DNA from: Candidatus Omnitrophota bacterium
GTDB lineage: Bacteria > Omnitrophota > Gorgyraeia > Zapsychrales > Zapsychraceae
Length of the DNA stretch: 64,000 bases
NCBI GenBank assembly: GCA_018062515.1
Contig: JAGOSC010000001.1
Location: 40,765-104,764 of the forward strand
Direction of reading: 5' to 3'
Part shown: in pieces, positions 1-64,000 of the stretch
How positions within the stretch are numbered: the first letter of the stretch is position 1
Layout: every line of letters begins with the position of its first letter
Position numbers and translations under genes: made by a program
Notes under the pieces: model-generated
Told to the model about the DNA's origin: nothing
The model's database searches: none
Seen by the model: only the letters and a program-made list of their open reading frames with translations

Positions 1-1176
1 ATAATCAAAATAATTAATCATTTCTTCAATTCTCACCGCGTCGATGGGAGGAAGCTGGCCCTGGTCGACAAATCGTCGAATATTACTGTACGACGCTGTA
101 TCCACATCGACGGAGAATGTTGACAATGGCGCATTAACCGCTGAATAAAACGAATTTTCAAAAATTGAATCATACTCCTCACTATTAGACTGTGGTTGAG
201 GATACGGATAGATGCGTTCGGCTGGATCAGGATAAATGATCCGATCTTTATAATCATCTTCGCGATAAGCCGGCATTCTATTATTTTCCGTGGAATTTAT
301 TTCATTGGATTCAAAATATCTTCTTTGGGCTTCGAGAATTGTTTCATCACTCGCCGGTGGAACAGCGGCGGGATGACGAGCGTACGTCGCACTTCCCTTT
401 GTTTTTTGAGCAACCTGCTCCATCCGTAAACCACCCAAAGCGGCCCCCCGTGGTAAATCATCCTGAGGTACACCTTCCTTCTTTGATTGTATTGGCGCAA
501 AAGTATCCATATTAGCGGAATCCGACCGGGCATATTCCGAAGATTGATATCCGTCCGCACCTTGTCTGTATCGAGCATCTTTAGAGGAGGCTATTTTTTC
601 GCCTGCTCCGAATGATTCTATCGCCGATCCTGATTCTGATTCCGATGGTTTCAAATAACTTGTCGTCAGATAATATGGCTCATATTGGGGCTCAGCTGTA
701 TCTGCTTTTCGCTCTGCACTGGTTACAGTCGGAACCGAAGCTGATACAGTCCGTTTCACTATTGAAGTGTCAACTACGGAAAACTGATCTCCAATATCAT
801 CCGAAGCGGATTTCAAACGTTGCTGAATATTTTTCTTTCCATAAGTCTGGAAATAAATCGTCCCGATAATTAAACATATAGCTATGGTTACAAAGGCGCC
901 GCCTCCGAACGAAAATATTGATTTTCGATTCATATTTTTCTCCCGGAGCTTATCATCAAGAAGTGTCTTCTGAATTTTATTCGCCATATCAGCGGATACA
1001 TCTTCATCTGACCAGTCTTTTAAAGCCGTCGATAACCGATTCAATTCTTTATAATAATCCTGCCATTCTTTTGAATTAATGATCAGGTCTTCGACCTCTT
1101 TTTTTTCTTCTTCAGTGACGAAACCGTCTATATAGGCTGAGATAAGCTCTTTAATTTTTTCATTATTGTTAATCAT
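1..1176 (-). CDS. Anti-sigma factor, 5'-complete and 3'-truncated by the window edge. N-terminal anti-sigma domain, one TM helix, C-terminal vWA-N (YfbK-like) region.
   Basis: ATG at 1176 overlaps the sigma gene stop by 8 bp. I translated the minus frame manually and found it open to position 1: [26 protein letters not shown]... [20 protein letters not shown] ... [38 protein letters not shown] (matches the vWA N-terminal motif). Absent from the ORF track because no stop lies inside the window. Confidence 0.6.
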
Positions 1177-1783
1177 GGTAACCCTCCTGAATATAGGAAG
1201 ATAATTCAACCCGCAATTTTTCACGGGCGCGAAAGATCAGTATTTTGACATTATTCAATGAACAGTTAAGGATTTTGGCGATTTCATCGTAGGAAAATTG
1301 GTGATACTCCCTTAATACAATCGCTTCACGCTGTTGATAATCCAGTCGGCTGATGGCCTTTTGAACAAATACAGCCCGCTCTTTTTTCTCTAAATTTTGA
1401 GATGATATATCCGTTTCATCCGGAACATCCCATTGAGTCGATTGGTCTTTATTTGTAAACGTCATGGAAAATATTTTTTTCGTTTTTCTGATTTTATCGA
1501 TACAGCGATTTCGCGCGATGGTAAACAACCAGGTGGAAAATTTTGCGTTAGGCTGTTGCTTATAAGGACTGCTCAGAAGAGCGACAAATACGTCATGAAC
1601 AACATCCTCAGCATCGGCTCGATTGCCCAAAATTCGGACGCAAAAATTTAAAATACGGTTCTTATATCGATGAAATATCATCGAAATCGCCTCACGATTT
1701 CCAGACTGGTAATCCAGCATGATCTCTTCGTCTGTCTTTTCCATATTGATTAAATGTTCAATGCCTTCAGTTTCATGGAGCAA
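1169..1783 (-). CDS. ECF-family RNA polymerase sigma-70 factor.
   Basis: 204 aa with region 2 ([29 protein letters not shown]) and region 4 ([34 protein letters not shown]) signatures. Overlaps the downstream anti-sigma gene. Confidence 0.85.
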
Positions 1784-1824
1784 TATGCTCCGGCGGGCCC
1801 GCCTTTTTCAACTGATCTTTCATT

Positions 1825-1862
1825 GTTTAAACGCAATTTTCGAAGAATTGTTACAAAAAAAA
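1825..1862 (-). promoter_or_regulatory. Candidate ECF-type promoter (GTAACA-N16-GCGTTT on the minus strand) for the sigma/anti-sigma operon.
   Basis: The minus strand reads tGTAACAattcttcgaaaattgCGTTTaaac: AAC in the -35 and CGT in the -10 with a 16-nt spacer, about 50 nt upstream of the sigma ATG. Pattern only, no experimental support. Confidence 0.3.
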
Positions 1863-1945
1863 GTAGAGTTATTGAGTTCATTGAGTTGGTTGAGTTAATT
1901 GAGTTCGACAAACTCAAAAAACCCAAGAAACACAACAAACTCAAT
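1863..1945. repeat. Direct-repeat array: TTGAGTT at exact 9-bp spacing x4 (1872-1905), a degenerate fifth copy (TAGAGTT, 1864-1870), and two inverted copies AACTCAA (1911-1917, 1938-1944).
   Basis: Read directly: attgagttca ttgagttggt tgagttaatt gagttcgaca aactcaa ... aactcaa. Lies in the 170-bp gap upstream of the ECF sigma gene. Confidence 0.8.
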
Positions 1946-1953
1946 AAACACAT

Positions 1954-2370
1954 TTACCGGAATTTATCGTATTTTAATCCGATGTGATGTAAGAACGGCT
2001 TAAATCGTCCCATGTCAGCTTCAAAGCCGCTAAATTCACAACCGCAGCGGTAACAATTGATTACGTACGGAACCTTCTTAAAAAGCAGCCAGTCTACAAG
2101 TGCAAAAAATGGCAGGCTAAGGCCATATGTCCACGGGACGGCAACTATGCCGCACAGCATAATTAGGCAGCCAGCCATTTGATTAAAATTTTTGGAAAGA
2201 TAAAACTGACGGCAGGGACACATGGGGCAGCGGTCAAAAAAATCCGCCTGATTCTGAACTTCTCCCCATTTTGTGTTACATCCGGGGCAGAAAAATTCTT
2301 TTTGATCCAGCCATTCGATTTGACCATACTTTTGACAAGCTGGACAATGACGGCTGATGACTTTTTTCAC
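1954..2370 (-). CDS. Cys-rich zinc-ribbon membrane protein, function unknown.
   Basis: 138 aa; CxxC pairs (CPACQ..CPGCN; CPMCPC; CYRCGC) flank two hydrophobic helices. Its start overlaps the upstream membrane-protein gene by 4 bp. Confidence 0.5.
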   Translation of the reverse strand: MKKVISRHCPACQKYGQIEWLDQKEFFCPGCNTKWGEVQNQADFFDRCPMCPCRQFYLSKNFNQMAGCLIMLCGIVAVPWTYGLSLPFFALVDWLLFKKVPYVINCYRCGCEFSGFEADMGRFKPFLHHIGLKYDKFR

Positions 2371-3140
2371 AAGCTTATTCCAAATTTTATAAAATAATAT
2401 TTATAAGCAACATCACCTAAAAGGACTCCGCATAAAATAACATAAAGAATTCCCGTCGCAGCCTGCGTGTTCTTCAATTTAATAATTTCATGGACCATGA
2501 ATAAAGCAAACAATGGAAAAATAGTACCAAAAAAAACAGGTATGATGAGCAATATCCCTTCGATCGATTTTATAAAGTCAAAGATTGTAACGGTGTCGCC
2601 CAGGTAAACAACTTGTTGAGTAAAAATATAATAAAGATCCCATACGAATCGCATGACAATTAAAACCCAAAAAACCACCGTAGCATTACGGAGATGTTTT
2701 AAAGGAAGCCCGTGAACATTAAGATACCAATGTCCTAAATTCATCGCGAATAAAGATGAAGAAAAAATTAATCCGCCTAAAATACTGATTAAAAAAGTAC
2801 TCGAACTATGTCCTGTTAAAACCAATTGAACACACCACGTTATATATAATCCCAACACCGCTAAAAAAGTAACGGCGGCGAGACCGACTGTTTCTTTTTT
2901 CCAATAAAATGCCGTGATACCTAAAGCTGCAATCATCCAGAAAATGGAAATCACATTTATCATCGGTGAAATCTGCATACGGATCACAAAAAATAAAGTA
3001 ATCACGCCAATGATCGTCGACAAACCGATATGAAAACGATGAAAATTATTTTTTAGAGGATCTTTAAAACAGATCCAAAAACTAAGCGGATAAGTGAAGG
3101 AAAATAACAGGCTGGTTAATAATGTGATGGAAAATATCAT
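2367..3140 (-). CDS. Polytopic integral membrane protein (7-8 TM), function unknown.
   Basis: 257 aa, very hydrophobic; translationally coupled (ATGA overlap) to the zinc-ribbon gene; immediately downstream of the octaheme cytochrome gene. Confidence 0.5.
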   Translation of the reverse strand: MIFSITLLTSLLFSFTYPLSFWICFKDPLKNNFHRFHIGLSTIIGVITLFFVIRMQISPMINVISIFWMIAALGITAFYWKKETVGLAAVTFLAVLGLYITWCVQLVLTGHSSSTFLISILGGLIFSSSLFAMNLGHWYLNVHGLPLKHLRNATVVFWVLIVMRFVWDLYYIFTQQVVYLGDTVTIFDFIKSIEGILLIIPVFFGTIFPLFALFMVHEIIKLKNTQAATGILYVILCGVLLGDVAYKYYFIKFGISL

Positions 3141-3185
3141 AAGAAATTTTGATTTGCTTGAACCGCATGCATCGAATAAGCCGGC

Positions 3186-6125
3186 TTAATTGCTGGTCGG
3201 TGTTGAGACAGGCGCAGGGTGTTCCGCAGGCGCATCGGATAAATGCATGAGAAAATTGCGTAATACCCGAATCTGTTCATTTTCATCACCATTGAGGACG
3301 TCAGGCGGTCCTGACTCGTTGAAATTACTAGGATCAAAAAATGTAGGCATTTTTGTCCCGGGTACAAGAGCTGGAGGGTTTTTAATCCATTCAATCATCC
3401 ATTCCGGCTGCAAACGTGTTTTTGCCAAAGCTAAATCAGGCGCCCATGAATCCTGCGAGCCCGTCGGGAGTTTATTTCCGACAACGTGACATTTGGTACA
3501 ATCCAAATATTCAGCAGAAAATAATTTCTCAGCAGCAGCATACTCTTCCGGTGAAATACTTGTATCAGAATCAAGTTTAAACGCGAATTGATCTCCGTCG
3601 ATGGTTTGAAAGTATTTAACCAAAGTATTTAAATGAGCCGTATTGAAATTAAACGTCGGCATCTTTACTCTTAGCCAAGGCCTAATATTTTCCTTTGGCT
3701 CATGCAAAAACTTAAATAACCATTCGGGATTTAACTTTTTACCCGTGCCCAATAAATTCGGCGGACTGAAACTGTCCCGTTCTTTAATCGCTTCGTTTTC
3801 TGTTTTTCCTTCATATTCTTTAAGCCATGTTTCCACCGTCGCTGCAATCGTCCCGCCACTGTTATCAATAACGTGACAACCCATACAATTAAATTGCGCG
3901 ATTAATTCCTGTCCTTGTTCTTTAAGCAACATTTCCGGCGTTCGCGGAACTTTCTTTAGGACAACCATATCATCATTAACGAAACCTAACAAAGCCGTAA
4001 CAATCGCTTCAACTTCATCATCCTTAAAATGGAAATTAGGCATGACCAATTTTTCATCCGGGGCTTTAATTTTCCCTTTATCAAAAACGCGCGGATCTTT
4101 TAATTTATGTGTATACCAAGATTCTTTGCTGTGGTCGATATGAAGGAAACCAAAATCAAATTTATGAATCGATTTACTTGATTCTTCCGTTAATTCAACA
4201 CCGATCGGTTTATAATTTTCAAATCCTTTAATAGTGTGACAACTATAGCAGCCATATTGACCGATTAATTTCTCGCCGGAAAACTGTAATTTTTCTTCCA
4301 GTTTCATGCTGATCAATTTTTTATTGGCGCCTTGATCGGTTTCGGCGCGTTTTAAAAATCCAAGGACAATGTCATTAAGTACATGTTCATCGACGGCGGG
4401 TATGGCCTTAGCTTCAAACTTAGCATTCTTTCCTTGAATAAGATATTGGGTGATATCCGACGCTTCCTGATCTGTTAAACGGAAGTCAGGCATCTTTGTT
4501 TCCGGATGATAACGATTCGGATCCTTGAGCCAATCATAAAGCCACTCGGGAGATGTTTTCGAGCCCAAACCGATTAAATTCGGACCATATCGACGTCGGA
4601 CTGAATCAATATTAGCTTTATCTTCTGTCGGTTCAGGTTGAACATTATGACAAGCAAAACAACCAACCGACTTAACTAACTTTTCACCATTTTTAGCATC
4701 GCCATTAACTGGTATTTTTTTCAGAGCAAATTCGGTGCTGTTTCCAAATAAATAAGACACAATCGCATGGATTTCCTGTTCAGAGCGTTTCTTCGACGCC
4801 GGATCACTATTATTTGACTGATTAAAGTATGCGGGCATCATCGTATTGTGACGGAAAGAATGCGGATCATTAATCCAGCGATAGGCCCATTCTTTAGAAA
4901 ACTTATTGTGCAATTTAGTTAAATCAGGCCCAGGTTTTTTCCAATCAGAATAACGTTCAATGTCATGACAAGCAAAACAACCGGCCTTTTCGATTAAATT
5001 TAATCCAAGACTGAGTTTTTCAGCACCTTTAATAGGGAATTCACCGCTGTGACATTTAAAACAGCCCGCTTGAACAAACGGCAAAGGCAGCATGGGATCT
5101 TCCCATAACTCCATTTGATGATATTTGTATTTATGCGTCCACTCATCCTTTTGTTGAGCTGAAGATGGCACGTGAACAGCACCATTAAAACTCGTTCCCC
5201 GCGCCCGGCCGCCATGACAGGTTGTACAACCAAATTCTTCTATAGGATGCTTCGAATCTTTCCCGACGTAAAGTTCAAGATTAGGGTGTGTTCGAAATGG
5301 CTGAATCTCATTTTTATAATCTGGATTGGTAATACCTAAGTGGCATGTCACACAACGCTCCACCTTGGGGATACCCATAAAATTGACATTGTCTTTTAAA
5401 TCCCGCAAAACAATTTGTTCAATTTTATTATTTGGATTGGCTAAATCAATGATAGGTAAATCGCGTACCCCATTGGCAATTTGATTCGCAAAACTCATTT
5501 GGGCGGGATCAATTTTAGCGAGCTTTCTTTCTAATAATTCTTTCTTTCCGGCTATTTTATTTTTTTGACGCTCAATTTGCTTAAGCTGCTCGCCGCATTG
5601 CGCTAATATATCTGTTTTTCCTTTAAGTTGAGTGGTAACGTTTTGAACTTTGAGATTCAGGCCGGTAACCATCTTATCCAATACTTGATAATTATTTTTA
5701 TATTTGCTGGTTTGATGTTCATGATTTGCTTCTGCATGTTCAAATTTGTATTTGGCCGCGTCTAACTCGGCTTTTTTAAATTTATAGGTCTGTTCTACAA
5801 GGGTTAACTGGGCTTGAAGATTTTGAATCTCAGAGTTAATGGTTGTTTGCGTGGTGCAGGTTTTGGTATAATCTTGTTTACTTTTCTCAAAATCCTCGAC
5901 GATCTTTTTGTATTCTTCTTGACTATTTAAATTTATTTCCTCTTTATCGAGCTTTATACGGGCCTTTTCGACTTCCATCTCTCTAAACTGAATCTGATAC
6001 TTTTTCCATTCACGGTCATAATCTCTCAAAAACATGATTGTGATGGTGCCCAATAAAACCATGCTAGCTAGGGCAAATAGTACGTTCAGCTTTTCTGTAT
6101 TATAATGACGTTCGTCTTTTCCCAC
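3186..6125 (-). CDS. Membrane-anchored octaheme c-type cytochrome: a 4-heme module fused to four class-I monoheme domains.
   Basis: 979 aa. N-terminal TM (LNVLFALASMVLLGTITIMF) then about 200 aa coiled coil. Eight CxxCH motifs: CVTCH, CTTCH, CFKCH, CFACH, CFACH, CYSCH, CMGCH, CTKCH. The last four each have a downstream Met ligand motif (KMPDF, VMPNF, KMPTFNF, KMPTFF). Confidence 0.85.
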   Translation of the reverse strand: MGKDERHYNTEKLNVLFALASMVLLGTITIMFLRDYDREWKKYQIQFREMEVEKARIKLDKEEINLNSQEEYKKIVEDFEKSKQDYTKTCTTQTTINSEIQNLQAQLTLVEQTYKFKKAELDAAKYKFEHAEANHEHQTSKYKNNYQVLDKMVTGLNLKVQNVTTQLKGKTDILAQCGEQLKQIERQKNKIAGKKELLERKLAKIDPAQMSFANQIANGVRDLPIIDLANPNNKIEQIVLRDLKDNVNFMGIPKVERCVTCHLGITNPDYKNEIQPFRTHPNLELYVGKDSKHPIEEFGCTTCHGGRARGTSFNGAVHVPSSAQQKDEWTHKYKYHQMELWEDPMLPLPFVQAGCFKCHSGEFPIKGAEKLSLGLNLIEKAGCFACHDIERYSDWKKPGPDLTKLHNKFSKEWAYRWINDPHSFRHNTMMPAYFNQSNNSDPASKKRSEQEIHAIVSYLFGNSTEFALKKIPVNGDAKNGEKLVKSVGCFACHNVQPEPTEDKANIDSVRRRYGPNLIGLGSKTSPEWLYDWLKDPNRYHPETKMPDFRLTDQEASDITQYLIQGKNAKFEAKAIPAVDEHVLNDIVLGFLKRAETDQGANKKLISMKLEEKLQFSGEKLIGQYGCYSCHTIKGFENYKPIGVELTEESSKSIHKFDFGFLHIDHSKESWYTHKLKDPRVFDKGKIKAPDEKLVMPNFHFKDDEVEAIVTALLGFVNDDMVVLKKVPRTPEMLLKEQGQELIAQFNCMGCHVIDNSGGTIAATVETWLKEYEGKTENEAIKERDSFSPPNLLGTGKKLNPEWLFKFLHEPKENIRPWLRVKMPTFNFNTAHLNTLVKYFQTIDGDQFAFKLDSDTSISPEEYAAAEKLFSAEYLDCTKCHVVGNKLPTGSQDSWAPDLALAKTRLQPEWMIEWIKNPPALVPGTKMPTFFDPSNFNESGPPDVLNGDENEQIRVLRNFLMHLSDAPAEHPAPVSTPTSN

Positions 6126-6142
6126 TTGAACCCTTAAGTAAA

Positions 6143-7261
6143 TTAAATATTAAAGAAAAATTCCGGAATGGCGATAATGTACTTCACGTTAAACGCCCAG
6201 CGCAAAAGCATTTTAATCGGTAAGCTAGCTGTCAATAACAGGAGAACAACAAACACGCTGTATCGCAATGGTCCCAAATTTTTATATACATTTTTTAATA
6301 ATGTTTTTGATAAAAGCCACGGCATACCCGCGAGGTAAATAAATAGGACGATAAAACCTCCAACCTCTCTTAAAAGGATATTTGTCGGCAACTCTCTCTT
6401 CATCCATATCATATAAATATATTCAGAAAGATTTATGTTCGTCAACGCTTCTAACTTATGCAAATCCCAGTATTCAAAAGGCCCGAAGAAATTCCAGTTT
6501 GGTCCACGCAAAAATGTTCCGACGGTGATTAAGAACATCCATAATACCAACCATAAGAACATAAAAATCGATATAGCCATGCGCCGTTCTTGAAATGTGT
6601 AATAACCGCAGCCCTTTTTATTATTATCAATATAAGGTATCGACATTAAACCAAACATAATAATCGACGGAAACACGACACCGGCTAACCATGGATCAAA
6701 ATAAACAAGCATTTCCTGAAGCCCAAGAAAATACCATGGGGCTTTGGAAGGATTAGGTGAAACCGCCGGGTTAGCGGCTTCTTCAATGGGTGCTTGCAGC
6801 GACATCGCCCATACAAGGAGTAACGCAGAACACAATATTATACAAATAAATTCAATGTAAACCAGATCCGGCCAAACGAGAATTTTTTCCTTAGCGTCTT
6901 CTGCTTCATTTGGTCTTTGTCCGGCGGCAATACGGGCATCATTGTCATAACCTTGTTTCATGGATAACCACAAGAAAAAAACAATCAGAAACAAAAGCCC
7001 GACGATCGGCACATTATCGGGTTTCGTTACAATTTTTCGAAAATTAGGATCCGTTATCCCAAAACAAAAAAATGCAAAAAGTGTGGATAATAGAGCAACA
7101 CCCCCTGCATTCGTCCAAAGTTTATAGATACGTAGGCGCTGATTAATTTTTAAAAAGAAATCATTGATGGGAAAAATAAGCAGGTAAATTCCGACGAGAA
7201 CTGGAAAAAGAATCCGCGGATTTGTTACGTGATTAATAAATTCTTTGATTGAGTCGATCAT
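6143..7261 (-). CDS. Cytochrome b C-terminal half (subunit IV-like) of a split bc/b6f-type complex, with extra N-terminal helices.
   Basis: 372 aa; carries the PEWY-equivalent motif KAPWYFLGLQEM; polytopic; directly follows the b6-type cytochrome b gene. Confidence 0.7.
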   Translation of the reverse strand: MIDSIKEFINHVTNPRILFPVLVGIYLLIFPINDFFLKINQRLRIYKLWTNAGGVALLSTLFAFFCFGITDPNFRKIVTKPDNVPIVGLLFLIVFFLWLSMKQGYDNDARIAAGQRPNEAEDAKEKILVWPDLVYIEFICIILCSALLLVWAMSLQAPIEEAANPAVSPNPSKAPWYFLGLQEMLVYFDPWLAGVVFPSIIMFGLMSIPYIDNNKKGCGYYTFQERRMAISIFMFLWLVLWMFLITVGTFLRGPNWNFFGPFEYWDLHKLEALTNINLSEYIYMIWMKRELPTNILLREVGGFIVLFIYLAGMPWLLSKTLLKNVYKNLGPLRYSVFVVLLLLTASLPIKMLLRWAFNVKYIIAIPEFFFNI

Positions 7262-7299
7262 AAGTTTATTACTTTATTTTTTTACGAAATATTTTCCGA

Positions 7300-8094
7300 T
7301 TAGACTGGCCCGGAAATTCCGCCGTCTTTTCTTACGCGCCAGAAATGGATAATCATAAAAATCATAACAACGAATGGCAATCCTATACAGTGAAGAACAT
7401 AGAACCGCAACAAAGCCGCCTCACCGACGAAACGGCCGCCTAACATCGCAAACTTCGCATCGCTGCTCGACGTGACAAAATTAACATCACCGATCGCTAA
7501 AAGGCCTGAACCGGGTCCCGACGTCCCGACAAACGGTGTCGCCCCAGCCATGTTTGATCCGACGGTGATAGCCCAAATTGCTAATTGATCCCATGGTAAT
7601 AAATATCCGGTAAAGCTTAAAAGCATTGTTAAAACTAATAAGACAACACCAATTGACCAATTAAATTCACGAGGAGGTTTATAAGAACCTGTCATGAAAA
7701 CTCGGAACATATGCAGCCAAACCGTAATAACCATCAAGTGAGCACCCCAACGATGAATTTCTCGCATGATACCTAAAGGAACTTGTTCGCGTAAATCAAT
7801 AATATCGCCGTACGCATATTCGACCGTCGGACGATAATAAAACATAAGAAGAATTCCGGTCACTGTCATGACGAGAAAAATAAAAAATGATAATCCGCCC
7901 ATACACCATGTATATTTGACTTTTACGGCATGCTTAGGTAAACGCACCGGATGAAGATGAAGAAAAACGCCATTTAACATGACCATCATCCGTTGTCGGC
8001 GAGTTTTCGGAACACCCGTACGGAAAACAGCTTTCCAAACTTGGGTTCCGACTATGTATTTCTGAAATTCTTTCCACTTACTATTTTCCGACAT
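7300..8094 (-). CDS. Cytochrome b, N-terminal b6-type subunit (PetB/QcrB-like).
   Basis: 264 aa; His ligands in helices B and D ([24 protein letters not shown]...[20 protein letters not shown]). Confidence 0.8.
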
Positions 8095-8108
8095 GTACTT
8101 CCTCCTAG

Positions 8109-8735
8109 CTAAACCTGAACAAAAGATTCAGGATCGCTCCACTCGCCTTTTTCCTGCTGAAATTTTTTTGTTTTGTCGACGACCAATTCTCCGTCGTCGC
8201 CTAAAGTAATCTTAAAACGCTCCAAAGGCCGTGGCGCTGGTCCTTCAAAATTAACACCGGTTTTATAAAATCCGCTTCCGTGGCAGGGACATTTAAACTT
8301 CGCCTCGCTGGATAACCAATTCGGCGTGCAACCAAGATGTGTACAATATGTCGATAAAACGTAAATTTTTTCCGGATCCCGAACTATCCAAGCGCCTTGA
8401 GTTTCTTTATAACGTTCGGAAACCTCGCCGCTGACATAATCATCGGGACGACCAGCTCTAAAAGATTGTTTGGGTTCAAATAAAACATTCGGGAAAAGAT
8501 AACGAAGGACAAGTGTTCCATATCCGGCGAGAACAGCAGCAAATGCCGCCCAACCTAATGTTGACCACTTAATAAATGTCCGTCGGTCCATATTTTCAGG
8601 AACTTGCTGAACAGCATTAGCCGGCGATGAATTCACGATTTTGGAACTTTCAGCCAATTGTGAAACAGTGACACCAACTTGTTTTGGATTTAACTCTTTT
8701 TGAGGATCTTTATTTTGCGGGGTATCTTGACTCAT
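8109..8735 (-). CDS. Rieske [2Fe-2S] iron-sulfur subunit.
   Basis: 208 aa; CTHLGCTP ... CPCHGS cluster-binding boxes; TM anchor with a twin-arginine-like RRTFIKW. Confidence 0.85.
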
Positions 8736-8744
8736 GCTACGCGA

Positions 8745-9611
8745 TTAATCCTTTATTAACTTTAGGGCTGCGGCCCTTACTTTCATATTTTGATCACTGA
8801 TCGACAATTTATTTAATTGGTCTTTTATCGCTTGATCGTTAATCAAATCACAGGCTTCAATCGTGGCAATTATCAGATTATTGGCTTCGTTCTGATCCAC
8901 TTCAGCAAATTGACTAAGGTATTGTCGGTCTAGGAGTTTCAACAAAATTTCCTTACCAGAATCATCTCTCATTTTTGCTAAAGATATGCCTGAACCCCAT
9001 TGTACATTGGGTTCAACATCTTTCAATCCTTTTCTTAAAAAAATGATTGATGACTCATTATTTAGGTTCCCGAGAGCAGCGACGGTGATGGATCGAATCC
9101 TCGCATTATTATTTTCCATGAAAGGAAATAATACATCCGCATTTTCTTTTATTCCTAACATTCCAATGGCGTAAATCAAACCAGGTAGGTTCTCTTCCTT
9201 TTCATCTTTAAGCCCATCGACTAACACTTTACTGAAGGCCGGATTTTTTGTGCGTCCCATCGCTAACGCTAAATACTGACGCACTCTCCCGTCGTCGTGC
9301 TTCGCTCCTTCAAAGGCATGAATCAATTCATTTATAAATCGCTCATCGTGCGGAACCAGCGTCGGGGTGGAAAGAATTTTTGATAATTCAAACGCACCTT
9401 GCCAGCGCTTCTCTTGTCCACCGATTTTTACATCTTCCAAGTAATCATACACACTACGATTTTCTTGAGTGAGCAATTTGATGCCGGTAAACAATACGAC
9501 GGAAAAAACCGCAATTAAGAAGGGAATAATAAAAAAAGAATGAACAATTACTCTCAAAAAAGGTTTTTCTTCTTTTACTTCCATCGCTGGTTGATCTTTA
9601 AGGTCTGGCAT
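8745..9611 (-). CDS. Membrane-anchored HEAT-repeat protein (PBS-lyase HEAT-like).
   Basis: 288 aa; N-terminal TM; repeated A-L-G-x-L-G-x-x-x-A-x-x-x-L helical-pair pattern (LALAMGRT..., LIYAIGMLG..., TVAALGNL...). Confidence 0.5.
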   Translation of the reverse strand: MPDLKDQPAMEVKEEKPFLRVIVHSFFIIPFLIAVFSVVLFTGIKLLTQENRSVYDYLEDVKIGGQEKRWQGAFELSKILSTPTLVPHDERFINELIHAFEGAKHDDGRVRQYLALAMGRTKNPAFSKVLVDGLKDEKEENLPGLIYAIGMLGIKENADVLFPFMENNNARIRSITVAALGNLNNESSIIFLRKGLKDVEPNVQWGSGISLAKMRDDSGKEILLKLLDRQYLSQFAEVDQNEANNLIIATIEACDLINDQAIKDQLNKLSISDQNMKVRAAALKLIKD

Positions 9612-9639
9612 TTAAATTCCCAAGAAAATAATTAAACTG

Positions 9640-9932
9640 TTAATTCAGAAGTTGTTTCGCTTCGGCTAAAGATGAAGCCTTAGTTGCTTTATCCGTAAGC
9701 AATAAAGCTTCTGATTTATGATTAACTTCAAATATTCCCGGCGCTATAGAATAAAATATTTCAGCGCCTTCCTGAAGAATGCGGACGACTCCCTTTGTCA
9801 GTTTAGAGGCGATCGGAGCGTGGCGGTTCAAGACACCGAATGAACCCTGAACGCCTGGAACCGACACAGACTCGACGGGGCCTTTAAATATTTTTCCTTC
9901 AGGAGTAATGATCGTTAGATCAAACGAGGTCA

Positions 9933-9933
<1 letters not shown>
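9640..9933 (-). CDS. atpC: F1 ATP synthase epsilon subunit (short form).
   Basis: 97 aa; beta-sandwich N-domain sequence (LTIITPEGKIFKGPVESVSVPGVQGSFGVL); position after atpD. The usual C-terminal two-helix extension is largely missing. Confidence 0.7.
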
Positions 9934-11360
<1,427 letters not shown>

Positions 11361-11365
11361 TTAAC

Positions 11366-12235
11366 TTATTTAATTGCCTCAGCCCCGGCGACGATTTCAA
11401 TTAATTCCGTCGTGATGGATGCCTGTCGGGCGCGGTTTCTTAATAATGTATACCGATTAATCATATCTGACGCATTTTTTGTCGCATTATCCATGGCCGC
11501 CATTCTGGCTCCATGTTCACCAGCCGAATTTTCAAGTAATGAAAAATAAATCTTAAAATATAAATAATGCGGAATTAAAAATTCCAATAATTCTTCAGCC
11601 TCGGGTTCAAAAATATATTCTTTCGGTCTTTCCACTTTTTCATCGACTAACTCGGCCGGGTCAATCGGCAATACCTTTTCAAAAACAGTTTTTTGGGAAA
11701 TTGGGCTTAAAAAATGATTGTACACCGTGTAAACCTCGTCGAATTTACGGTCGATGAAGTCTTTCACGATATCTTCTCCGATCCGCTTAGCCGTTTCAAA
11801 TTTTGGTGTGGCCGTAACATCTTCATAATAATTACGGACATTTTCTTTCTTCTTAAAAAATTGATAACCTCGTCGCCCGCAAAAACTAAGTGATATGGTC
11901 TGATATTTTTTACGGTTTTCATTAACCCAATGAAACACACGTTTGTTCGCATTATTATTAAAAGCCCCGCATAATCCGCGATCCGACGTGATCACCAAAA
12001 TAAGCACATTGTTCACCGCCGGCCGGGTGACAAGTAATGGATGCATGGTTGAGCTCACTGCCGCTGATATACGTGCCGTCATCTCGGCAAGACCTTGCGC
12101 GTATAATTTCGCGTTACTTTGCGCTTCCTGAGCCCGACGAAGTTTACTCGCGGCGACCATTTTCATCGTGCGCGTAATCTTCTTCGTGTTCTTAAGACTC
12201 TTTAACTTATTATTAAATTCCTTAATACTAGCCAT
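11366..12235 (-). CDS. atpG: F1 ATP synthase gamma subunit.
   Basis: 289 aa; start MASIKEF..K(I/L)[21 protein letters not shown]; C-terminal [14 protein letters not shown]; 8-bp overlap with atpA. Confidence 0.9.
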
Positions 12236-13751
12236 TGGCAGGATAATTCTTATTTTTGAAATTGGTTAATATTTTATCTAATTCTGCTTTAATCTCGTCG
12301 GTGATCTTTTGTTCTTTTTCTAATAAACGGATAACATCAATATATTCAGCATCAAGCGCGTCATGTAGTTTTAATTCAAATTCACGCACTTTATTGACGG
12401 GGATAGTATCCAAATAGCCTTTAACACCAGCATAAATGATGACAATCTGTTTGGCAACCGGCAGCGGAGAATAAATTCCTTGTTTGATAATTTGCATGAG
12501 ACGTTGACCACGTTCCAATTGTTTTCGCGTGGCTTCATCCAAGTCAGAAGCAAACTGAGAAAACGCCGCTAATTCACGATACTGCGCCAAATCAAGCCGA
12601 AGTGTACCGGCTGTTTGTTTCATGGCTTTAATCTGAGCATCCCCCCCGACGCGGGAAACAGATATACCGGGATTGATGGCTGGACGCTGACCGGAGTTGA
12701 ATAAATCAGATTCCAAAAATATTTGTCCGTCGGTGATCGAAATAACGTTCGTCGGAATATACGCGGAGACGTCGCCAGCTTGTGTTTCAATAATCGGTAG
12801 CGCTGTTAAACTACCAGCACCCTTTTGGTCACTCATTTTGGCTGCGCGTTCAAGAAGACGGCTATGTAAATAGAAAATATCACCTGGATAAGCTTCACGG
12901 CCCGGCGGTCGTCGTAATAACAATGATAATTGTCGATAAGCCTGGGCTTGTTTCGTTAAGTCATCATAAATAATAAGGGCGTGCTTTCCTGAATCACGAT
13001 AATACTCAGCCATCGCGCATCCGGCATAAGGCGCTAAAAATTGCATCGGCGCAGGATCTGAGGCCGTAGCCGCGACGATCGTTGTATATTCCATCGCACC
13101 ATTTTTCTTTAAAGTCTCATGAACCGAGGCCACCGTCGATCTTTTTTGGCCAATAGCGACATAGAAACAATAAACGCCTTTACCTCGTTGGTTAATAATC
13201 GTATCAATAGCGAGCGCTGTTTTACCTGTTTTTCGGTCACCAATAATAAGCTCTCTTTGTCCTCGTCCAATCGGTGTTAATGCGTCAATAACTTTAATAC
13301 CCGTCTGTAAAGGTTCGTGAACATTTTTTCTGTCGATGATTCCTGGCGCTTTAACTTCAATTTGTCTAAAATCTTTGGTTTGAATCGGCGCCAATCCATC
13401 AATGGCTACACCCAACGCGTCGACAATACGTCCGACTAAGATTTCTCCGACGGGAACGGAGGCAATCAATTCTGTTCTCTTAACTTGATCTCCCTCTTTA
13501 ATTCCAATATCGGAACCGAATATGGCGATACCCGCATTATCAGATTCAAGATTCAGCACCATCCCCTTAATTCCGTTTGAAAACTCAACTAACTCACCCG
13601 CCATAACATTGGCCAATCCGTGAACCCGAGCGATCCCATCTCCGACGCTGAGAACGGTTCCAACTTCATACGTCTCACCTTTGTTATCAAAATTCGCTAA
13701 TTGTTTTTTCAATATAGAAGAAATTTCTTCACGCTTTAATTTCATCGACAT
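12228..13751 (-). CDS. atpA: F1 ATP synthase alpha subunit.
   Basis: 507 aa; GDRKTGKT P-loop; the remainder is alpha-subunit-like. Confidence 0.95.
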
Positions 13752-13760
13752 ATTCAGTCC

Positions 13761-14297
13761 TTACTGGTTTAAAATAGCTGATTTAAATTTCTTTAATTTA
13801 GAATCGATACTGTAGTCGTAAACCATGTCATTAATCTGAACTTTAAATCCGCCCAACATGTTTTCTTGAATGGTTTGTTGTGTCTCAATATTTTTATTTC
13901 TTATTTTCTTAAATTTTTCGGTAATTTGATTTACCTGCGTCTCGGACAAAGCAACTTTACTCTGTATCGTCGCATGGAGAATATCTTTCGATGATAAATA
14001 TAATGATTCAAACGCCGTACATATGTGTTTTACCAATTCCAACCGGTCTTTATCGATTAAGAACAATAAAAAATTGAATGTTTGCGGCTTAAGCCTTCCC
14101 TGAAAAACTTCAGTTAACAGGTTCTTTTTTTGCGCCACAGTGATAATAGGACTGGATATAAAACGTCTGAAGTCCTCAGAGGCTTGACATAAAATGCTTA
14201 TTTCATGCAAATCATTGTGAATGTCGTCGATCTGATTTGCTTCTTTGGCGGTTTCAAATAACGCTTTCGCGTAGCGTTCGGCGATGATATCAATCAT
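13761..14297 (-). CDS. atpH: ATP synthase delta (OSCP) subunit.
   Basis: 178 aa; start IAERYAKALFE typical of OSCP; sits between atpF and atpA. Confidence 0.75.
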   Translation of the reverse strand: MIDIIAERYAKALFETAKEANQIDDIHNDLHEISILCQASEDFRRFISSPIITVAQKKNLLTEVFQGRLKPQTFNFLLFLIDKDRLELVKHICTAFESLYLSSKDILHATIQSKVALSETQVNQITEKFKKIRNKNIETQQTIQENMLGGFKVQINDMVYDYSIDSKLKKFKSAILNQ

Positions 14298-14869
14298 AAT
14301 TCACTAATATACTGAGAAATAAGTTTTCGACTTTTTGTTTCATCCAGGTTTTCCTCAATGATTTTGGCGGCCAGCTCGACGGCGATTTCAGCGCTTTCTT
14401 GTCTCAAGCGAGCCTGAGCTTCTTTGACTTCTTCTCTAATATCACGCTGCGCGTTTTCCAAAATGATTTGAGCTTCTTTTTTGGCTTGTTCAGCAATCTG
14501 GTTAGCTGCTTCTTTAGCAGCCTTCCTTGAATCTTCGATGATCCCTTTAGCCGCTGATTCCGCTTCTCTTATTATTTGCTGTTGCTTCGCGGCAAGGCTT
14601 TCCATTTCTGTTTTGATCTTGTCCGCGTCTTCCACCGATTTCTTGATGTATTGCTCGCGCGAATCCAGCGCGGCTAAAATCGGTTTCCAGGCAAACTTCG
14701 ACAACAAAAATAAAAGTATGAAAAAGCAGCCCCATGTGACCATCATTAATTGGAGATCCGTCGTCAAGAATCCGGGCAGTTCTGAGCTATGCGGATCAGC
14801 ATGCGGCGTTACGCCGATTGATTCCGTTGTTTCGTGCGTCGTTTCGTGTATCACCGTTGTTTCATTCAT
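14294..14869 (-). CDS. atpF: ATP synthase Fo b subunit, with an unusual His/Thr-rich N-terminal extension of about 45 aa.
   Basis: 191 aa; single TM (MMVTWGCFFILLFLLSKF) followed by a long Ala/Glu/Lys/Gln-rich helix typical of subunit b. The N-terminus reads MNETTVIHETTHETTESIGVTPHADPHSSELPG. Confidence 0.75.
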   Translation of the reverse strand: MNETTVIHETTHETTESIGVTPHADPHSSELPGFLTTDLQLMMVTWGCFFILLFLLSKFAWKPILAALDSREQYIKKSVEDADKIKTEMESLAAKQQQIIREAESAAKGIIEDSRKAAKEAANQIAEQAKKEAQIILENAQRDIREEVKEAQARLRQESAEIAVELAAKIIEENLDETKSRKLISQYISEL

Positions 14870-14873
14870 AGGG

Positions 14874-15092
14874 TTATTTCAAGATTAAGGTTAATAAACA
14901 AATGATGATACTGATAACGGCAACCCCTTCGATCAACCCGGCAGCAATAAGCATGGTTCCTCGAATATCTTTTAAAGCTTCCGGTTGACGCGCGATTCCT
15001 TCTAGCGCAGCAGCGGCGAGTAAACCGATTCCTAATCCGGCACCGATTGTAACTAATCCAACTCCGATTCCTGCAAATGTTGCACCTGTCAT
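14874..15092 (-). CDS. atpE: ATP synthase Fo c subunit (proteolipid).
   Basis: 72 aa; two-helix hairpin; the conserved carboxylate is the E in LIEGVAV; polar loop RQPE. Confidence 0.85.
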   Translation of the reverse strand: MTGATFAGIGVGLVTIGAGLGIGLLAAAALEGIARQPEALKDIRGTMLIAAGLIEGVAVISIIICLLTLILK

Positions 15093-15179
15093 AAAAATAT
15101 CCTTTCCTTTAACTTTTTTCTTAATTTGAATTCAATTATAACAACACATCACCCGTTGTAAATAAAGCAATTACAAAAA

Positions 15180-15962
15180 TCAATGTTCCGGATGGTAAAA
15201 GAGGGAAATAAACATCGCCGACAAAAATGTAAAAATATAAGCCTGTAAAAAAGCGACAAAAATTTCCAGCAAATAAATAAACAAAACAACCGGTATAACA
15301 ATCGGTAAAGTAAACATACCGATCAGCGCCGTCATTCCTGTTAAAGACAATAAAACGATGTGCCCGCCGAGTAAATTGGCGAACAAACGAACCATAAGAA
15401 CAAATGGCCGAATCATAAAGCCGAGAATTTCAATGGGAATCAATATAAAAAGAATGACAACCGGAACACCGGAAGGAACGAACGCATGGATAAATCCGCC
15501 TATTCCATTTTTTCTAATCGCACCGAACGTCATGTACCCGAATGTCACCAAAGCCAATGCACCGGTAATATTAAAATTGGCGGTTGCCGTCGAGAAAATC
15601 GGAATAAGCCCCATTAAATTTAAAGTGAGGATAAGAAAAAAGAATGTGCAGAATAATGGCGTCATCCTCCGTCCATCTTCTTCGCCTAGACACTGTATGG
15701 AAATCTCATTCCGAATAAACAGTACAAAAGCCTCAATCGCGTTGGTGACGCGGCCTTTGGGTTGATGGCCCTTTTCCCTATATAACAGGACGAGGAGAAT
15801 AAAGAGAAAAACGGAAGCGATAAAAAACATCAATAAATGCAGGCTAAGCGGCTTAGCCAGTTGAATAGTCGGCAAAAAAGGTAATGCCCATTCCTGGCCA
15901 TTGGCCACGTGATGCATGATGTAATCGTCTAACGCGAATTGTTCACCGGCTGGTTGTGACAT
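15180..15962 (-). CDS. atpB: ATP synthase Fo a subunit.
   Basis: 260 aa polytopic protein; conserved Arg in the penultimate helix (LMVRLFANLLGGH). Confidence 0.85.
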   Translation of the reverse strand: MSQPAGEQFALDDYIMHHVANGQEWALPFLPTIQLAKPLSLHLLMFFIASVFLFILLVLLYREKGHQPKGRVTNAIEAFVLFIRNEISIQCLGEEDGRRMTPLFCTFFFLILTLNLMGLIPIFSTATANFNITGALALVTFGYMTFGAIRKNGIGGFIHAFVPSGVPVVILFILIPIEILGFMIRPFVLMVRLFANLLGGHIVLLSLTGMTALIGMFTLPIVIPVVLFIYLLEIFVAFLQAYIFTFLSAMFISLFYHPEH

Positions 15963-16230
15963 AACGGTATAGGTCGTAGACCTTAGTCCCTAAATAAAAA
16001 ATAATAAATATTAGTAAAAACAAAACTAAATTGATTTTATTGACCAAGATGATGAACGACACCGATGAGAGAAGAAAAGCTATTCGGACTGCGTGCCATA
16101 TTAAGAGAAAAGAAATATTCCTGGGCCCTTCTCTTTTTAACGCCGCTGTTTCAATAAACCGAATAGAAATCTGATTTACTATAACTATGCTTAAAGCAAA
16201 CAAAAGTTCTAAATAGATGTTTCCTGTCAT
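15943..16230 (-). CDS. Putative ATP synthase protein I (AtpI-like small hydrophobic protein). The start is uncertain.
   Basis: The track ORF starts MDICRR... at 16314 and would overlap the atpZ-like gene. The first internal Met gives MTGNIYLELLFALSIVIV..., a 95-aa protein of two hydrophobic hairpins. It sits before atpB, as atpI does in canonical operons. Confidence 0.4.
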   Translation of the reverse strand: MTGNIYLELLFALSIVIVNQISIRFIETAALKREGPRNISFLLIWHAVRIAFLLSSVSFIILVNKINLVLFLLIFIIFYLGTKVYDLYRYVTTSR

Positions 16231-16235
16231 CGCGG

Positions 16236-16433
16236 TTAATCCGTTTCCGTGATCATTTTCCAAATCAGATAACCGCAATAAATCATTCCGAGCCCAACGC
16301 CTACAAATGTCCACCAGCGCGTCTTAAATTTTGAATCAATATAATAACCCGCATATGTCAAAACCCCGACGCCACTAATCATACTCCAAACCAAATTTAA
16401 ATATTTAAAAAACGGGTCTTTTTTCTCAACCAT
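16236..16433 (-). CDS. AtpZ/AtpR-like small membrane protein (ATPase_gene1 family), first gene of the ATP synthase operon.
   Basis: 65 aa; two TM helices separated by a short loop (ISGVGVLTYAGYYIDSKFKTRWWTFVGVGLGMIYCGY), the layout of small proteins found upstream of atpI. Confidence 0.45.
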   Translation of the reverse strand: MVEKKDPFFKYLNLVWSMISGVGVLTYAGYYIDSKFKTRWWTFVGVGLGMIYCGYLIWKMITETD

Positions 16434-16446
16434 GGCGAATACGAAC

Positions 16447-17499
16447 CTACAGAGTCACCGTCGGATGTTCCGTCGTTAAACGGGCAATTTTAGAGTAATA
16501 TTCGTCCAATTTTGCCGCAACAATCTTTTCAACATCCCGGACGGCGGCTTCGCGTTTCATTAAATTTTCCTGAACGACGGATTCCAAGTCATCAATATGG
16601 TAAAGAACAACATTATTAATCGACGCAATCTTTGGATCGATGTTACGAGGCATGGAAATATCCATAAATATCAGCTGTTTACCCTTTCTTAACTCCATCA
16701 CCTTTTCAACAATGAGCTTATCAAGAATGTAATGCGGCGCTGACGAAGAACAAATACATAAATCCACATCGCTTAGGATTTCTTTAATATCACAAAATGA
16801 AACAACCTCGCCGTTAAACGTGTCCGCTAAGCATTGCGCGTGCTCAATCGTCCGGTTCATTAAATATAATTTTCGAAATCCTTTATCTGAAATTTGACCA
16901 ACAGCCAGCTTGCTCATTTCTCCGGCGCCGATCATCAAGACAGATTTATCAGACAATGTCCCTAAATATTTTTCCGCTTTTGTCACCGCCGCCCAACTAA
17001 TGGATGATCCGCCGGAACTGATATCCGTTTCATTACGGGCCTTTTTTCCTGTACGAATGGCCACGTTCCATAAAATATTAAAATTCTTTCCTAAGAAATG
17101 TTTGCCGGCTGATTTTTCAAAAGCACTTTTGACTTGACCTAAAATCTGTTTTTCACCGAGGACGAGTGAATCAAGGCCGGTGACGACTTTAAAAAGATGC
17201 TCGACGGCGGCTCTTTGATGTTCAATGTAAAAATATCCCATTAAACCGCTGCTGTAAGCTAATTCGCGGATTTGGCATATCAACATCACAATTTTTTTGG
17301 GTTCATATTCATTGATTACATGGACGTATATCTCGATACGGTTGCATGTAGACACAACAAAAGCTTCAACAACGGCAGGATCCGAGCGAAGTTCGCTCAA
17401 TAATAAATCTTGTTGAATGGAATTGAGATAGAATTTTTCCCGGATTGAAATGGGAGCAGTTTTATGGTTAATCCCTACGACAATAATTTCCATAAGCAA
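16447..17499 (-). CDS. hemA: Glutamyl-tRNA reductase.
   Basis: 350 aa; VVSTCNRIEIY active-site motif; NAD(P)-binding GAGEMSKLAV. Confidence 0.85.
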   Translation of the reverse strand: MLMEIIVVGINHKTAPISIREKFYLNSIQQDLLLSELRSDPAVVEAFVVSTCNRIEIYVHVINEYEPKKIVMLICQIRELAYSSGLMGYFYIEHQRAAVEHLFKVVTGLDSLVLGEKQILGQVKSAFEKSAGKHFLGKNFNILWNVAIRTGKKARNETDISSGGSSISWAAVTKAEKYLGTLSDKSVLMIGAGEMSKLAVGQISDKGFRKLYLMNRTIEHAQCLADTFNGEVVSFCDIKEILSDVDLCICSSSAPHYILDKLIVEKVMELRKGKQLIFMDISMPRNIDPKIASINNVVLYHIDDLESVVQENLMKREAAVRDVEKIVAAKLDEYYSKIARLTTEHPTVTL

Positions 17500-17590
17500 T
17501 AAAATATTTTCTTAAACGTTAATTTACTGCGAGTATAGCAAAATCTATTTTGACAATCAATGTATTTACCGGAAATATCATAAGTCATTT

Positions 17591-18625
17591 TTAATTGAGG
17601 ATTTGCGAATCATTTTCTAAAACTAAAGACTTAAGGCATTCGATCCATTGAGGCTGAACATTCAGGCTCTCTACGAGATCAAGCCGTTCTCCACCTTCTT
17701 TTCGAAAAAGCTCGTCATATGTTTGTCCAATTTCAACCGTTGTTTCCAGACAATCGGCGACAAATGACGGAGATAATGCCAATATTTTTTTCTTTCCCTG
17801 TTTAGCTAGCTGAGAAATAACTTCGTCGGTGAAGGGTTTAATCCAAGGATCACGTCCAAGGCGGGACTGAAAACAAACAGTATAATCGGACTCTTTTAAA
17901 TTAATCTTTTCGGCGAGCAATCGTGAGGTTTGATAACACTGAGCGCGATAACAATATATATTTTTAGCATGATACATTGAACAACATTTTTGATTTAACT
18001 GGCAGGACCCCGATGAACTTTTTAAAATCTGGCGTTCCGGCAAACCGTGATAACTAAATAAAATGTGATCGTAATTATTCTGTTCCATGCATTTCAAAGC
18101 ATTCTGCGCGAAGGCTTCAAGAAAAAACGGATGGTCAAAAAACTGGCTGATAACGTTCAACCGAGGATAAGTTTCCCATTGTTTTAATTCATCGAGAACT
18201 TTTTCAATGGTCGATCCCGTCGATGCTGAAGCATATTGAGGATATAATGGAATAACAACTAATTGTTTAATCCCGCTCCCTTCAAACTCTTTTAAAGTCG
18301 TTTTTATCGACGGTGATTGATATCGCATGCCTAAGACAACTTTAAAGTTTTCACCTAAACTTTTCTGCAGAAGGTCACGTAATTTTTCTCCATAAACCAA
18401 TAATGGGGAGCCTTCAGCCGTCCATAATTTCTTATATTCATGAGAAGATTTAGGCGAACGGAAAGGCGCGATGATGAGATGGATGAGAAGAAACCGTTTC
18501 CAAAACGGAATATCAATCACCCGCGGGTCCATCAAGAATTCTTTTAAATACCGACGGACATCGGGGGTTTCCGGACTATCCGGCGTTCCTAAATTGATTA
18601 AAAAAACACCTGTTTTTGGCTTCAT
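17591..18625 (-). CDS. hemH: Ferrochelatase.
   Basis: 344 aa; N-terminal GVFLINLGTPDSPE..VRRYLKEFL; conserved His at H194 in FSYHGLPER. Confidence 0.85.
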   Translation of the reverse strand: MKPKTGVFLINLGTPDSPETPDVRRYLKEFLMDPRVIDIPFWKRFLLIHLIIAPFRSPKSSHEYKKLWTAEGSPLLVYGEKLRDLLQKSLGENFKVVLGMRYQSPSIKTTLKEFEGSGIKQLVVIPLYPQYASASTGSTIEKVLDELKQWETYPRLNVISQFFDHPFFLEAFAQNALKCMEQNNYDHILFSYHGLPERQILKSSSGSCQLNQKCCSMYHAKNIYCYRAQCYQTSRLLAEKINLKESDYTVCFQSRLGRDPWIKPFTDEVISQLAKQGKKKILALSPSFVADCLETTVEIGQTYDELFRKEGGERLDLVESLNVQPQWIECLKSLVLENDSQILN

Positions 18626-18805
18626 AAAAAAAGTTTAAGTAAAATTTCGAAATCCTAAATACTAAATTCGAAACAATACCTAAAATCCAAATGTTTTAAT
18701 TTTCTAAACTTTCTTTGCGTTATTATTTTTTCAAAAATTCGAAATTGTTTCGGAATTCGACTTTCGATATTCGAGATTAACTGGTTTATTTTCTGTCGAA
18801 CAATA

Positions 18806-19846
18806 TTATTTTAATTTGGAAATAAAATCAGCGATTTTGAAAACGAGCTGTTTCGAGTCTTCCCAACCGAGGCAAGGATCCGTAATCGATTTCCCGAAGA
18901 CTCCCCCATCCACATCTTGAGAACCTTCTTCGAGATAACTTTCGATCATAAGACCTTTAACAATTTTATTAATTTGTTGGGCTCGTTCCATGCTTTGTAA
19001 AACTTCCATGGCGACACGAGGCTGTTCGCTGAACTGCTTTCCGCAATTGGCATGGCTGACGTCGACGATGATGGCGGGATTGGCAAAACCTTTTTTAAGA
19101 TACATTTCGGTTAATCGATTTAAATCTTCATAATGGAAATTGGGAATATTTTGTCCGAATTGATTAAACGCCCCCCGCAAAATAGCATGCGCATAAGAAT
19201 TCCCCGGCGTCTTTACTTCCCACCCCTTATAAATAAAAGAATGCGGGGCTTGTGCGGCTTGAATTGAATTAAGAAGAACATTTAAGTCTCCGCTCGTCGG
19301 GTTTTTCATCCCGATGGGAATATCGAGCCCGCTGACGGTCAAACGATGTTGTTGATTCTCGACGGACCTGGCTCCGATAGCAACATAAGTTAATAGGTCT
19401 TCAAGATAAGGATAATTTCCCGGATATAGCATTTCATCAGCGGCGGTTAAATGCGTTTCTTGAAGAACACGAATATGCATACGGCGAATGGCTTTCAAAC
19501 CCTCAACAATATTCGGCTCTTGTTTCGGATTGGGCTGATGCGCCATACCTTTGTAACCAACGCCGGTGGTCCGCGGTTTGTTCGTATAAATTCTTGGAAC
19601 GAGCATCAATATATCTTTAACTTCATCATTTAATTTTGCTAATCGTGAAACATATTCACAAACAGCATCTTCATTATCGGCGGAACACGGCCCGATAATC
19701 AGCATAAATTTTTTACTCTTTCCAGTAAGAATATCAATTGCCTCTTGATCTCGATTGGCTTTGACTTTCTTTAAGTCTTCTTTTACGGGCATTTCTGAGA
19801 GAATTTCATCGACGGAGGGAATCTTTTGGATATATTTGAAACTCAT
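18806..19846 (-). CDS. aroG: 3-deoxy-7-phosphoheptulonate (DAHP) synthase, class I.
   Basis: 346 aa; IGPCS, KPRTTGVGYKG, GARSVENQQHR, IVDVSHANCGK motifs. Which AroF/G/H isozyme it is cannot be told. Confidence 0.8.
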   Translation of the reverse strand: MSFKYIQKIPSVDEILSEMPVKEDLKKVKANRDQEAIDILTGKSKKFMLIIGPCSADNEDAVCEYVSRLAKLNDEVKDILMLVPRIYTNKPRTTGVGYKGMAHQPNPKQEPNIVEGLKAIRRMHIRVLQETHLTAADEMLYPGNYPYLEDLLTYVAIGARSVENQQHRLTVSGLDIPIGMKNPTSGDLNVLLNSIQAAQAPHSFIYKGWEVKTPGNSYAHAILRGAFNQFGQNIPNFHYEDLNRLTEMYLKKGFANPAIIVDVSHANCGKQFSEQPRVAMEVLQSMERAQQINKIVKGLMIESYLEEGSQDVDGGVFGKSITDPCLGWEDSKQLVFKIADFISKLK

Positions 19847-20002
19847 TATTTTTCCTTACTAAGTTAAAATGATCAACGGATAATTTTTCAAAATATTTAA
19901 TTTCTAAATTTTGGAAATTATAACATTAAACATAGGTGAGGGCAAATGATTCATTGGTTTAGTATTTACTGATTATAAAATCCTGAGCGACTGGCAATAG
20001 CC

Positions 20003-20230
20003 CTATCTTATGCTGGACAATTGATCTTCCGTATTTATAACCGCGCCTAATATGAGTGGTAGATTTGTGATTGGGGTGACGTTGATAATGACCGGCATTA
20101 AACCATCATCAATTTGAATATTCTCAAAATTGTATACCTTATTACCCGCGTCAAGATTATTCCCTTGACCTCTAATTTCTAATTCCAATAAATCAAGGCT
20201 AAAATCAACCCCACCTGTAGGACTCTGCGC
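20003..20230 (-). other. Family C-terminal conserved domain of about 70 aa (P1 copy). The same domain ends P2 (34746-34990), P3 (38425-38700) and P4 (54757-55000).
   Basis: Four-way alignment by eye gives GG(I/V)D(F/L)NPxLLDL(E/Q)IxGxG - 20-30 aa - NIxIxxGxxP(V/I)IINxTPxTNxPxLLG, then a short acidic/polar tail. I do not recognise the domain. Confidence 0.7.
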
Positions 20231-23200
20231 AGCTCCAGATTTACTTTGTGAAAGGTCATTTGTCGTCGAAGCATTAGAAAAACCATTCTTTAAAGCGGGT
20301 TGTCTATTTATTATGTCCCTTTTTCCATTTTCAAATTTTCGGCTGAAATCTTTAAAATCTTCCGGAAACAATTGCGATACCATTTCAATACCTTCACTGA
20401 CCGTCATATTAGAAACTGCATTCTCAATATACTTCTTTCCGGTAATTTCCGTCCACTCTTTCGACGCCTCAACAAAGACATTTAATAATGGCCGCCCTGT
20501 CAACATAGCGCCTTTAAGGACCGGCTTTGCCGCGGGATATAATTTAGCCCATTTACTTTCCTTCATGGACAAATCGATATAAGCCGTCATCATTCTTTCT
20601 GCCATAGAAACAGAAATCAAACTTCCGACTACATCTTTTATCTCCGCGTCTTGCTTCTTGATCAATTCATTAATATTGTCTTCTAATATTTGTGGGCCGT
20701 AAATTTTGACTAACGTTAGCGCATCTTTTCTGAGCTTCATATCTTGAAATTTTATTTTTCCCATCAGACTCTCCGTCATCTTATAAACTGCTGGCTGCCA
20801 TAAGGAACTCAGGAAATAACGGTTTGTCTTTTCATAAAAATTCTTTTTTAAAATTTGTCTAAAATCCTGTTCCTGCTCATTGGATTCATCCCTCTCAATG
20901 TCCTCAACCACAATATATTTCGCCTGTTCTTGAGCGGCACGTACAGTATCTTCGTCGCTCAAGCTAATATACGACCCGATCGTTTGCAAAGTTTCCATGC
21001 CATTTGCCCAGTCAGTTGGAAAAAGATACATGGCCTGTGTAAAAGCCTTCAAGAAGGTTGAAAAATTCTTTGAAATGTGAGAATTTTTCACTTCAGATAC
21101 AGCTCTCATACTGATCATATTCATCGTCATTTTAAGATCAAACCCCTTATCTAAAACCTCCTGTATGCTCTCCAATGATATGCTCGTCATTTTCGATGAA
21201 GCGCTGTCAGTATTTATAAAAATAGTATCAATCCCTGTCTTTATAAGATCTTTTTCTCTTAATAAAAGCCCTTTAAATAAAACCTTGGCACCTTCGCTCT
21301 GTTTCTTATTTAATGTCCCAACGTTCCCTCTATCAATCAATACCAAGCCACCATCCGGGGTAATCATTACATTAGCCTGATGTAGGTCAGCATGGAAAAC
21401 TCCGTCGACAAATATATTGTGCAACAATAATTGACGTAATAATGAACGTAATTTATCGTAATCAAATTTCAATAGCTTTTCTGATAAACCGTTTAACTCT
21501 GTTTCAGAAAAGCCGGCTTTCTTAAGACCTAAAATAATATGAGCTTGCTTAGAGTCAAGCTTCACTAATTCACTATAAATACGCTTGGCTTCTAGAGGTG
21601 AATACCCCGCCTTTGTCACATCTTCAATAGAAACAGGGTTTTGATTAGGCGCAAGATTTAAAATAGGAATACCCTGAATTTCCTGTTCAACAATCAAAGA
21701 CTTGGTTGCGTAAAAAATCTTCGGATGAATCAAATGTACACCTGCTTCTTTTTGTAAATCTTCCGACCATGAATAATCTAAATCAGTAAGCATATCGGAA
21801 AATTTAACCTCATTCATAAAATCCATCTCAAGAGTGACCCACTCTTTTACCGTTTGGACTAAATCACCCAAGTTAATAGCTTCTCCTCTATATACGTCAC
21901 CTTGAAGATCTTCCGAGACGGATTCAAGTGTTGTAAAATCTGTATCTAAGGTTACTTCCATATCCGGACGTCTAATTTTATAGACAACCGGAACGCCAGC
22001 CTCTTCACGTTTTATCTTATATTGATTTGCTTTTGCGACAATATACGCCACCAGCCCGCTATTCATAATATCTTTACTTTGAAACAATGCCGATAACTGT
22101 GATCTTATTTCATTAGCCTCAGCCTCACTCTTAGCATTTTTGAGCACTAATTGGGATAATAGTTCAATATCCAACCATTTTCCTCTATTTACCTGCTTGA
22201 TCGATGCTACACCGACGGGGTTGTCCATTTCTTGAACAAAGATGTCACTGAACGGTATTTCATTCTCTAAAACAGAAAAACTCGCTATTTTTGTAATTTC
22301 TGGTGCGTTATTTCTTAAAGATCCCAGGTTAGAGCGCATACGTTTATCCGGAACTAAAGTTTCATTTTCCGATAAATATTGAGATACTTTAATACCGACG
22401 GAACCCAATACACCCAGAAAAACAGCTAATCGTTCTCCGACGCTGGTCTTTTCAAAATTCCCCTTAGCGCGTAATTGAGCTAAAGCCTTAATGACATGAA
22501 CCCGTCGATAAGCGGGAAATTTTTTCATAACAACCAAGAAAACTTTTTGTAGAAGAAGTCTCGCCTCACTTTCAAGACCGGGCATATTCTCCGGAAAAAT
22601 AAATATGAATGTCTTTTCCAAAAAATCCGACATAATTCGTACATCATTTTCATCTTGCGGATCCAAAACTCCATTATCCCCCAACATAAACCCTTCGATA
22701 AATTTATCCCGCATGGTTGACGGAAGCAGCTTCACATCACTTGGCAACGTTGTAAAATCTATATTTAATTTCGTTTCAGCATCCACGACAAACTTCGGTT
22801 TTTCCTGAGCCCCGACAACCCATAATAAAATATCCTTTCGCTCGTCCATTCTCGCCGCCCCAAAAAGATGCAGAACGGTTTCTGAAATAAAATCGTGCGT
22901 TCTCAAATCTTTATTCGGCGACAGCAAATTATTAACGTATAGCTCTTTAGTAATGTATGCCACCTCTTCTAAGTGCTTGACATATTTATTGGCGATCTGC
23001 ATTAACAAATCATCTCTGAGTATGCTGGGTTCGGGCATAAATTTTGTTAAGGCGTCAATATTGTCGGTTAGACCCAATTGCGTATTTTCGGGTAATTGTT
23101 TCCATAACATGTAAGCTGTTGCACCATAACGAGACGTTTTTTGGGGTGACAATAATAAAGGAATCATTGTTTGATAGAAATCCAGTAATTCATATATTCT

Positions 23201-26200
23201 TTCTGGTGCTATTTCTATCTGTTGATTTAATTTCTCCAAGCGCCCCACATCATCATCCATTTCTCCCAAAAGAGTCCACATATCCTGCATATCTGTTTCT
23301 TTCCCGGACACTTGACGGGCTAATTTTACCAAAGCTGGTAAATCAGCAATAATTTCAGGAAATACATCGGTTTCCCACATATCAATAACACCGTCTTTAA
23401 TGAGCGATTTATGAGGCATTGACGTTGTTAACCAGTTCAACCTTTCTGGGAGCGGCTTATAATCGCCATACACATATCCTTCGCCATGAATTTTTATATG
23501 CTCGTTTATGAGTCTCGTATAAACCGAAGAATTCTTAAAAAACTTTGCCATTATTTTCCGGTAGGGCACTTTCTCCCCACTCGTATGGTCCTTCAGAAAA
23601 CCGATTGGATCGTTGATAATTTGGTTACCAACATTCGGATTTTGCAATAATGGGACTACTTCTAAAAAATTACCTTGTAAATTATTTTTGATTATGTAAT
23701 TTTCCCATACCGTATCCAGTGTTGCGTTTGGAATAGCGACACCAAGTAAATTTTCTTTAATCTGCGCATATGAAATTTTACTTACATCATCTTTTTCAAA
23801 TTTAAAGTTCAGGCTTGTACTAGCAGAAATCACTCCGTCTTTGTTCTGAGAATAAGAAACCCTTAGCTCCATAAGATCATCCAGCCTATCCATACTATTC
23901 TTTTCCATCCATTTCGGATCACCCAATTTCTTAAACAGAATCAATGTCATTAAATTGGCAAAAAAATCATTGTATCCGGATAGTGAAAAATCTTCACCCC
24001 TATATTCAACTGTTGTATTAAGCGCCACATATTGTAATCTCTTTTTCAAAAGCTGCTTCAATTGATCGATGGATAAATTCGTTAAACTGGTTAGAAAAAT
24101 AGATTGATGATCATATTGATTATCATTCCAACCAAAATTATGAAGCGCGAATCGAGATATAATGGTCTTGAATGATCCTTTACCTTCTGCCTCAGGCATA
24201 ATACTCGTCTTACCTGATTTAAAATCGGGCGTCCCCTCGTCCTTTGAAACCCCGCGTGATTGATACATGTACACTCTTAAAGGTGTTGCAGCACTTAAGG
24301 TGGTCAAGGCCGAATAAATTGTTTCATCGACATAATTCTGATCACTCATTTTTCCAGACTCTTCCATCTTTTCACGCAACAAAGCTAAATAAACCTCGCC
24401 TGATTTTTCCGAAGCTTGAAATGTTTTTGACGTTTGACTAAAAAGGTATTCAAGCAGTGTACTTTGTAAATTCTTTAGATCTGAAATAGGCGCATCGTTA
24501 TCTTGATCTTTCACTGCCTTGAGATATTGCCTATAGATTACATCAGTAACCAATTTTTCGGTTAACTTAAGGGCGTCATTTTTGGAAAACATGCCTAAGA
24601 ACCATACAGCCACTTCTTGGGGATTTTGTTTAAACGAGCTGATAAAAAATTTAGTCAAACGTAAATTGACGTCCGACTCTAAAAATACACTTTCAAATAT
24701 TCTTCGACGCTGATCATAGTCAAGCCTATCTTTCATCCAAGAAAAAAGTTCAGTAATTGAAGCGTTTTCTGTAACAGAAACCTTTATCATCGATGCAACC
24801 TCATCAAAATTCTTATCCAAATATTCAGAAAGAGCCCAGTCCGGCAACTCTGATAAGGCTTTAAAAGATTTAATCTGCTTTTTATCCGGCATATTGTAGT
24901 CTAATCCGGTTTCATTTTGAAACGTGTCTGGCACATGCGCTATTCTTTCTAAGCGAGGCGAACTTATATCTTCTGTAGTATTTAGTTGGCTTGCCACCCA
25001 TAGGTCAGGGTCATTTTTCAGTAAAGAATCAATCGCATCATTATTTCTACCCAACTCAATATCAAAATATTTTTTCAACCTTTGACGCGCTATATTTAAT
25101 GCTTCTGACTTCGAATGTTCTCTTAGTAAAAGGTTATAATATTTTAAAAAAATAGTATCGAGATCCTGCTGTGACCCTCGAGTATGTAAATCAACACCTG
25201 GAAAAGAGCCATCTAAATAACGACTATTGATGTTTTTTATCGGCCTTTTTAAAATATACTGAAGAAGGATAATATTTTGAAGATTTTTTCGGGTATCCGC
25301 GGATTGAATATCGCGATATGAGGGATTTTGTAAATAAATGGAATTGCTTTTTTGTCGTAACTTTGCCTGAACATCCGTGGTTGGAACCTTAACATTCACG
25401 GACGGTTGTTGATCAATATATTTGGCGTAGAAAAAGGCAGAAATTAATTTCTTCGGATCTTTTATTGCCTTTTCAAAAATTGCTTCCGCTACGTAAGCTT
25501 TTTTTCCTTGCGGTAATGGCACCTTATTCCCTAAAATGTCAAGTCTTCCCGCATCTTTTGCATCTGTAAACATCGGGATCAATTCTTCAACTTCATTCAA
25601 GGGAAGCAAAAAATTATCAAAATCAGCGTCACTGAGGCTATTTTGTAGAGAAGTAATGGAATTTAATTTATTTAATAAATCCTTTCCGGAAGCAGATCTT
25701 CTCGTATCTCCACCCTTTTCTTTCGATTTTTCATAATCTCTTATGTAAGTTTCAACATCACCCTTTAAGTCTTTTAAAAAATCTCCATAAAAATCAGAAT
25801 CCTTACGTTCTGATACTTTGATTGTCTCATTATCTTGCCCGAATTCATAAATGGCAGCAGCACTTCTCATATCAGAATAATCAATTTTTTTATTATATAC
25901 ACTTATATCAAGCCTGCGTGTCATTGCTTCGTGAACCGCCTGTACATAAACGTTACGCAAAAAAGAAGTTTTTAAATCTTTTTCTTTAACTAAAGCTTTT
26001 AAGAAATTCATGCGCCTTCGCGTAACAAGCATTCCCGTTAATTCATCTAAAGCTGTGACGCTTTCTGCATTCTGTATCTGATCTAATAAATCTTGGTCGC
26101 TCGCATCCATAAAAAGTCGAAAATCAACGTCTTGACTTTTTATTTCTCCTTCTCCTGCCATATTTACTCGTGGAGCCTTGATATTTGTAAAAATATTTGT

Positions 26201-28264
26201 TTTTTGTTCATAAATTAATTGAGATAATTTATGTTTCCTGAGGCTTATGTAGGGATGCGAATCTAATATATTTTCGGCTTGGCTGGATTGTTGCATATAT
26301 TCCAGAAATCTCATAGCGTCAATGGCTCCTAGTACAGAATATCCCGCCTTATTCATCAATTCCAAAGCCACCATGTCTGCATCATATTCACCATTCTTGA
26401 TCATTTGCAACAAATAAGGCAAAGTCTCAGATCCATAAAAATCTCGAATATTAAGGCCGTAATGGGTGGTGTTTTGTATGGAATGGCTTAACTCATGCGC
26501 CATGACAAAGGCAATTGCATCTTCCGTAAGCGGAACGTTCATTTTCCCAGCGATATCATACAAAGCTTCATACAAACCTTTAAAGAAATATACATCCGTA
26601 CGATTACGTATCACAAATGCATTAATCTCATTTGAATCGATAATGCGCAACTCACCCGGTGAATCCTTGGTTTTTACTGTATAAATATCAATGAGGCGAT
26701 CAAATATTGTATGCATTTTTTCAGTAACCATATCGGTGTTTCGCGGTAATATGCCTGTATGTTCCATTTGCTTTTCGATCATAACAATGTTCCGTTCAAA
26801 ATTGGCTTCCACGTCGTCAACTGAGATACCCTGTTTTTTAGCAAGCTCCTCAATTAAAATTTCATCATACGTTTCATTCTTCTCAATTTTATATACAGGC
26901 TGTTTCGGCGTGGTTTCTTTTAGTTTTAAATTTTTGACAGGCTCTATTCTTGCTGCGGTTGTGTTCACATCTTTAGAACCAGTTAAGATCGCTGGATCAT
27001 TTACCGGAGGTAATTCTTCTTCCTGCCCTTCTTCCTCGTTAAATCTTTGTTTCATAAATTCATTAACCGTCTCCGGAGATATTTTTGAACTGATAAATGC
27101 TCCCGCAATGAAATGCCTTTTTGTAGCTTTATTTGTCTTAGCCAATTGTTCCTGGGTCACATTATCCGGCGTCACTGTCTGAAGCGGGACGATAATCTTG
27201 GTCAAAACCATACCGCCGGAAAAATATTTTCTGGGAATGATTTCCTGTGATACCGCGTCATATTCATCTTTGATATAATTATAAACGCCTTGTTTAAATG
27301 CTTCTAAATATTGCGCGTAAATTTTTTCTTTAGCGGAAGGATCATCAATCTCAACACCCCCGATTTTCTTCCGATCTGAAAATTTCTGATTCAATATACT
27401 TTGTTTCAGATTCTGTTTGTACCACTTCGCTAAAATCAATGAGTTATAGACTTGACGTAACTTGGAAAAATTTTTACCTTCGTTCACTTCTTTTTCAATT
27501 TCAGGTAAAATAATTTCCCGTATAACCTCAGATCCCAGTTTACTAGTATTTTGATTTTCTGATTCGCTTCTGCCTTTTAAACTTCTTTCATCGGTTCGGC
27601 TATGTTCCAATGCCACGTAATCTTCTTCCAACATAACCTTTAAATGGCTTTCAATAACATAGACAATATCGCCATTTTGATAAACTACGGCCTTTTCGGG
27701 AACTATCCAAACTTTATTAAATGTGTTAACAGGAACTTCAGTTGTTCCATATTCTTCCTGCGCACGTTGATAAATCTTCTTCCAAAATGCTTGTCCCAAG
27801 GCCTCTTCCGGATAAATTAATGACGCCGTCAATTGCTTTAAAATATAATCCTGGGCTAATAAATCGCGGCCCATTTCTGTCATACCAAATTCATTGGGTA
27901 CAATCCGATCCTTTTCATAGGGAGATAAATTCACCCATAGATCATCTTCTGGAATGGTTAATGAAGCCAAAAAATATTTAATTAACTTATTGGCCTCTTC
28001 TTTTAAGCGGTCGGGATTTAAGTCAACATCTCCGCTATCTAAAATGAAATCAAAATGAAAAGGATTATTAACCGCTATTTTCATACCGGTCAACATCGGA
28101 GGAATAAAGGCAGAAGTACGGGTAATCATCATACCCGGGAGAGGTAAATTAAGAACACTTTGCGCATAACTTGGCTGAGGCGGGACTACAAATGTCACAG
28201 CCAAAATAAGGCTTAGACAGGAAGAGAAAATTTTGTATAAGAAATGGTTTTTAAGCCGGGTCAT
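20003..28264 (-). CDS. Giant secreted protein P1 (2753 aa): signal peptide, family N-terminal domain, M48-type metallopeptidase domain, long helical region, UbiB/ABC1-type atypical kinase domain, family C-terminal domain.
   Basis: Uninterrupted 8.3-kb ORF. N-terminal signal sequence (LSLILAVTFVVPPQPSYAQS). HELSH...EYDAD (M48). ASIKQVNRG ... VYKIRRP ... EMDFMNE ... FHADLHQANVMITPDGGLVLIDRG (UbiB). C-terminus GGVDFSLDLLELEIRGQG...PVIINVTPITNLPLILG. Confidence 0.9.
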   Translation of the reverse strand: MTRLKNHFLYKIFSSCLSLILAVTFVVPPQPSYAQSVLNLPLPGMMITRTSAFIPPMLTGMKIAVNNPFHFDFILDSGDVDLNPDRLKEEANKLIKYFLASLTIPEDDLWVNLSPYEKDRIVPNEFGMTEMGRDLLAQDYILKQLTASLIYPEEALGQAFWKKIYQRAQEEYGTTEVPVNTFNKVWIVPEKAVVYQNGDIVYVIESHLKVMLEEDYVALEHSRTDERSLKGRSESENQNTSKLGSEVIREIILPEIEKEVNEGKNFSKLRQVYNSLILAKWYKQNLKQSILNQKFSDRKKIGGVEIDDPSAKEKIYAQYLEAFKQGVYNYIKDEYDAVSQEIIPRKYFSGGMVLTKIIVPLQTVTPDNVTQEQLAKTNKATKRHFIAGAFISSKISPETVNEFMKQRFNEEEGQEEELPPVNDPAILTGSKDVNTTAARIEPVKNLKLKETTPKQPVYKIEKNETYDEILIEELAKKQGISVDDVEANFERNIVMIEKQMEHTGILPRNTDMVTEKMHTIFDRLIDIYTVKTKDSPGELRIIDSNEINAFVIRNRTDVYFFKGLYEALYDIAGKMNVPLTEDAIAFVMAHELSHSIQNTTHYGLNIRDFYGSETLPYLLQMIKNGEYDADMVALELMNKAGYSVLGAIDAMRFLEYMQQSSQAENILDSHPYISLRKHKLSQLIYEQKTNIFTNIKAPRVNMAGEGEIKSQDVDFRLFMDASDQDLLDQIQNAESVTALDELTGMLVTRRRMNFLKALVKEKDLKTSFLRNVYVQAVHEAMTRRLDISVYNKKIDYSDMRSAAAIYEFGQDNETIKVSERKDSDFYGDFLKDLKGDVETYIRDYEKSKEKGGDTRRSASGKDLLNKLNSITSLQNSLSDADFDNFLLPLNEVEELIPMFTDAKDAGRLDILGNKVPLPQGKKAYVAEAIFEKAIKDPKKLISAFFYAKYIDQQPSVNVKVPTTDVQAKLRQKSNSIYLQNPSYRDIQSADTRKNLQNIILLQYILKRPIKNINSRYLDGSFPGVDLHTRGSQQDLDTIFLKYYNLLLREHSKSEALNIARQRLKKYFDIELGRNNDAIDSLLKNDPDLWVASQLNTTEDISSPRLERIAHVPDTFQNETGLDYNMPDKKQIKSFKALSELPDWALSEYLDKNFDEVASMIKVSVTENASITELFSWMKDRLDYDQRRRIFESVFLESDVNLRLTKFFISSFKQNPQEVAVWFLGMFSKNDALKLTEKLVTDVIYRQYLKAVKDQDNDAPISDLKNLQSTLLEYLFSQTSKTFQASEKSGEVYLALLREKMEESGKMSDQNYVDETIYSALTTLSAATPLRVYMYQSRGVSKDEGTPDFKSGKTSIMPEAEGKGSFKTIISRFALHNFGWNDNQYDHQSIFLTSLTNLSIDQLKQLLKKRLQYVALNTTVEYRGEDFSLSGYNDFFANLMTLILFKKLGDPKWMEKNSMDRLDDLMELRVSYSQNKDGVISASTSLNFKFEKDDVSKISYAQIKENLLGVAIPNATLDTVWENYIIKNNLQGNFLEVVPLLQNPNVGNQIINDPIGFLKDHTSGEKVPYRKIMAKFFKNSSVYTRLINEHIKIHGEGYVYGDYKPLPERLNWLTTSMPHKSLIKDGVIDMWETDVFPEIIADLPALVKLARQVSGKETDMQDMWTLLGEMDDDVGRLEKLNQQIEIAPERIYELLDFYQTMIPLLLSPQKTSRYGATAYMLWKQLPENTQLGLTDNIDALTKFMPEPSILRDDLLMQIANKYVKHLEEVAYITKELYVNNLLSPNKDLRTHDFISETVLHLFGAARMDERKDILLWVVGAQEKPKFVVDAETKLNIDFTTLPSDVKLLPSTMRDKFIEGFMLGDNGVLDPQDENDVRIMSDFLEKTFIFIFPENMPGLESEARLLLQKVFLVVMKKFPAYRRVHVIKALAQLRAKGNFEKTSVGERLAVFLGVLGSVGIKVSQYLSENETLVPDKRMRSNLGSLRNNAPEITKIASFSVLENEIPFSDIFVQEMDNPVGVASIKQVNRGKWLDIELLSQLVLKNAKSEAEANEIRSQLSALFQSKDIMNSGLVAYIVAKANQYKIKREEAGVPVVYKIRRPDMEVTLDTDFTTLESVSEDLQGDVYRGEAINLGDLVQTVKEWVTLEMDFMNEVKFSDMLTDLDYSWSEDLQKEAGVHLIHPKIFYATKSLIVEQEIQGIPILNLAPNQNPVSIEDVTKAGYSPLEAKRIYSELVKLDSKQAHIILGLKKAGFSETELNGLSEKLLKFDYDKLRSLLRQLLLHNIFVDGVFHADLHQANVMITPDGGLVLIDRGNVGTLNKKQSEGAKVLFKGLLLREKDLIKTGIDTIFINTDSASSKMTSISLESIQEVLDKGFDLKMTMNMISMRAVSEVKNSHISKNFSTFLKAFTQAMYLFPTDWANGMETLQTIGSYISLSDEDTVRAAQEQAKYIVVEDIERDESNEQEQDFRQILKKNFYEKTNRYFLSSLWQPAVYKMTESLMGKIKFQDMKLRKDALTLVKIYGPQILEDNINELIKKQDAEIKDVVGSLISVSMAERMMTAYIDLSMKESKWAKLYPAAKPVLKGAMLTGRPLLNVFVEASKEWTEITGKKYIENAVSNMTVSEGIEMVSQLFPEDFKDFSRKFENGKRDIINRQPALKNGFSNASTTNDLSQSKSGAAQSPTGGVDFSLDLLELEIRGQGNNLDAGNKVYNFENIQIDDGLMPVIINVTPITNLPLILGAVINTEDQLSSIR
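21030..22250 (-). other. UbiB/ABC1/ADCK-type atypical protein-kinase-like domain inside P1.
   Basis: Ordered family motifs: PVGVASIKQVNRG (A-S-I-x-Q-V-H-like), VVYKIRRP (VAVKVQRP-like), EMDFMNEVKF (E-x-D-F salt-bridge Glu), VHLIHPKIFY...LIVEQEIQG, and FHADLHQANVMI...LIDRG (F-H-A-D-P-H-P-G-N ... D-F-G equivalents). About 60 aa are inserted after the first motif. Confidence 0.6.
26290..26790 (-). other. M48-family (HtpX/BepA/Ste24-like) Zn-metallopeptidase domain inside P1.
   Basis: AFVMAHELSHSIQ (HExxH at 26483-26497) followed about 50 aa later by KNGEYDADMVALELMNKAGY, the M48 third-ligand E-x-x-x-(E/D)-A-D motif. Confidence 0.6.
27060..28264 (-). other. Family N-terminal conserved domain (signal peptide plus about 330 aa), P1 copy. 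Also at 37280-38357 (P2) and 49250-50334 (P3).
   Basis: Shared blocks: LNLP.PG, NPL.F.F, LIKYFLA.LT.P...LWVNLSPYEKD(R/K)(I/M)IP.EFG.TEMGRDLLAQDY.LKQ, YGTTEIPV.TFNK.WIVPE.A.VY, SHLKVML..DY.AL, NEGE.F..LRQ..NS.ILA.W(Y/F)K.NL, PR.YFSGG. Confidence 0.7.
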
Positions 28265-28364
28265 TTATAGTACTCTATATTATTATTAGTTTAATACGCC
28301 CAAGTCTAACATATATATATAGGCGATGCCACAAAAGCAGCAATATAAATCGAAATTTTTTAAG

Positions 28365-29054
28365 TCAAATCCGATCCGGAAAGTCAGAAAAAATTCCGTC
28401 CACACCCAGCTTTTTCAACCGGTCAATATCTTCCTTTTCATTTACCGTCCAAACATAAACCTTTAAACCGCTTTGTTTTGCGTCTTTTATGATTTTAGGA
28501 TCGGTCACTTTAAGGCTTAGATGAGCAGAATATGCCCGTATGGACTTGGCAAATTTAATAAAACCAAAGGGATGACGGGCTAATAAAGCACCTATGCGGA
28601 CTTTATGATTTAATTTAGATAAACGTTTAAGATTCTTTCGTGAAAACGTAGAAATGATAAAATGTTCATACGTCCATCCTTTTGTGTGGACATATTCTTC
28701 AATCAGCTTTAAAACCGGGGTGAGCGTAAATTTTCCCTTAAGTTCAATATTGATGCCGATGCGTTTATCAATCAAATCGAAAACTTCTCGCAAAGTTGGG
28801 ACTTGCTCTTCGTCGCCAGCATTTAAAGATTTAATGTAGGCCAAAGATTTTTTCCGGACCGCGCCTAAGCCGTTGGTCGTTCGATTAAGTTTTTCGTCGT
28901 GAATAACAATCACTTCACCATCGAGAGAAACATGAACATCCAATTCTACCATGTCCACGCCGAGTTCAATGGCTTTACGAACGGATTTTAATGTGTTTTC
29001 AGGAGCATAACCCTTAGCCCCGCGATGCCCAATCTTCAATAATGGTTTCGTCAT
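28365..29054 (-). CDS. Glycerophosphodiester phosphodiesterase.
   Basis: 229 aa; HRG...APENT, ELDVHVSLDGEVIVIHD, and E..KG motifs of the GDPD fold. Confidence 0.8.
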   Translation of the reverse strand: MTKPLLKIGHRGAKGYAPENTLKSVRKAIELGVDMVELDVHVSLDGEVIVIHDEKLNRTTNGLGAVRKKSLAYIKSLNAGDEEQVPTLREVFDLIDKRIGINIELKGKFTLTPVLKLIEEYVHTKGWTYEHFIISTFSRKNLKRLSKLNHKVRIGALLARHPFGFIKFAKSIRAYSAHLSLKVTDPKIIKDAKQSGLKVYVWTVNEKEDIDRLKKLGVDGIFSDFPDRI

Positions 29055-29527
29055 GGAAGTGGGATATTTTTTGGAATCGTACTCTCAAAGGGTTGCTTCA
29101 GAGACGACCACTCCGCGATTCCACCTTTGTAATGCAGGATATTTGTATAGCCTAATTTTATTAAGCGCTGGGCGGAATACTCACTCAACGGACAGGAACT
29201 ACTGCTGCAATAAACAACAATCTTAGCCCTTTTTTCGGGAAGAAAACTAAAAATCTGTTCATCCGTGGACTGACCAACATATAAATTAACAGCACCTTTG
29301 ATATGTTGAGAATCATAACTTTGTTGAGAACGAACGTCGAGGAGAATATAGGATTCATCCGACGCGTGTAAACGCACCATATCGTCATAACTGATTTCAG
29401 AAACCTTGATTTCCGTCGGCGCAGGGCTTTCGTCGCTGCATGGAGTATCCGCCCCGCAATCGGAATCGGCGTTAGACTGATAAGGACATACGACTAAAAA
29501 CAAAAATAAAATAATTATCTTCTTCAC
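29051..29527 (-). CDS. Secreted rhodanese-domain (sulfurtransferase) protein. The start is re-assigned to a GTG.
   Basis: Rhodanese fold: active-site Cys in VVYCSSSSCPLSE, then GGIAEW. The track ORF starts further upstream, overlapping moaD. A GGAGGG Shine-Dalgarno plus GTG (MKKIIILFLFLVVCPYQSNA, a signal peptide) right after the moaD stop is the more plausible start. Confidence 0.55.
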   Translation of the reverse strand: MKKIIILFLFLVVCPYQSNADSDCGADTPCSDESPAPTEIKVSEISYDDMVRLHASDESYILLDVRSQQSYDSQHIKGAVNLYVGQSTDEQIFSFLPEKRAKIVVYCSSSSCPLSEYSAQRLIKLGYTNILHYKGGIAEWSSLKQPFESTIPKNIPLP

Positions 29528-29528
29528 A

Positions 29529-29771
29529 TTACCCTCCTGCCACCGGCGGAATAAAAACAATTTCATCATTCTCTTTAATATGTGTTTGCCAATGAACATA
29601 TTGGCTATTGACGGAAACGCGTAAAATATCCGTCGACAACTTGAATGCATATTTTTTTCTTAAAAAAACATATAAATCCTGGACGGTTATACAATCTGTC
29701 TGAAGTGTTTCGCTGTTCAAGCCGCTCTCTTCTTTCAGCAATGCATAATATTTAATGTGAACTGTATTCAT
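29529..29771 (-). CDS. moaD: MoaD/ThiS-type sulfur-carrier protein.
   Basis: 80 aa ubiquitin-like protein ending in ...FIPPVAGG (C-terminal Gly-Gly); directly downstream of moeA. Confidence 0.6.
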   Translation of the reverse strand: MNTVHIKYYALLKEESGLNSETLQTDCITVQDLYVFLRKKYAFKLSTDILRVSVNSQYVHWQTHIKENDEIVFIPPVAGG

Positions 29772-29772
29772 A

Positions 29773-30969
29773 TCACCACCGATAAAACCTTGCCGTTGTG
29801 CCGGGTTTAATTACTTTTGTACCCGACGGAATCTCAATAAATCCGTCGGATAAAGCTAAAGAAGCAAAATCACCCGAACCTTTAAATATTTGCGGGCGAG
29901 CTGTCAATATTGCGTCTTTTGTCTTTTCCAATTTAACCGGACAGAAAAAAGTTAATGGCGTGTCCGGTGTAAATTCTTCATTCAATTGAACAAATTCCTC
30001 AGCCGGTTCAAGACCTAAGGCTCTTTGTAAACTAGGGATGACGTATCGGTATGTTCCCATCTGCGTTGAGACCGGATTTCCCGGTAAAGCAAATACCGGT
30101 TTTCCGTCGGAAGAAATTCCAAACCAAAAAGGTTTTCCGGGCTTTTGCTGAACTTTGTGAAACAAGACTTTTACTTTTAATTCCTTCATCGCTTGCGGAA
30201 TAAGATCAAATTTACCCATCGATACTCCGCCCGTCAAAACTAATACATCATAGCGTTCAATAATCGCGCCGATTTGTCGAATGAGTACTTTTAAATTATC
30301 TTTAAAATGAAATAAAGCTGTGTCAAATAATTGAGTTTTTTCCAAAGCGGCCTGAATAAAATAGGAATTTGATTTACGAATCTGATAAGGCTCAACGGGA
30401 ACATCCAAATCGACGAGTTCATCACCACTTGAAATAATGGCAACACTGGGTTTCGCGCTGACTTTAACTTGCGCCGCACCGACGGCAGCGACGGTGGCAA
30501 TTTGAACGGGCCCCAATATATTCCCTTTTGGTATTAATATTTCTCCCTTCTTATGATCAGAGCCTTTACTGCGGATAAACTGTCCCTTTTTTAATGCCAA
30601 GCCATCCTTAACCAATGCCTTTCCTTCTTGAATCGTGACATCTTCAATAGGAATAACCGTATCACATCCCTCGGACAAAACCGCACCCGTCATGATTTCC
30701 GTGCACGAATCAGCAAATTTTAACGATAAGGCTGGAATTCCCGCCGACTGCGTTCCTTCGACGAGAAATTTACGGTTTCCTTTTTTATAAGATTCAATTC
30801 GAATTGCTAAACCGTCCATGAGCGATTTATCAAACGGCGGCATATCACGATCGGCTTTAATATTTTCTATTAAGACCGCGCCGTAGGATTTTAATAATGG
30901 ACGCTCCACGATGGGAAATGGTTTGGTGGCTTTTAAAATAATTTGATCAGCTTCTTGAATACTAATCAT
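29773..30969 (-). CDS. moeA: Molybdopterin molybdenumtransferase MoeA.
   Basis: 398 aa; MoeA N-terminal, linker, MoCF-binding (GGVSMGKFD) and C-terminal domains. Confidence 0.8.
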   Translation of the reverse strand: MISIQEADQIILKATKPFPIVERPLLKSYGAVLIENIKADRDMPPFDKSLMDGLAIRIESYKKGNRKFLVEGTQSAGIPALSLKFADSCTEIMTGAVLSEGCDTVIPIEDVTIQEGKALVKDGLALKKGQFIRSKGSDHKKGEILIPKGNILGPVQIATVAAVGAAQVKVSAKPSVAIISSGDELVDLDVPVEPYQIRKSNSYFIQAALEKTQLFDTALFHFKDNLKVLIRQIGAIIERYDVLVLTGGVSMGKFDLIPQAMKELKVKVLFHKVQQKPGKPFWFGISSDGKPVFALPGNPVSTQMGTYRYVIPSLQRALGLEPAEEFVQLNEEFTPDTPLTFFCPVKLEKTKDAILTARPQIFKGSGDFASLALSDGFIEIPSGTKVIKPGTTARFYRW

Positions 30970-32867
30970 ACCTTTAACCTTTTTTTAGCGGCTGGATAAG
31001 CGACAGTCAAAAATAATAATTGAGCCAATAAGTAAATTAAAAGATTTGTCGCCAGTCCGGACGTGAAACCATATGAATGTAAACCAATACTCAATAAGTT
31101 TACGCCGAACCACGCCCACATCACGACGATAATTCCTAAAATACTCCCCACCGCTAAACCGAGTGGCCCGATTATTTTGGCGATCTTGGCATGAAATAAC
31201 ATGGCCGTCCAAAGAATAATCATCAAAGCTCCGTTCTCTTTCGGATCCCATCCCCAAAACCGTCCCCAGGATTGATCCGCCCATATTCCGCCGAGATTGG
31301 TTCCTAAAAACGCGAATGTGAGACCAAACCCTAATGTTCCGATTAAAACATTGTAAGTCGATCGTAATAATTCTTTATCTTTCGATTTAAAAATAGCCTG
31401 AAGCATATAGACGTGTCCGACAATACCGGCCACACAGGTACCGGCATAGCCGATCGTGATACTCGTTACATGCGTTGACAACCAAAAATTAGAATTTAAA
31501 ACAGCGACGAGCATTTGCATTGTATCGCCTTCAGCCGCGAATTTTTCAGAAATACTTAAGAAAATGTATCCAGATATCGCCGCGACGGCAATACCCAGCC
31601 AATTTTTAGTCATTCGCTCAATAATCAAGCCAACGATCACGCTGATAAGGCCAACAAAAATAAATGTTTCAAATAAATTCGATACAGGCGGGCGCTGCAG
31701 GATTGTTATCCGCATCATCAATCCAATCAGATGACATAAGAATCCGATCCACAGAAAAATCCAAGCTGTTCGATAAACCCAACGATTCGAAAATATTAAT
31801 CCAAAAATAAAAATAATAAACGTTAACAAATAAATAATTTTAGCCAGCAAAAATAAGTTTGACTGATTATAAAGCAATTCCAAATTGGCCAGCCCGATTC
31901 TTTTATCGTAACTGTCGTCGGAACGTGCTTTCAGCAAACCGCGATAAGCTTTAACGTTGAGATCAAAATCAAGCCCTCGTCCATCCCAATAGTCAACCAT
32001 CATTTTCTGAAAAGAAATTAATTCTTTGCGTCCGGAAGCATCCCGCAAGCCCGTCGTCATAATGTCCCACGGACTATACCAATTTTCATCGCCTTTAGTG
32101 TAAGACGGAATAATTTGGAGAGGCATTCCTTTATAGATCATCGACCATTTCAGTAAATTCGCGGCTAACACGACAACTTCCTGCTGTTGTGAAGACCATT
32201 TCGACTGATCCAAGCGCTGCAGAGGAACCGTCAATTTTTGCAAAACATCGGCATTAAGGGCAATATCTAAATAACTGAACACATCCGCCCGTTCCCCAAG
32301 CCCCATCATGTTTTTCAGCTCGGCATCGGTCACGGTAAAATCAGGATGAGATAAAACAAAGGCAAAACTAATCGATAAATTCGAATACAATTTAATATTT
32401 TCATAAACACGGATGAGCTCCGCCTCGACGATATCACGTTCTTTACTATCAATTTCACTCGCCGCATGGGCTAAGCGCTGTAATGTCTCAAACTTTTCTT
32501 CCAGTTGAGAAAACGTATAGCGACGATGTTTATCCGGTTCAATTCCTAATGATTCGACAATCTGCGGGTTATTGATAAGAAAAATTTGATTTTCCCGGGC
32601 ACGGCCGGGATCAAACAAAACCATGGTGAGCCAGTTGATCGCCGGTTTTTTATTGAACGTACCTCGTCCGGAAAACTGTACTAATATGCTGCGCGCGTAC
32701 GTATCCAAAGGTTTAACGCGTCCATGATCTAAAATAAGAATATGCTGAAATTCTTTTAAGGATGATACACCTTTGGCTATGGGGCAAACTTGATCCGCCG
32801 ACCATGATGTGATCGACACAAAAAATATCATCAAAAAATAAAAAAGAATCTGTTTAACTTTTCTCAT
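30966..32867 (-). CDS. ccsA: Cytochrome c-type biogenesis protein CcsA/ResC (System II heme-handling protein), long form with a large N-terminal periplasmic domain.
   Basis: 633 aa; signal peptide, about 330 aa soluble region, then eight TM helices carrying the Trp-rich WWD motif FWGWDPKENGALM and conserved His residues. Confidence 0.8.
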   Translation of the reverse strand: MRKVKQILFYFLMIFFVSITSWSADQVCPIAKGVSSLKEFQHILILDHGRVKPLDTYARSILVQFSGRGTFNKKPAINWLTMVLFDPGRARENQIFLINNPQIVESLGIEPDKHRRYTFSQLEEKFETLQRLAHAASEIDSKERDIVEAELIRVYENIKLYSNLSISFAFVLSHPDFTVTDAELKNMMGLGERADVFSYLDIALNADVLQKLTVPLQRLDQSKWSSQQQEVVVLAANLLKWSMIYKGMPLQIIPSYTKGDENWYSPWDIMTTGLRDASGRKELISFQKMMVDYWDGRGLDFDLNVKAYRGLLKARSDDSYDKRIGLANLELLYNQSNLFLLAKIIYLLTFIIFIFGLIFSNRWVYRTAWIFLWIGFLCHLIGLMMRITILQRPPVSNLFETFIFVGLISVIVGLIIERMTKNWLGIAVAAISGYIFLSISEKFAAEGDTMQMLVAVLNSNFWLSTHVTSITIGYAGTCVAGIVGHVYMLQAIFKSKDKELLRSTYNVLIGTLGFGLTFAFLGTNLGGIWADQSWGRFWGWDPKENGALMIILWTAMLFHAKIAKIIGPLGLAVGSILGIIVVMWAWFGVNLLSIGLHSYGFTSGLATNLLIYLLAQLLFLTVAYPAAKKRLKV

Positions 32868-33991
32868 TTTTTCTTCCGTTTAAAAGCCATCATAAGAAAA
32901 TGAATGGCCAGGCCGGTAAATGTCAATAAACTGGAGATGTACGGTAAAAGCCGCCCAGAATTTCGTACAACCGCTAATGTCGAGCGCATATTTCCAGATG
33001 CGTCGACGGAATACGAAGCTTGATAAAATGTATAATTTTTATAACGATACGGATGATTCATATAAATTTCAGCATCACGTTTGGCTCCGCCATGCTCAAT
33101 CGTGACATAACTTTTATAGCTTCGCGCAATTTCCGTCCCAGGATGTTTTTCCATTTCAAATTTTTTTAAAATAACGGTGATGGGCAAAGGATAACGTTTA
33201 CGTTGTACCTGAAGATTTACACTTTTACCGTCGATCTCAATCGTCGTCGGGCGCGACTCTTTACCAAAAAGAAGGACACTGTCTTTTTTCTGTCCTTGCC
33301 CGGTGACATCTATAACTATTCCCGGAAAATTTTTTTCAGGTTCTTTATTGAGATCTGATTTTCTTAACTCATGAATGCCCGATACGTTCTTGATGGTGTT
33401 TTGCGCCTCATTACCCACGTATGCCTCGGCATTTTGGAAATAAGATTTAACAGCTGCCTCGACTCCTAAATCAGCAAACGACAATTGTTCGCCCGATTTT
33501 AATCCTTTCAAATCAAACGCGTATACTTTTTTAAATTCAGGTTTACTCTCCAGCCAGACGGCAACTTCCCAATAATGGTAAGCCACCCCGACATTGCTTC
33601 CCTGTCCTTCACTTAATGTCACGTTCGACTCCTCAACCATATGCAAAGTCACAAAAGCGGAGACAAAATAAGTAAGTAATCCCAAATGAATGACCAAAAT
33701 CCCAATGTGTGACCAGCGGTACACAAATCTAGTTATGGAAACAGCGCAGAGATTGATAAATAAAACCCAAAGAACTAGTTGAGCGCCGGGAAATGGCAGG
33801 AAATTAAAGACAAGGAAATACCAGGAATTGAAAAATTGTTGTTGAGCCTCATACAAGCCTTGATTAACTTGGGCAACGGTGCCCCAAAAAGTTAAAATGA
33901 ATAAGAGTAAAAGACAAACGACGGTTATCTTGATCGACGCTATTGACTTTAAAACGGAGGATTTCTTTAAACGTTCAAATAAATTATTCAT
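32864..33991 (-). CDS. ccsB: ResB/CcsB-like cytochrome c biogenesis protein (short form).
   Basis: 375 aa; N-terminal TM, periplasmic domain and C-terminal TM, as in ResB; 4-bp overlap with ccsA. Confidence 0.6.
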   Translation of the reverse strand: MNNLFERLKKSSVLKSIASIKITVVCLLLLFILTFWGTVAQVNQGLYEAQQQFFNSWYFLVFNFLPFPGAQLVLWVLFINLCAVSITRFVYRWSHIGILVIHLGLLTYFVSAFVTLHMVEESNVTLSEGQGSNVGVAYHYWEVAVWLESKPEFKKVYAFDLKGLKSGEQLSFADLGVEAAVKSYFQNAEAYVGNEAQNTIKNVSGIHELRKSDLNKEPEKNFPGIVIDVTGQGQKKDSVLLFGKESRPTTIEIDGKSVNLQVQRKRYPLPITVILKKFEMEKHPGTEIARSYKSYVTIEHGGAKRDAEIYMNHPYRYKNYTFYQASYSVDASGNMRSTLAVVRNSGRLLPYISSLLTFTGLAIHFLMMAFKRKKK

Positions 33992-34637
33992 TCGTTAATC
34001 TTAATGACGTAAGCAAGCCCATAAATTTTTCATCGTTTAAGTTTATGGCTTCTAACGTACCCGTTAATTTAATGAATATGGTCTTCTCATCCGATTCGAT
34101 GACGCCGGCCATAATACTCGACTCTTGGTTATCTTTAGATGAGGAGAGCGGCCGAAAATCGATCAGGCGAATTTTAAGTCCGCTTTGTGATGCAATTTCC
34201 TTTTGAGACGACATAAAATTCTCAAACTCTTCCGTCGATAAATCGAAAGAAAGTTGACCTAACCAGCGTTGGATATTCGCCTCAAGCCCACCCGATGCTC
34301 CGCTCAAGGAAACAATACTGCATTCAATAGCATTCTCACCCGTCGAGGTAAACGTCGCCATGCGCATTCCGCTTCCTTTCTGCTCCGTCCATCCGTTGGG
34401 AACTGTCCAGCTCAAATCAGCGTTTGCCATTGAATTCGTGAGCATTTCCTGCATAGACGAATCTTGGGATTGAAAATCCATACCTCGATTCATCATCATT
34501 CCTTCATGAGGATCTTTCACGTTTGAAGGTTGAGGATTAATCGTCACCTCTTCGTAAGTGCGGATCGTACGATTCTGTTCACACGAATAGGCAGACAGTA
34601 TAGTTATAGAAACTAATATTATTATTTTTGATTTCAT
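33984..34637 (-). CDS. Secreted or lipoprotein-like hypothetical protein.
   Basis: 217 aa; signal peptide MKSKIIILVSITILSAYSC; no recognisable motifs; 8-bp overlap with ccsB. Confidence 0.45.
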   Translation of the reverse strand: MKSKIIILVSITILSAYSCEQNRTIRTYEEVTINPQPSNVKDPHEGMMMNRGMDFQSQDSSMQEMLTNSMANADLSWTVPNGWTEQKGSGMRMATFTSTGENAIECSIVSLSGASGGLEANIQRWLGQLSFDLSTEEFENFMSSQKEIASQSGLKIRLIDFRPLSSSKDNQESSIMAGVIESDEKTIFIKLTGTLEAINLNDEKFMGLLTSLRLTNE

Positions 34638-34745
34638 AGAAGGGATAGTTATTTATTCATTTTATAAACTTTTATAACAAATACAAGGAATAATTTGACG
34701 GAAAAATCGAAGATTTTATGGAAATCTAAGACGGGTTTTATAAAT

Positions 34746-37700
34746 TTACGAGGAATGTTGATTGGCTACTTGTAACGGAACTTTATCAATAGAATTTTCC
34801 TGATCTGATTCGGATTCTCCCAAAAGCATTTGGATATTGATCACCGGCGCGACATTGATGATGACAGGCTGTATCCCTTCAATCTGAATGTTTTGAATTT
34901 TGATTGGATCAAACTCAAGATTATATTTAATTTCCGTCCCTTGTGTGTTTAATTGCATATGATCTGGATTAAAATCAATACCACCCAAAGGATCACCGGT
35001 TAAAGGTTTATCTTTATTATCCGTCGCGTTAGGATTCTTCTTTCTTCCTAAATTCTTAAAGCCCAGAGTCATTGCCCAGAACAGAAGCTGACTAAAGTGA
35101 ATAAGTTCTTCTCTGTCCTCATTTGATATATTTTTTTCCTCAATTAACGTGTCGGAAAAGTTAACAAAATCACCGTAAAGCAATGTCCCCGACGCAACGG
35201 CAATCAATATTTGTGAAAGAATTTTATCAAGATTCTTATTTTCAGAAACATCATAATTTGACAGGAACCACTGGATGACCGGATGATCAAGCGTTAATGA
35301 TTGACCACCAGAATTTTTTTCCAGAGCTTTCTTAAAATCCTGAACCATACTGTCATTCGCGGAATTTTCTAATTCTATATTCAACCTTTGAGAATTAAGG
35401 GCAATTTCTTTCATCTGTTTGACACTTAACGAACGCCCTATCGAGTCCACCGCTGCCCGCCAAACCTTTTCTTTTGCGCTCTGACCAAACAGTTGCGTAA
35501 AAATCAAATCATCATCTATAGTATGGGCAACGTTCATACTGTCACTATACGTGAGACCATTATCGTTAATATATTTCACCGCCTCAGGAGATATATTTTT
35601 CTTCAAATTTTCCTGAAAATCGTCATTTATAGGTTTTGGCAAGATGAATGGCGGTGTGATAGGAAACGATTTAAAGTCTTTATTATATAATTCAAACGCT
35701 GCTTGCTGGAGCAACTCGGGATACATGAGCATGTCATCAATCATTTCCCGAATCGTTTCCCCGTCCCTGGCATCTCGCACCTTTTTTGGTTTTAAACCTT
35801 TGACCCCTTTTTTCCGTAAAGATTTATAGACGGAATTAAAAATATAGGTGGCTACATAATCGTAAGGATTCTGATACCCATCATTCTCCTGTTTTCTTAG
35901 AATAATCCTCCCTAGACCGATTAAATCCAAAATAGGCCTTCTATTCTGCGCCATTGAATATAAATAAGCGCCCGTTTCATTAATAATCCTAATCTGTAGT
36001 CTGTCATCAAAGGAATCCCATAAACCATCATTAAGAGTTTTAAAATAATCTGTTCCGCTATACGAAGATGCGTCTCTAAAATACGCATGTTCGCCTTCAT
36101 GAACTCTTATATAGTTAATAATGTCCAGCTTGATTTCATCAGGCGACATCCCCGAAAAAGCTTCTCTGATTAATTGATCAATTCTGGATGATGTGACTGA
36201 ATCCGTTAATAAATAATTATTTCCATTTAACGTGTTAATGATATTTTGGGTTTCTTTATTTACATAATCCATATTGATAAAAAGTTCTCCATCCAGGTGT
36301 GCCCCCTGATGAGCAACCAAAGGATGGAATGGTAAATCAATTTTATTTACTTGCCGATAATAAAAAACTTTAATTTCTCTGCCGGCTAAAATAAATTTTT
36401 CCTCTTTATCCACCACAAATATGGCGATAACAGGAAGCATATCACCCGATTTTTTTTCGATTAGATCCATCCCCCCTAAAAAACCATTCCGAAGAAGGTA
36501 CACCTCGAATTCATCCCACTTCTTAAGAAAAGTAAAATCCTTACTTTTATAAAAAGCTGGATCCTCTTTCTGATAAGACATAACTAAATATTCCATATAC
36601 GCTTCTAAAGTTTCGGAAATATCTTTAGCTTTACGAACGAGATCAACTTCGAGCTCTCTGCGATTAGGAGATGAGTCAGTAACTGCGGTCATATACTTTG
36701 ACCAAACCTCTTCAAAAAATATCCGCAATTTTCTCGTTTCTTCTGATTCAATCATCCTCTGTTCCTGCCAATTTTTGTCATTGATGATATCCAACATCGC
36801 TTCTTTTAATAATCGGCCATTATCTTTTAAGGGGTCTTTTATTTCCAGCTTTGAAGCATCATAGGATGCAATTTTATAAAGATAAATAAACAGTTCAAAT
36901 ATTTTTGGATCATTTCCGAGATTTTTAAGATTATCCGAAAAATACTCTACGTCAACGGTCGTTTCTAAATAACGTTTCCACTCATTTATATCCGTCGAAA
37001 ACAAAAGAGGCTGCTCTGTCTTCTTCATATGCTCCAGGTACTGAGTTAGATCAGATAAAGCTATTTTTGTACTTTGCTGATTAGCGTGGTTGACTTCATT
37101 GACTAGAAAAACTTCGAGATTATCAGGCTTTCCTCCATCTTCTTTTTTATAATACTCTCCTGTTTGCGTAATCCCCAAAGCGACTAGCATCAGTGAAAAC
37201 ACACTAAAACTGGCATGGGTCGTTCTTTTAAGCCAGTTGACGGATGGTTTTTTATTTTCCTTACTGGTCAGTATTGCAGCATCTATTTTTGCCGCGTTTA
37301 TCCCCCCGGAAAAATACTTTCGAGGAATCATTTCCTGTGTTGTTGAATCGTATTCATCACGCACAAAATTATGTACACCCTTTTTAAATGATTCGACATA
37401 CTGCTCGTAAATTTTCTCGTTCCCATCTTTATCTTCAACCTCTAAACCTTTAACTTTTCCCTTATTAACAAAGATTCCACCTAATAAACTTTTTTGTAAA
37501 TTATGTTTGTACCACGTCGCTAAAATCATCGAATTATAAACTTGCCGTAAATTGGCGAATGTCTCGCCTTCATTCACTTCTTTCTCAACGGCCGGAATCA
37601 ATATGTTCTTCACTATTTCCGAAGACACGCCGCTGGTGATTTCAATATCTTCTTTTGTCACCTTGCCCAACCCGTGCTGTTGACTATTCTGATTATGCTC

Positions 37701-38357
37701 TAAAGCCAGATAATCCTCCTCGAGCATGACTTTAAGATGACTATCGACGACAAAAACGGTTGTTCCATTAACATACACATCCGCTCTTTCTGGAACAATC
37801 CAAATCTTGTTAAAAGTATTCATTGGGATTTCTGTAGTTCCATATTGTTCTTGAGCCTTCTTGTAAACTTCATCCCAGAATTTTCCCCCCAGTTTTTCGT
37901 CCGGATTCATTAATGAAGCTGAAAATTGTTTCAACATATAATCCTGGGCTAATAAATCCCTTCCCATTTGTGTTAATCCAAAATCAGTCGGAATAATACG
38001 ATCCTTTTCATACGGTGATAAATTCACCCACATTTGTTCGGATGGAACAGTAAGCGTTGTCAAGAAATACTCAATGAGCTTATTAGCCTCGGCGCGAAAT
38101 TCTTCCGAACCTTGAACTTTGTCGCCCGGATCGATAATAAAATCAAATTTCAAGGGGTTGTCAGGATAAATCGTAATGCCGGTGATGATGGGAGGATTAT
38201 AGGGCTGGCTGACTAGCACTGGTGTTCCCAGAGCAGGCAGATTGAGCACACTTTGCGCGTAACTTTGCTGTGGTGGAACAACAAACGTTACCACCAAAAT
38301 AAGGCTTAAATAAGCCGAAAAAGTCCTGAATATTATGTGTGTTCTTAGTTGACGCAT
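34746..38357 (-). CDS. Giant-family secreted protein P2 (1203 aa): signal peptide, family N-terminal domain, internal TM, HEGEH motif region, family C-terminal domain.
   Basis: N-terminus about 60% identical to P1 and P3 (LSLILVVTFVVPPQQSYAQSVLNLP..., WVNLSPYEKDRIIP..., HLKVMLEEDYLALEH). HEGEH at 36087-36101. C-terminus GGIDFNPDHMQLNTQG...PVIINVAPVINIQMLLG. Confidence 0.9.
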   Translation of the reverse strand: MRQLRTHIIFRTFSAYLSLILVVTFVVPPQQSYAQSVLNLPALGTPVLVSQPYNPPIITGITIYPDNPLKFDFIIDPGDKVQGSEEFRAEANKLIEYFLTTLTVPSEQMWVNLSPYEKDRIIPTDFGLTQMGRDLLAQDYMLKQFSASLMNPDEKLGGKFWDEVYKKAQEQYGTTEIPMNTFNKIWIVPERADVYVNGTTVFVVDSHLKVMLEEDYLALEHNQNSQQHGLGKVTKEDIEITSGVSSEIVKNILIPAVEKEVNEGETFANLRQVYNSMILATWYKHNLQKSLLGGIFVNKGKVKGLEVEDKDGNEKIYEQYVESFKKGVHNFVRDEYDSTTQEMIPRKYFSGGINAAKIDAAILTSKENKKPSVNWLKRTTHASFSVFSLMLVALGITQTGEYYKKEDGGKPDNLEVFLVNEVNHANQQSTKIALSDLTQYLEHMKKTEQPLLFSTDINEWKRYLETTVDVEYFSDNLKNLGNDPKIFELFIYLYKIASYDASKLEIKDPLKDNGRLLKEAMLDIINDKNWQEQRMIESEETRKLRIFFEEVWSKYMTAVTDSSPNRRELEVDLVRKAKDISETLEAYMEYLVMSYQKEDPAFYKSKDFTFLKKWDEFEVYLLRNGFLGGMDLIEKKSGDMLPVIAIFVVDKEEKFILAGREIKVFYYRQVNKIDLPFHPLVAHQGAHLDGELFINMDYVNKETQNIINTLNGNNYLLTDSVTSSRIDQLIREAFSGMSPDEIKLDIINYIRVHEGEHAYFRDASSYSGTDYFKTLNDGLWDSFDDRLQIRIINETGAYLYSMAQNRRPILDLIGLGRIILRKQENDGYQNPYDYVATYIFNSVYKSLRKKGVKGLKPKKVRDARDGETIREMIDDMLMYPELLQQAAFELYNKDFKSFPITPPFILPKPINDDFQENLKKNISPEAVKYINDNGLTYSDSMNVAHTIDDDLIFTQLFGQSAKEKVWRAAVDSIGRSLSVKQMKEIALNSQRLNIELENSANDSMVQDFKKALEKNSGGQSLTLDHPVIQWFLSNYDVSENKNLDKILSQILIAVASGTLLYGDFVNFSDTLIEEKNISNEDREELIHFSQLLFWAMTLGFKNLGRKKNPNATDNKDKPLTGDPLGGIDFNPDHMQLNTQGTEIKYNLEFDPIKIQNIQIEGIQPVIINVAPVINIQMLLGESESDQENSIDKVPLQVANQHSS

Positions 38358-38424
38358 TAGGTTATTAGTATTATTTATATCTATTTATGCTCAAGAGTAA
38401 CATATAGTGAGCAGAGTTGCTAAC

Positions 38425-41400
38425 CTAGGAATTAATCCTAGAATGCAGTCGTTTTGGGTCATCACTCAGGTGCTTATACTGGAAACTATACTCTGTTGGA
38501 TTACCTTCCTGATCGACGAGGCCTAGAAGAAACGGCATATTGGTCACTGGTGTTAAATTGATAATGACGGGAATAAAACCTTCGATATTTTTGAGAAGAT
38601 CGGCTGGCTGCTGCAACATCGGCAACGGGATACCGTTACCGTCACGTTTAATTTGAAGGTCTAAAAGCTCCGGATTCAAATCAATCCCGCCGGGGGTTTC
38701 AGGATTTTTGGTATTCGACACGGGAACACCATTAACTTTCATGTCCCCACCACTCCATCCATTGAGATACAGTTTATTTTTCCAATTCTTTTGTTCACGC
38801 TGAAACTCCTTCTCGGTAAAAATCTTTTCTCTATTACTTCCACGAGAATTTTTGCGAGGCGCTAATTTGATACCCTTCTTTTCCAAAGCTGTTTCCGCTA
38901 AACGAAGCATATATTTTTTTGCTAGCCATTCATCCCATCTATATTGGATCTTCTCCGGGTGGTCATTAGAATTTTCAACCTTTAGAAGTTCCCCACGAAT
39001 CTTCTTTTTAAGTTTTTTAAGCTTTTCTAAATCTAGTACGCCATTACCTTTTATTTGGAGAGCATGCACCCATATTTGCGCATCAATCCGATGTGCTAGC
39101 AATTTCCGGTCATGAGGCGATAAGACTGTCCAGTCTTCAGCTTTCAAATTCTTTAACTGAGCAAGTTCTCTTGCGTTTAACGAGAGCAATTCATGAGTTA
39201 TCTTAGCTAAAGTCATTTTTAACATTCGCTCAATTTCTACATTTATTAGTGGTTGTTCCTCGGGGTCTACATCAAAATTAATTAGATCTTCCCATTCGTT
39301 TTCATCCTGAAAATCAGAAATCATAGCGTGATCAATTTTTTCTTTAACGCTTGATAATATTTTAGTCCATCTTTCCGACGATGGACCGATAAATTTCTCT
39401 CCACTTTCTTCTTTTATTTTCGTTTCCTGAATGCGAGCGTTAAGAATGCTGACGACAAATGATTTTAACGGCTGTTGAGAAATCCATTCAATCAATTTCT
39501 CGTCCTGAATAGCCGGATTTTCTTCAATTAAATGATTTAATTTTGAATCAAGATCGCTAAATATATCCTTCAAGAATTTAGCTAATTTTTGCTGATCAAC
39601 CGGCGTGCTTTGGGCATCAAGATAATCTAAAATCTTATTTAATTCCGCCTTCTGCTTCTCATTAAAGGCATTCAGAGTTTTATGATCAGGCAGTTCATTT
39701 TCCTCCAAAACACTTTCAATGACCAGTTCAAGTAGGTATTGAATTTCTTGTTTAAGCATCAATTCCTTATCCGGCATTTTCGAAATTTTTTCAACGATGG
39801 CTAATGAAAATTCGACAAATCCGGACGACGACCAATTAGGACTAGAGGTAAAAAATATCTTAAAATCCTCATCAATTTTACTTAATAATAAAGTTAAAAT
39901 CTGGTCAGCACTATGATTCACAACTATTAACCGCGCATTAATCCTTTTAATGAGATCCTCTGATTCAGCTGATTTTCTTTTTTGTTCAAGCTGTAAACTA
40001 GTTAGACCGCTTAAATCACTTTTTAATGCCTCTAGTTCTAAAAGCGGACGATTCTCTTTTTCCAAATACCGTGAAAGCGGCAACTCAAGTACATAACTAA
40101 AAGGTTCATATTGATATTCGATTCCTTCCTGAGATAATTTAGTGAGGAGCTTTACGGCGCTTGATTCTCCGTGCGTATGGACCCAAATTTGTGCTTGTAT
40201 ACGTGATAAAACAATCGCTATGCCTTGCAGGCTGCCAGACACATTTATATCTTCGCTTCCTGTGAGACTATTTAAACCAGCCGAAACGACTGTTACTAAA
40301 TCTTTCTGCACTTCAGAATCCAACTTCTTAATATATTCTTGATAATTTGAAAATTTGCCTTTGTCATTTCTCAAACCATTCTCAAGCACATCATTAATTT
40401 TTGTTAACTCAGTACGAGTAAGTTGCGCCAACATGTTCTGAAAAATTTGATCTTCTTGCGTGTTTTCATTCTGGGATCCGAGAATTTTTGTTACAGTCAT
40501 CCATTCTTCCAAAGAATATTTTCCTGTTTCCACCGCCGTCGGTTGTTTTCTAACTGAAGCAGGATTGTTTGGTTCAGCCGAAGGCTCATTCAATTTAATC
40601 ATATCCTTCTCGGAAAATATTTCTTCATTCTCTAAGTCATGTTCATCATGCATAATCGCTGCTTCTAAAACATACAAAAGAGGTTGATGAGGCTCAATCA
40701 TAATTCCCGCGCGAGATGTTTCGATAAGAAGCTGTAAAACGCCTAATTTCTTAAGTTCGAGTAAGCGTTTTTGGGCTTTAAATCTTCTTAAAACAATATT
40801 CCACTCGACGGGTTTATTGACCCTTAAAACTCTAAGTAAATTCTTGGGATTATTACGCCACGTTTCATATCCTTGCGACTTTTCTACTTCCAGACTGTCG
40901 ATCCCAGTCACAATCGCATTCCGGTAATTTGTCTGCTCCTCAGAAGTGAACTGGCTAAACATTCCCATTAAAGCATATTCGAGGGTTGGTTCATCATTCG
41001 TGTTCCCAAGCTCCATGATTTTAATTAACATGTCGAGCTCTTCCACGTTCAATTCATTGAGTAGTTTCTTAAATTCTTCATCAGATTTTTCACCTCTTTC
41101 CGTTAAATAGATGGGAACCATTTCCCCCGACTTATTCTCTTTATATCGATAAATAATGTGAGGTGCAGTAAGAACAACATTAATGGCATACCATTCCAAA
41201 GGTGGACGGCGGCCTTGTTTCCTCAAGGCCATCTTTTTTTCTTCCGATGCATTCACCCAATCGTTCGTTTCAGATTCATACATTTGTAATGTTTTAATCT
41301 CAATGGAGGTTAATGTCTTGACTGGTTTTGATAATAAGTCCTTAATATACGCCTTTGTGACCATCATAGCCTGATCCTCATCATGATTATCTTTTTCAAG

Positions 41401-44400
41401 AGCAAATCGGAGCATAAACAATACAGCTTCCACCTCCTCGGGAGAACGCATTGAGTAACCATAAAGCGCGTCTTGAAATTTATTAAAAACACGTGATCTC
41501 AACTTTTCTAGAGTTTCAGTTTTTCTCTCAATTTGCACAAGCACCCATAATTGAGCGGTAACACGGTCTAATAAAATCTGCCATTCTTCCGGCGCGCGAT
41601 TCCCCTTTGTTCGCTGAAACCATTCTTCCGGAGATTCTTCTTCGATCTGCTTACTTTCTCGTTTCATTTTCTCAAACTCTTGATTTTTTACTAATTCACG
41701 GCCTTTAAGCCGTAATAATTTCTTCAATTCCTGATCTTCAACCATACTCCATTCTTTATGGTTTTCGAGCGCATTCTCAAGGTTTCTCTCAATAATATCG
41801 CTTAATTCGATAAGTTCATCATGGTCTAAGTCAGTTAATTGATGACTAAATATTTCTAACGGCTGCTGCAATAATGTATCCATTAGATCCTCAGTATTCC
41901 CTTCCCCACTCTGATGATTGGCTAATAGTTCACTTAACTTCGACCAATTTCCATCATTGACCTTTTGACTTTCATTCTTCATAGCATATTCAATCAATAA
42001 TAAAAAGGGATGACTATGTATCCATTTTAAATGTTCTTTATTGGCCATTTTTGGATTATTTTCTAAGTGTTTTTCTATCATAACCAAGAATTCGTCCATT
42101 GCTGCCTTAAACGCTTCGCTTAATTGCTCTCCAGAAATTTGATGGTTTAAATTTTTTACATAAAACAATAATTCTTGTATTTTAATTCTTTGTTCCTGGT
42201 TAATTTCTTTATGAAGCTCTTTCTCTAATGCAACTTCTGCAATATATTGGAAAACATATTTAATTGGATGTTCGATATAATTTTGTTCAGAAAGCTTTTC
42301 AAGAATAATCAAGGTGTTCTCAATAAATCCTGACACAGACCAAGGATCACTATCCTTTAGGGATTCAATTAAATCTTGATCAATATATTTTAAGTACAAA
42401 AACAACAAATCATTGAGGCTTTTTTCAAAAGCCGATAGGCGCGCATTAATACGCTCATCGATCATGTTTAATTGCTCTTTGGTTATATATTCTTGTATAA
42501 AATCATTTTCGGTTTCTGTTCTTTTTTCTCGCAGTTGTTCAGAATTTAAATTGCTCAATCCATCTGATAATTCATTCAGCGATTTTTCCATTTTTGACTT
42601 TGGAATATATTGAATATATTCTTCAAATTCCTTTGATAAAGACGCTGCAAGGATATAAATAAAAGGTTGATCCATCATAGGAAAAATATTTTCGCGGATA
42701 ATTCGTGTTAAAAATTTTACACCTTTTAATGTCCCATTTTGAAGCAGCCAGATTTGCGCTTCAATACGTTGAAAAACAATTTTCAATTTTATAAAATCGC
42801 TATCCTCGTAAGATCCTGACGAATTTATAAATTGATCATTTTTTAGACTATCTATACCAGCCTGGAGTAAGTTTGTAAAATTATCCTTCAATTCCGCGTC
42901 TAAACCATCAAAATATGATTCATACTCTAATTCTTGATCATAAGTTATGCCCATAATCGCAGGCTTATATATGTCGCGCATTTCAATTAACTGTTCAACA
43001 CTAAATTGATCCAACAAAGTTCTAAAAGTCTTATCTTCTTCTGTGTTCTTAACATTTAGAGGGCCAAGAATGTCGGTGATGATCACCCATTCAGTCGCTG
43101 TGTAAGACCCTAATTCGCGTTTACTCTTCTTTTCCTTTTTTTGTTCCGGTTTACTTTCGTTTCCCTTTTCTTCAAAGTCAGTTGCAATATCCGAAGTCTC
43201 CATCCACGTGAGGAAATGGTCACTAGTAAACACATCTTTATTTTCCAAATTGGCTATACCGTACTTAATTGCTCCCTCAAGAACATATATGAAAGGCTGA
43301 TTAGTGGAAATTTCAAAACCAAAACCACCCAAACTGAAAATTTCAGCTAAACGCTGTAAAGCGGCTTCACTACCCATTTCAACCAAACGAATTTGGGCTT
43401 CAATACGTTTTAAAACAATTTCCCATGCCTCTGGATTGTAGGAGCTTAAAGCCCTAAACCAATTATCGTCCTGTTCTTTTTTAGTGCCATGATGAATTTG
43501 TAAAGCTAATGTTTCTAGGCTATCTACCCCCGAAATAATGATATTTTTAAAATCCTTGGTTTGCTCAATTATTCTTTTCGCTTCTATATAGTCTCCGTCA
43601 TTCGCATTCTGCCCTAGTTGCATGACATACTTTAATCCATCCAACTCTATAGGACTCAATTTGTTTATTAAAGACTTGAAAATAATATCAGAACTTTGAG
43701 CATGTGGTGTTGGATAGTCAGGATGAAATTCTAATAATCCTTCACCATCGTCAAATAATAATATTTCATTTGGTGAATTAAGGACAAATCCTAAAGCATA
43801 CCATTCATCAGGCGGCCGACGGTTATTTGATCGAAGCTCTGAGCGTTTCTCTTTTGAAGTATTAACCCAATCGCCGGTTTTATATTCGTATTCTTCGAGT
43901 TGATTAATCTCCGTACCCAGTAAGTGTCTGATTGGTTTTTTGAGAAGGTTCTCAAATTTAGCCTTGGAAATCATCGCCTGATCAGCTATTTTCTCATCAA
44001 GAATTTTCAACCATTTTTGAGTCGGGCGAATATACGAAACAGCTTGCCCATTTAAGCTCGGTTGTGAATCCAGAGCCTTTTTAACCAATTTTTCCAAATC
44101 TTCAAGCTGAGGCTTCTGCATGACGGCTATTGTTTGCCGGAATAAAGCGTCATTATCTTCGTCGGATATTAATTCCCGCGATATGATTTCCGGTTCTGTT
44201 GAATTTTGCCTATTCGCCACGTCAATCAACTCTTTCATGCGGGAAATATTCCATGCGGAATCTATGTCAGAATTCTCTGCCTGCAGCGGCTCGATGACCA
44301 TCAGCCTTTTTATTCCCAGCAACGGCTTACGCAACATGTTAGCACTCCCGACATCGACGTTCTTGCCATTCCGCGCCCACAATTCAATAATCTTATTCAT

Positions 44401-47400
44401 TTTTACGTCTAAATCTTTCAGCTCAGTGGAATCTAATGTCAATAATTCTTTATGCGCTTCTATCCGGTTAATGGCCCTGTGGTAATACATTAATGTTATA
44501 AATCTTTTAATCCGCTGATTATCGTCACCTATGTACCAATAATCAAGAGCGTCTTTTCCAGTTTCTAAAATATTTTTCGCTTCGTTGAAATCTTCGTTGC
44601 TCAAAGATTTTTCATTACCAGAACGATTCAACCGTGCGTTTAAAAAATAAGCCAGGTCATCCGGTAAATCAATATTACGGAGATTGGGCATTTCAACCGG
44701 TTGTTTAACCGGCTCTATTTTGTTTATCGCAGATGGATTTGATTCGAGAATCGCACTTGAAGCAACGTATTCCGATTCCATCATCCGCTCAAGCTCAGCG
44801 ATTTGACTATTGATCCATTGACTGTTTAGGCCCGCATTTAAATCCTTAAGTTTCTTGATCAAGCTCTCCAATTCAGCCAATTGCGCAAAATCTTTTTCAG
44901 AATTTGATTCTTCATTTACATTTACAGGTGAATTTTTCTTTAATTCTTCCTCAGCATGAGGCAGTTTTAGTTTTTCATCGATCCTAGACAACCATTCACC
45001 GGTAAATTTGTACTGGCCTTTTTCTATAAAGTCATTCTTTACCTGAATACTTAAACGGACTTTCTGGGTTAACAAATTTCGTATTTGTGTAAGCTGAATA
45101 AATTGTTCAGAGTTTTCATCCGAAGCCTCAGGAAATCGCCTTAATAATTTATTAAATAACTTTATTCCCTTTACCTCATTTATACTAACATCCGACAATA
45201 TCGTATTATTGTCGGAATAGTCGGGCGTATTTAGAAAAAAATTAACATGACCGATAAGTCTTTCCAGATCAAGAATGTACAAAAAGCTCTCCAATTGACC
45301 AACGCGCGGTATTGACGACGACTGACTAAAATTAACTTTCAGTTCATTTTCTAGCGCTGCTTCCGCATTTTCTTTTATGATTCTAAGCTCCAGGCGGCTC
45401 TTATCGTTCAAAGGTCTTGTCATTAAATCTTTCAAATCAGCCAACTGTGCGAAATCTTTGTTTGATTCATCAACTTTAGAGGCCGATGTCTTTCTCCTAT
45501 ACTGTCCGCTATACTCTCCGCCGATCACTTTGCTGTGCTCTACGGGTTTCGACGCAACCGTGGTTTTGTCTTGCATTTTTAACTTTTCTAAGATTCCTTC
45601 CAAAATCGATATCATTGCCTCACGTTCCCGCTTTGATTTAAGGCTAATACTATTACTTTCTTTCCTGCTAATTCCTTTTTGCCAATCATCTCTATCACTA
45701 TCCAAATTCCATTTTCCCCAGAATTGACTTATGTACCGCTTAACCTGCTCAATGTCATCTAATCCAGTTAATTTTTTAACCCCTACATATGCTTTAGTAA
45801 GGATTAACAATTTTTCTAACTCATCTTTGTCCCATGGAAATGTGATCTTCTTATGTGTAGTTTCATTAAACACGTGCGGCTCAAGTAGATATTTTAATTC
45901 TACGAGCATTTTGGGGGTTAATTGACTTAATTTATTTGCGGCATCATCAAATGATAAATGCAGCAAATCTGATAATTGCAATTCATCACTATGCCTCGGC
46001 TTTAATTTGTCATCAATCAAGGAAGACCATTTGTCAGTGAATACGTAAAAATGCGGACTCTTAAAGTGGCCAAATCTGGGATCATCAGAGTATTCGTGAC
46101 CAGCGGTTTGAACTTCCTTGGTTAATAAATCCCGTATTCGGAGCAACGGAAAAAATTGTTCCGGTTTATCTTCGGTATAATTAAGCGGAATTCGATTTAA
46201 TATCTGTAACAATATACGTTCACTCGTTTTTTCATTCACGATCACTTCAGATATTACTTTTCTATTTGTTGAATAATCAGCCGAATTCAAAAGAGAATTG
46301 ATGTGATTAATGAACCATTGCAAATCAAGAATATCCAAAAATATATCCGCTTGAACAAATGATGGTGCCTCTTCGTTTCCTGGAGCAATGAAATGCATAA
46401 AAAGTTGCTCTCTTAAGGTATTCTCAGCCTTTTCTTTAATGGATCTAAGTTCCTCGCGGGTCTTGTCATTCAAAGGTGTTGCCATTAAATATTTCAAATC
46501 CGTCACCTGAGCTTGACTTTTATCTAAAGACGTGTCCACATCCCTTTCCGCAGCGATCATGGCCGCATCGGCTTTCAATTTCATCTGAATTTCAGATAAC
46601 TTTGCCACCCATCGATCTCTTGACCATAGGTAATGCTCTTCCAAATATTCTTTAAGAACATCGGTCTGTTCTTCGGGTTTATGTACCATCCAGTACCGGT
46701 TTTTGAGTTCAATTTTTACTATTTTTTCCAGCTCTTTAAGTTCCAGCGGATTCGATTCCGCAATCGGTTTATTCAATAATCGCTTTGTCGACTCGGAAAA
46801 TCTCTTTGCTGTAGCGGCGATTCGTGCTTCTTCCTCTTGAGATAACATAGACTGATCGACGGATGAAGATTTTTGAGGAATAAAAACAGTAATTTTCGGA
46901 TTATCTTTATGATGAGTATCGTTATTCTCGTCGAAAAGAACACGAAAATACATTGGAATTTTTTTATTGATGAGCTCTTGGTATAACTTATGACTAATAT
47001 AAATTTTCTCAACTTCCCAATTTTTTGCGTCTGAAGTTGTGTTAGAAAATTTTAGATAGTTTTGTACGTCAGGATCATTTTTATCGACCTTTTTAAAAGT
47101 TTCTTTACGGAAAACTTGCCTTACTTTGTCTTCAACGACTGCTTCTTCTTTCATAAATTTATTTTGAAAAATAACTCTGGTTCTTTGACTGGGCAGACTC
47201 CATAGTATCCTAAGGTGGTCATTCCTGAAGTTCTCATGAATTTTACCACTCCAACTAAAATTAATTGGTTTACTGCTTTTCGCTTTTTCCTCTCTCGCTT
47301 TTATTTTTCCTTTTATTTTTTCTTCATCCCTTTTCGTTAACGCGCTCATAGTGGCTTGGTCCGAGCCGGCTTGATTTTGTTTTTCATCAGCCGTCATCGC

Positions 47401-50334
47401 CTCGTCATGGGATGTTGAAGGTGATTCAGACTCATTGCTGATTTTCCCGTCTTTTCCGTTTTCCATTACCCTTGATGTCGGACTTCTTTTAGAAATTTCA
47501 TCTCTAAGGGCGAAAATTCTTGACTCCAGAGTTAATAGGCTGTCATTCAGCTCTCCTTCATTCAGTTCTCGACCATTTAGCTTAGATTCTAAATTTAAAA
47601 TCACTTCATTTCTTTCTGCTATCGACTCCGATAGTATCTTTTCAAATTCTTTTGTAAGCTCTTCTTTTAATAGCGTCTTATCTTCTTCTCTAAATCTCCC
47701 TTTATATTGTTCTTTATATTTTCTTATAATCTCATTACTCATATTTTTGTATTGGCGCAGATATATTAATGCCCGAACATAATATAATAAGATTTTCTGT
47801 TCTTCCTTAATATGCCAAAGCCTGGAGACATTGATCATTTTTTTATTTTCCGCCTTATCGTTCCAATCCTTAGCGGGATCAATCAAATCTTCAACTTCCT
47901 TGAGTTTAATCAGGCTTATTTGGTCTAATGGCCAATAAGATAACGGATCCCATTCGATTTTCCGTTTTTCAACACTAAATCCCGTTGATGGCCAATAATT
48001 TAATAATCCCATCTCGAATAACATCGATTTAAAAATATCCGAAACTCTTGTTTGTATTTTAGCTAAAGTCTCGTTTAACTCAGTAATTTCTCCCTTGGAC
48101 GTTTCGTCATTGATTTTCTTATAAACTAATTCATTGAATTTAAAAATTTCTGGTAATTTTAATTCATGTCTTAAAAACTTCGCGCGCATTTCGATATACT
48201 CTTCATCGTGATTTTCCCCGATCATCGCAACATCAACAAACTCTTTGTTACCAGTGTATTCAAAAGAATCGACATTTTCTGCCACCGTAATATCACCTAG
48301 ATTGTCGTAAATAGCACGTCTGAGGTCATCCCATGTCCGCAATGACAACCGGCCTTTTCGCAACAATTCTCTTTCTTCTTTTGGCGTCAGTGTTGACCAA
48401 TCTGTTCCTGACTTTTGTTCCACCTCATATTCATTCTCTATATTAAGGAATAGTTCAAATTTCGTATCAGAGTTTGTATACCCATTAAAACCCTTAAGAC
48501 GAAGCCATTGCTGCGGATCGACACTGGCAATCTTATTCAACCAGTATTCTAATGGTTGCCGACCAAGCTTTTTCCATATGTCCTCTATTTCATCACTTTT
48601 TTTCAAGTCCCAACGAATGATCGATGTTTTGGAGAGTTCTTCTTCAAGTTTGTATTCCTCTTTCAATATTTCCCTTAATTTGGCGACCTGCTGATCATTT
48701 AAACTCATTAACGGCGCCTTCATATTGATTAAAGCATATCTTATGGCTTCTTCTACTCGGGAACGTAATTTCTGTTTCCATAAGGCGTCTTCAATCGACC
48801 GCGACGGTTGTAATAAAAGGTCAACCTCTTCAAGAAGCTTGAGCTGATGAGCCCCTATGGAATTTGATTTAACATAATCAATAACGTGTTCGATTTTAAA
48901 ATCTTTTCGGATAGGATCAAATTTTTTACGGAAAATAGAGGGCTGATTAGACCGAACTGCCTTTGTCACAAGCTTATGAAGTCTCACTACTTTTTTATCG
49001 TATTTATTTTCCCTTCTTGACGCCAACGCATCCTTAAAATTTTTGACTTCCTCTCGCTTTAACTCAGCCATCTTATTGAGTATCGAAAGTTTTTCTGTAT
49101 CTTTAGCGGCGACAGCATCATTAATTATTTTTTCATTGGTGAAATTAGCCTCAAAAAGCTTTACGTCCAATGCAACCATGGAATTATCTTCGGCAATCTT
49201 CATTGCTTCATCAATAATATCTTTTTTGGCATACTTTAAATCTTCATATGTTTCCGATAAGACAGCTTTATCAATATTCTGAAATCCTGCCCCGCCGGAG
49301 AAATATTGTCTTGGAATAACCTTCTGCACGGAAGGATCATATTCTTCTTTAATATAGTTATAGACTCCCAGCTTAAATGCCTTTAAATACTGCTCATAAA
49401 TCTTATCTTTTATTGCAGGATCATCCACATTTACGCCGGCTACTTTCTTTTGATCCACATACACTTGGCCTAAGAGTGATTCTTTCAAATTATTCTTAAA
49501 CCAAGCTGCTAAAATCATGGAATTAAACATTTGTCTTAAACTCGCGAATGTTTCTCCTTCATTCACTTCCTTTTCAATCTCAGGTATAAGAATCTCTTTG
49601 ATCAATTGAGAAATCATTTCATTCTTGTCATTGTCTTCAGCAACTTTTTGATCCGGTCGTAAAGCCATATAATCTTGAGCTAACATCACCTTCAAATGAC
49701 TCTTTAACACAAACGCGCTGCCATTATGCTCATACACCGCCGCTCTTTCTGGAACAATCCATATCTTATTAAATGTTTCAACGGGTATCTCCGTTGTCCC
49801 AAAACGTTCAAAAGCTTTTTCATGTACTCGTGTCCAAAATTTTTGACCCAATTCATCCTCAGGATACATCAATGAGGACGTTAACTGTTTTAGTACATAG
49901 TCCTGGGCTAATAAATCTCGTCCCATTTCAGTAACTCCAAATTCCTGAGGAATCATCTTGTCTTTTTCATAAGGTGACAAGTTAACCCATAGATCTTTGG
50001 ATGGAGTGGTCAAAGTGGCTAAAAAGTACTTAATTAACTTGCTGGATTCTTCTTGAAGCTGATCATCACTGATATTTTCATCCCCTTTACTCACATAAAA
50101 GGTAAAATTAAGAGGATTTTCAGGGTTGATCGTGATACCTCTAATTAAAGCCGGCGTAAACCCTGATGTTTGAGCAACTAATGAACCGGGTATGGGAAGA
50201 TTAAGAATGGTAGGAAGGCTTTGAGCCGCCACTTGCGGGGGTAAAATCGAGGTGAAAACAAACGAAAACGCCACAAAACTACAGATAATTTTGCGGCCGA
50301 TGATTCTTTTTTCTTTATTTTTTGCCAACTTCAT
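38425..50334 (-). CDS. Giant-family secreted protein P3 (3969 aa): signal peptide, family N-terminal domain, very long charged alpha-helical repeat region including a tandem super-repeat of about 870 aa, family C-terminal domain.
   Basis: 11.9-kb uninterrupted ORF; N-terminal LNLPIPGS...WVNLSPYEKDKMIP...HLKVMLAQDY; C-terminal GGIDLNPELLDLQIKRDG...PVIINLTPVTNMPFLLG; no enzymatic motif recognised. Confidence 0.9.
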   Translation of the reverse strand: MKLAKNKEKRIIGRKIICSFVAFSFVFTSILPPQVAAQSLPTILNLPIPGSLVAQTSGFTPALIRGITINPENPLNFTFYVSKGDENISDDQLQEESSKLIKYFLATLTTPSKDLWVNLSPYEKDKMIPQEFGVTEMGRDLLAQDYVLKQLTSSLMYPEDELGQKFWTRVHEKAFERFGTTEIPVETFNKIWIVPERAAVYEHNGSAFVLKSHLKVMLAQDYMALRPDQKVAEDNDKNEMISQLIKEILIPEIEKEVNEGETFASLRQMFNSMILAAWFKNNLKESLLGQVYVDQKKVAGVNVDDPAIKDKIYEQYLKAFKLGVYNYIKEEYDPSVQKVIPRQYFSGGAGFQNIDKAVLSETYEDLKYAKKDIIDEAMKIAEDNSMVALDVKLFEANFTNEKIINDAVAAKDTEKLSILNKMAELKREEVKNFKDALASRRENKYDKKVVRLHKLVTKAVRSNQPSIFRKKFDPIRKDFKIEHVIDYVKSNSIGAHQLKLLEEVDLLLQPSRSIEDALWKQKLRSRVEEAIRYALINMKAPLMSLNDQQVAKLREILKEEYKLEEELSKTSIIRWDLKKSDEIEDIWKKLGRQPLEYWLNKIASVDPQQWLRLKGFNGYTNSDTKFELFLNIENEYEVEQKSGTDWSTLTPKEERELLRKGRLSLRTWDDLRRAIYDNLGDITVAENVDSFEYTGNKEFVDVAMIGENHDEEYIEMRAKFLRHELKLPEIFKFNELVYKKINDETSKGEITELNETLAKIQTRVSDIFKSMLFEMGLLNYWPSTGFSVEKRKIEWDPLSYWPLDQISLIKLKEVEDLIDPAKDWNDKAENKKMINVSRLWHIKEEQKILLYYVRALIYLRQYKNMSNEIIRKYKEQYKGRFREEDKTLLKEELTKEFEKILSESIAERNEVILNLESKLNGRELNEGELNDSLLTLESRIFALRDEISKRSPTSRVMENGKDGKISNESESPSTSHDEAMTADEKQNQAGSDQATMSALTKRDEEKIKGKIKAREEKAKSSKPINFSWSGKIHENFRNDHLRILWSLPSQRTRVIFQNKFMKEEAVVEDKVRQVFRKETFKKVDKNDPDVQNYLKFSNTTSDAKNWEVEKIYISHKLYQELINKKIPMYFRVLFDENNDTHHKDNPKITVFIPQKSSSVDQSMLSQEEEARIAATAKRFSESTKRLLNKPIAESNPLELKELEKIVKIELKNRYWMVHKPEEQTDVLKEYLEEHYLWSRDRWVAKLSEIQMKLKADAAMIAAERDVDTSLDKSQAQVTDLKYLMATPLNDKTREELRSIKEKAENTLREQLFMHFIAPGNEEAPSFVQADIFLDILDLQWFINHINSLLNSADYSTNRKVISEVIVNEKTSERILLQILNRIPLNYTEDKPEQFFPLLRIRDLLTKEVQTAGHEYSDDPRFGHFKSPHFYVFTDKWSSLIDDKLKPRHSDELQLSDLLHLSFDDAANKLSQLTPKMLVELKYLLEPHVFNETTHKKITFPWDKDELEKLLILTKAYVGVKKLTGLDDIEQVKRYISQFWGKWNLDSDRDDWQKGISRKESNSISLKSKREREAMISILEGILEKLKMQDKTTVASKPVEHSKVIGGEYSGQYRRKTSASKVDESNKDFAQLADLKDLMTRPLNDKSRLELRIIKENAEAALENELKVNFSQSSSIPRVGQLESFLYILDLERLIGHVNFFLNTPDYSDNNTILSDVSINEVKGIKLFNKLLRRFPEASDENSEQFIQLTQIRNLLTQKVRLSIQVKNDFIEKGQYKFTGEWLSRIDEKLKLPHAEEELKKNSPVNVNEESNSEKDFAQLAELESLIKKLKDLNAGLNSQWINSQIAELERMMESEYVASSAILESNPSAINKIEPVKQPVEMPNLRNIDLPDDLAYFLNARLNRSGNEKSLSNEDFNEAKNILETGKDALDYWYIGDDNQRIKRFITLMYYHRAINRIEAHKELLTLDSTELKDLDVKMNKIIELWARNGKNVDVGSANMLRKPLLGIKRLMVIEPLQAENSDIDSAWNISRMKELIDVANRQNSTEPEIISRELISDEDNDALFRQTIAVMQKPQLEDLEKLVKKALDSQPSLNGQAVSYIRPTQKWLKILDEKIADQAMISKAKFENLLKKPIRHLLGTEINQLEEYEYKTGDWVNTSKEKRSELRSNNRRPPDEWYALGFVLNSPNEILLFDDGEGLLEFHPDYPTPHAQSSDIIFKSLINKLSPIELDGLKYVMQLGQNANDGDYIEAKRIIEQTKDFKNIIISGVDSLETLALQIHHGTKKEQDDNWFRALSSYNPEAWEIVLKRIEAQIRLVEMGSEAALQRLAEIFSLGGFGFEISTNQPFIYVLEGAIKYGIANLENKDVFTSDHFLTWMETSDIATDFEEKGNESKPEQKKEKKSKRELGSYTATEWVIITDILGPLNVKNTEEDKTFRTLLDQFSVEQLIEMRDIYKPAIMGITYDQELEYESYFDGLDAELKDNFTNLLQAGIDSLKNDQFINSSGSYEDSDFIKLKIVFQRIEAQIWLLQNGTLKGVKFLTRIIRENIFPMMDQPFIYILAASLSKEFEEYIQYIPKSKMEKSLNELSDGLSNLNSEQLREKRTETENDFIQEYITKEQLNMIDERINARLSAFEKSLNDLLFLYLKYIDQDLIESLKDSDPWSVSGFIENTLIILEKLSEQNYIEHPIKYVFQYIAEVALEKELHKEINQEQRIKIQELLFYVKNLNHQISGEQLSEAFKAAMDEFLVMIEKHLENNPKMANKEHLKWIHSHPFLLLIEYAMKNESQKVNDGNWSKLSELLANHQSGEGNTEDLMDTLLQQPLEIFSHQLTDLDHDELIELSDIIERNLENALENHKEWSMVEDQELKKLLRLKGRELVKNQEFEKMKRESKQIEEESPEEWFQRTKGNRAPEEWQILLDRVTAQLWVLVQIERKTETLEKLRSRVFNKFQDALYGYSMRSPEEVEAVLFMLRFALEKDNHDEDQAMMVTKAYIKDLLSKPVKTLTSIEIKTLQMYESETNDWVNASEEKKMALRKQGRRPPLEWYAINVVLTAPHIIYRYKENKSGEMVPIYLTERGEKSDEEFKKLLNELNVEELDMLIKIMELGNTNDEPTLEYALMGMFSQFTSEEQTNYRNAIVTGIDSLEVEKSQGYETWRNNPKNLLRVLRVNKPVEWNIVLRRFKAQKRLLELKKLGVLQLLIETSRAGIMIEPHQPLLYVLEAAIMHDEHDLENEEIFSEKDMIKLNEPSAEPNNPASVRKQPTAVETGKYSLEEWMTVTKILGSQNENTQEDQIFQNMLAQLTRTELTKINDVLENGLRNDKGKFSNYQEYIKKLDSEVQKDLVTVVSAGLNSLTGSEDINVSGSLQGIAIVLSRIQAQIWVHTHGESSAVKLLTKLSQEGIEYQYEPFSYVLELPLSRYLEKENRPLLELEALKSDLSGLTSLQLEQKRKSAESEDLIKRINARLIVVNHSADQILTLLLSKIDEDFKIFFTSSPNWSSSGFVEFSLAIVEKISKMPDKELMLKQEIQYLLELVIESVLEENELPDHKTLNAFNEKQKAELNKILDYLDAQSTPVDQQKLAKFLKDIFSDLDSKLNHLIEENPAIQDEKLIEWISQQPLKSFVVSILNARIQETKIKEESGEKFIGPSSERWTKILSSVKEKIDHAMISDFQDENEWEDLINFDVDPEEQPLINVEIERMLKMTLAKITHELLSLNARELAQLKNLKAEDWTVLSPHDRKLLAHRIDAQIWVHALQIKGNGVLDLEKLKKLKKKIRGELLKVENSNDHPEKIQYRWDEWLAKKYMLRLAETALEKKGIKLAPRKNSRGSNREKIFTEKEFQREQKNWKNKLYLNGWSGGDMKVNGVPVSNTKNPETPGGIDLNPELLDLQIKRDGNGIPLPMLQQPADLLKNIEGFIPVIINLTPVTNMPFLLGLVDQEGNPTEYSFQYKHLSDDPKRLHSRINS
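38700..43895 (-). repeat. Tandem duplication of a super-repeat of about 2.6 kb (about 870 aa) inside P3. Copy A runs about 43895 down to 41290, copy B about 41285 down to 38700; roughly 30-40% amino-acid identity.
   Basis: Collinear matches: YEYKTGDWVNTSKEKRSELRSNNRRPPDEWYALGFVL vs YESETNDWVNASEEKKMALRKQGRRPPLEWYAINVVL; YTATEWVIITDILGP vs YSLEEWMTVTKILGS; FQRIEAQIWLLQNG vs LSRIQAQIWVHTHG; DPWSVSGFIENTLIILEKLS vs PNWSSSGFVEFSLAIVEKIS. Confidence 0.7.
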
Positions 50335-50545
50335 AAACCAAATTTACCCCGATATCGACATAGATTGATTTGCTAAAAACAACGTAAAAAACCCGAATGA
50401 TTAAAACCATAAGGGCTTAAATGACAAAATAAACTAAAGTTGTAGTTAGAATTTAACTCAATTGATTGGGGAATTTGGATCAGTTTTGGATATGCAGTAA
50501 GTATATTCTATATACTTATAACTGTCAATTTTTTCTTTAAATTTT

Positions 50546-51898
50546 CTATAACAATTGAACTGTTTGCTGGGCGGATTTAATGCAATCGTTGACCGATACT
50601 CCGTCCCAATAATTCGCGGTGAAATAAATATGAGAATGATGTTTGAGCGCGGATTCAATACAAATCTTCGCCTGATGCCGATGGAGGTCATACTGCGGAA
50701 TAGCGTTTCGCCACGTCTTTAAAAATACGTGAACCGGCTGCCCGGTGAACCCAAGCGTTTCACTGATTTCCCGACGAGCCATAGCGATCAAATCGTCTTT
50801 GGAATATTTTAGGATTTGCGGATGGCGGATGCCTCCGATCATCAACCGGAGTAAACATTGATCCGGCTGGCTGCGGTTCTCAAAAATTTGGTCTTCAAAT
50901 AAAACACCCAGAATGGGACTTTTCTGATTCGATGGTTTTAAATATCCAAACCCTTTGGGCATATTGATAAAGTCTTTTTTCAAACACACAAATCCTATGA
51001 CGGCCAGCGGGGCGTACTTGATTTCATTGAGGCTGGCGGCCAAAACCGGGTCAAGACCATTGAGCATATAGCCCGCCGCGTACGCCGGCACAGCGATAAA
51101 CAGTTCATTCGCCAGGTACATCGTTTCGGCGGTATGCAAAAAATACGGATGATCAGGCTCCTTGTCGATGGATTCAACCTCCTGAGACAAAATAATATCG
51201 TTTCGGTATTTCTCATAAAGAGCGTTTGTCAACGAAACCATGCCGCCGCGCAAAGAATATAATACACGTTTGGCCGGATTTACTTTTCTCTGTTCCGTGA
51301 GGCCCTTTAAAACCGAACCGTGATTTTGTTCATACCCATACAGTTGCGAAAAAGCGTCTTTGAATATGATCGCTTTCGCGTCACCGGCGTAAATGCCGCT
51401 GACCATCGGATCAGCCAAAAAATCTGCCCAATTAGACGACAAACGCCGGCTAACAAACTCATGAACAGTTTCCCTCGAGTTCATCCCTGGTTTAACCAAT
51501 TTCTCTGACAACAAACGAAGTTTATCCTTCATCGTCAAAAAAGGAAAAGCGATTAATTTAAGAGGTGATGTCGGCGCCGGGTAAAGTTTTTGTTCAATAC
51601 ATAAATATCTGGTTTTAGTCGCTTCAGACGCCTCAATCAGTTGATCGCGAATACCAAGGGCGTTGATCAAATCCAATGTGTGCGGCTGATGATTAAGAAA
51701 ACTGCCGGCTCCGGTTTCGAATAAAGCGCCCGCTTCCCTCTCAGAGTTGATGACACCGCCGGCCGTCGGTTTTTTTTCCAAAAGTTTGATCGACATATCC
51801 GGCCTGTTTCTATATTTTTCTTTTAAGAAATGCAGCGTCGATAAACCGCTGATACCGCCACCGATAACGACGATGCTATGATTTAAAGTCATGTTCAT
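50546..51898 (-). CDS. hemY: FAD-dependent protoporphyrinogen/coproporphyrinogen oxidase (HemY/PPOX family).
   Basis: 450 aa; VVIGGGISGLS dinucleotide-binding motif; PPOX-like throughout; 4-bp overlap with hemE. Confidence 0.8.
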   Translation of the reverse strand: MNMTLNHSIVVIGGGISGLSTLHFLKEKYRNRPDMSIKLLEKKPTAGGVINSEREAGALFETGAGSFLNHQPHTLDLINALGIRDQLIEASEATKTRYLCIEQKLYPAPTSPLKLIAFPFLTMKDKLRLLSEKLVKPGMNSRETVHEFVSRRLSSNWADFLADPMVSGIYAGDAKAIIFKDAFSQLYGYEQNHGSVLKGLTEQRKVNPAKRVLYSLRGGMVSLTNALYEKYRNDIILSQEVESIDKEPDHPYFLHTAETMYLANELFIAVPAYAAGYMLNGLDPVLAASLNEIKYAPLAVIGFVCLKKDFINMPKGFGYLKPSNQKSPILGVLFEDQIFENRSQPDQCLLRLMIGGIRHPQILKYSKDDLIAMARREISETLGFTGQPVHVFLKTWRNAIPQYDLHRHQAKICIESALKHHSHIYFTANYWDGVSVNDCIKSAQQTVQLL

Positions 51899-52908
51899 GA
51901 GCTTGTCCTAGGAAACTGATGCACTTGATCCACAATGCGTTTCAATTTATCAGGATCGACGTCGGGAAAAATACCATGGCTGAGATTAAAAATATACCGC
52001 GGGTACCTGCCTCCGCCGATGAGAACATCATTCACTTCCCGACGAAGCTGTTCATGATCAGCGTAAAGTAATCCATTAAATAAATTACCTTGAATACCCG
52101 AATTTGTTTTCTCCAGCACGCGTTCATGGCCAAGCACAACCGTATGATCGACGGATAAAATGTCAGCGCCGCATTGCGTCATGAGTGGTAATAAATGTTG
52201 CGTGTTTTTTAAAAAATAAATCGATGGATGATCAACCGCTTTAAATATACGCTGTATATATGGTAAAACTAATTTCGCATAATCAACGGGACGTAAAATT
52301 CCCGCCCAACTGTCAAATAATTGATATACAGCGACGCCAGCTTCGATTTGTAATTTTAAATATCGAATTGTATTTGTCGTCAAACGATCCATCAGTTGAT
52401 GGAATGTTTGTTCTTGCGTTTGGATAAAACGCAGCGTCTTGGTGAAATTGATCGATGATCCGCCTTCGATTAAATAGGTCGCGACGGTAAATGGCCCGCC
52501 GGCAAAACCGATGAGTGGAATGTGATCAGGTAATTCTTGTAAAACGAGTTTAATCGTCTCGTCGATATAATCCAAATTTTCGAAATCACGCATATGTTTA
52601 AAATCAAGACTCTCGTCGATAAGAGGCCCTTTTTGATTATCAAATGTAATTTGAAAACCCATAGCCTGCGGCAAGGTAAGAATATCAGCGAATAGAATGG
52701 CAGCGTCCACTCCCAAATACCCGATGGGCTGGCACGTAATTTGCGCGGCCAATTCAGGCGTTGTGAACATTTCATTTAAAGAATATTTTTCTTTGATTTT
52801 ACGATATTGGGGTAAATACCGCCCAGCTTGACGCATAAACCAAACCGGGACGGTTTTATTGGTGCCATCAAAAGCTTGTAACAGGAGTGGTTTTTCGGAT
52901 GTGATCAT
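51895..52908 (-). CDS. hemE: Uroporphyrinogen decarboxylase.
   Basis: 337 aa; PVWFMRQAGRYLPQY signature. Confidence 0.9.
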   Translation of the reverse strand: MITSEKPLLLQAFDGTNKTVPVWFMRQAGRYLPQYRKIKEKYSLNEMFTTPELAAQITCQPIGYLGVDAAILFADILTLPQAMGFQITFDNQKGPLIDESLDFKHMRDFENLDYIDETIKLVLQELPDHIPLIGFAGGPFTVATYLIEGGSSINFTKTLRFIQTQEQTFHQLMDRLTTNTIRYLKLQIEAGVAVYQLFDSWAGILRPVDYAKLVLPYIQRIFKAVDHPSIYFLKNTQHLLPLMTQCGADILSVDHTVVLGHERVLEKTNSGIQGNLFNGLLYADHEQLRREVNDVLIGGGRYPRYIFNLSHGIFPDVDPDKLKRIVDQVHQFPRTSS

Positions 52909-52948
52909 CTAACCATCAAATACATTACGTAGGTTTATACCGGATACT

Positions 52949-53311
52949 TTAGCCAGTCTTTTCCGGAGGATTACTTTTGATGAGAGACGTATAAAATTCG
53001 AGGAATCGTTCATAATCAGGTCCTTCACCTTCCAAAATCTGGACGCCAACCATGAAACGGCCGCTATCCCCCACCGCCTTGCACCAGGCGGATTTAACTT
53101 TTATCGTCGCGAGTGTGTCATCACCGAGATCCACGCATAAAAGGATGTCTTTACCGGCCTTAATCGGTTCATGGGTAAAAAAACCAAAACCACCGGAAGA
53201 TACATTCACGATGGTGGCCTCTTGAGTGTATGGCAAATCTTCCGGGATTCCAAACGAAGCGGCCATTTCTATCGGAGAGCGTTGATTAATACGTTTGTTG
53301 TCCATATTCAC
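52949..53311 (-). CDS. PilZ-domain (c-di-GMP-binding) protein.
   Basis: 120 aa; RINQR (RxxxR) and NVSSGG (D/N-x-S-x-G-G) PilZ motifs; 4-bp overlap with hemN. Confidence 0.65.
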   Translation of the reverse strand: MNMDNKRINQRSPIEMAASFGIPEDLPYTQEATIVNVSSGGFGFFTHEPIKAGKDILLCVDLGDDTLATIKVKSAWCKAVGDSGRFMVGVQILEGEGPDYERFLEFYTSLIKSNPPEKTG

Positions 53312-54684
53312 ACCGTCCTTGAAAATCGAGCGTTTAGTTTCTGTTTATTTAGATAAACATCAAAGCCCATACAGATATTGCGGATAAAAATTTTTCCTAA
53401 ATCACTTACATTTATAACATGTTTATCGGCTTCAAGCAAACCATCTTCTATACAATTTTGAATATGCGCCTGTTCTTCGAAAAAATAACCATCAAATAAT
53501 TCGTCAAACCGTTGAGAAAATTCATCCTTATCCAGCCTAAAATGGCACATCAAAGAATTGATGGTAAACTGCCGTATTTTATCGTCCCTGGTCAAACATT
53601 TCCCCCGCTCGACGGGAAGCCGGTTCTGATCTAAAGCGCCATAATAATCTTTAAGAATCTTGTGATTTTGAATAAACGCGTCTTCAATAAATCCTATCGA
53701 CGAGACTCCGACGCCAATATACTCATCGGCCGGCTTGACGGTATAACCCATAAAATTTCTGTATAACCGATTGTTTCGATACGCCTTCGCCAATTCATCC
53801 TCTTTTAAAGCGAAATGATCCATAGCGATAGCCTGATAACCAGCCTCTAAAAGTTGCCGGCGCGCCTGAAGAAAGATATCGATTTTTTCACTGCTCGTCG
53901 GTAATGAAGCTTGATCTATTTTTTTTTGATGTTTTTTCAGCCATGGGACATAAGCAAAACTATATAAAGCAATTCGGTCTGGGCGTAAAGCAATAACTTT
54001 ATCGACGGTGTCATAAAAACTTTTCGTTGTTTGAAAAGGCAATCCATAAATCAGATCAAAATTAATCGACGGAAAACCAAGTAAACGGCAATAATCATAG
54101 AATTCTTTGACTAGTTCGTAGGGTTGAATACGGTTCACCGCTTCTTGAACAGCGACGTCAAAATCCTGAACGCCCATGGAAATACGGTTAAAACCCAAAT
54201 CCTTTAAACTTTTAACTTTTGAGCGGTCAATTGTCCGCGGGTCGATTTCAATGGCGATTTCTCCAGTATAATCAATTTCAAAATGTTCACTCACCTTTTG
54301 AAAAAGTCTTCGGATCTGGTCTTCATTCAAAAATGTCGGAGTTCCTCCCCCCCAATGAAATTGGCGGATATTCTTCCGACGGCCGATATATTGGGAAAGC
54401 AGATCAATTTCTTTAAAAAGATATGTGAGATATTCTTCACCATATTTGTCGTCGTGTTTGCGTAAAATAACGCTACACGCGCAATAGGTGCACATGGTCT
54501 GACAAAAGGGAATATGGATGTATAAGGATAAAGTTTTATCTGATTGGCCGAATGTTTTTAACTTCTCTTGATAAATTGATGAATTAATTTCCTCTGACCA
54601 AACGGGCGCGGTGGGATAACTTGTATAGCGTGGACCAGCGATATCAAATTTCTCAATTGTATGTTTATCAATCTGAAGGGACAT
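53308..54684 (-). CDS. hemN: Oxygen-independent coproporphyrinogen III oxidase (radical SAM, HemN-type).
   Basis: 458 aa; CQTMCTYCAC (CxxxCxxC) radical-SAM cluster motif; full-length HemN architecture. Confidence 0.85.
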   Translation of the reverse strand: MSLQIDKHTIEKFDIAGPRYTSYPTAPVWSEEINSSIYQEKLKTFGQSDKTLSLYIHIPFCQTMCTYCACSVILRKHDDKYGEEYLTYLFKEIDLLSQYIGRRKNIRQFHWGGGTPTFLNEDQIRRLFQKVSEHFEIDYTGEIAIEIDPRTIDRSKVKSLKDLGFNRISMGVQDFDVAVQEAVNRIQPYELVKEFYDYCRLLGFPSINFDLIYGLPFQTTKSFYDTVDKVIALRPDRIALYSFAYVPWLKKHQKKIDQASLPTSSEKIDIFLQARRQLLEAGYQAIAMDHFALKEDELAKAYRNNRLYRNFMGYTVKPADEYIGVGVSSIGFIEDAFIQNHKILKDYYGALDQNRLPVERGKCLTRDDKIRQFTINSLMCHFRLDKDEFSQRFDELFDGYFFEEQAHIQNCIEDGLLEADKHVINVSDLGKIFIRNICMGFDVYLNKQKLNARFSRTV

Positions 54685-54756
54685 AGAGTTACAATAGCAG
54701 AGTTACGGTATATTTCAAGCTCAAATCTGAACCGGATGAGCTGACTTTATACCGCT

Positions 54757-57700
54757 TTATCTTACGCTGCTCAACATCTCTTCTTCGTTCACTGTCGCAC
54801 CCAAAAGAAGCGGTAAATTGGTGATTGGCGTTATGTTAATGATAATGGGCGATAAACCTTCGCCGATGTGGATATTTTGTAGATTTTGATTAACATTCGG
54901 CGCGTTAAAACTTTGACCTTTTCCTTGAATTTCGAGATCTAGTAAGCCGGGATTAAAATCAATACCACCGACTTCTTTTCCCAATATGCTTTTATCGGAA
55001 TTTTGCATCTCGCTCGCGCCACTCACGTATTTACCAAAAGGAACCTTCGCTTGGTCTGACGGATCTTTGGTCGGGTCTTGGCCAGGTATCGCGTTTGTTT
55101 TCATCTCTTTTCCAATCTTTGCAATTAAATCTTTGGCCTTGTCTTGTAGTCCATCCGCTTCAAAACGATTAAGCACATTTTTTAAAACAGCGTCAGGTTG
55201 AACGAGGGATTCTAACATTGATTTAAGCAAAGTCTCTTCGGATGATAATGTTTGTTCTTCAGCTGTCTGTTTAGATCTTTCTTCTTCAACTAACTTTTTA
55301 TATTGATCTGGCAAGTTACTCATCGTTACTTTTTGATTGACATCGTGACCATATTTGATCGTCAGATTATCCCGATTTTTGTGACGGACCAGAGAACGGT
55401 AAACTCTCTCCATATTATTTTTGATAGTGGCTTCGTCTCTGTAGTTAGGAGCAAAATCATATGAATGAATCTCAATCTTTTTTAAACTTGATACTGTTTC
55501 CAATTGTTCTAAATATGATAAAGAAGGTATGTTTATCTCCTCTAAATTTTCAGGAAAATCTATATTTTCCATATTTAAATTGCGATTATCCGCATCGCGC
55601 AATACTAATTCTTTTAAAAACTTAAAATTTTTCAAATAACTTAAAATCCTTTCTCGAGCGGCATCGTCCATCTTCTCAACAGATAATTTAATATTACTTA
55701 TATTCTCTAAATGACTAGGCCAGGAAAGTATTTTAATTATTGCCTCTGGTTCCAAACCAAAAATACTTAATCCGCTAATTTCTCCTTTTCTATTAAATCT
55801 TAATGTTTCTTTAAGCATCTCCCTCTCAATAGACAGATCTTTGACGGCCGCATCCAATGTCTTTTCACTGTTTAAGGTCATCATATGCCCTTGCGACGTA
55901 AGGATAGCCAAATTATCCCGATTCTTATGATGATTTAAGAAATCTATCAAAAGATCATCCTTAAAACCTGTGGCATACACACTTAAATATTCCAAGTTTT
56001 CCAGGTATTGTAGATTCTTTAATCCGGCTATAGTTATATTTTCTTTGTAAAGGATTAACTCTTTCAGGCTCTTTATTTTTGTTAAATATTTGAAATCGAC
56101 ATCATTATTTTCGTTTGTGGAATATTGTAATTTTTTCAAATTCTTCAGTTTTGGTAAATGCTTAGCTCTATTTTTCATTTCAACATTGTAAAGATATAAT
56201 TCTTCCAAATCATCGCTTAATTGTTCCAACCCAACAAATATTTTATCCATAATTTTTTCGTCGAGAGAACTGTTATCTAAATCTAAAACGAATTTTCCGT
56301 CACTGTTGAGTGTCAATCGTTCTTTACCTAAATTCTTATTAAGACCAAGATTTTCTAAATATTTACGGGCTATGGCCAAACGTTTATCCAAAGCAGCGGA
56401 TGTTTCTTTCGGGTCAGCGATTTTATATTCCGAAGGTACGTCGTCAAGAAATAAAGTTTTACCCGAAGAAGACACAACAGAGAAAATTTTTGGTTCTGGA
56501 GAATTATATTGCATAATAAGTTTAAAAATAGCGTCATCGCTCACCGCAGTATCTTTAAAATTTAAACTTTGTAATATAGGCAGCCCTAATAAATGTTTTT
56601 CTAATCCCACATCAGTCACTTTTGTTCCTTCAAGATCAAGGCTTGACAATCCTAACCCTTTTAAATGCACTAAGCCGTTATCGCTTATATTCGTTCCGTC
56701 TAGGATTAAAATTATTAAATTGGGTAACTCTCTAATCTGGACTAATCCCGCATCGGTCACCTTCGTTTGTCTAAGATTTAATATGCCTAACTTATGCAAA
56801 CTCTTTATATGTGCTAATCCATCATTGGTGACGTTCGTTCCCTTTAAATCCAAACGTACCAAATTGGGCAAATCTTTAATGTACCCTAATCCTGAGTCGC
56901 TCACCATTGTATCGTTAAGCATTAATTCTTTTAAATTCGACATCCCTTTTAAATTCATTAACCCGCTATTGGTCACAGCCATTCCACTAAGATTTAACAT
57001 GTTTAGGTTCGTCAAACGGCTGATATCAGAAAGGATATTGTCAATATCAATAATATCGGCATCTATACTTAATCCGCTTAAATCCAACTTCATAAATTTT
57101 TCCTCACCTAATAAATCAACTCGTTCTTTTATTTCGTTAAGTTTGACAACACCCAAATCTCCTAAAATTTTAATGGCCAAATTCACCTGGTCGTCCAGGC
57201 TGAGCCCCTCTTTCTGTTCCGCGATTTTGTGCTCAGGTAGATCCTTAACTGTAAGTTTAGTATTTGAATCGGTAAGAATTTCCAGATTTTTCTGATTAGC
57301 ATGCTGTTCAATAAATTTCAAAAACGCATCCTTAGATATTCCAGCTTCAAGAAACAATAATTTTAGATTTTTTAAACTTAGTAAATTTGATAGTCCAGCC
57401 TCCGTAATTTTTGTTCCATCAAGATAAAGACTTTCTAAATTTAATTTACTCAAACTTGGCAGCCCGGCATCCGTGACTTTAGTGTTTGTAAGATCCAAAT
57501 GTTTTAAAAATGTTAATTCTTTTAAATATTCTAACCCGTCGTCACTTATATTCGTATCTTTAAGTTCCAAATGTATTAATTTTGTCAAACCTTTTACATG
57601 TTGTAACCCCGCATTACTTATACTTGATCCACTGAGATTTAAAAATTTCAAATCCGTTAAACGGCTGATTTCGGAAAGCTTATTGTCCATTTGATCATTT

Positions 57701-60700
57701 TTGAGACCTGACAAATCCAAACTTATCCATTTCTGTTGAGCGTCATTTCGTATATTTATTCGCCCCTTCATTTCTTCGAGATCTTTTACCCCAAAATCAT
57801 TCAATATTTTTTTGGCTATTTCTTCTTGTTCGTCCAGGCTGAGGGTTTCTTTCTGCCCCGCGGTTTTATATTCCTCAGGCACGTCAGTTATTGTGATTGT
57901 TTCAGTCGGGGAATATATGATTCCTAAATTATCCCGATTTGGATGCTGCACAATAAATTCATAAATAGCTTTATCGGTTAACTGTGTATCGTCACCGACA
58001 TTTACATCTTCCTCTAAATGTGTGTCTGTTCGAAAATGAAGATCCAGGGTTTCCAATTTTTTCAGTGAAATCAGGTATTTTAATCCCGAATCTTGAATGC
58101 GATTGTTCGAAAAAGTCAGTTTCTTTAAATTCGTTAGCTGACCAACCCTGAAAAGAATATTGTCTTCTATTTTATGTTTGCTTCTAAGGTCTAACTCCAA
58201 TTCTCCCTGATCATTGACGTGTAATCGATCCATTGAAATATTTAATTCAAGCAATACTTTTCGAGCTTCAATTATCTGCTCATCCAGAGTGAGGGGCTTT
58301 TTCTGCTCAGCGGTTTTATATTCCTCAGGCACGTCATTTATGGTAATAAGCTTCCCAGAACTTGATATAACAGCCAGATTGTCTCCATTTTCATGTTGGC
58401 TGATAAAATTTTTAATGGCATCATCACTTACTTTCGTAGCTACAAATATCGCAGATCCCAAATTCGGCAATTTATTTAAATACGGCAATGCGGCATCAGT
58501 AACGTTCGTATCAGTCAAATTAATAAACTTCAGATTCAGTAAATCTAAATACTTTACCGATGTATCATCCACTTGGGTATAGTCAAGATATAATGCCTCT
58601 AAAGTCGTCAGAAGACGAATATTGAAAAGCCAAGTATTGATATTACTGTTTGTTAAATTTGATAAAATCACTCCAATAACTTCTTCCTTATCATTTTTTA
58701 TGATTCGATCTTTGATAGCGTCATCCGCAACGTCCAATCCTTTTAATAATTGACGGGCCATGTCCTCAACGGTGAGAGGTTTTTCCTGCTCCGCGGTTTT
58801 GTATTCATCCGGCACGTCATCTATGGTCAAATACGGGCCGCCCGCTCCAACCTCCAATTTTTGATTCGGATGTTGTACTATAAATTTATATATTTCTTCA
58901 TTACTTATATCTGATCTAGAAAAATATAAATTCTCTAAATATAGCAGACCGTTAAAATACTTTAACTTCGAGCTGGTTATGGTTACGCCTCCAAGAAATA
59001 GCCATGTGAGGTCTTTATCTTTTAATCCAGCAAGAACTTGGTCAATATTATTATCATTCAAATCATCTATGTGTGCCTTCAATTTTCCGCCTTCAACCAA
59101 TACAATGGGTTCTTTGATTCCTAAATTTCTTAACAATTCTTTGATCTGTGTCACTTGATCCTTCAAACTAGAAGGTTTTTTCTGCTCCTCGGTTTTGTAT
59201 TCATCCGGCACGTCGCTTATTCCAATCGTCTTACCAGAGGCTGAGATGACTTTCAGGTTATTTCGATTCATATGTTGTCCTAAAAATTTTTTAATATCGT
59301 CTTCACTTACATTCGTTCCAGATAAATCTACATAACGCAAATTTGGTAATTCAAGCAAAGGCGTAAGTCCAGAATAACTCACCTTTGTTCCCCTCAAAAA
59401 CATTGTTTCTAAATTTTTATTATTTAAATATGATAATTCTGAATCACCCACATCTGTGTTAGTAATATCCAATCTTGTCAATTTTTTCAATCCGTTAATT
59501 TGCTCTAAGTCATTCCCCTTTAATTTTAATTTAGTCCCTTGTAAAGTTAAATCTTCCAAAGTATCTAGCCGCGCCACGTCATAAAGTATTTTTGAGAAAT
59601 CTTTATTATCAGCAAATAAACTGAGGGACAATCTAAATAATTCACCTTGAGAGTTGACGCCTATGCGCAAATCACGCCGACCTTTTTCTAAAACTCCTAC
59701 ATCCTTTAATATTTTATGGGCCAGATCTATTTTTTCCTCCACGGAAAGTTCTTTTTTCTGTTCTGTGGTTTTGTATTTATCCGGCACGTCTGTTATGCCA
59801 ATGGTATGGTGCCTTCTTATAAACTTTCCTGACTTAACACTTATCTCATGCGCTAACGTAACTCTTATATTATCCCGATTCTTATGCTGCACAATAAATT
59901 TATAAACAGCTTCATTGCTAACTTGTGTCTCATGAAGATTTATCTCTTCCAAGTTTTCTAAATCTTTAAGAAGGAGGAGGTGTTCATCCGTCAAATTTGC
60001 TATCGAATTAAGAAGCAGATATTTTAAATTTGTCAAACGGTTAACGTCCGAAAGCACCTGACTAATATCATTACTCACCAGGTCAGATAAATTAAATCCT
60101 TCCAACTCTCCAGAGTCGTTCTTCAGTATTCGAGCTTCAACTTTCAAAAAACTCGAGCTAAAAGCCATATTTTTTAATAGTTTTGTGACTAAATCAAGCT
60201 GTTCTTCAGAGCTGAGAACTTCCTTCTGTCCCGCGGTTTTATATTTCTCAGGCACGTCACTAATTTTGTAAACAGTTCCGTTGTCATTTTTTCCCCACCC
60301 GTCCCCATAATATAATTTAACGGATAGATTATTCTGATTTTGATGCTGTCCGATAAATCTTTTAATAGCATCTTCGCTTACTACCTTTTTATAAAACGTT
60401 ACTTCTTTCAAATTCGGCAGTGCCAATAAATATGGCAGTTCGGCATCGGTGAATGCCGGTCCATTAAAGGTCAATTTTATCAAATTCGGAAGACGATTGA
60501 AATTCAGAAATATAGACTTGAGACCTTCAATGTCAAAATTTGATAAATTTAACGTGAATCCTACCCGATCGTATCTTTTTGATATTCGTTCCTCAATGCC
60601 AATCGCTGACTCCCCCTGCTTTTTTAAAATTTCCTGAGTCAGTTTCACCTGTTCATCCAAGCTGAGTTCTTCTTTCTGTTCCGCGGCTTTATATTCATCA

Positions 60701-63700
60701 GGCACGTCTTTTATTGTAATTTCTTTTCCGAATGCATGAACTGTTAAATTATCTCTATTTTTATGCTGCCATATAAATTTCTTTATGGCATCCTCAGTTA
60801 CTTTGGTTCCATTAAGATATAAGTTTTTTAAATTTGACATTAAGATTAAATACTCTAACTGTTTATCGGTTGTATCCGTATCATGCATGTCTAATGTTTC
60901 TAATTCAGTTAAATGCTTTATATCGTGAAAAATTGCCTGTTTCGTTGGCTCTAACAATGCTACACTTAATTCAGTTACTCCATAGTCATTAGTATCCATA
61001 AACAGATTACTTTTTGTAATGCCTAGCTTTTTTAATATTTTAATTGCCAAGTCAATTTGTTCTTGCCTGCTGAGTTTTTCATTCTTTTCCGTTGATTCAT
61101 CTCCAACATTTTCCTTTAATATGACTGAACGCATGACGCCATAGGTATAAACCTCTTCCACTTTGCGCTGAATGTCCTGTAAACTTACCAGTTCAAATGT
61201 ATCGCGCTGAAGGCGGCTGGAAACGTCTTTCTTTATCGCTTCATTCTCGACGGAGGTAGACCGTTGTATGGCTTTTTTAAGGTCGGCGAGTGTAGTGATT
61301 TCGTCAACATAACTGACCGCGTCTGTATATACAGTGAATTTAAATCCTTGTGCAAATAAAAATGCCAAAGCCTCGTCGAGAATCGGATTCCATTTGATTT
61401 CGTTCAAGTTCTCACCCGTTAAAATAATTGTCTTTTTAGAAGTTAAAGGAACACCGCTGCTACTCACATGTGCTTCGGAAGGATTTAGAAAATAGGCTTC
61501 TAGGTCAAATACACCATTCATCCCAAAATCATCACCAGGTGTTTTTTTAATTTGAATAAAGGCGTCCAAAGCCTGATTCAGTTCACTCTGGAACGTTTCA
61601 CTGACTTGAGCCATACGTGGTTGTCGAGGAGTATCTTCTGTTGTACTTCGGGTTAATTTGATTTGCTTGACCGATGGTGGTGTTACGGGCTTAGGATCAT
61701 ATTTTGAGGCTCGATGACTATCTGTATGGACACCCGCCCCATGTCGCCGGCCAATCATTCCTCCCATATCTATTCCTTCTCCAAAGCCATCTCCAAATTG
61801 TTGTCCGAACCCATGTCCTTTTACATCATTCCAAAATTTATCCAGCTTATTTAAAAAACTGTTTGATTTTCCTTTCTGATTCAATGATTCATTCGCCGCC
61901 TGCATTCTTTTTTGTGAAACCTTTCTAATATGACTCTTCAGTCGATTAACTTGACCTATAAGCGTTGACTCCAGATTAGATTTTTGAATTTGATGAATGG
62001 CATCAACAATGTTTCCTTGATAAGACGGATTTTCCAATAATGAAAGCATTTCTTCAAGACGTTCATCTAAAAGACGATATTCATACATTAAGTCCTTAGA
62101 AATTTCGTCTAAAATCCGTTTGATTTTTTGTTCAGTAGGTCGTGTGTTCCGTTTAAGACGATCAGCCAAAGCTTGTTTTTTCTTATTCAACTCAGCTTCA
62201 GTTAATGGCTGATTATTTTGAACAACATGGCTTTCTTCCTCTACATTTTCAACCTCACCCAAATTCCGGATAGCCTCAGCACTGTGGGCGCGTTCTTCCT
62301 CTTTCTCTTCTTCAGAAAGAATTTCTTCCGGTTGTTCTTCCACTGGAATAGATAAATAGTCATTTTCCATTGAGGAAAATAAAATATCCCCGCGAAACTG
62401 CTGATACAAACGTTCTTCTTCATCATTTACCCGCGCGTAAGAAAGCCCTAATTCCCGAGCAGCATCCAAATGTTTTAACGCTAAACGGACCGGATTTATA
62501 GCAAAGACATCATCTAATACACCGGCAAATTGTTCCAGACTCTCGCGTCGATTATTTTTTGCGTGTTCTGGGGTCAACAGAGTATTTGCATAAGTCCATA
62601 ACGTATATTGATACATTGTCCGCATAGTTAAAGGATCATTGCCGTCAATCATCCATTCATCAAATGTTTCAATATCCACGTCGGCTGCCATTTGAGCAAA
62701 ACGTTTTAAACCGTCTGACGGTATACCAAGTACGGAATACTCAAACTCATAACGATGCCCGGCCTCATGACGCAAATCTTCCATATCTTGCTGAAAATCA
62801 CTTCTGAGTACTGAGCGCGTCCGACGGGCATGACTGGTTTCATGGAACATGACATTCTCCCAATAACCATTGATAAATCCCCGCGACCGTTGGACAATTG
62901 CTTTTTGATCTTCCTTCCAATAACCACCACCGTCGTTTGCATCGGCACTGTCCTCCCACACATCAACCTCTCCGTAAAGATCTCCGACCAGATACCAAGC
63001 TATTTTTTTCATCATATTAATTTGCTGGATTTTCAAATCCTTGGCATCTTCCTGGTAATTGATTAATTCCTCGCGAGACGGAAGCTTTTGATTTTTCAAG
63101 AATTTTTGTAAATACAGCTGATAAACAAACTCTTCAGCTATTTTTTCAGGAGATTCACTTGGTAAACCCAAGCGCATATGTAACATACGGAGAAACTCCC
63201 GAGGCGTAGGCTGATGTTCTTTATTTTCAATGTGATTCTGCAGCCATAAATGAATATTCACCATGACCTTAATATCTTCCGTTGATACTTCCTTACCAAC
63301 CATATATGAATCAATAAACTGAACCGCAATTTGCGTTAATTCTTTTTGATTATAACTCCTTAAACGTTTATAAATAACCCGGTTCTGCAAGGCGCTGGAA
63401 AGCTTTTCTCGTCCATGAAAATCCACGGAATTAATGGTGGCAAACAGCGCAAAACCCGGAGCGGCGTTACCAGTCAACACATCATTGAGCCGCCCTTCCA
63501 AAAATCCGCTCGGTAAACGGTTCATTTCACTAATAACAACAATTGATCCTTCTCGTTGCGCCTTCTTGATGAGAGCCACCATTGCATCCGTATCAAAAGA
63601 CGCCGTAATGCGGTAAAAAGTTGTTTCAGGATTTGTTGCAGTTTGCTCTACCGATCCTTCTTTAAATCCATTTTCAGTGAGTGTTTTAACAACACTCACG

Positions 63701-64000
63701 TCCTTACCTTGTCCAGATGGGCCCTCAATAATCATCCCGCGTTTGCCTTGTAATGTCTGCGGATTTTTAACCCGCTCTTGACGCATATTTAAAAAATCTT
63801 GAATATCCGCCGTTAATTCCGCTGTAGAGTCGTTGAAAAAGAATTTATCTTTTTTAAAACGTTCGCCAAATTTTTTTTGAATGTCTGCTATCCGTTGTTG
63901 ATCAAGATCGTTCACTAAAACACCATACTTTTCTCGAATCAAATACGTAAATGCTTTTTTCTCCTCTTCAGAAAAATTTCCTTTATAAATAATCCAAGCG
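54757..64000 (-). CDS. Giant-family protein P4 (more than 3080 aa, 5' end beyond the window): degenerate AAA_5 (MoxR/midasin-like) ATPase module, tandem HExxH motifs, nine leucine-rich-repeat cassettes, family C-terminal domain.
   Basis: The frame stays open from 63942 to 64000 (AWIIYKGNFSEEEKKAFTY-L-IREKYG...), so the track's 'M' is a TTG inside the ORF. GPSGQGKD / IVVISEMNRL / FALFATINSVDF..LSSALQNRV follow the AAA_5 motif order. HETSH at 62830-62844 and HEAGH at 62755-62769. LRRs of the LxxLxLxxTxVTDAGL type. C-terminus GGIDFNPGLLDLEIQGKG...PIIINITPITNLPLLLG. Confidence 0.9.
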   Translation of the reverse strand, partial: AWIIYKGNFSEEEKKAFTYLIREKYGVLVNDLDQQRIADIQKKFGERFKKDKFFFNDSTAELTADIQDFLNMRQERVKNPQTLQGKRGMIIEGPSGQGKDVSVVKTLTENGFKEGSVEQTATNPETTFYRITASFDTDAMVALIKKAQREGSIVVISEMNRLPSGFLEGRLNDVLTGNAAPGFALFATINSVDFHGREKLSSALQNRVIYKRLRSYNQKELTQIAVQFIDSYMVGKEVSTEDIKVMVNIHLWLQNHIENKEHQPTPREFLRMLHMRLGLPSESPEKIAEEFVYQLYLQKFLKNQKLPSREELINYQEDAKDLKIQQINMMKKIAWYLVGDLYGEVDVWEDSADANDGGGYWKEDQKAIVQRSRGFINGYWENVMFHETSHARRTRSVLRSDFQQDMEDLRHEAGHRYEFEYSVLGIPSDGLKRFAQMAADVDIETFDEWMIDGNDPLTMRTMYQYTLWTYANTLLTPEHAKNNRRESLEQFAGVLDDVFAINPVRLALKHLDAARELGLSYARVNDEEERLYQQFRGDILFSSMENDYLSIPVEEQPEEILSEEEKEEERAHSAEAIRNLGEVENVEEESHVVQNNQPLTEAELNKKKQALADRLKRNTRPTEQKIKRILDEISKDLMYEYRLLDERLEEMLSLLENPSYQGNIVDAIHQIQKSNLESTLIGQVNRLKSHIRKVSQKRMQAANESLNQKGKSNSFLNKLDKFWNDVKGHGFGQQFGDGFGEGIDMGGMIGRRHGAGVHTDSHRASKYDPKPVTPPSVKQIKLTRSTTEDTPRQPRMAQVSETFQSELNQALDAFIQIKKTPGDDFGMNGVFDLEAYFLNPSEAHVSSSGVPLTSKKTIILTGENLNEIKWNPILDEALAFLFAQGFKFTVYTDAVSYVDEITTLADLKKAIQRSTSVENEAIKKDVSSRLQRDTFELVSLQDIQRKVEEVYTYGVMRSVILKENVGDESTEKNEKLSRQEQIDLAIKILKKLGITKSNLFMDTNDYGVTELSVALLEPTKQAIFHDIKHLTELETLDMHDTDTTDKQLEYLILMSNLKNLYLNGTKVTEDAIKKFIWQHKNRDNLTVHAFGKEITIKDVPDEYKAAEQKEELSLDEQVKLTQEILKKQGESAIGIEERISKRYDRVGFTLNLSNFDIEGLKSIFLNFNRLPNLIKLTFNGPAFTDAELPYLLALPNLKEVTFYKKVVSEDAIKRFIGQHQNQNNLSVKLYYGDGWGKNDNGTVYKISDVPEKYKTAGQKEVLSSEEQLDLVTKLLKNMAFSSSFLKVEARILKNDSGELEGFNLSDLVSNDISQVLSDVNRLTNLKYLLLNSIANLTDEHLLLLKDLENLEEINLHETQVSNEAVYKFIVQHKNRDNIRVTLAHEISVKSGKFIRRHHTIGITDVPDKYKTTEQKKELSVEEKIDLAHKILKDVGVLEKGRRDLRIGVNSQGELFRLSLSLFADNKDFSKILYDVARLDTLEDLTLQGTKLKLKGNDLEQINGLKKLTRLDITNTDVGDSELSYLNNKNLETMFLRGTKVSYSGLTPLLELPNLRYVDLSGTNVSEDDIKKFLGQHMNRNNLKVISASGKTIGISDVPDEYKTEEQKKPSSLKDQVTQIKELLRNLGIKEPIVLVEGGKLKAHIDDLNDNNIDQVLAGLKDKDLTWLFLGGVTITSSKLKYFNGLLYLENLYFSRSDISNEEIYKFIVQHPNQKLEVGAGGPYLTIDDVPDEYKTAEQEKPLTVEDMARQLLKGLDVADDAIKDRIIKNDKEEVIGVILSNLTNSNINTWLFNIRLLTTLEALYLDYTQVDDTSVKYLDLLNLKFINLTDTNVTDAALPYLNKLPNLGSAIFVATKVSDDAIKNFISQHENGDNLAVISSSGKLITINDVPEEYKTAEQKKPLTLDEQIIEARKVLLELNISMDRLHVNDQGELELDLRSKHKIEDNILFRVGQLTNLKKLTFSNNRIQDSGLKYLISLKKLETLDLHFRTDTHLEEDVNVGDDTQLTDKAIYEFIVQHPNRDNLGIIYSPTETITITDVPEEYKTAGQKETLSLDEQEEIAKKILNDFGVKDLEEMKGRINIRNDAQQKWISLDLSGLKNDQMDNKLSEISRLTDLKFLNLSGSSISNAGLQHVKGLTKLIHLELKDTNISDDGLEYLKELTFLKHLDLTNTKVTDAGLPSLSKLNLESLYLDGTKITEAGLSNLLSLKNLKLLFLEAGISKDAFLKFIEQHANQKNLEILTDSNTKLTVKDLPEHKIAEQKEGLSLDDQVNLAIKILGDLGVVKLNEIKERVDLLGEEKFMKLDLSGLSIDADIIDIDNILSDISRLTNLNMLNLSGMAVTNSGLMNLKGMSNLKELMLNDTMVSDSGLGYIKDLPNLVRLDLKGTNVTNDGLAHIKSLHKLGILNLRQTKVTDAGLVQIRELPNLIILILDGTNISDNGLVHLKGLGLSSLDLEGTKVTDVGLEKHLLGLPILQSLNFKDTAVSDDAIFKLIMQYNSPEPKIFSVVSSSGKTLFLDDVPSEYKIADPKETSAALDKRLAIARKYLENLGLNKNLGKERLTLNSDGKFVLDLDNSSLDEKIMDKIFVGLEQLSDDLEELYLYNVEMKNRAKHLPKLKNLKKLQYSTNENNDVDFKYLTKIKSLKELILYKENITIAGLKNLQYLENLEYLSVYATGFKDDLLIDFLNHHKNRDNLAILTSQGHMMTLNSEKTLDAAVKDLSIEREMLKETLRFNRKGEISGLSIFGLEPEAIIKILSWPSHLENISNIKLSVEKMDDAARERILSYLKNFKFLKELVLRDADNRNLNMENIDFPENLEEINIPSLSYLEQLETVSSLKKIEIHSYDFAPNYRDEATIKNNMERVYRSLVRHKNRDNLTIKYGHDVNQKVTMSNLPDQYKKLVEEERSKQTAEEQTLSSEETLLKSMLESLVQPDAVLKNVLNRFEADGLQDKAKDLIAKIGKEMKTNAIPGQDPTKDPSDQAKVPFGKYVSGASEMQNSDKSILGKEVGGIDFNPGLLDLEIQGKGQSFNAPNVNQNLQNIHIGEGLSPIIINITPITNLPLLLGATVNEEEMLSSVR
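56400..60760 (-). repeat. Nine tandem coding cassettes in P4 (each about 130-200 aa): LRR block, FIxQHxNRDNL, then DVPDEYKTAEQK-xLSLDEQ linker. The linkers are near-identical at DNA level.
   Basis: A core of about 33 nt (ctgctccgcggttttgtattcatccggcacgtc and variants) recurs at about 56440, 57225, 57870, 58321, 58790, 59180, 59760, 60225 and 60675, each encoding DVP(D/E)EYKTAEQK on the minus strand. Confidence 0.85.

What the first reader, a model, noticed from the sequence alone, without database searches (positions are those of the whole stretch)
54757..64000. P4 combines a degenerate AAA_5 ATPase, tandem HExxH motifs, nine LRR cassettes and the family C-domain. Its 5' end lies outside the window.
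The track's start at 63942 is TTG in an open frame, so the true N-terminus is upstream of this window. Within the window the order is: an AAA_5/MoxR/midasin-like module (about 63330-63790) with a non-canonical Walker A (GPSGQGKD) and Walker B (ISEMN); two closely spaced HExxH motifs (HETSH, HEAGH); then about 1500 aa of modular LRRs of the TxVTDAGL type. Midasin-like AAA with LRR arrays on a secreted or anchored giant protein suggests a mechanochemical adhesin or effector scaffold. The non-canonical motifs suggest a regulatory rather than catalytic ATPase.
Basis: partly seen in the sequence, partly recalled or inferred. Interest (0 to 1): 0.75.

Follow-up and report, generated by a model that had tools for sequence, protein, structure and literature searches.

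The report
Bacterial midasin-like AAA giant protein
The window holds the last 3,080 residues of an Omnitrophota giant protein from a large, undescribed bacterial family built on midasin-type AAA ATPase modules, here followed by a probable zinc protease, eleven leucine-rich-repeat domains and a phylum-specific tail; tandem midasin/dynein-type AAA arrays have been regarded as a eukaryotic invention.

Summary

The odd Walker motifs (GKD; S-E-M-N) are not decay. They are conserved across about 55 homologues from several phyla, together with an invariant Walker-B Glu, sensor-1 Asn and Arg.

In every full-length homologue this module is the last of at least five tandem midasin-type AAA modules. A canonical one (GxPGTGKS/DEANL) sits about 300 residues upstream. 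The window therefore cuts P4 between two AAA modules, and about 1,350-1,410 residues are missing, probably including the family N-domain with a signal peptide.

Only the first HExxH is family-invariant. With a conserved E/D on the next helix it looks like a small zincin peptidase.

Best reading: an ATP-driven, LRR-targeted remodeller/protease that is exported or delivered. Where it acts is unresolved. The upstream DNA could not be retrieved.

The parts
54757..64000 (-). P4 coding frame as far as the window shows it: 3,080 codons plus stop, 5' end cut by the window edge
   Evidence: no stop between 63999 and 54760; the TTG at 63942 is internal to an open frame
63760..63999 (-). Residues 1-80: helical segment that in homologues links the lid of the upstream canonical AAA module (AAA-1) to AAA-2 (motif AWxxYxGxFxxEE)
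   Evidence: helices 2-78; L003 ...ALAWNVYRGNFSQEEQE follows its AAA-1
63319..63759 (-). AAA-2 alpha/beta core, residues 81-227, midasin-type AAA_5
63700..63723 (-). Variant Walker A, GPSGQGKD (Asp in place of Ser/Thr)
   Evidence: K-D in 52 of 56 family sequences
63520..63540 (-). Variant Walker B, VVISEMN (Ser in place of Asp; catalytic Glu kept)
   Evidence: Glu 56/56, Ser at the preceding position 42/56
63379..63432 (-). Sensor-1 Asn190 (ATIN) to Arg207 (ALQNR)
   Evidence: both 56/56 conserved; aligned with midasin FATQN...NRF
62980..63318 (-). AAA-2 helical lid region, residues 228-340
   Evidence: AF2 helices 218-342; conserved H250, W252, P264-T265, R267
62500..62979 (-). Zincin-like HExxH domain, residues 341-500: three strands, the HExxH helix, then a helix carrying E407/D408/R410/H411
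   Evidence: H386, E387, H390, D408 invariant and E407, R410 at 90% or more in 22 sequences; AF2 secondary structure E346-350, E359-362, E367-371, H380-393, H401-418; weak zincin hits only
62830..62844 (-). HETSH, the family-invariant HExxH
62755..62781 (-). E407-D408-L-R-H411-E-A-G-H415: conserved LEDLRH helix; the second HExxH is specific to P4 and L003
61690..62442 (-). Acidic / coiled-coil and Gly-rich linker, residues about 520-770
   Evidence: sequence; no Pfam family
61075..61689 (-). Family-conserved middle domain of unknown fold, residues about 770-975 (YG.EG.LD..RF..DP...F..SGG...K..V)
   Evidence: alignment of 49 homologues; colinear with L003 and L004 up to P4 residue about 970-1000; no Pfam or VWA hit
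55252..61074 (-). Eleven LRR cassettes, residues about 976-2916. Each has an N-terminal helix (xLAxKILKxLG), LRRs of the LxxLxLxxTxVTDxGL type, a cap (DAIxKFIxQHxNRDNL) and a charged linker (DVPDEYKTAEQKKxLSLDEQ). A loose regex found 0-6 LRR-like units per cassette; the repeat count per cassette was not determined.
   Evidence: Pfam LRR_4 E=1e-14, LRR_6 E=1e-7; cassette boundaries and aligned caps
54760..54969 (-). Family C-domain (GGIDFNPGLLDLEIQGKG...GLSPIIINITPITNLPLLLG) plus a short acidic tail
   Evidence: shared with P1, P2, P3; 173 database proteins at E<=1e-3, the named ones from Candidatus Omnitrophica/Omnitrophota except one labelled Candidatus Bathyarchaeia archaeon (P0016)

Best explanation
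P4 is the C-terminal roughly two thirds of a giant protein of about 4,400-4,500 residues from a Candidatus Omnitrophota genome.

It belongs to a large, uncurated bacterial family. A search of 50%-identity cluster representatives gave 1,137 hits at E<=1e-3. Members occur in Omnitrophota, Elusimicrobiota, KSB1 and FCPU426, with distant relatives in Endozoicomonadaceae and some Burkholderiales.

The conserved core of the family is a single-chain array of midasin-type AAA_5 modules: three without P-loops, then a canonical one (AAA-1), then the variant one seen in the window (AAA-2).

Shown:
- AAA-2 is a real AAA+ domain.
- Its unusual motifs (Walker A GK-D, Walker B S-E) are conserved together with the catalytic Glu, the sensor-1 Asn and an Arg.
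- It is followed by a conserved HExxH...ED domain with zincin-like secondary structure, an acidic linker and a conserved domain of unknown fold.
- In P4 these are followed by eleven LRR domains and the Omnitrophota-specific C-terminal domain.

Inferred:
- The Thr-to-Asp (Walker A) and Asp-to-Ser (Walker B) changes are a swap of the hydroxyl/carboxylate pair around Mg2+, so AAA-2 probably still binds nucleotide.
- AAA-1, just outside the window, is the main motor.
- The modules pack into a midasin/dynein-like ring.
- The LRR domains capture protein targets, which the ring remodels and the adjacent zincin cleaves. Alternatively, the zincin processes P4 itself.
- Most full-length homologues begin with a signal-peptide-like segment, and the periplasm has no ATP. 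The protein therefore most likely acts after delivery into another cell. Omnitrophota include episymbionts and predators, and the distant relatives sit in animal symbionts. A pre-export cytoplasmic role cannot be excluded.
For: Frame and motifs.

Midasin specificity: the AAA-2 profile hits midasin at E=1e-16, with dynein next at 0.02. The AAA-1 profile hits midasin at E=5.8e-27 across its six modules, with the next hits at about 1e-7 on the P-loop only.

Family size and position of the module: where the module lies at residues about 1,000-3,200 of proteins of 2,000-7,700 aa.

Canonical AAA_5 upstream: Pfam E=1e-15 to 1e-19. P-loops are about 297-309 aa apart.

Extra P-loop-less modules: hhalign probabilities of 92%, 66% and 96.5%.

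Motif conservation: K-D in 52/56 sequences; Glu, Asn and Arg in 56/56; the single K-S sequence has D-E.

HExxH domain.

Closest relative L003: 47.5% identity over 998 aa, and it carries AAA-1, AAA-2, both HExxH motifs, an LRR cap and the C-domain.

N-domain plus C-domain in homologues. Signal-like N-termini.

Source taxon.

Precedent for a MoxR-type AAA working with a peptidase as an ATP-dependent degradation system: PMC3495828.
Against: - P4's own upstream sequence could not be obtained, so AAA-1, the P-loop-less modules, the N-domain and the signal peptide are inferred from homologues only.
- P4 alone is below Pfam's AAA_5 threshold.
- No curated peptidase family matches the HExxH domain significantly, and its fold was not searched separately.
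- Only five AAA-like modules were detected, not six. Ring closure is untested.
- No VWA/MIDAS domain was found.
- Nucleotide binding by a GKD/SE site has no precedent known to me.
- A signal peptide and an ATPase in one protein is an unresolved topological conflict.
- AAA-2 appears to lack the pre-sensor-1 hairpin that midasin modules have (gap in the alignment).
Confidence: 0.5

Rival explanations
1. Surface adhesin or scaffold. The protein is exported. The LRR domains bind a partner cell or matrix. The C-domain anchors it. The AAA array is a structural or nucleotide-independent relic.
For: Signal-peptide-like N-termini in homologues. Long array of 11 LRR domains. C-domain shared by many Omnitrophota giant proteins. 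Published reading of Omnitrophota giants as surface or effector proteins (10.1101/2023.11.21.568195; 10.64898/2026.06.07.730766).
Against: Catalytic-type residues of both P-loop modules are under strong conservation across phyla, which a relic would not show. The HExxH site is invariant. No adhesin-type domains or TM anchor occur in the window part.
Confidence: 0.2
2. Cytoplasmic or inner-membrane-face quality-control or assembly machine, like FtsH or a MoxR chaperone. The N-terminal hydrophobic segment only tethers it. The LRR domains recruit the cell's own substrates for ATP-dependent remodelling or proteolysis.
Against: Positive charges precede the hydrophobic segment in P1-P3 and in homologues, which predicts export of the bulk. 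Multi-copy distant relatives in animal symbionts look effector-like. TM-scores to FtsH are low, 0.26-0.31.
Confidence: 0.2
3. NLR-like immune sensor: NTPase plus LRR sensor plus protease effector, acting in anti-phage or anti-invader defence.
For: The architecture of NTPase, protease-like domain and LRR array superficially resembles NLR/Avs proteins.
Against: No PADLOC family matched. The NTPase is AAA_5/midasin-type, not STAND. The domain order, the signal peptide and the giant multi-AAA core do not fit. No defence-island neighbours were seen.
Confidence: 0.05

Closest known systems
Midasin (Rea1/Mdn1), eukaryotic ribosome-maturation AAA+ protein
   Same: The AAA_5 modules are specifically closest to midasin's (E=1e-16 and 5.8e-27). 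Shared signatures are ELNL...LE.LN..L and FATxN...GR..LS.A..NRF. In homologues several modules are concatenated in one giant chain, some without P-loops. An acidic linker is followed by a protein-binding C-terminal part.
   Different: Bacterial. Five detectable modules rather than six, and only two with P-loops. No MIDAS/VWA domain was found. Homologues have a signal-peptide-like N-terminus. A zincin-like domain and an LRR array replace midasin's linker/MIDAS. AAA-2 carries the GKD/SE swap and seems to lack the pre-sensor-1 hairpin.
MoxR-family AAA+ (RavA, CbbQ, NorQ) with VWA partners and, in some operons, transglutaminase-like peptidases
   Different: MoxR proteins are single-module subunits that form homohexamers. 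They have canonical Walker motifs and separate VWA partners. By sequence the P4 family is far closer to midasin than to any MoxR structure.
FtsH (AAA+ fused to an M41 HExxH zinc protease)
   Same: One chain with an AAA+ module followed directly by a helical HExxH domain whose third ligand lies on a later helix. FtsH chains are among the structural hits.
   Different: FtsH has a classical-clade AAA, a membrane anchor with two TM helices, and forms a homohexamer. No sequence match to M41 was found. TM-scores are low.
Omnitrophota giant proteins (West-Roberts et al. 2023; Nielsen & Lui 2026 preprints)
   Same: Same phylum. Same paradox of signal peptides on proteins that carry cytoplasm-type enzymatic domains. 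AAA_5 is listed among the domains seen in such giants.
   Different: Those studies treat proteins of 10,000 aa or more and the archaeovorin/dockerin or multi-enzyme classes. I found no mention there of the N-/C-domain family, the tandem midasin-type core, the Walker swap or the LRR cassette array.

Membership tests
Pfam AAA_5 (PF07728; dynein/midasin/MoxR-type AAA) | HMM score at or above the gathering threshold (22 bits) | tested here: not met
   17.5 bits, E=0.0043, residues 90-207, seen only when the first 400 aa are scanned alone
Pfam AAA_5 (PF07728; dynein/midasin/MoxR-type AAA) | Homology to bona fide AAA_5 modules shown by profile search | tested here: met
   22-sequence family profile vs PDB: midasin E=1e-16, with three midasin modules aligned. 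AAA-1 vs AAA-2 hhalign: 95.6%, E=1e-8.
AAA+ superfamily | Alpha-beta-alpha P-loop core with 5-1-4-3-2-type strand content, followed by a helical lid | tested here: met
AAA+ superfamily | Canonical Walker A GxxxxGK[ST] and Walker B hhhhDE | tested here: not met
   GPSGQGKD and VVISEMN. This is a family-wide conserved variant: K-D 52/56, S-E 42/56, Glu 56/56.
AAA+ superfamily | Sensor-1 polar residue and a conserved Arg after strand 4 | tested here: met
   N190 and R207 are conserved 56/56
Midasin/dynein-type single-chain AAA ring | Six AAA modules concatenated in one polypeptide | tested here: inconclusive
   Only one module lies in the window. Full-length homologues show five detectable modules. 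A sixth module and ring closure were not shown.
Midasin | C-terminal MIDAS (VWA) domain | tested here: not met
   No VWA family in P4, P0122, P0123, P0129 or the middle region
Midasin / pre-sensor-1 insert clade | Pre-sensor-1 beta-hairpin between helix 3 and strand 4 | tested here: inconclusive
   The alignment shows midasin residues inserted where AAA-2 has only about 8 residues. AAA-1 of homologues has an insert-length segment. This was not checked on coordinates.
Zincin metallopeptidases | HExxH on a helix, with a third metal ligand on the following helix | tested here: met
   H386, E387, H390 and D408 are invariant; E407 is at 90% or more. The helices are 380-393 and 401-418 and follow three strands. 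Ligand roles are inferred.
Zincin metallopeptidases | Significant match to a curated peptidase family or solved peptidase | tested here: not met
   Best hits: Reprolysin_5 at 0.002 (1 member), DUF6782 at 0.0097 (3 of 22), SprT-like at 0.017, IrrE at E=1.2
Leucine-rich repeat proteins | LRR HMM above threshold and a repeated LxxLxLxxN/T-type unit | tested here: met
   LRR_4 at 54.6 bits (cut-off 27), LRR_6 at 31.8 bits (cut-off 23.4); 11 capped cassettes
Omnitrophota giant-protein family of this window (P1-P3), uncurated | C-terminal GGIDxN...PVIINxxPxxNxPxLLG domain | tested here: met
   BLASTP P4 vs P1 2e-12, vs P2 6e-6, vs P3 6e-4; alignment
Omnitrophota giant-protein family of this window (P1-P3), uncurated | N-terminal domain of about 350 aa with a signal-like segment | not testable with these tools
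   It lies outside the window and the upstream DNA was not retrievable. It is present in homologues P0123, P0132, P0143, P0149, L004 and others.
STAND/NLR-type defence NTPases | STAND NTPase domain or a match to a known defence family | tested here: not met
   No PADLOC hit; the NTPase is AAA_5-type

The most novel reading that the evidence does not exclude
P4 represents a widespread bacterial lineage of single-chain, midasin-type multi-AAA ring machines, fused to peptidases and target-binding repeats. They use a previously undescribed, functional Walker A/B 'hydroxyl-carboxylate swap' nucleotide site. If these are sister to, or ancestors of, the eukaryotic midasin/dynein lineage rather than a late transfer from eukaryotes, then the concatenated AAA ring arose in bacteria. 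The published view places the six-tandem array early in eukaryotic evolution, derived from MoxR (PMC3495828).
Probability: 0.3. Interest if true: 0.85.

Novelty: new variant of a known kind. Interest (0 to 1): 0.66.

Why it matters
Concatenated dynein/midasin-type AAA arrays are textbook eukaryotic machines. Their origin is usually traced to single-module bacterial MoxR proteins.

A large bacterial family with five or more tandem midasin-like modules in one chain gives a concrete, testable candidate for an intermediate, or for a parallel invention.

The GKD/SE site is conserved across phyla. It is a natural experiment on how a P-loop site coordinates Mg2+.

For Omnitrophota biology, the shared N- and C-domains on four giant genes in one 64-kb window, and on many other proteins of the phylum, point to a common export, sorting or assembly route for these giants.

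An ATPase-protease-LRR member suggests what some of them do to partner cells.

Tried and rejected
Recovering P4's 5' end failed by every route tried:
- A protein-pattern scan of GTDB genomes found nothing.
- An exact 50-mer and a protein scan of JGI metagenomes found nothing.
- An exact look-up of the 3,080-aa product was not on record.
- A word-index search with the P4 N-terminus found only one KSB1 fragment.
- A search with the upstream part of the closest relative, hoping to catch a separately called P4 fragment, found only two unrelated partial proteins.
- Neighbour-gene look-ups returned short Logan/NCBI contigs or shorter copies.

The KSB1 homologue cannot fix the N-terminus because its frame is open at its own contig end.

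Other attempts that led nowhere:
- The first AF2 run with two sequences was too poor to use, pLDDT 45.9.
- The afdb50 fold library was unavailable.
- NCBIfam gave only sub-threshold noise.
- Rfam found nothing in the window.
- PADLOC found nothing.
- Pfam found nothing in the linker or middle domain and no VWA.
- A sixth AAA module was sought downstream of AAA-2 and in the N-domain and not found.
- A6, the alignment of 97 more distant hits, could not be loaded into the sandbox. The motif counts therefore rest on 56 sequences, plus the A6 consensus.
- There is no synteny between P4's neighbours and those of L003 or L004.
Full report
**What is in the window**

On the minus strand one frame runs from the window edge (codon 1 at 63999) to a stop at 54757-54759. 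That is 3,080 codons with no stop. The TTG at 63942 is only the first start-like codon of an already open frame.

- GPSGQGKD at residues 93-100.
- VVISEMN at residues 154-160.
- HETSH at residue 386.
- HEAGH at residue 411.

Two HExxH within 30 residues arose in 0.03% of shuffles.

The last 70 or so residues (GGIDFNP...PIIINITPITNLPLLLG) are shared with the three other giant ORFs of the window: P1 20003-28264, P2 34746-38357 and P3 38425-50334. Those three also share an N-terminal domain of about 350 residues behind a signal-peptide-like segment.

The repeat region holds eleven cassettes, not nine. They span residues about 975-2916. Each ends in a cap (DAIxKFIxQHxNRDNL) followed by a charged linker (DVPDEYKTAEQKKxLSLDEQ). 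Pfam sees LRR_4 (E=1e-14) and LRR_6.

**Source**

Housekeeping proteins of the window are identical to proteins of an NCBI MAG named Candidatus Omnitrophica/Omnitrophota bacterium, on a contig of 111,417 nt. The neighbours are haem biosynthesis genes, cytochrome c maturation genes, MoeA and GDPD, all on the same strand.

P4 itself is not in the protein collections searched. Its upstream DNA could not be recovered.

**Is the N-terminal module an AAA_5?**

On its own P4 barely registers. Nothing appears when the whole protein is scanned. When the first 400 residues are scanned alone, AAA_5 scores E=0.0043 and 17.5 bits, below the 22-bit cut-off. A word-index search found one relative only.

An exhaustive HMM search of cluster representatives changed the picture. 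It gave 1,137 proteins at E<=1e-3 and 54 at E<=1e-30. Almost all are 2,000-7,700 residues long.

A profile of 22 of them matches midasin at E=1e-16 across three of its AAA modules. Dynein follows at about 0.02, and MoxR-type chains were not among the hits at E<=1.

**Are the Walker motifs degenerate?**

No. Counts over 56 family sequences:
- Lys-Asp at the end of Walker A: 52 sequences.
- Ser before the Walker-B Glu: 42 sequences (Arg or Lys in 9).
- Walker-B Glu, sensor-1 Asn (N190) and the Arg of the NR motif (R207): all 56.

The one sequence with Lys-Ser in Walker A has Asp-Glu in Walker B. The more distant group of 97 hits has the same consensus, GRGKD / ISELN.

My inference is that the usual hydroxyl (Walker A Ser/Thr) and carboxylate (Walker B Asp) around Mg2+ have changed places. 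On that view the site is a maintained variant, not a dead one. This is untested.

**What lies beyond the window, from homologues**

In every full-length relative the P4-type module (AAA-2) is preceded by a canonical AAA_5, here called AAA-1. It has GxPGTGKS, VDEANL and TGNQE, with Pfam E=1e-15 to 1e-19. Its P-loop lies 297-309 residues upstream of the AAA-2 P-loop.

An AAA-1 profile hits midasin at E=5.8e-27, touching all six of its modules. The next hits, at about 1e-7, match only the P-loop.

Further upstream, profile-profile comparison finds three more AAA_5-like modules without P-loops (probabilities 92%, 66% and 96.5%). None was found downstream of AAA-2 or in the N-domain.

The closest relative is L003, from a MAG labelled Planctomycetales. 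It is 47.5% identical to P4 residues 1-968. It carries AAA-1 (GSPGTGKS) 205 residues before the position that matches P4's first in-window residue. It also carries AAA-2, both HExxH motifs, an LRR cap and the C-domain.

P0123 (3,240 aa) has the complete layout of N-domain, AAA-1, AAA-2 and C-domain.

From P0123, L003 and L004 I estimate that 1,350-1,410 residues of P4 are missing. That gives a protein of about 4,400-4,500 residues.

Most full-length homologues begin with a signal-peptide-like segment. The window part of P4 has no TM helix.

**The HExxH region**

Only the first motif is a family feature. H386, E387, H390 and D408 are invariant, and E407 and R410 are nearly so, in 22 sequences (W.....HExSHGxFTR...LYQDLEDLRH).

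The second HExxH exists only in P4 and L003.

The model has three short strands, the HExxH helix, and a following helix carrying E407/D408. That is the layout of a small zincin.

Database support is weak and scattered, but it all points to zincins: DUF6782, Reprolysin_5, SprT-like, M50B, MPTase-PolyVal and IrrE. None is significant.

I treat it as a probable metallopeptidase, not a proven one.

**The rest of the protein**

Residues about 520-770 are acidic, coiled-coil and Gly-rich. Residues about 770-975 are conserved across the family but match nothing, and in particular no VWA/MIDAS domain.

The C-domain profile finds 173 proteins. The named ones are Omnitrophica/Omnitrophota, apart from one labelled Candidatus Bathyarchaeia archaeon (P0016). 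They include a 153-aa J-domain protein and a giant with FBPase/PGM domains.

The C-domain is therefore a widely used tag in this phylum. Its role, whether sorting, secretion or assembly, is unknown.

**Distribution**

Relatives with the full AAA-2/HExxH region occur in Omnitrophota, Elusimicrobiota, FCPU426 and KSB1.

AAA-only matches occur in several copies in Endozoicomonas, Sansalvadorimonas and Parendozoicomonas genomes, and also in Parashewanella and some Burkholderiales.

Distant cluster representatives of about 2,400 aa (P0170, P0212, P0241) carry a transglutaminase core instead of the zincin/LRR part. Their organisms were not named by the look-up, so assigning them to those gammaproteobacterial genera is an inference.

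**Mechanism**

The best-supported reading is an ATP-driven remodeller/protease:
- A single-chain array of midasin-type modules provides the motor. AAA-1 is the canonical motor and AAA-2 a specialised second site.
- A zincin sits next to the motor.
- A string of eleven LRR domains captures targets.

This fits the earlier proposal that MoxR-clade AAA modules work with peptidases as degradation systems (PMC3495828).

The place of action is unresolved. A signal peptide predicts export, yet ATP is absent outside the cytoplasm. Delivery into a partner cell is the most economical reconciliation. A surface scaffold role or a cytoplasmic role remains possible.

No defence-system family matched.

**Novelty**

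Neither Pfam/NCBIfam nor the papers I could search describe this family, its Walker swap or the tandem bacterial midasin-type core.

The published view is that the six-tandem AAA arrangement arose early in eukaryotes from MoxR (PMC3495828). A large bacterial family with five or more tandem midasin-like modules bears directly on that view.

For P4 itself, the tandem array is inferred from homologues, not seen.

Noticed in passing
window 20003-28264 (-), P1: A giant protein of 2,753 aa with the same N- and C-domains as P2 and P3. It carries a Peptidase_M48 domain (E=7e-13, residues 514-599) and an ABC1 atypical-kinase domain (E=6e-20, residues 2089-2339): another peptidase plus ATP-using domain behind a signal peptide.
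   Followed up: partly
window 38425-50334 (-), P3, and 34746-38357 (-), P2: Proteins of 3,969 aa and 1,203 aa with the shared N-domain (51-56% identical among P1-P3) and C-domain. Neither has a Pfam family at E<=0.001; P3's best hit was Treslin_M at E=0.00099, below its cut-off, and P2 had none at E<=0.01.
   Followed up: partly
C-domain family; L041 4001-4462 and L042 1-4243: The C-terminal GGIDxN...PVIINxxP domain also ends a 153-aa J-domain protein and a giant of 2,176+ aa with FBPase/PGM domains. The 80-aa 'protein' P0087 is a miscalled tail of that giant, overlapping its end. Many short hits are probably fragments of this kind.
   Followed up: partly
window 56306-57295 (+): A 329-aa TTG ORF lies antisense to the LRR region of P4. 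It is most likely an artefact of the repetitive, AT-rich coding strand opposite.
   Followed up: no
window 17591-18625, 50546-54684 and 30966-33991: Haem biosynthesis genes (ferrochelatase, HemY-like oxidase, HemE, HemN-like radical SAM) and cytochrome c maturation genes (CcsA/ResB-like) are interleaved with the four giant genes, all on the minus strand.
   Followed up: no
L022-L036, L040 (Sansalvadorimonas, Endozoicomonas, Parendozoicomonas and other Oceanospirillales-type genomes): The GKD/SE-type AAA module occurs in several copies per genome in these marine-invertebrate symbionts, for example six loci in one Sansalvadorimonas MAG. Distant cluster representatives of about 2,400 aa carry a transglutaminase core, but they were not tied to these loci or organisms.
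   Followed up: partly
P0122, P0127, P0128, P0133, P0135 N-termini: A second type of N-terminal region occurs in the family instead of the P1-P3 N-domain. It has a signal-like segment followed by a conserved 'hhhIQDxH...AQxNI' motif.
   Followed up: no
L001 (Logan SRR11088468_314981) vs window 54757-62600: An independent assembly of what appears to be the same organism breaks inside P4, holding only the last 2,614 residues. The P4 protein is also absent from the protein collection although its neighbours are present. The gene may be hard to assemble, or may be annotated as a pseudogene or partial in the public record.
   Followed up: partly

What the first reader, a model, noticed from the sequence alone, without database searches (positions are those of the whole stretch)
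56400..60760. Near-identical linkers of about 33 nt punctuate the nine LRR cassettes: a recombination-prone coding repeat array
Each cassette ends with FIxQHxNRDNL and a DVPDEYKTAEQK-xLSLDEQ linker, and the linker DNA (ctgctccgcggttttgtattcatccggcacgtc) is nearly invariant while the LRR bodies diverge. This pattern, conserved junctions with variable bodies, is typical of cassette shuffling, expansion or contraction by homologous recombination, as in phase- or antigen-variable surface proteins. It is also a hot spot for assembly collapse.
Basis: seen in the sequence. Interest (0 to 1): 0.55.

Follow-up and report, generated by a model that had tools for sequence, protein, structure and literature searches.

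The report
Conserved junctions between diverged LRR domains
The region is a string of eleven old, strongly diverged leucine-rich-repeat domains in a giant protein of an uncultured (probably Omnitrophota) bacterium; the short conserved "linkers" are mainly domain-boundary motifs kept by protein-level selection, with a weak DNA-level trace of past homogenisation and no sign of an active variation switch.

Summary
The cassettes and junction motifs are real, but "nearly invariant" overstates the DNA. The quoted 33-mer occurs once exactly and once with 1 mismatch; five more linkers differ at 4-6 of 33 positions and two are more degenerate. The array has 11 capped LRR domains (window 55318-61104) in a minus-strand gene that runs off the window (>3080 aa). 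Bodies are saturated (16-43% aa, 44-56% nt identity). The junction motifs ([DN]-V-P-x-x-Y/F-K and L-S-x-x-E-Q) recur in homologs only 25-45% identical, so amino-acid constraint explains most of the conservation. It does not explain all of it. Linker codons match more often than codon usage predicts (z 6.4, against 1.9 for the equally conserved C-cap), minor G/C-ending codons are fixed, and GC3 is 0.53 against 0.29 in the flanks. This fits past short-tract homogenisation. Two distant family members show clear mosaic or recent cassette duplication, and copy number ranges from about 3 to 19. However, the longest exact repeats here are 27 and 25 nt. An independently built assembly is collinear across the array (1 SNP, no indel). 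No donor cassettes were found, and no recombinase among the neighbours scanned. This is an ordinary tandem-domain scaffold, not a contingency locus or an assembly-collapse hot spot.

The parts
54757..64000 (-). Giant gene, 5'-truncated by the window edge (at least 3080 codons visible). It holds an AAA_5-type ATPase module, an HExxH region, a long middle region, 11 LRR cassettes and a conserved C-terminal tail.
   Evidence: ORF list. Frame open to base 64000 and aligned to residue ~1257 of homolog P0001. Homologs carry PF07728 AAA_5 and LRR domains. Invariant G-K-R-G...G-x-S-G-x-G-K and H-E-x-x-H columns.
55318..61104 (-). Array of 11 capped LRR cassettes U0-U10 (132-267 aa each). Coordinates: U0 60709-61104, U1 60259-60708, U2 59791-60258, U3 59215-59790, U4 58819-59214, U5 58336-58818, U6 57886-58335, U7 57244-57885, U8 56443-57243, U9 55870-56442, U10 55318-55869.
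   Evidence: Motif positions and MAFFT alignment. Pfam LRR_4/LRR_6. AlphaFold model of U6 with mean pLDDT 83.6: N-cap helix, LRR strands, C-cap helix. All Foldseek hits are LRR proteins, all at weak E-values of 0.008 or higher.
60646..60708 (-). Junction L1 (U0/U1): DVPDEYKAAEQKEELSLDEQ.
60196..60258 (-). Junction L2 (U1/U2): DVPEKYKTAGQKEVLSSEEQ.
   Evidence: 6 mismatches.
59728..59790 (-). Junction L3 (U2/U3): DVPDKYKTTEQKKELSVEEK.
   Evidence: 4 mismatches.
59152..59214 (-). Junction L4 (U3/U4): DVPDEYKTEEQKKPSSLKDQ. It shares a 25-nt exact match (59190-59214) with L5 (58794-58818), 396 nt away and in frame.
   Evidence: 1 mismatch.
58756..58818 (-). Junction L5 (U4/U5): DVPDEYKTAEQEKPLTVED.
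58273..58335 (-). Junction L6 (U5/U6): DVPEEYKTAEQKKPLTLDEQ. It shares a 27-nt exact match (58310-58336) with L7 (57860-57886), 450 nt away and in frame.
   Evidence: 4 mismatches.
57823..57885 (-). Junction L7 (U6/U7): DVPEEYKTAGQKETLSLDEQ.
   Evidence: 4 mismatches.
57184..57243 (-). Junction L8 (U7/U8): DLP-EHKIAEQKEGLSLDDQ, a degenerate copy with a one-codon deletion.
56380..56442 (-). Junction L9 (U8/U9): DVPSEYKIADPKETSAALDKR, a degenerate copy.
   Evidence: 10 mismatches.
55255..55317 (-). Terminal junction after U10: NLPDQYKKLVEEERSKQTAEEQ. It aligns with the terminal EVPDEYKKKVSQEKSKQ of the closest relative, L008.
54760..54969 (-). Conserved C-terminal tail (GGIDFNP..LDLEIQG...NIHIGEGLSPIIINITPITNLPLLLG). 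The other three giant ORFs of the window end with the same tail.
   Evidence: No Pfam family. At least 196 database proteins carry it; of the few that have a source name, most are Omnitrophica/Omnitrophota and one is labelled Bathyarchaeia.

Best explanation
The region encodes a beads-on-a-string array of 11 independently capped leucine-rich-repeat domains. It forms the C-terminal half of a giant AAA_5-ATPase/HExxH protein from an uncultured, probably Omnitrophota, bacterium.

The 'linker' is a domain junction with four elements. These are the last beta-strand of one domain (x-I-T-I-x), a moderately ordered D-V-P-x-E-Y-K element (predicted), a charged spacer of about 8 residues (T-A-E-Q-K-x-x), and the start of the next domain's N-cap helix (L-S-x-x-E-Q). 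Protein-level purifying selection keeps DVPxEYK and LSxxEQ, because the same motifs mark cassette junctions across the whole family.

Inferred history: the array grew in this lineage by tandem duplication long ago, and the bodies have since diverged to saturation. The linker cores kept about half the synonymous divergence of their neighbours and carry fixed minor G/C-ending codons. The most economical explanation is occasional short-tract homogenisation between junctions (gene conversion or unequal exchange, possibly GC-biased) acting on top of the amino-acid constraint.

Today the shared DNA tracts are too short and too imperfect for the array to behave as a high-frequency variation locus. 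Cassette gain or loss would be a rare evolutionary event, not a programmed switch.
For: Anatomy (shown). define the cassettes. The U6 model has pLDDT above 90 in most of the LRR core (one insertion loop, residues 116-125, falls below 50) and 65-79 in the junction blocks. Foldseek hits are all LRR proteins.

Protein-level constraint (shown). The motif x[VIL]Pxx[YF][KR] followed by LSxxEQ occurs at cassette junctions in P0002, P0006, P0007, P0009, P0013, L008 and P0166, at 25-55% identity and 38-58% GC.

Old duplication (shown). Body identity is 16-43% aa and 38-56% nt. Mean pS is about 0.7 in the flanks. TRF finds no array. The closest relative, L008, has only 3 cassettes with heterogeneous junctions.

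Excess DNA similarity in the linkers (shown). Same-codon pairs are 163 against 101.5 +/- 9.6 (z 6.4, 0 of 20000); the C-cap control gives z 1.9. Linker-core pS is 0.39. GC3 is 0.53 against 0.27-0.29 in the flanks. The fixed codons GAC, GTG, ACC, CAG and CTC are minor codons in every gene set of the window, including the ATP-synthase-like ORFs. GACGTG makes up 4 of 70 DV dipeptides outside the array. P0166 uses varied codons at the same motif, so no family-wide nucleotide motif exists.

Family precedent for intragenic exchange (shown). The P0017 gene is mosaic: 88 nt at 97% across two junctions, and u1/u3 at about 90% for 80 codons and then 30-50%. The P0166 gene has 235-300-nt blocks at 77-88% identity.

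Low present-day potential (shown). Exact matches are at most 27 nt. The Logan contig L001 is collinear over 52932-62603 with 1 SNP and no indel.
Against: The homogenisation step is inferred, not shown. In the 63-nt junction block, 32 of 55 informative site pairs show all four gametes, but homoplasy at saturated sites would give the same result. Linker similarity is not clearly greater between neighbours (adjacent mean about 78%, non-adjacent about 74%). The signal rests on about 5-6 codons in 7 copies. Tracts of 25-27 nt flanked by diverged DNA are poor substrates for RecA-type conversion (my own knowledge of minimal homology requirements). Population sampling is thin: one further assembly spans the array and one covers only its end. 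Protein localisation and the role of DVPxEYK are untested.
Confidence: 0.6

Rival explanations
1. One reading: the array is a contingency locus. Near-identical linkers act as frequent crossover points, so cassettes are deleted, duplicated or shuffled within populations, as in phase- or antigen-variable surface proteins.
For: Junctions are conserved and bodies are variable. Codon identity is in excess in the linkers. Both exact matches (27 and 25 nt) lie between adjacent linkers with in-frame spacing (450 and 396 nt), so an exchange would remove or add exactly one cassette. Cassette number varies across the family, and two homologs show recent or mosaic duplication.
Against: Only 2 of 21 central linker pairs share more than 16 nt exactly. 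The core is 78-94% identical over just 36 nt. An independently built assembly spans the array with no indel. No donor cassettes occur in the four other long ORFs searched by motif. No recombinase or RT family appeared in the ORFs that were scanned. The bodies are saturated, so no duplication here is recent. Surface exposure is unknown.
Confidence: 0.08
2. The synonymous conservation reflects selection on the mRNA or on translation, not recombination. For example, a cluster of minor codons at each domain boundary could slow the ribosome so that each LRR domain of this very long protein folds co-translationally.
For: All the fixed synonymous choices are minor codons in this genome. They cluster in the 15-20 codons immediately after each domain. 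The effect is absent from the equally conserved C-cap.
Against: No conserved RNA structure was found (consensus energy -0.3 kcal/mol, no covariation). The same motif in P0166 uses varied and mostly common codons: GAT, with GTC, GTT and GTG. C-ending two-fold codons are not expected to be slow (my own knowledge). Two synonymous sites (CCG/CCT and TAC/TAT) are in complete linkage across the copies (U3-U5 against the rest), which looks like shared descent rather than site-wise selection.
Confidence: 0.2
3. The junction is a functional peptide signal, either a protease processing site or a docking motif. On this reading the array is a polyprotein, or a multivalent scaffold whose DVPxEYK elements bind a partner. 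It is a protein-level reading and is compatible with the main explanation.
For: The motif is conserved across very distant homologs. Confidence is lower and the chain partly extended around it in the model. The spacer is charged.
Against: No protease or partner has been identified. The motif directly follows the last strand and has intermediate pLDDT in the model (block means 74-90; block-level figures only), which is more typical of a cap element than of a free linear motif. Nothing here tests cleavage.
Confidence: 0.07

Closest known systems
Tandem-repeat scaffold class of very long Omnitrophota proteins (bioRxiv 10.64898/2026.06.07.730766; giant genes in bioRxiv 10.1101/2023.11.21.568195)
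   Same: This is a long protein from the same kind of organism, with one domain type repeated many times. That preprint reports that nucleotide tandems have mostly dissolved while the domain architecture persists. The same is seen here: TRF finds no array and the bodies are saturated.
   Different: LRR is not among the repeat types that paper lists (TSP3, NHL, WD, HEAT, TPR) in the passages I read. This protein combines AAA_5, HExxH and LRR cassettes and is shorter (more than 3080 aa visible). The junction-specific excess codon identity is not described there.
Multi-domain LRR proteins with separately capped LRR modules joined by short linkers (e.g. animal Slit D1-D4; small capped LRR domains such as tropomodulin C-terminal, ANP32 and TAP/NXF1)
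   Same: Each cassette is a short LRR solenoid with its own N- and C-terminal caps. The best fold matches are such small LRR domains. The domains are strung together by short connectors.
   Different: There are no cysteine-rich caps, and the protein has no cysteine at all. The cap motifs (LSxxEQ helix; FxxxHPNRxxL + DVPxEYK) match no Pfam family. Foldseek E-values are weak, 0.008 or higher. The comparison with Slit rests on my own knowledge.
Repeat-mediated variable surface proteins (e.g. streptococcal alpha C/Rib, staphylococcal SasG/Aap, mycoplasma Vlp; cassette systems such as Borrelia vlsE)
   Same: It is a tandem coding repeat array with in-frame unit lengths, and its junctions are conserved relative to the bodies.
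   Different: By my own knowledge, those systems rely on long, near-identical DNA repeats (tens to hundreds of nt) or on silent donor cassettes, and they show copy-number heterogeneity. Here exact tracts are at most 27 nt, units share 38-56% nt identity, no donors were found, and two assemblies agree.
Lamprey VLR assembly from LRR cassettes by copy-choice at short homologies
   Same: LRR modules are bounded by short (10-30 nt) shared sequences that could in principle guide template switching.
   Different: There is no incomplete germline gene flanked by donor cassettes and no deaminase. The gene is already complete and in frame, and the organism is a bacterium. This is an analogy from my own knowledge only.

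Membership tests
Leucine-rich repeat proteins | LxxLxLxxN/C-type repeats forming a solenoid, recognised by LRR profile models | tested here: met
   Pfam LRR_4 E = 1.3e-14 and LRR_6 E = 9.6e-8. The model shows alternating strand/helix units. All Foldseek hits are LRR proteins.
Giant AAA_5 + LRR protein family of Omnitrophota-like MAGs | Homology across the AAA_5 module, the HExxH region and the C-terminal region | tested here: met
   Hits at E = 1e-189 to 1e-47 with PF07728. Identity is 31-55% over 560 aa, with invariant Walker-type and HExxH columns. The tail is shared.
Phase/antigen-variable repeat loci (contingency loci) | Long near-identical DNA repeats or simple-sequence tracts that recombine or slip at high frequency | tested here: not met
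   The longest exact repeats are 27 and 25 nt and all others are 18 nt or shorter. Units share 38-56% nt identity. TRF reports no array.
Phase/antigen-variable repeat loci (contingency loci) | Copy-number or sequence heterogeneity between cells, strains or assemblies | tested here: inconclusive
   One independently built contig spans the array with 1 SNP and no indel. A second covers only 53719-56015 and diverges at a point inside an LRR body, not at a linker. No reads or strains were available, and scans for close relatives found none.
Cassette-donor gene conversion systems (vlsE/pilE-like) | Silent donor cassettes near an expression site | tested here: not met
   A motif search of the four other long ORFs tested (979, 1203, 2753 and 3969 aa) finds cassette motifs only in this gene. 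DNA outside the 64-kb window was not examined.
Diversity-generating retroelement targets | Reverse transcriptase plus a template repeat matching a variable repeat | not tested
   No RT family appeared in the 18 window ORFs scanned with Pfam. Not every ORF in the window was scanned, and no TR/VR search was run.
Surface or secreted protein | Signal peptide or sorting signal and extracytoplasmic location | not testable with these tools
   The N-terminus lies outside the window. Some homologs start with signal-like segments. The conserved C-terminal tail has unknown function. AAA_5 ATPase modules argue for at least partly cytoplasmic exposure (inference).

The most novel reading that the evidence does not exclude
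The junctions are kept alike at the DNA level by ongoing, GC-biased short-tract exchange. That exchange also lets whole LRR cassettes be swapped, lost or gained within natural populations. An episymbiotic or predatory Omnitrophota cell would then have a slowly shuffling panel of binding modules for host or prey recognition, a bacterial analogue of cassette-built LRR receptors.
Probability: 0.07. Interest if true: 0.6.

Novelty: new member of a known kind. Interest (0 to 1): 0.27.

Why it matters
The result mainly acts as a corrective. A pattern of conserved junctions and variable bodies in a giant repeat protein can look like an antigenic-variation device. Here it is largely a domain-boundary motif under protein-level selection, in an old and stable array that assembles cleanly.

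Two modest positives remain. First, the work defines an uncharacterised capped-LRR cassette (LSxxEQ N-cap, FxxxHPNRxxL + DVPxEYK C-cap). It recurs in several giant proteins of Omnitrophota-like bacteria. Copy number ranges from about 3 to 19 and duplication ages differ, so the set is useful material for studying how such arrays grow.

Second, a 40-60-nt island of reduced synonymous divergence and raised GC3 sits at each junction. This is a small, testable case for separating gene conversion from codon-level selection in bacteria.

Tried and rejected
(1) Conserved RNA structure at the junctions: RNAalifold on seven junctions gave -0.3 kcal/mol and no covariation. Rfam found nothing in 54000-64000.

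(2) Coding or signals on the opposite strand: the three antisense ORFs (329, 122 and 83 aa) have no Pfam match. Promoter- and terminator-like sites are no more frequent than in shuffles.

(3) Close relatives for a copy-number comparison: single-protein scans of genome contigs and metagenome contigs found none. A degenerate DNA pattern for DVP[DE]EYKT hit 52 metagenome contigs once each, and none encodes a relative.

(4) A general codon-context preference for GACGTG: rejected, since it makes up 4 of 70 DV dipeptides outside the array and DVP elsewhere uses GATGTT.

(5) The linker codons as 'optimal' codons: rejected, because they are minor in the ATP-synthase-like ORFs too.

(6) A neighbour bias in linker similarity: weak only (about 78% against 74%), so not claimed.

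(7) The four-gamete test: 32 of 55 site pairs are incompatible, but this cannot separate recombination from homoplasy.

(8) Tandem Repeats Finder: it reports only a 72-nt LRR period of 1.9 copies inside U7 and a 19-nt repeat, not the cassette array.


Full report
**What is there.** The flagged interval lies inside a single minus-strand reading frame that ends at 54757 and is still open at the last base of the window. The gene is therefore cut at its 5' end. The visible 3080 codons align from about residue 1257 of the best homolog onward.

The visible part starts with an AAA_5-type ATPase module and an invariant HExxH region. A long middle region follows, then the repeat array, then a conserved C-terminal tail.

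Homologs are giant proteins (1800-4700 aa) from metagenome-assembled genomes. These are labelled Omnitrophota/Omnitrophica, Elusimicrobiota, FCPU426, KSB1 or 'uncultured Planctomycetales', and they are 26-55% identical in the conserved core. Neighbouring genes are housekeeping: HemN, uroporphyrinogen decarboxylase, an amine-oxidase-type enzyme, cytochrome c assembly, MoeA and ATP-synthase-like ORFs. No recombinase or reverse transcriptase appeared among the ORFs scanned.

**Checking the observation.** The cassettes are real. I delimit 11 of them (U0-U10, aa 947-2875, window 55318-61104), 132-267 aa long. Each has four parts:
- an LSxxEQ...ILKxLG helix;
- a short hairpin;
- a variable number of 22-24-residue LRRs;
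- a DAIxKFIxQHxNRDNL helix followed by a strand ending in x-I-T-I-x.

A tenth is degenerate, and the U9/U10 junction lacks the motif.

The quoted 33-mer occurs exactly once (58786-58818) and once with one mismatch (59182-59214). Chance expectation is zero. The other seven copies differ at 4, 6, 4, 4, 4, 10 and 18 positions, the last having a one-codon deletion. The 36-nt core is 78-94% identical among the seven central copies, so it is conserved but not 'nearly invariant'.

The bodies are strongly diverged, at 16-43% aa and 38-56% nt identity. Tandem Repeats Finder does not detect the array at all.

**What the junction is.** An AlphaFold model of U6 with both junctions (mean pLDDT 83.6) shows a capped LRR solenoid. 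Confidence is above 90 in most of the core; one insertion loop (residues 116-125) falls below 50, and the junction blocks average 65-79. DVPxEYK directly follows the last strand, and the TAEQKxx spacer is the least confident part. Fold matches are all LRR proteins, notably small capped LRR domains, at weak E-values.

The junction motifs are not peculiar to this gene. Versions of [DN][VIL]Pxx[YF][KR], followed some residues later by LSxxEQ, sit at cassette boundaries in many homologs. These homologs share only 25-55% identity and range from 38 to 58% GC. Amino-acid-level selection on a domain-boundary element therefore explains the core of the conservation.

**Is amino-acid constraint the whole story?** No. 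Among aligned positions with the same amino acid, the seven central junctions use the same codon far more often than gene-wide codon usage predicts. In codons 0-12 there are 163 same-codon pairs against 101.5 +/- 9.6, with 0 of 20000 resamplings reaching the observed value. The similarly conserved C-cap gives z = 1.9, and the nine codons upstream show no excess.

Further measurements agree:
- Nei-Gojobori pS is 0.39 in the junction core, 0.62 in the C-cap and about 0.7 in the flanking blocks.
- The fixed codons (GAC, GTG, ACC, CAG, CTC, and partly AGC and ATA) are minor codons in every gene set of the window, including the ATP-synthase-like ORFs.
- GACGTG is used for 4 of 70 Asp-Val dipeptides elsewhere in the window.
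- GC3 is 0.53 over junction codons 0-19, against 0.27-0.29 beside them and 0.33 gene-wide.
- There is no conserved RNA structure.
- The same motif in another family member uses varied, mostly common codons, so this is not a family-wide nucleotide signal.

The simplest reading is identity by descent that is younger than the bodies. That means occasional short-tract homogenisation between junctions, possibly GC-biased. This step is inferred. The four-gamete pattern (32 of 55 site pairs) cannot separate it from homoplasy. Selection on codons, for instance for pausing between domains, remains a live rival.

**Family context.** Cassette number differs widely in the family. The closest relative found (L008; 55% identity in the core, 39% GC) has three cassettes with unlike junctions. 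A full-library profile search found relatives that match the whole cassette including both junctions, with 3 to 19 matched stretches.

Two members show what a younger array looks like:
- In the P0017 gene, two successive junctions are 97% identical over 88 nt. The adjoining bodies are mosaic: about 90% identity for 80 codons, then 30-50%.
- In the 6362-aa P0166 gene, seven junctions are 74-91% identical over 43 nt, and blocks of 235-300 nt are 77-88% identical.

So these arrays do grow and exchange segments on evolutionary time, and junctions stay the most alike. A 2026 preprint on Omnitrophota long proteins reaches the same general conclusion, that repeat architectures are mostly old with dissolved nucleotide tandems.

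**Is it recombination-prone now?** The evidence says no, or only very weakly.
- The longest exact repeats are 27 nt (L6/L7, 450 nt apart) and 25 nt (L4/L5, 396 nt apart). Every other junction pair shares 8-16 nt in register. By my own knowledge, that is at or below the minimal homology for RecA-dependent exchange, and it is far from the long identical repeats of known variable surface proteins.
- A Logan contig from run SRR11088468 covers window 52932-62603, the entire array. It is 99.99% identical, with one nonsynonymous SNP at 59399 and no indel.
- A short NCBI metagenome contig matches 53719-56015 exactly and then diverges inside an LRR body, not at a junction.
- Cassette motifs occur in none of the four other long ORFs of the window that were searched.
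- With units only 38-56% identical, assembly collapse is not expected.

Sampling of natural variation is thin, so rare variants cannot be excluded.

**Verdict.** The array is an ordinary, old tandem-domain scaffold in a giant protein, and its junction motif is a conserved structural element. A modest DNA-level signal of past homogenisation exists, but nothing indicates a phase- or antigen-variation mechanism. It is a new member of a known kind, and interest is low to moderate.

Noticed in passing
window 20003-28264, 34746-38357, 38425-50334 and 54757-64000 (all minus strand): Four giant ORFs (2753, 1203, 3969 and more than 3080 aa) end with the same ~65-aa C-terminal tail (GGIDxN..LdLeiqG...NIqI.Gf.PVIINItPvtNLPllLG). 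Three of them share an N-terminal signal-like head (LNLPxPG...VWIVPEKAxVYE), which is also found at the N-termini of homologs P0001, P0002 and P0016. The middles differ: M48 peptidase plus ABC1 kinase in the 2753-aa ORF, and AAA_5 + HExxH + LRR in this gene. The tail has no Pfam family and occurs in at least 196 database proteins; most of the few that carry a name are Omnitrophica/Omnitrophota. This looks like a head/tail 'carrier' architecture with variable cargo.
   Followed up: partly
window 54757-63942: The 3061 translated residues contain no cysteine at all.
   Followed up: no
L079 1-95 / window 56015-56016: NCBI metagenome contig JAHZTR010310600.1 (GCA_020054605.1) is identical to window 53719-56015. 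Its first 95 nt match nothing in the window. The breakpoint lies inside the LRR body of cassette U9. It is either a chimeric contig end or a structural variant, and it is not at a linker.
   Followed up: partly
window 59399: This is the only difference between the window and the Logan contig L001 over 9672 nt. It is an A/G change that turns Phe1515 into Ser in an LRR of cassette U3.
   Followed up: no
L017 13106-15470 (homolog P0017): Three ~265-aa cassettes have sharply mosaic DNA identity. Two junctions are 97% identical over 88 nt. Units 1 and 3 share about 90% identity for the first 80 codons and then 30-50%. This is a clear footprint of segmental duplication or conversion in a distant family member.
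   Followed up: yes
L080 1001-20089 (P0166, 6362 aa): A different giant protein carries the same capped-LRR cassette (19 matched stretches). It has two alternating, highly homogeneous junction types (DVPE[EA]YKQQVQPAEPFVPEFIPVQKPLSFDEQV and DVPEAYKQQIQSEKLSFEEQV). Its C-terminal region has PPDK_N and PEP-utilizer domains.
   Followed up: partly
window 62830-62844: An invariant HExxH motif (HETSH here), with a conserved QDLEDLRHE about 15 residues downstream, is shared by all seven sequences aligned here, including the query. This suggests a zinc-metallopeptidase-like module between the ATPase and the LRR array. No Pfam family was assigned.
   Followed up: no
window 57489-57622: TRF reports a 72-nt period (1.9 copies, 75% match) inside cassette U7. 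It corresponds to adjacent 24-residue LRR units, and it is the only place in the array where neighbouring repeats are still recognisably similar at the DNA level.
   Followed up: no
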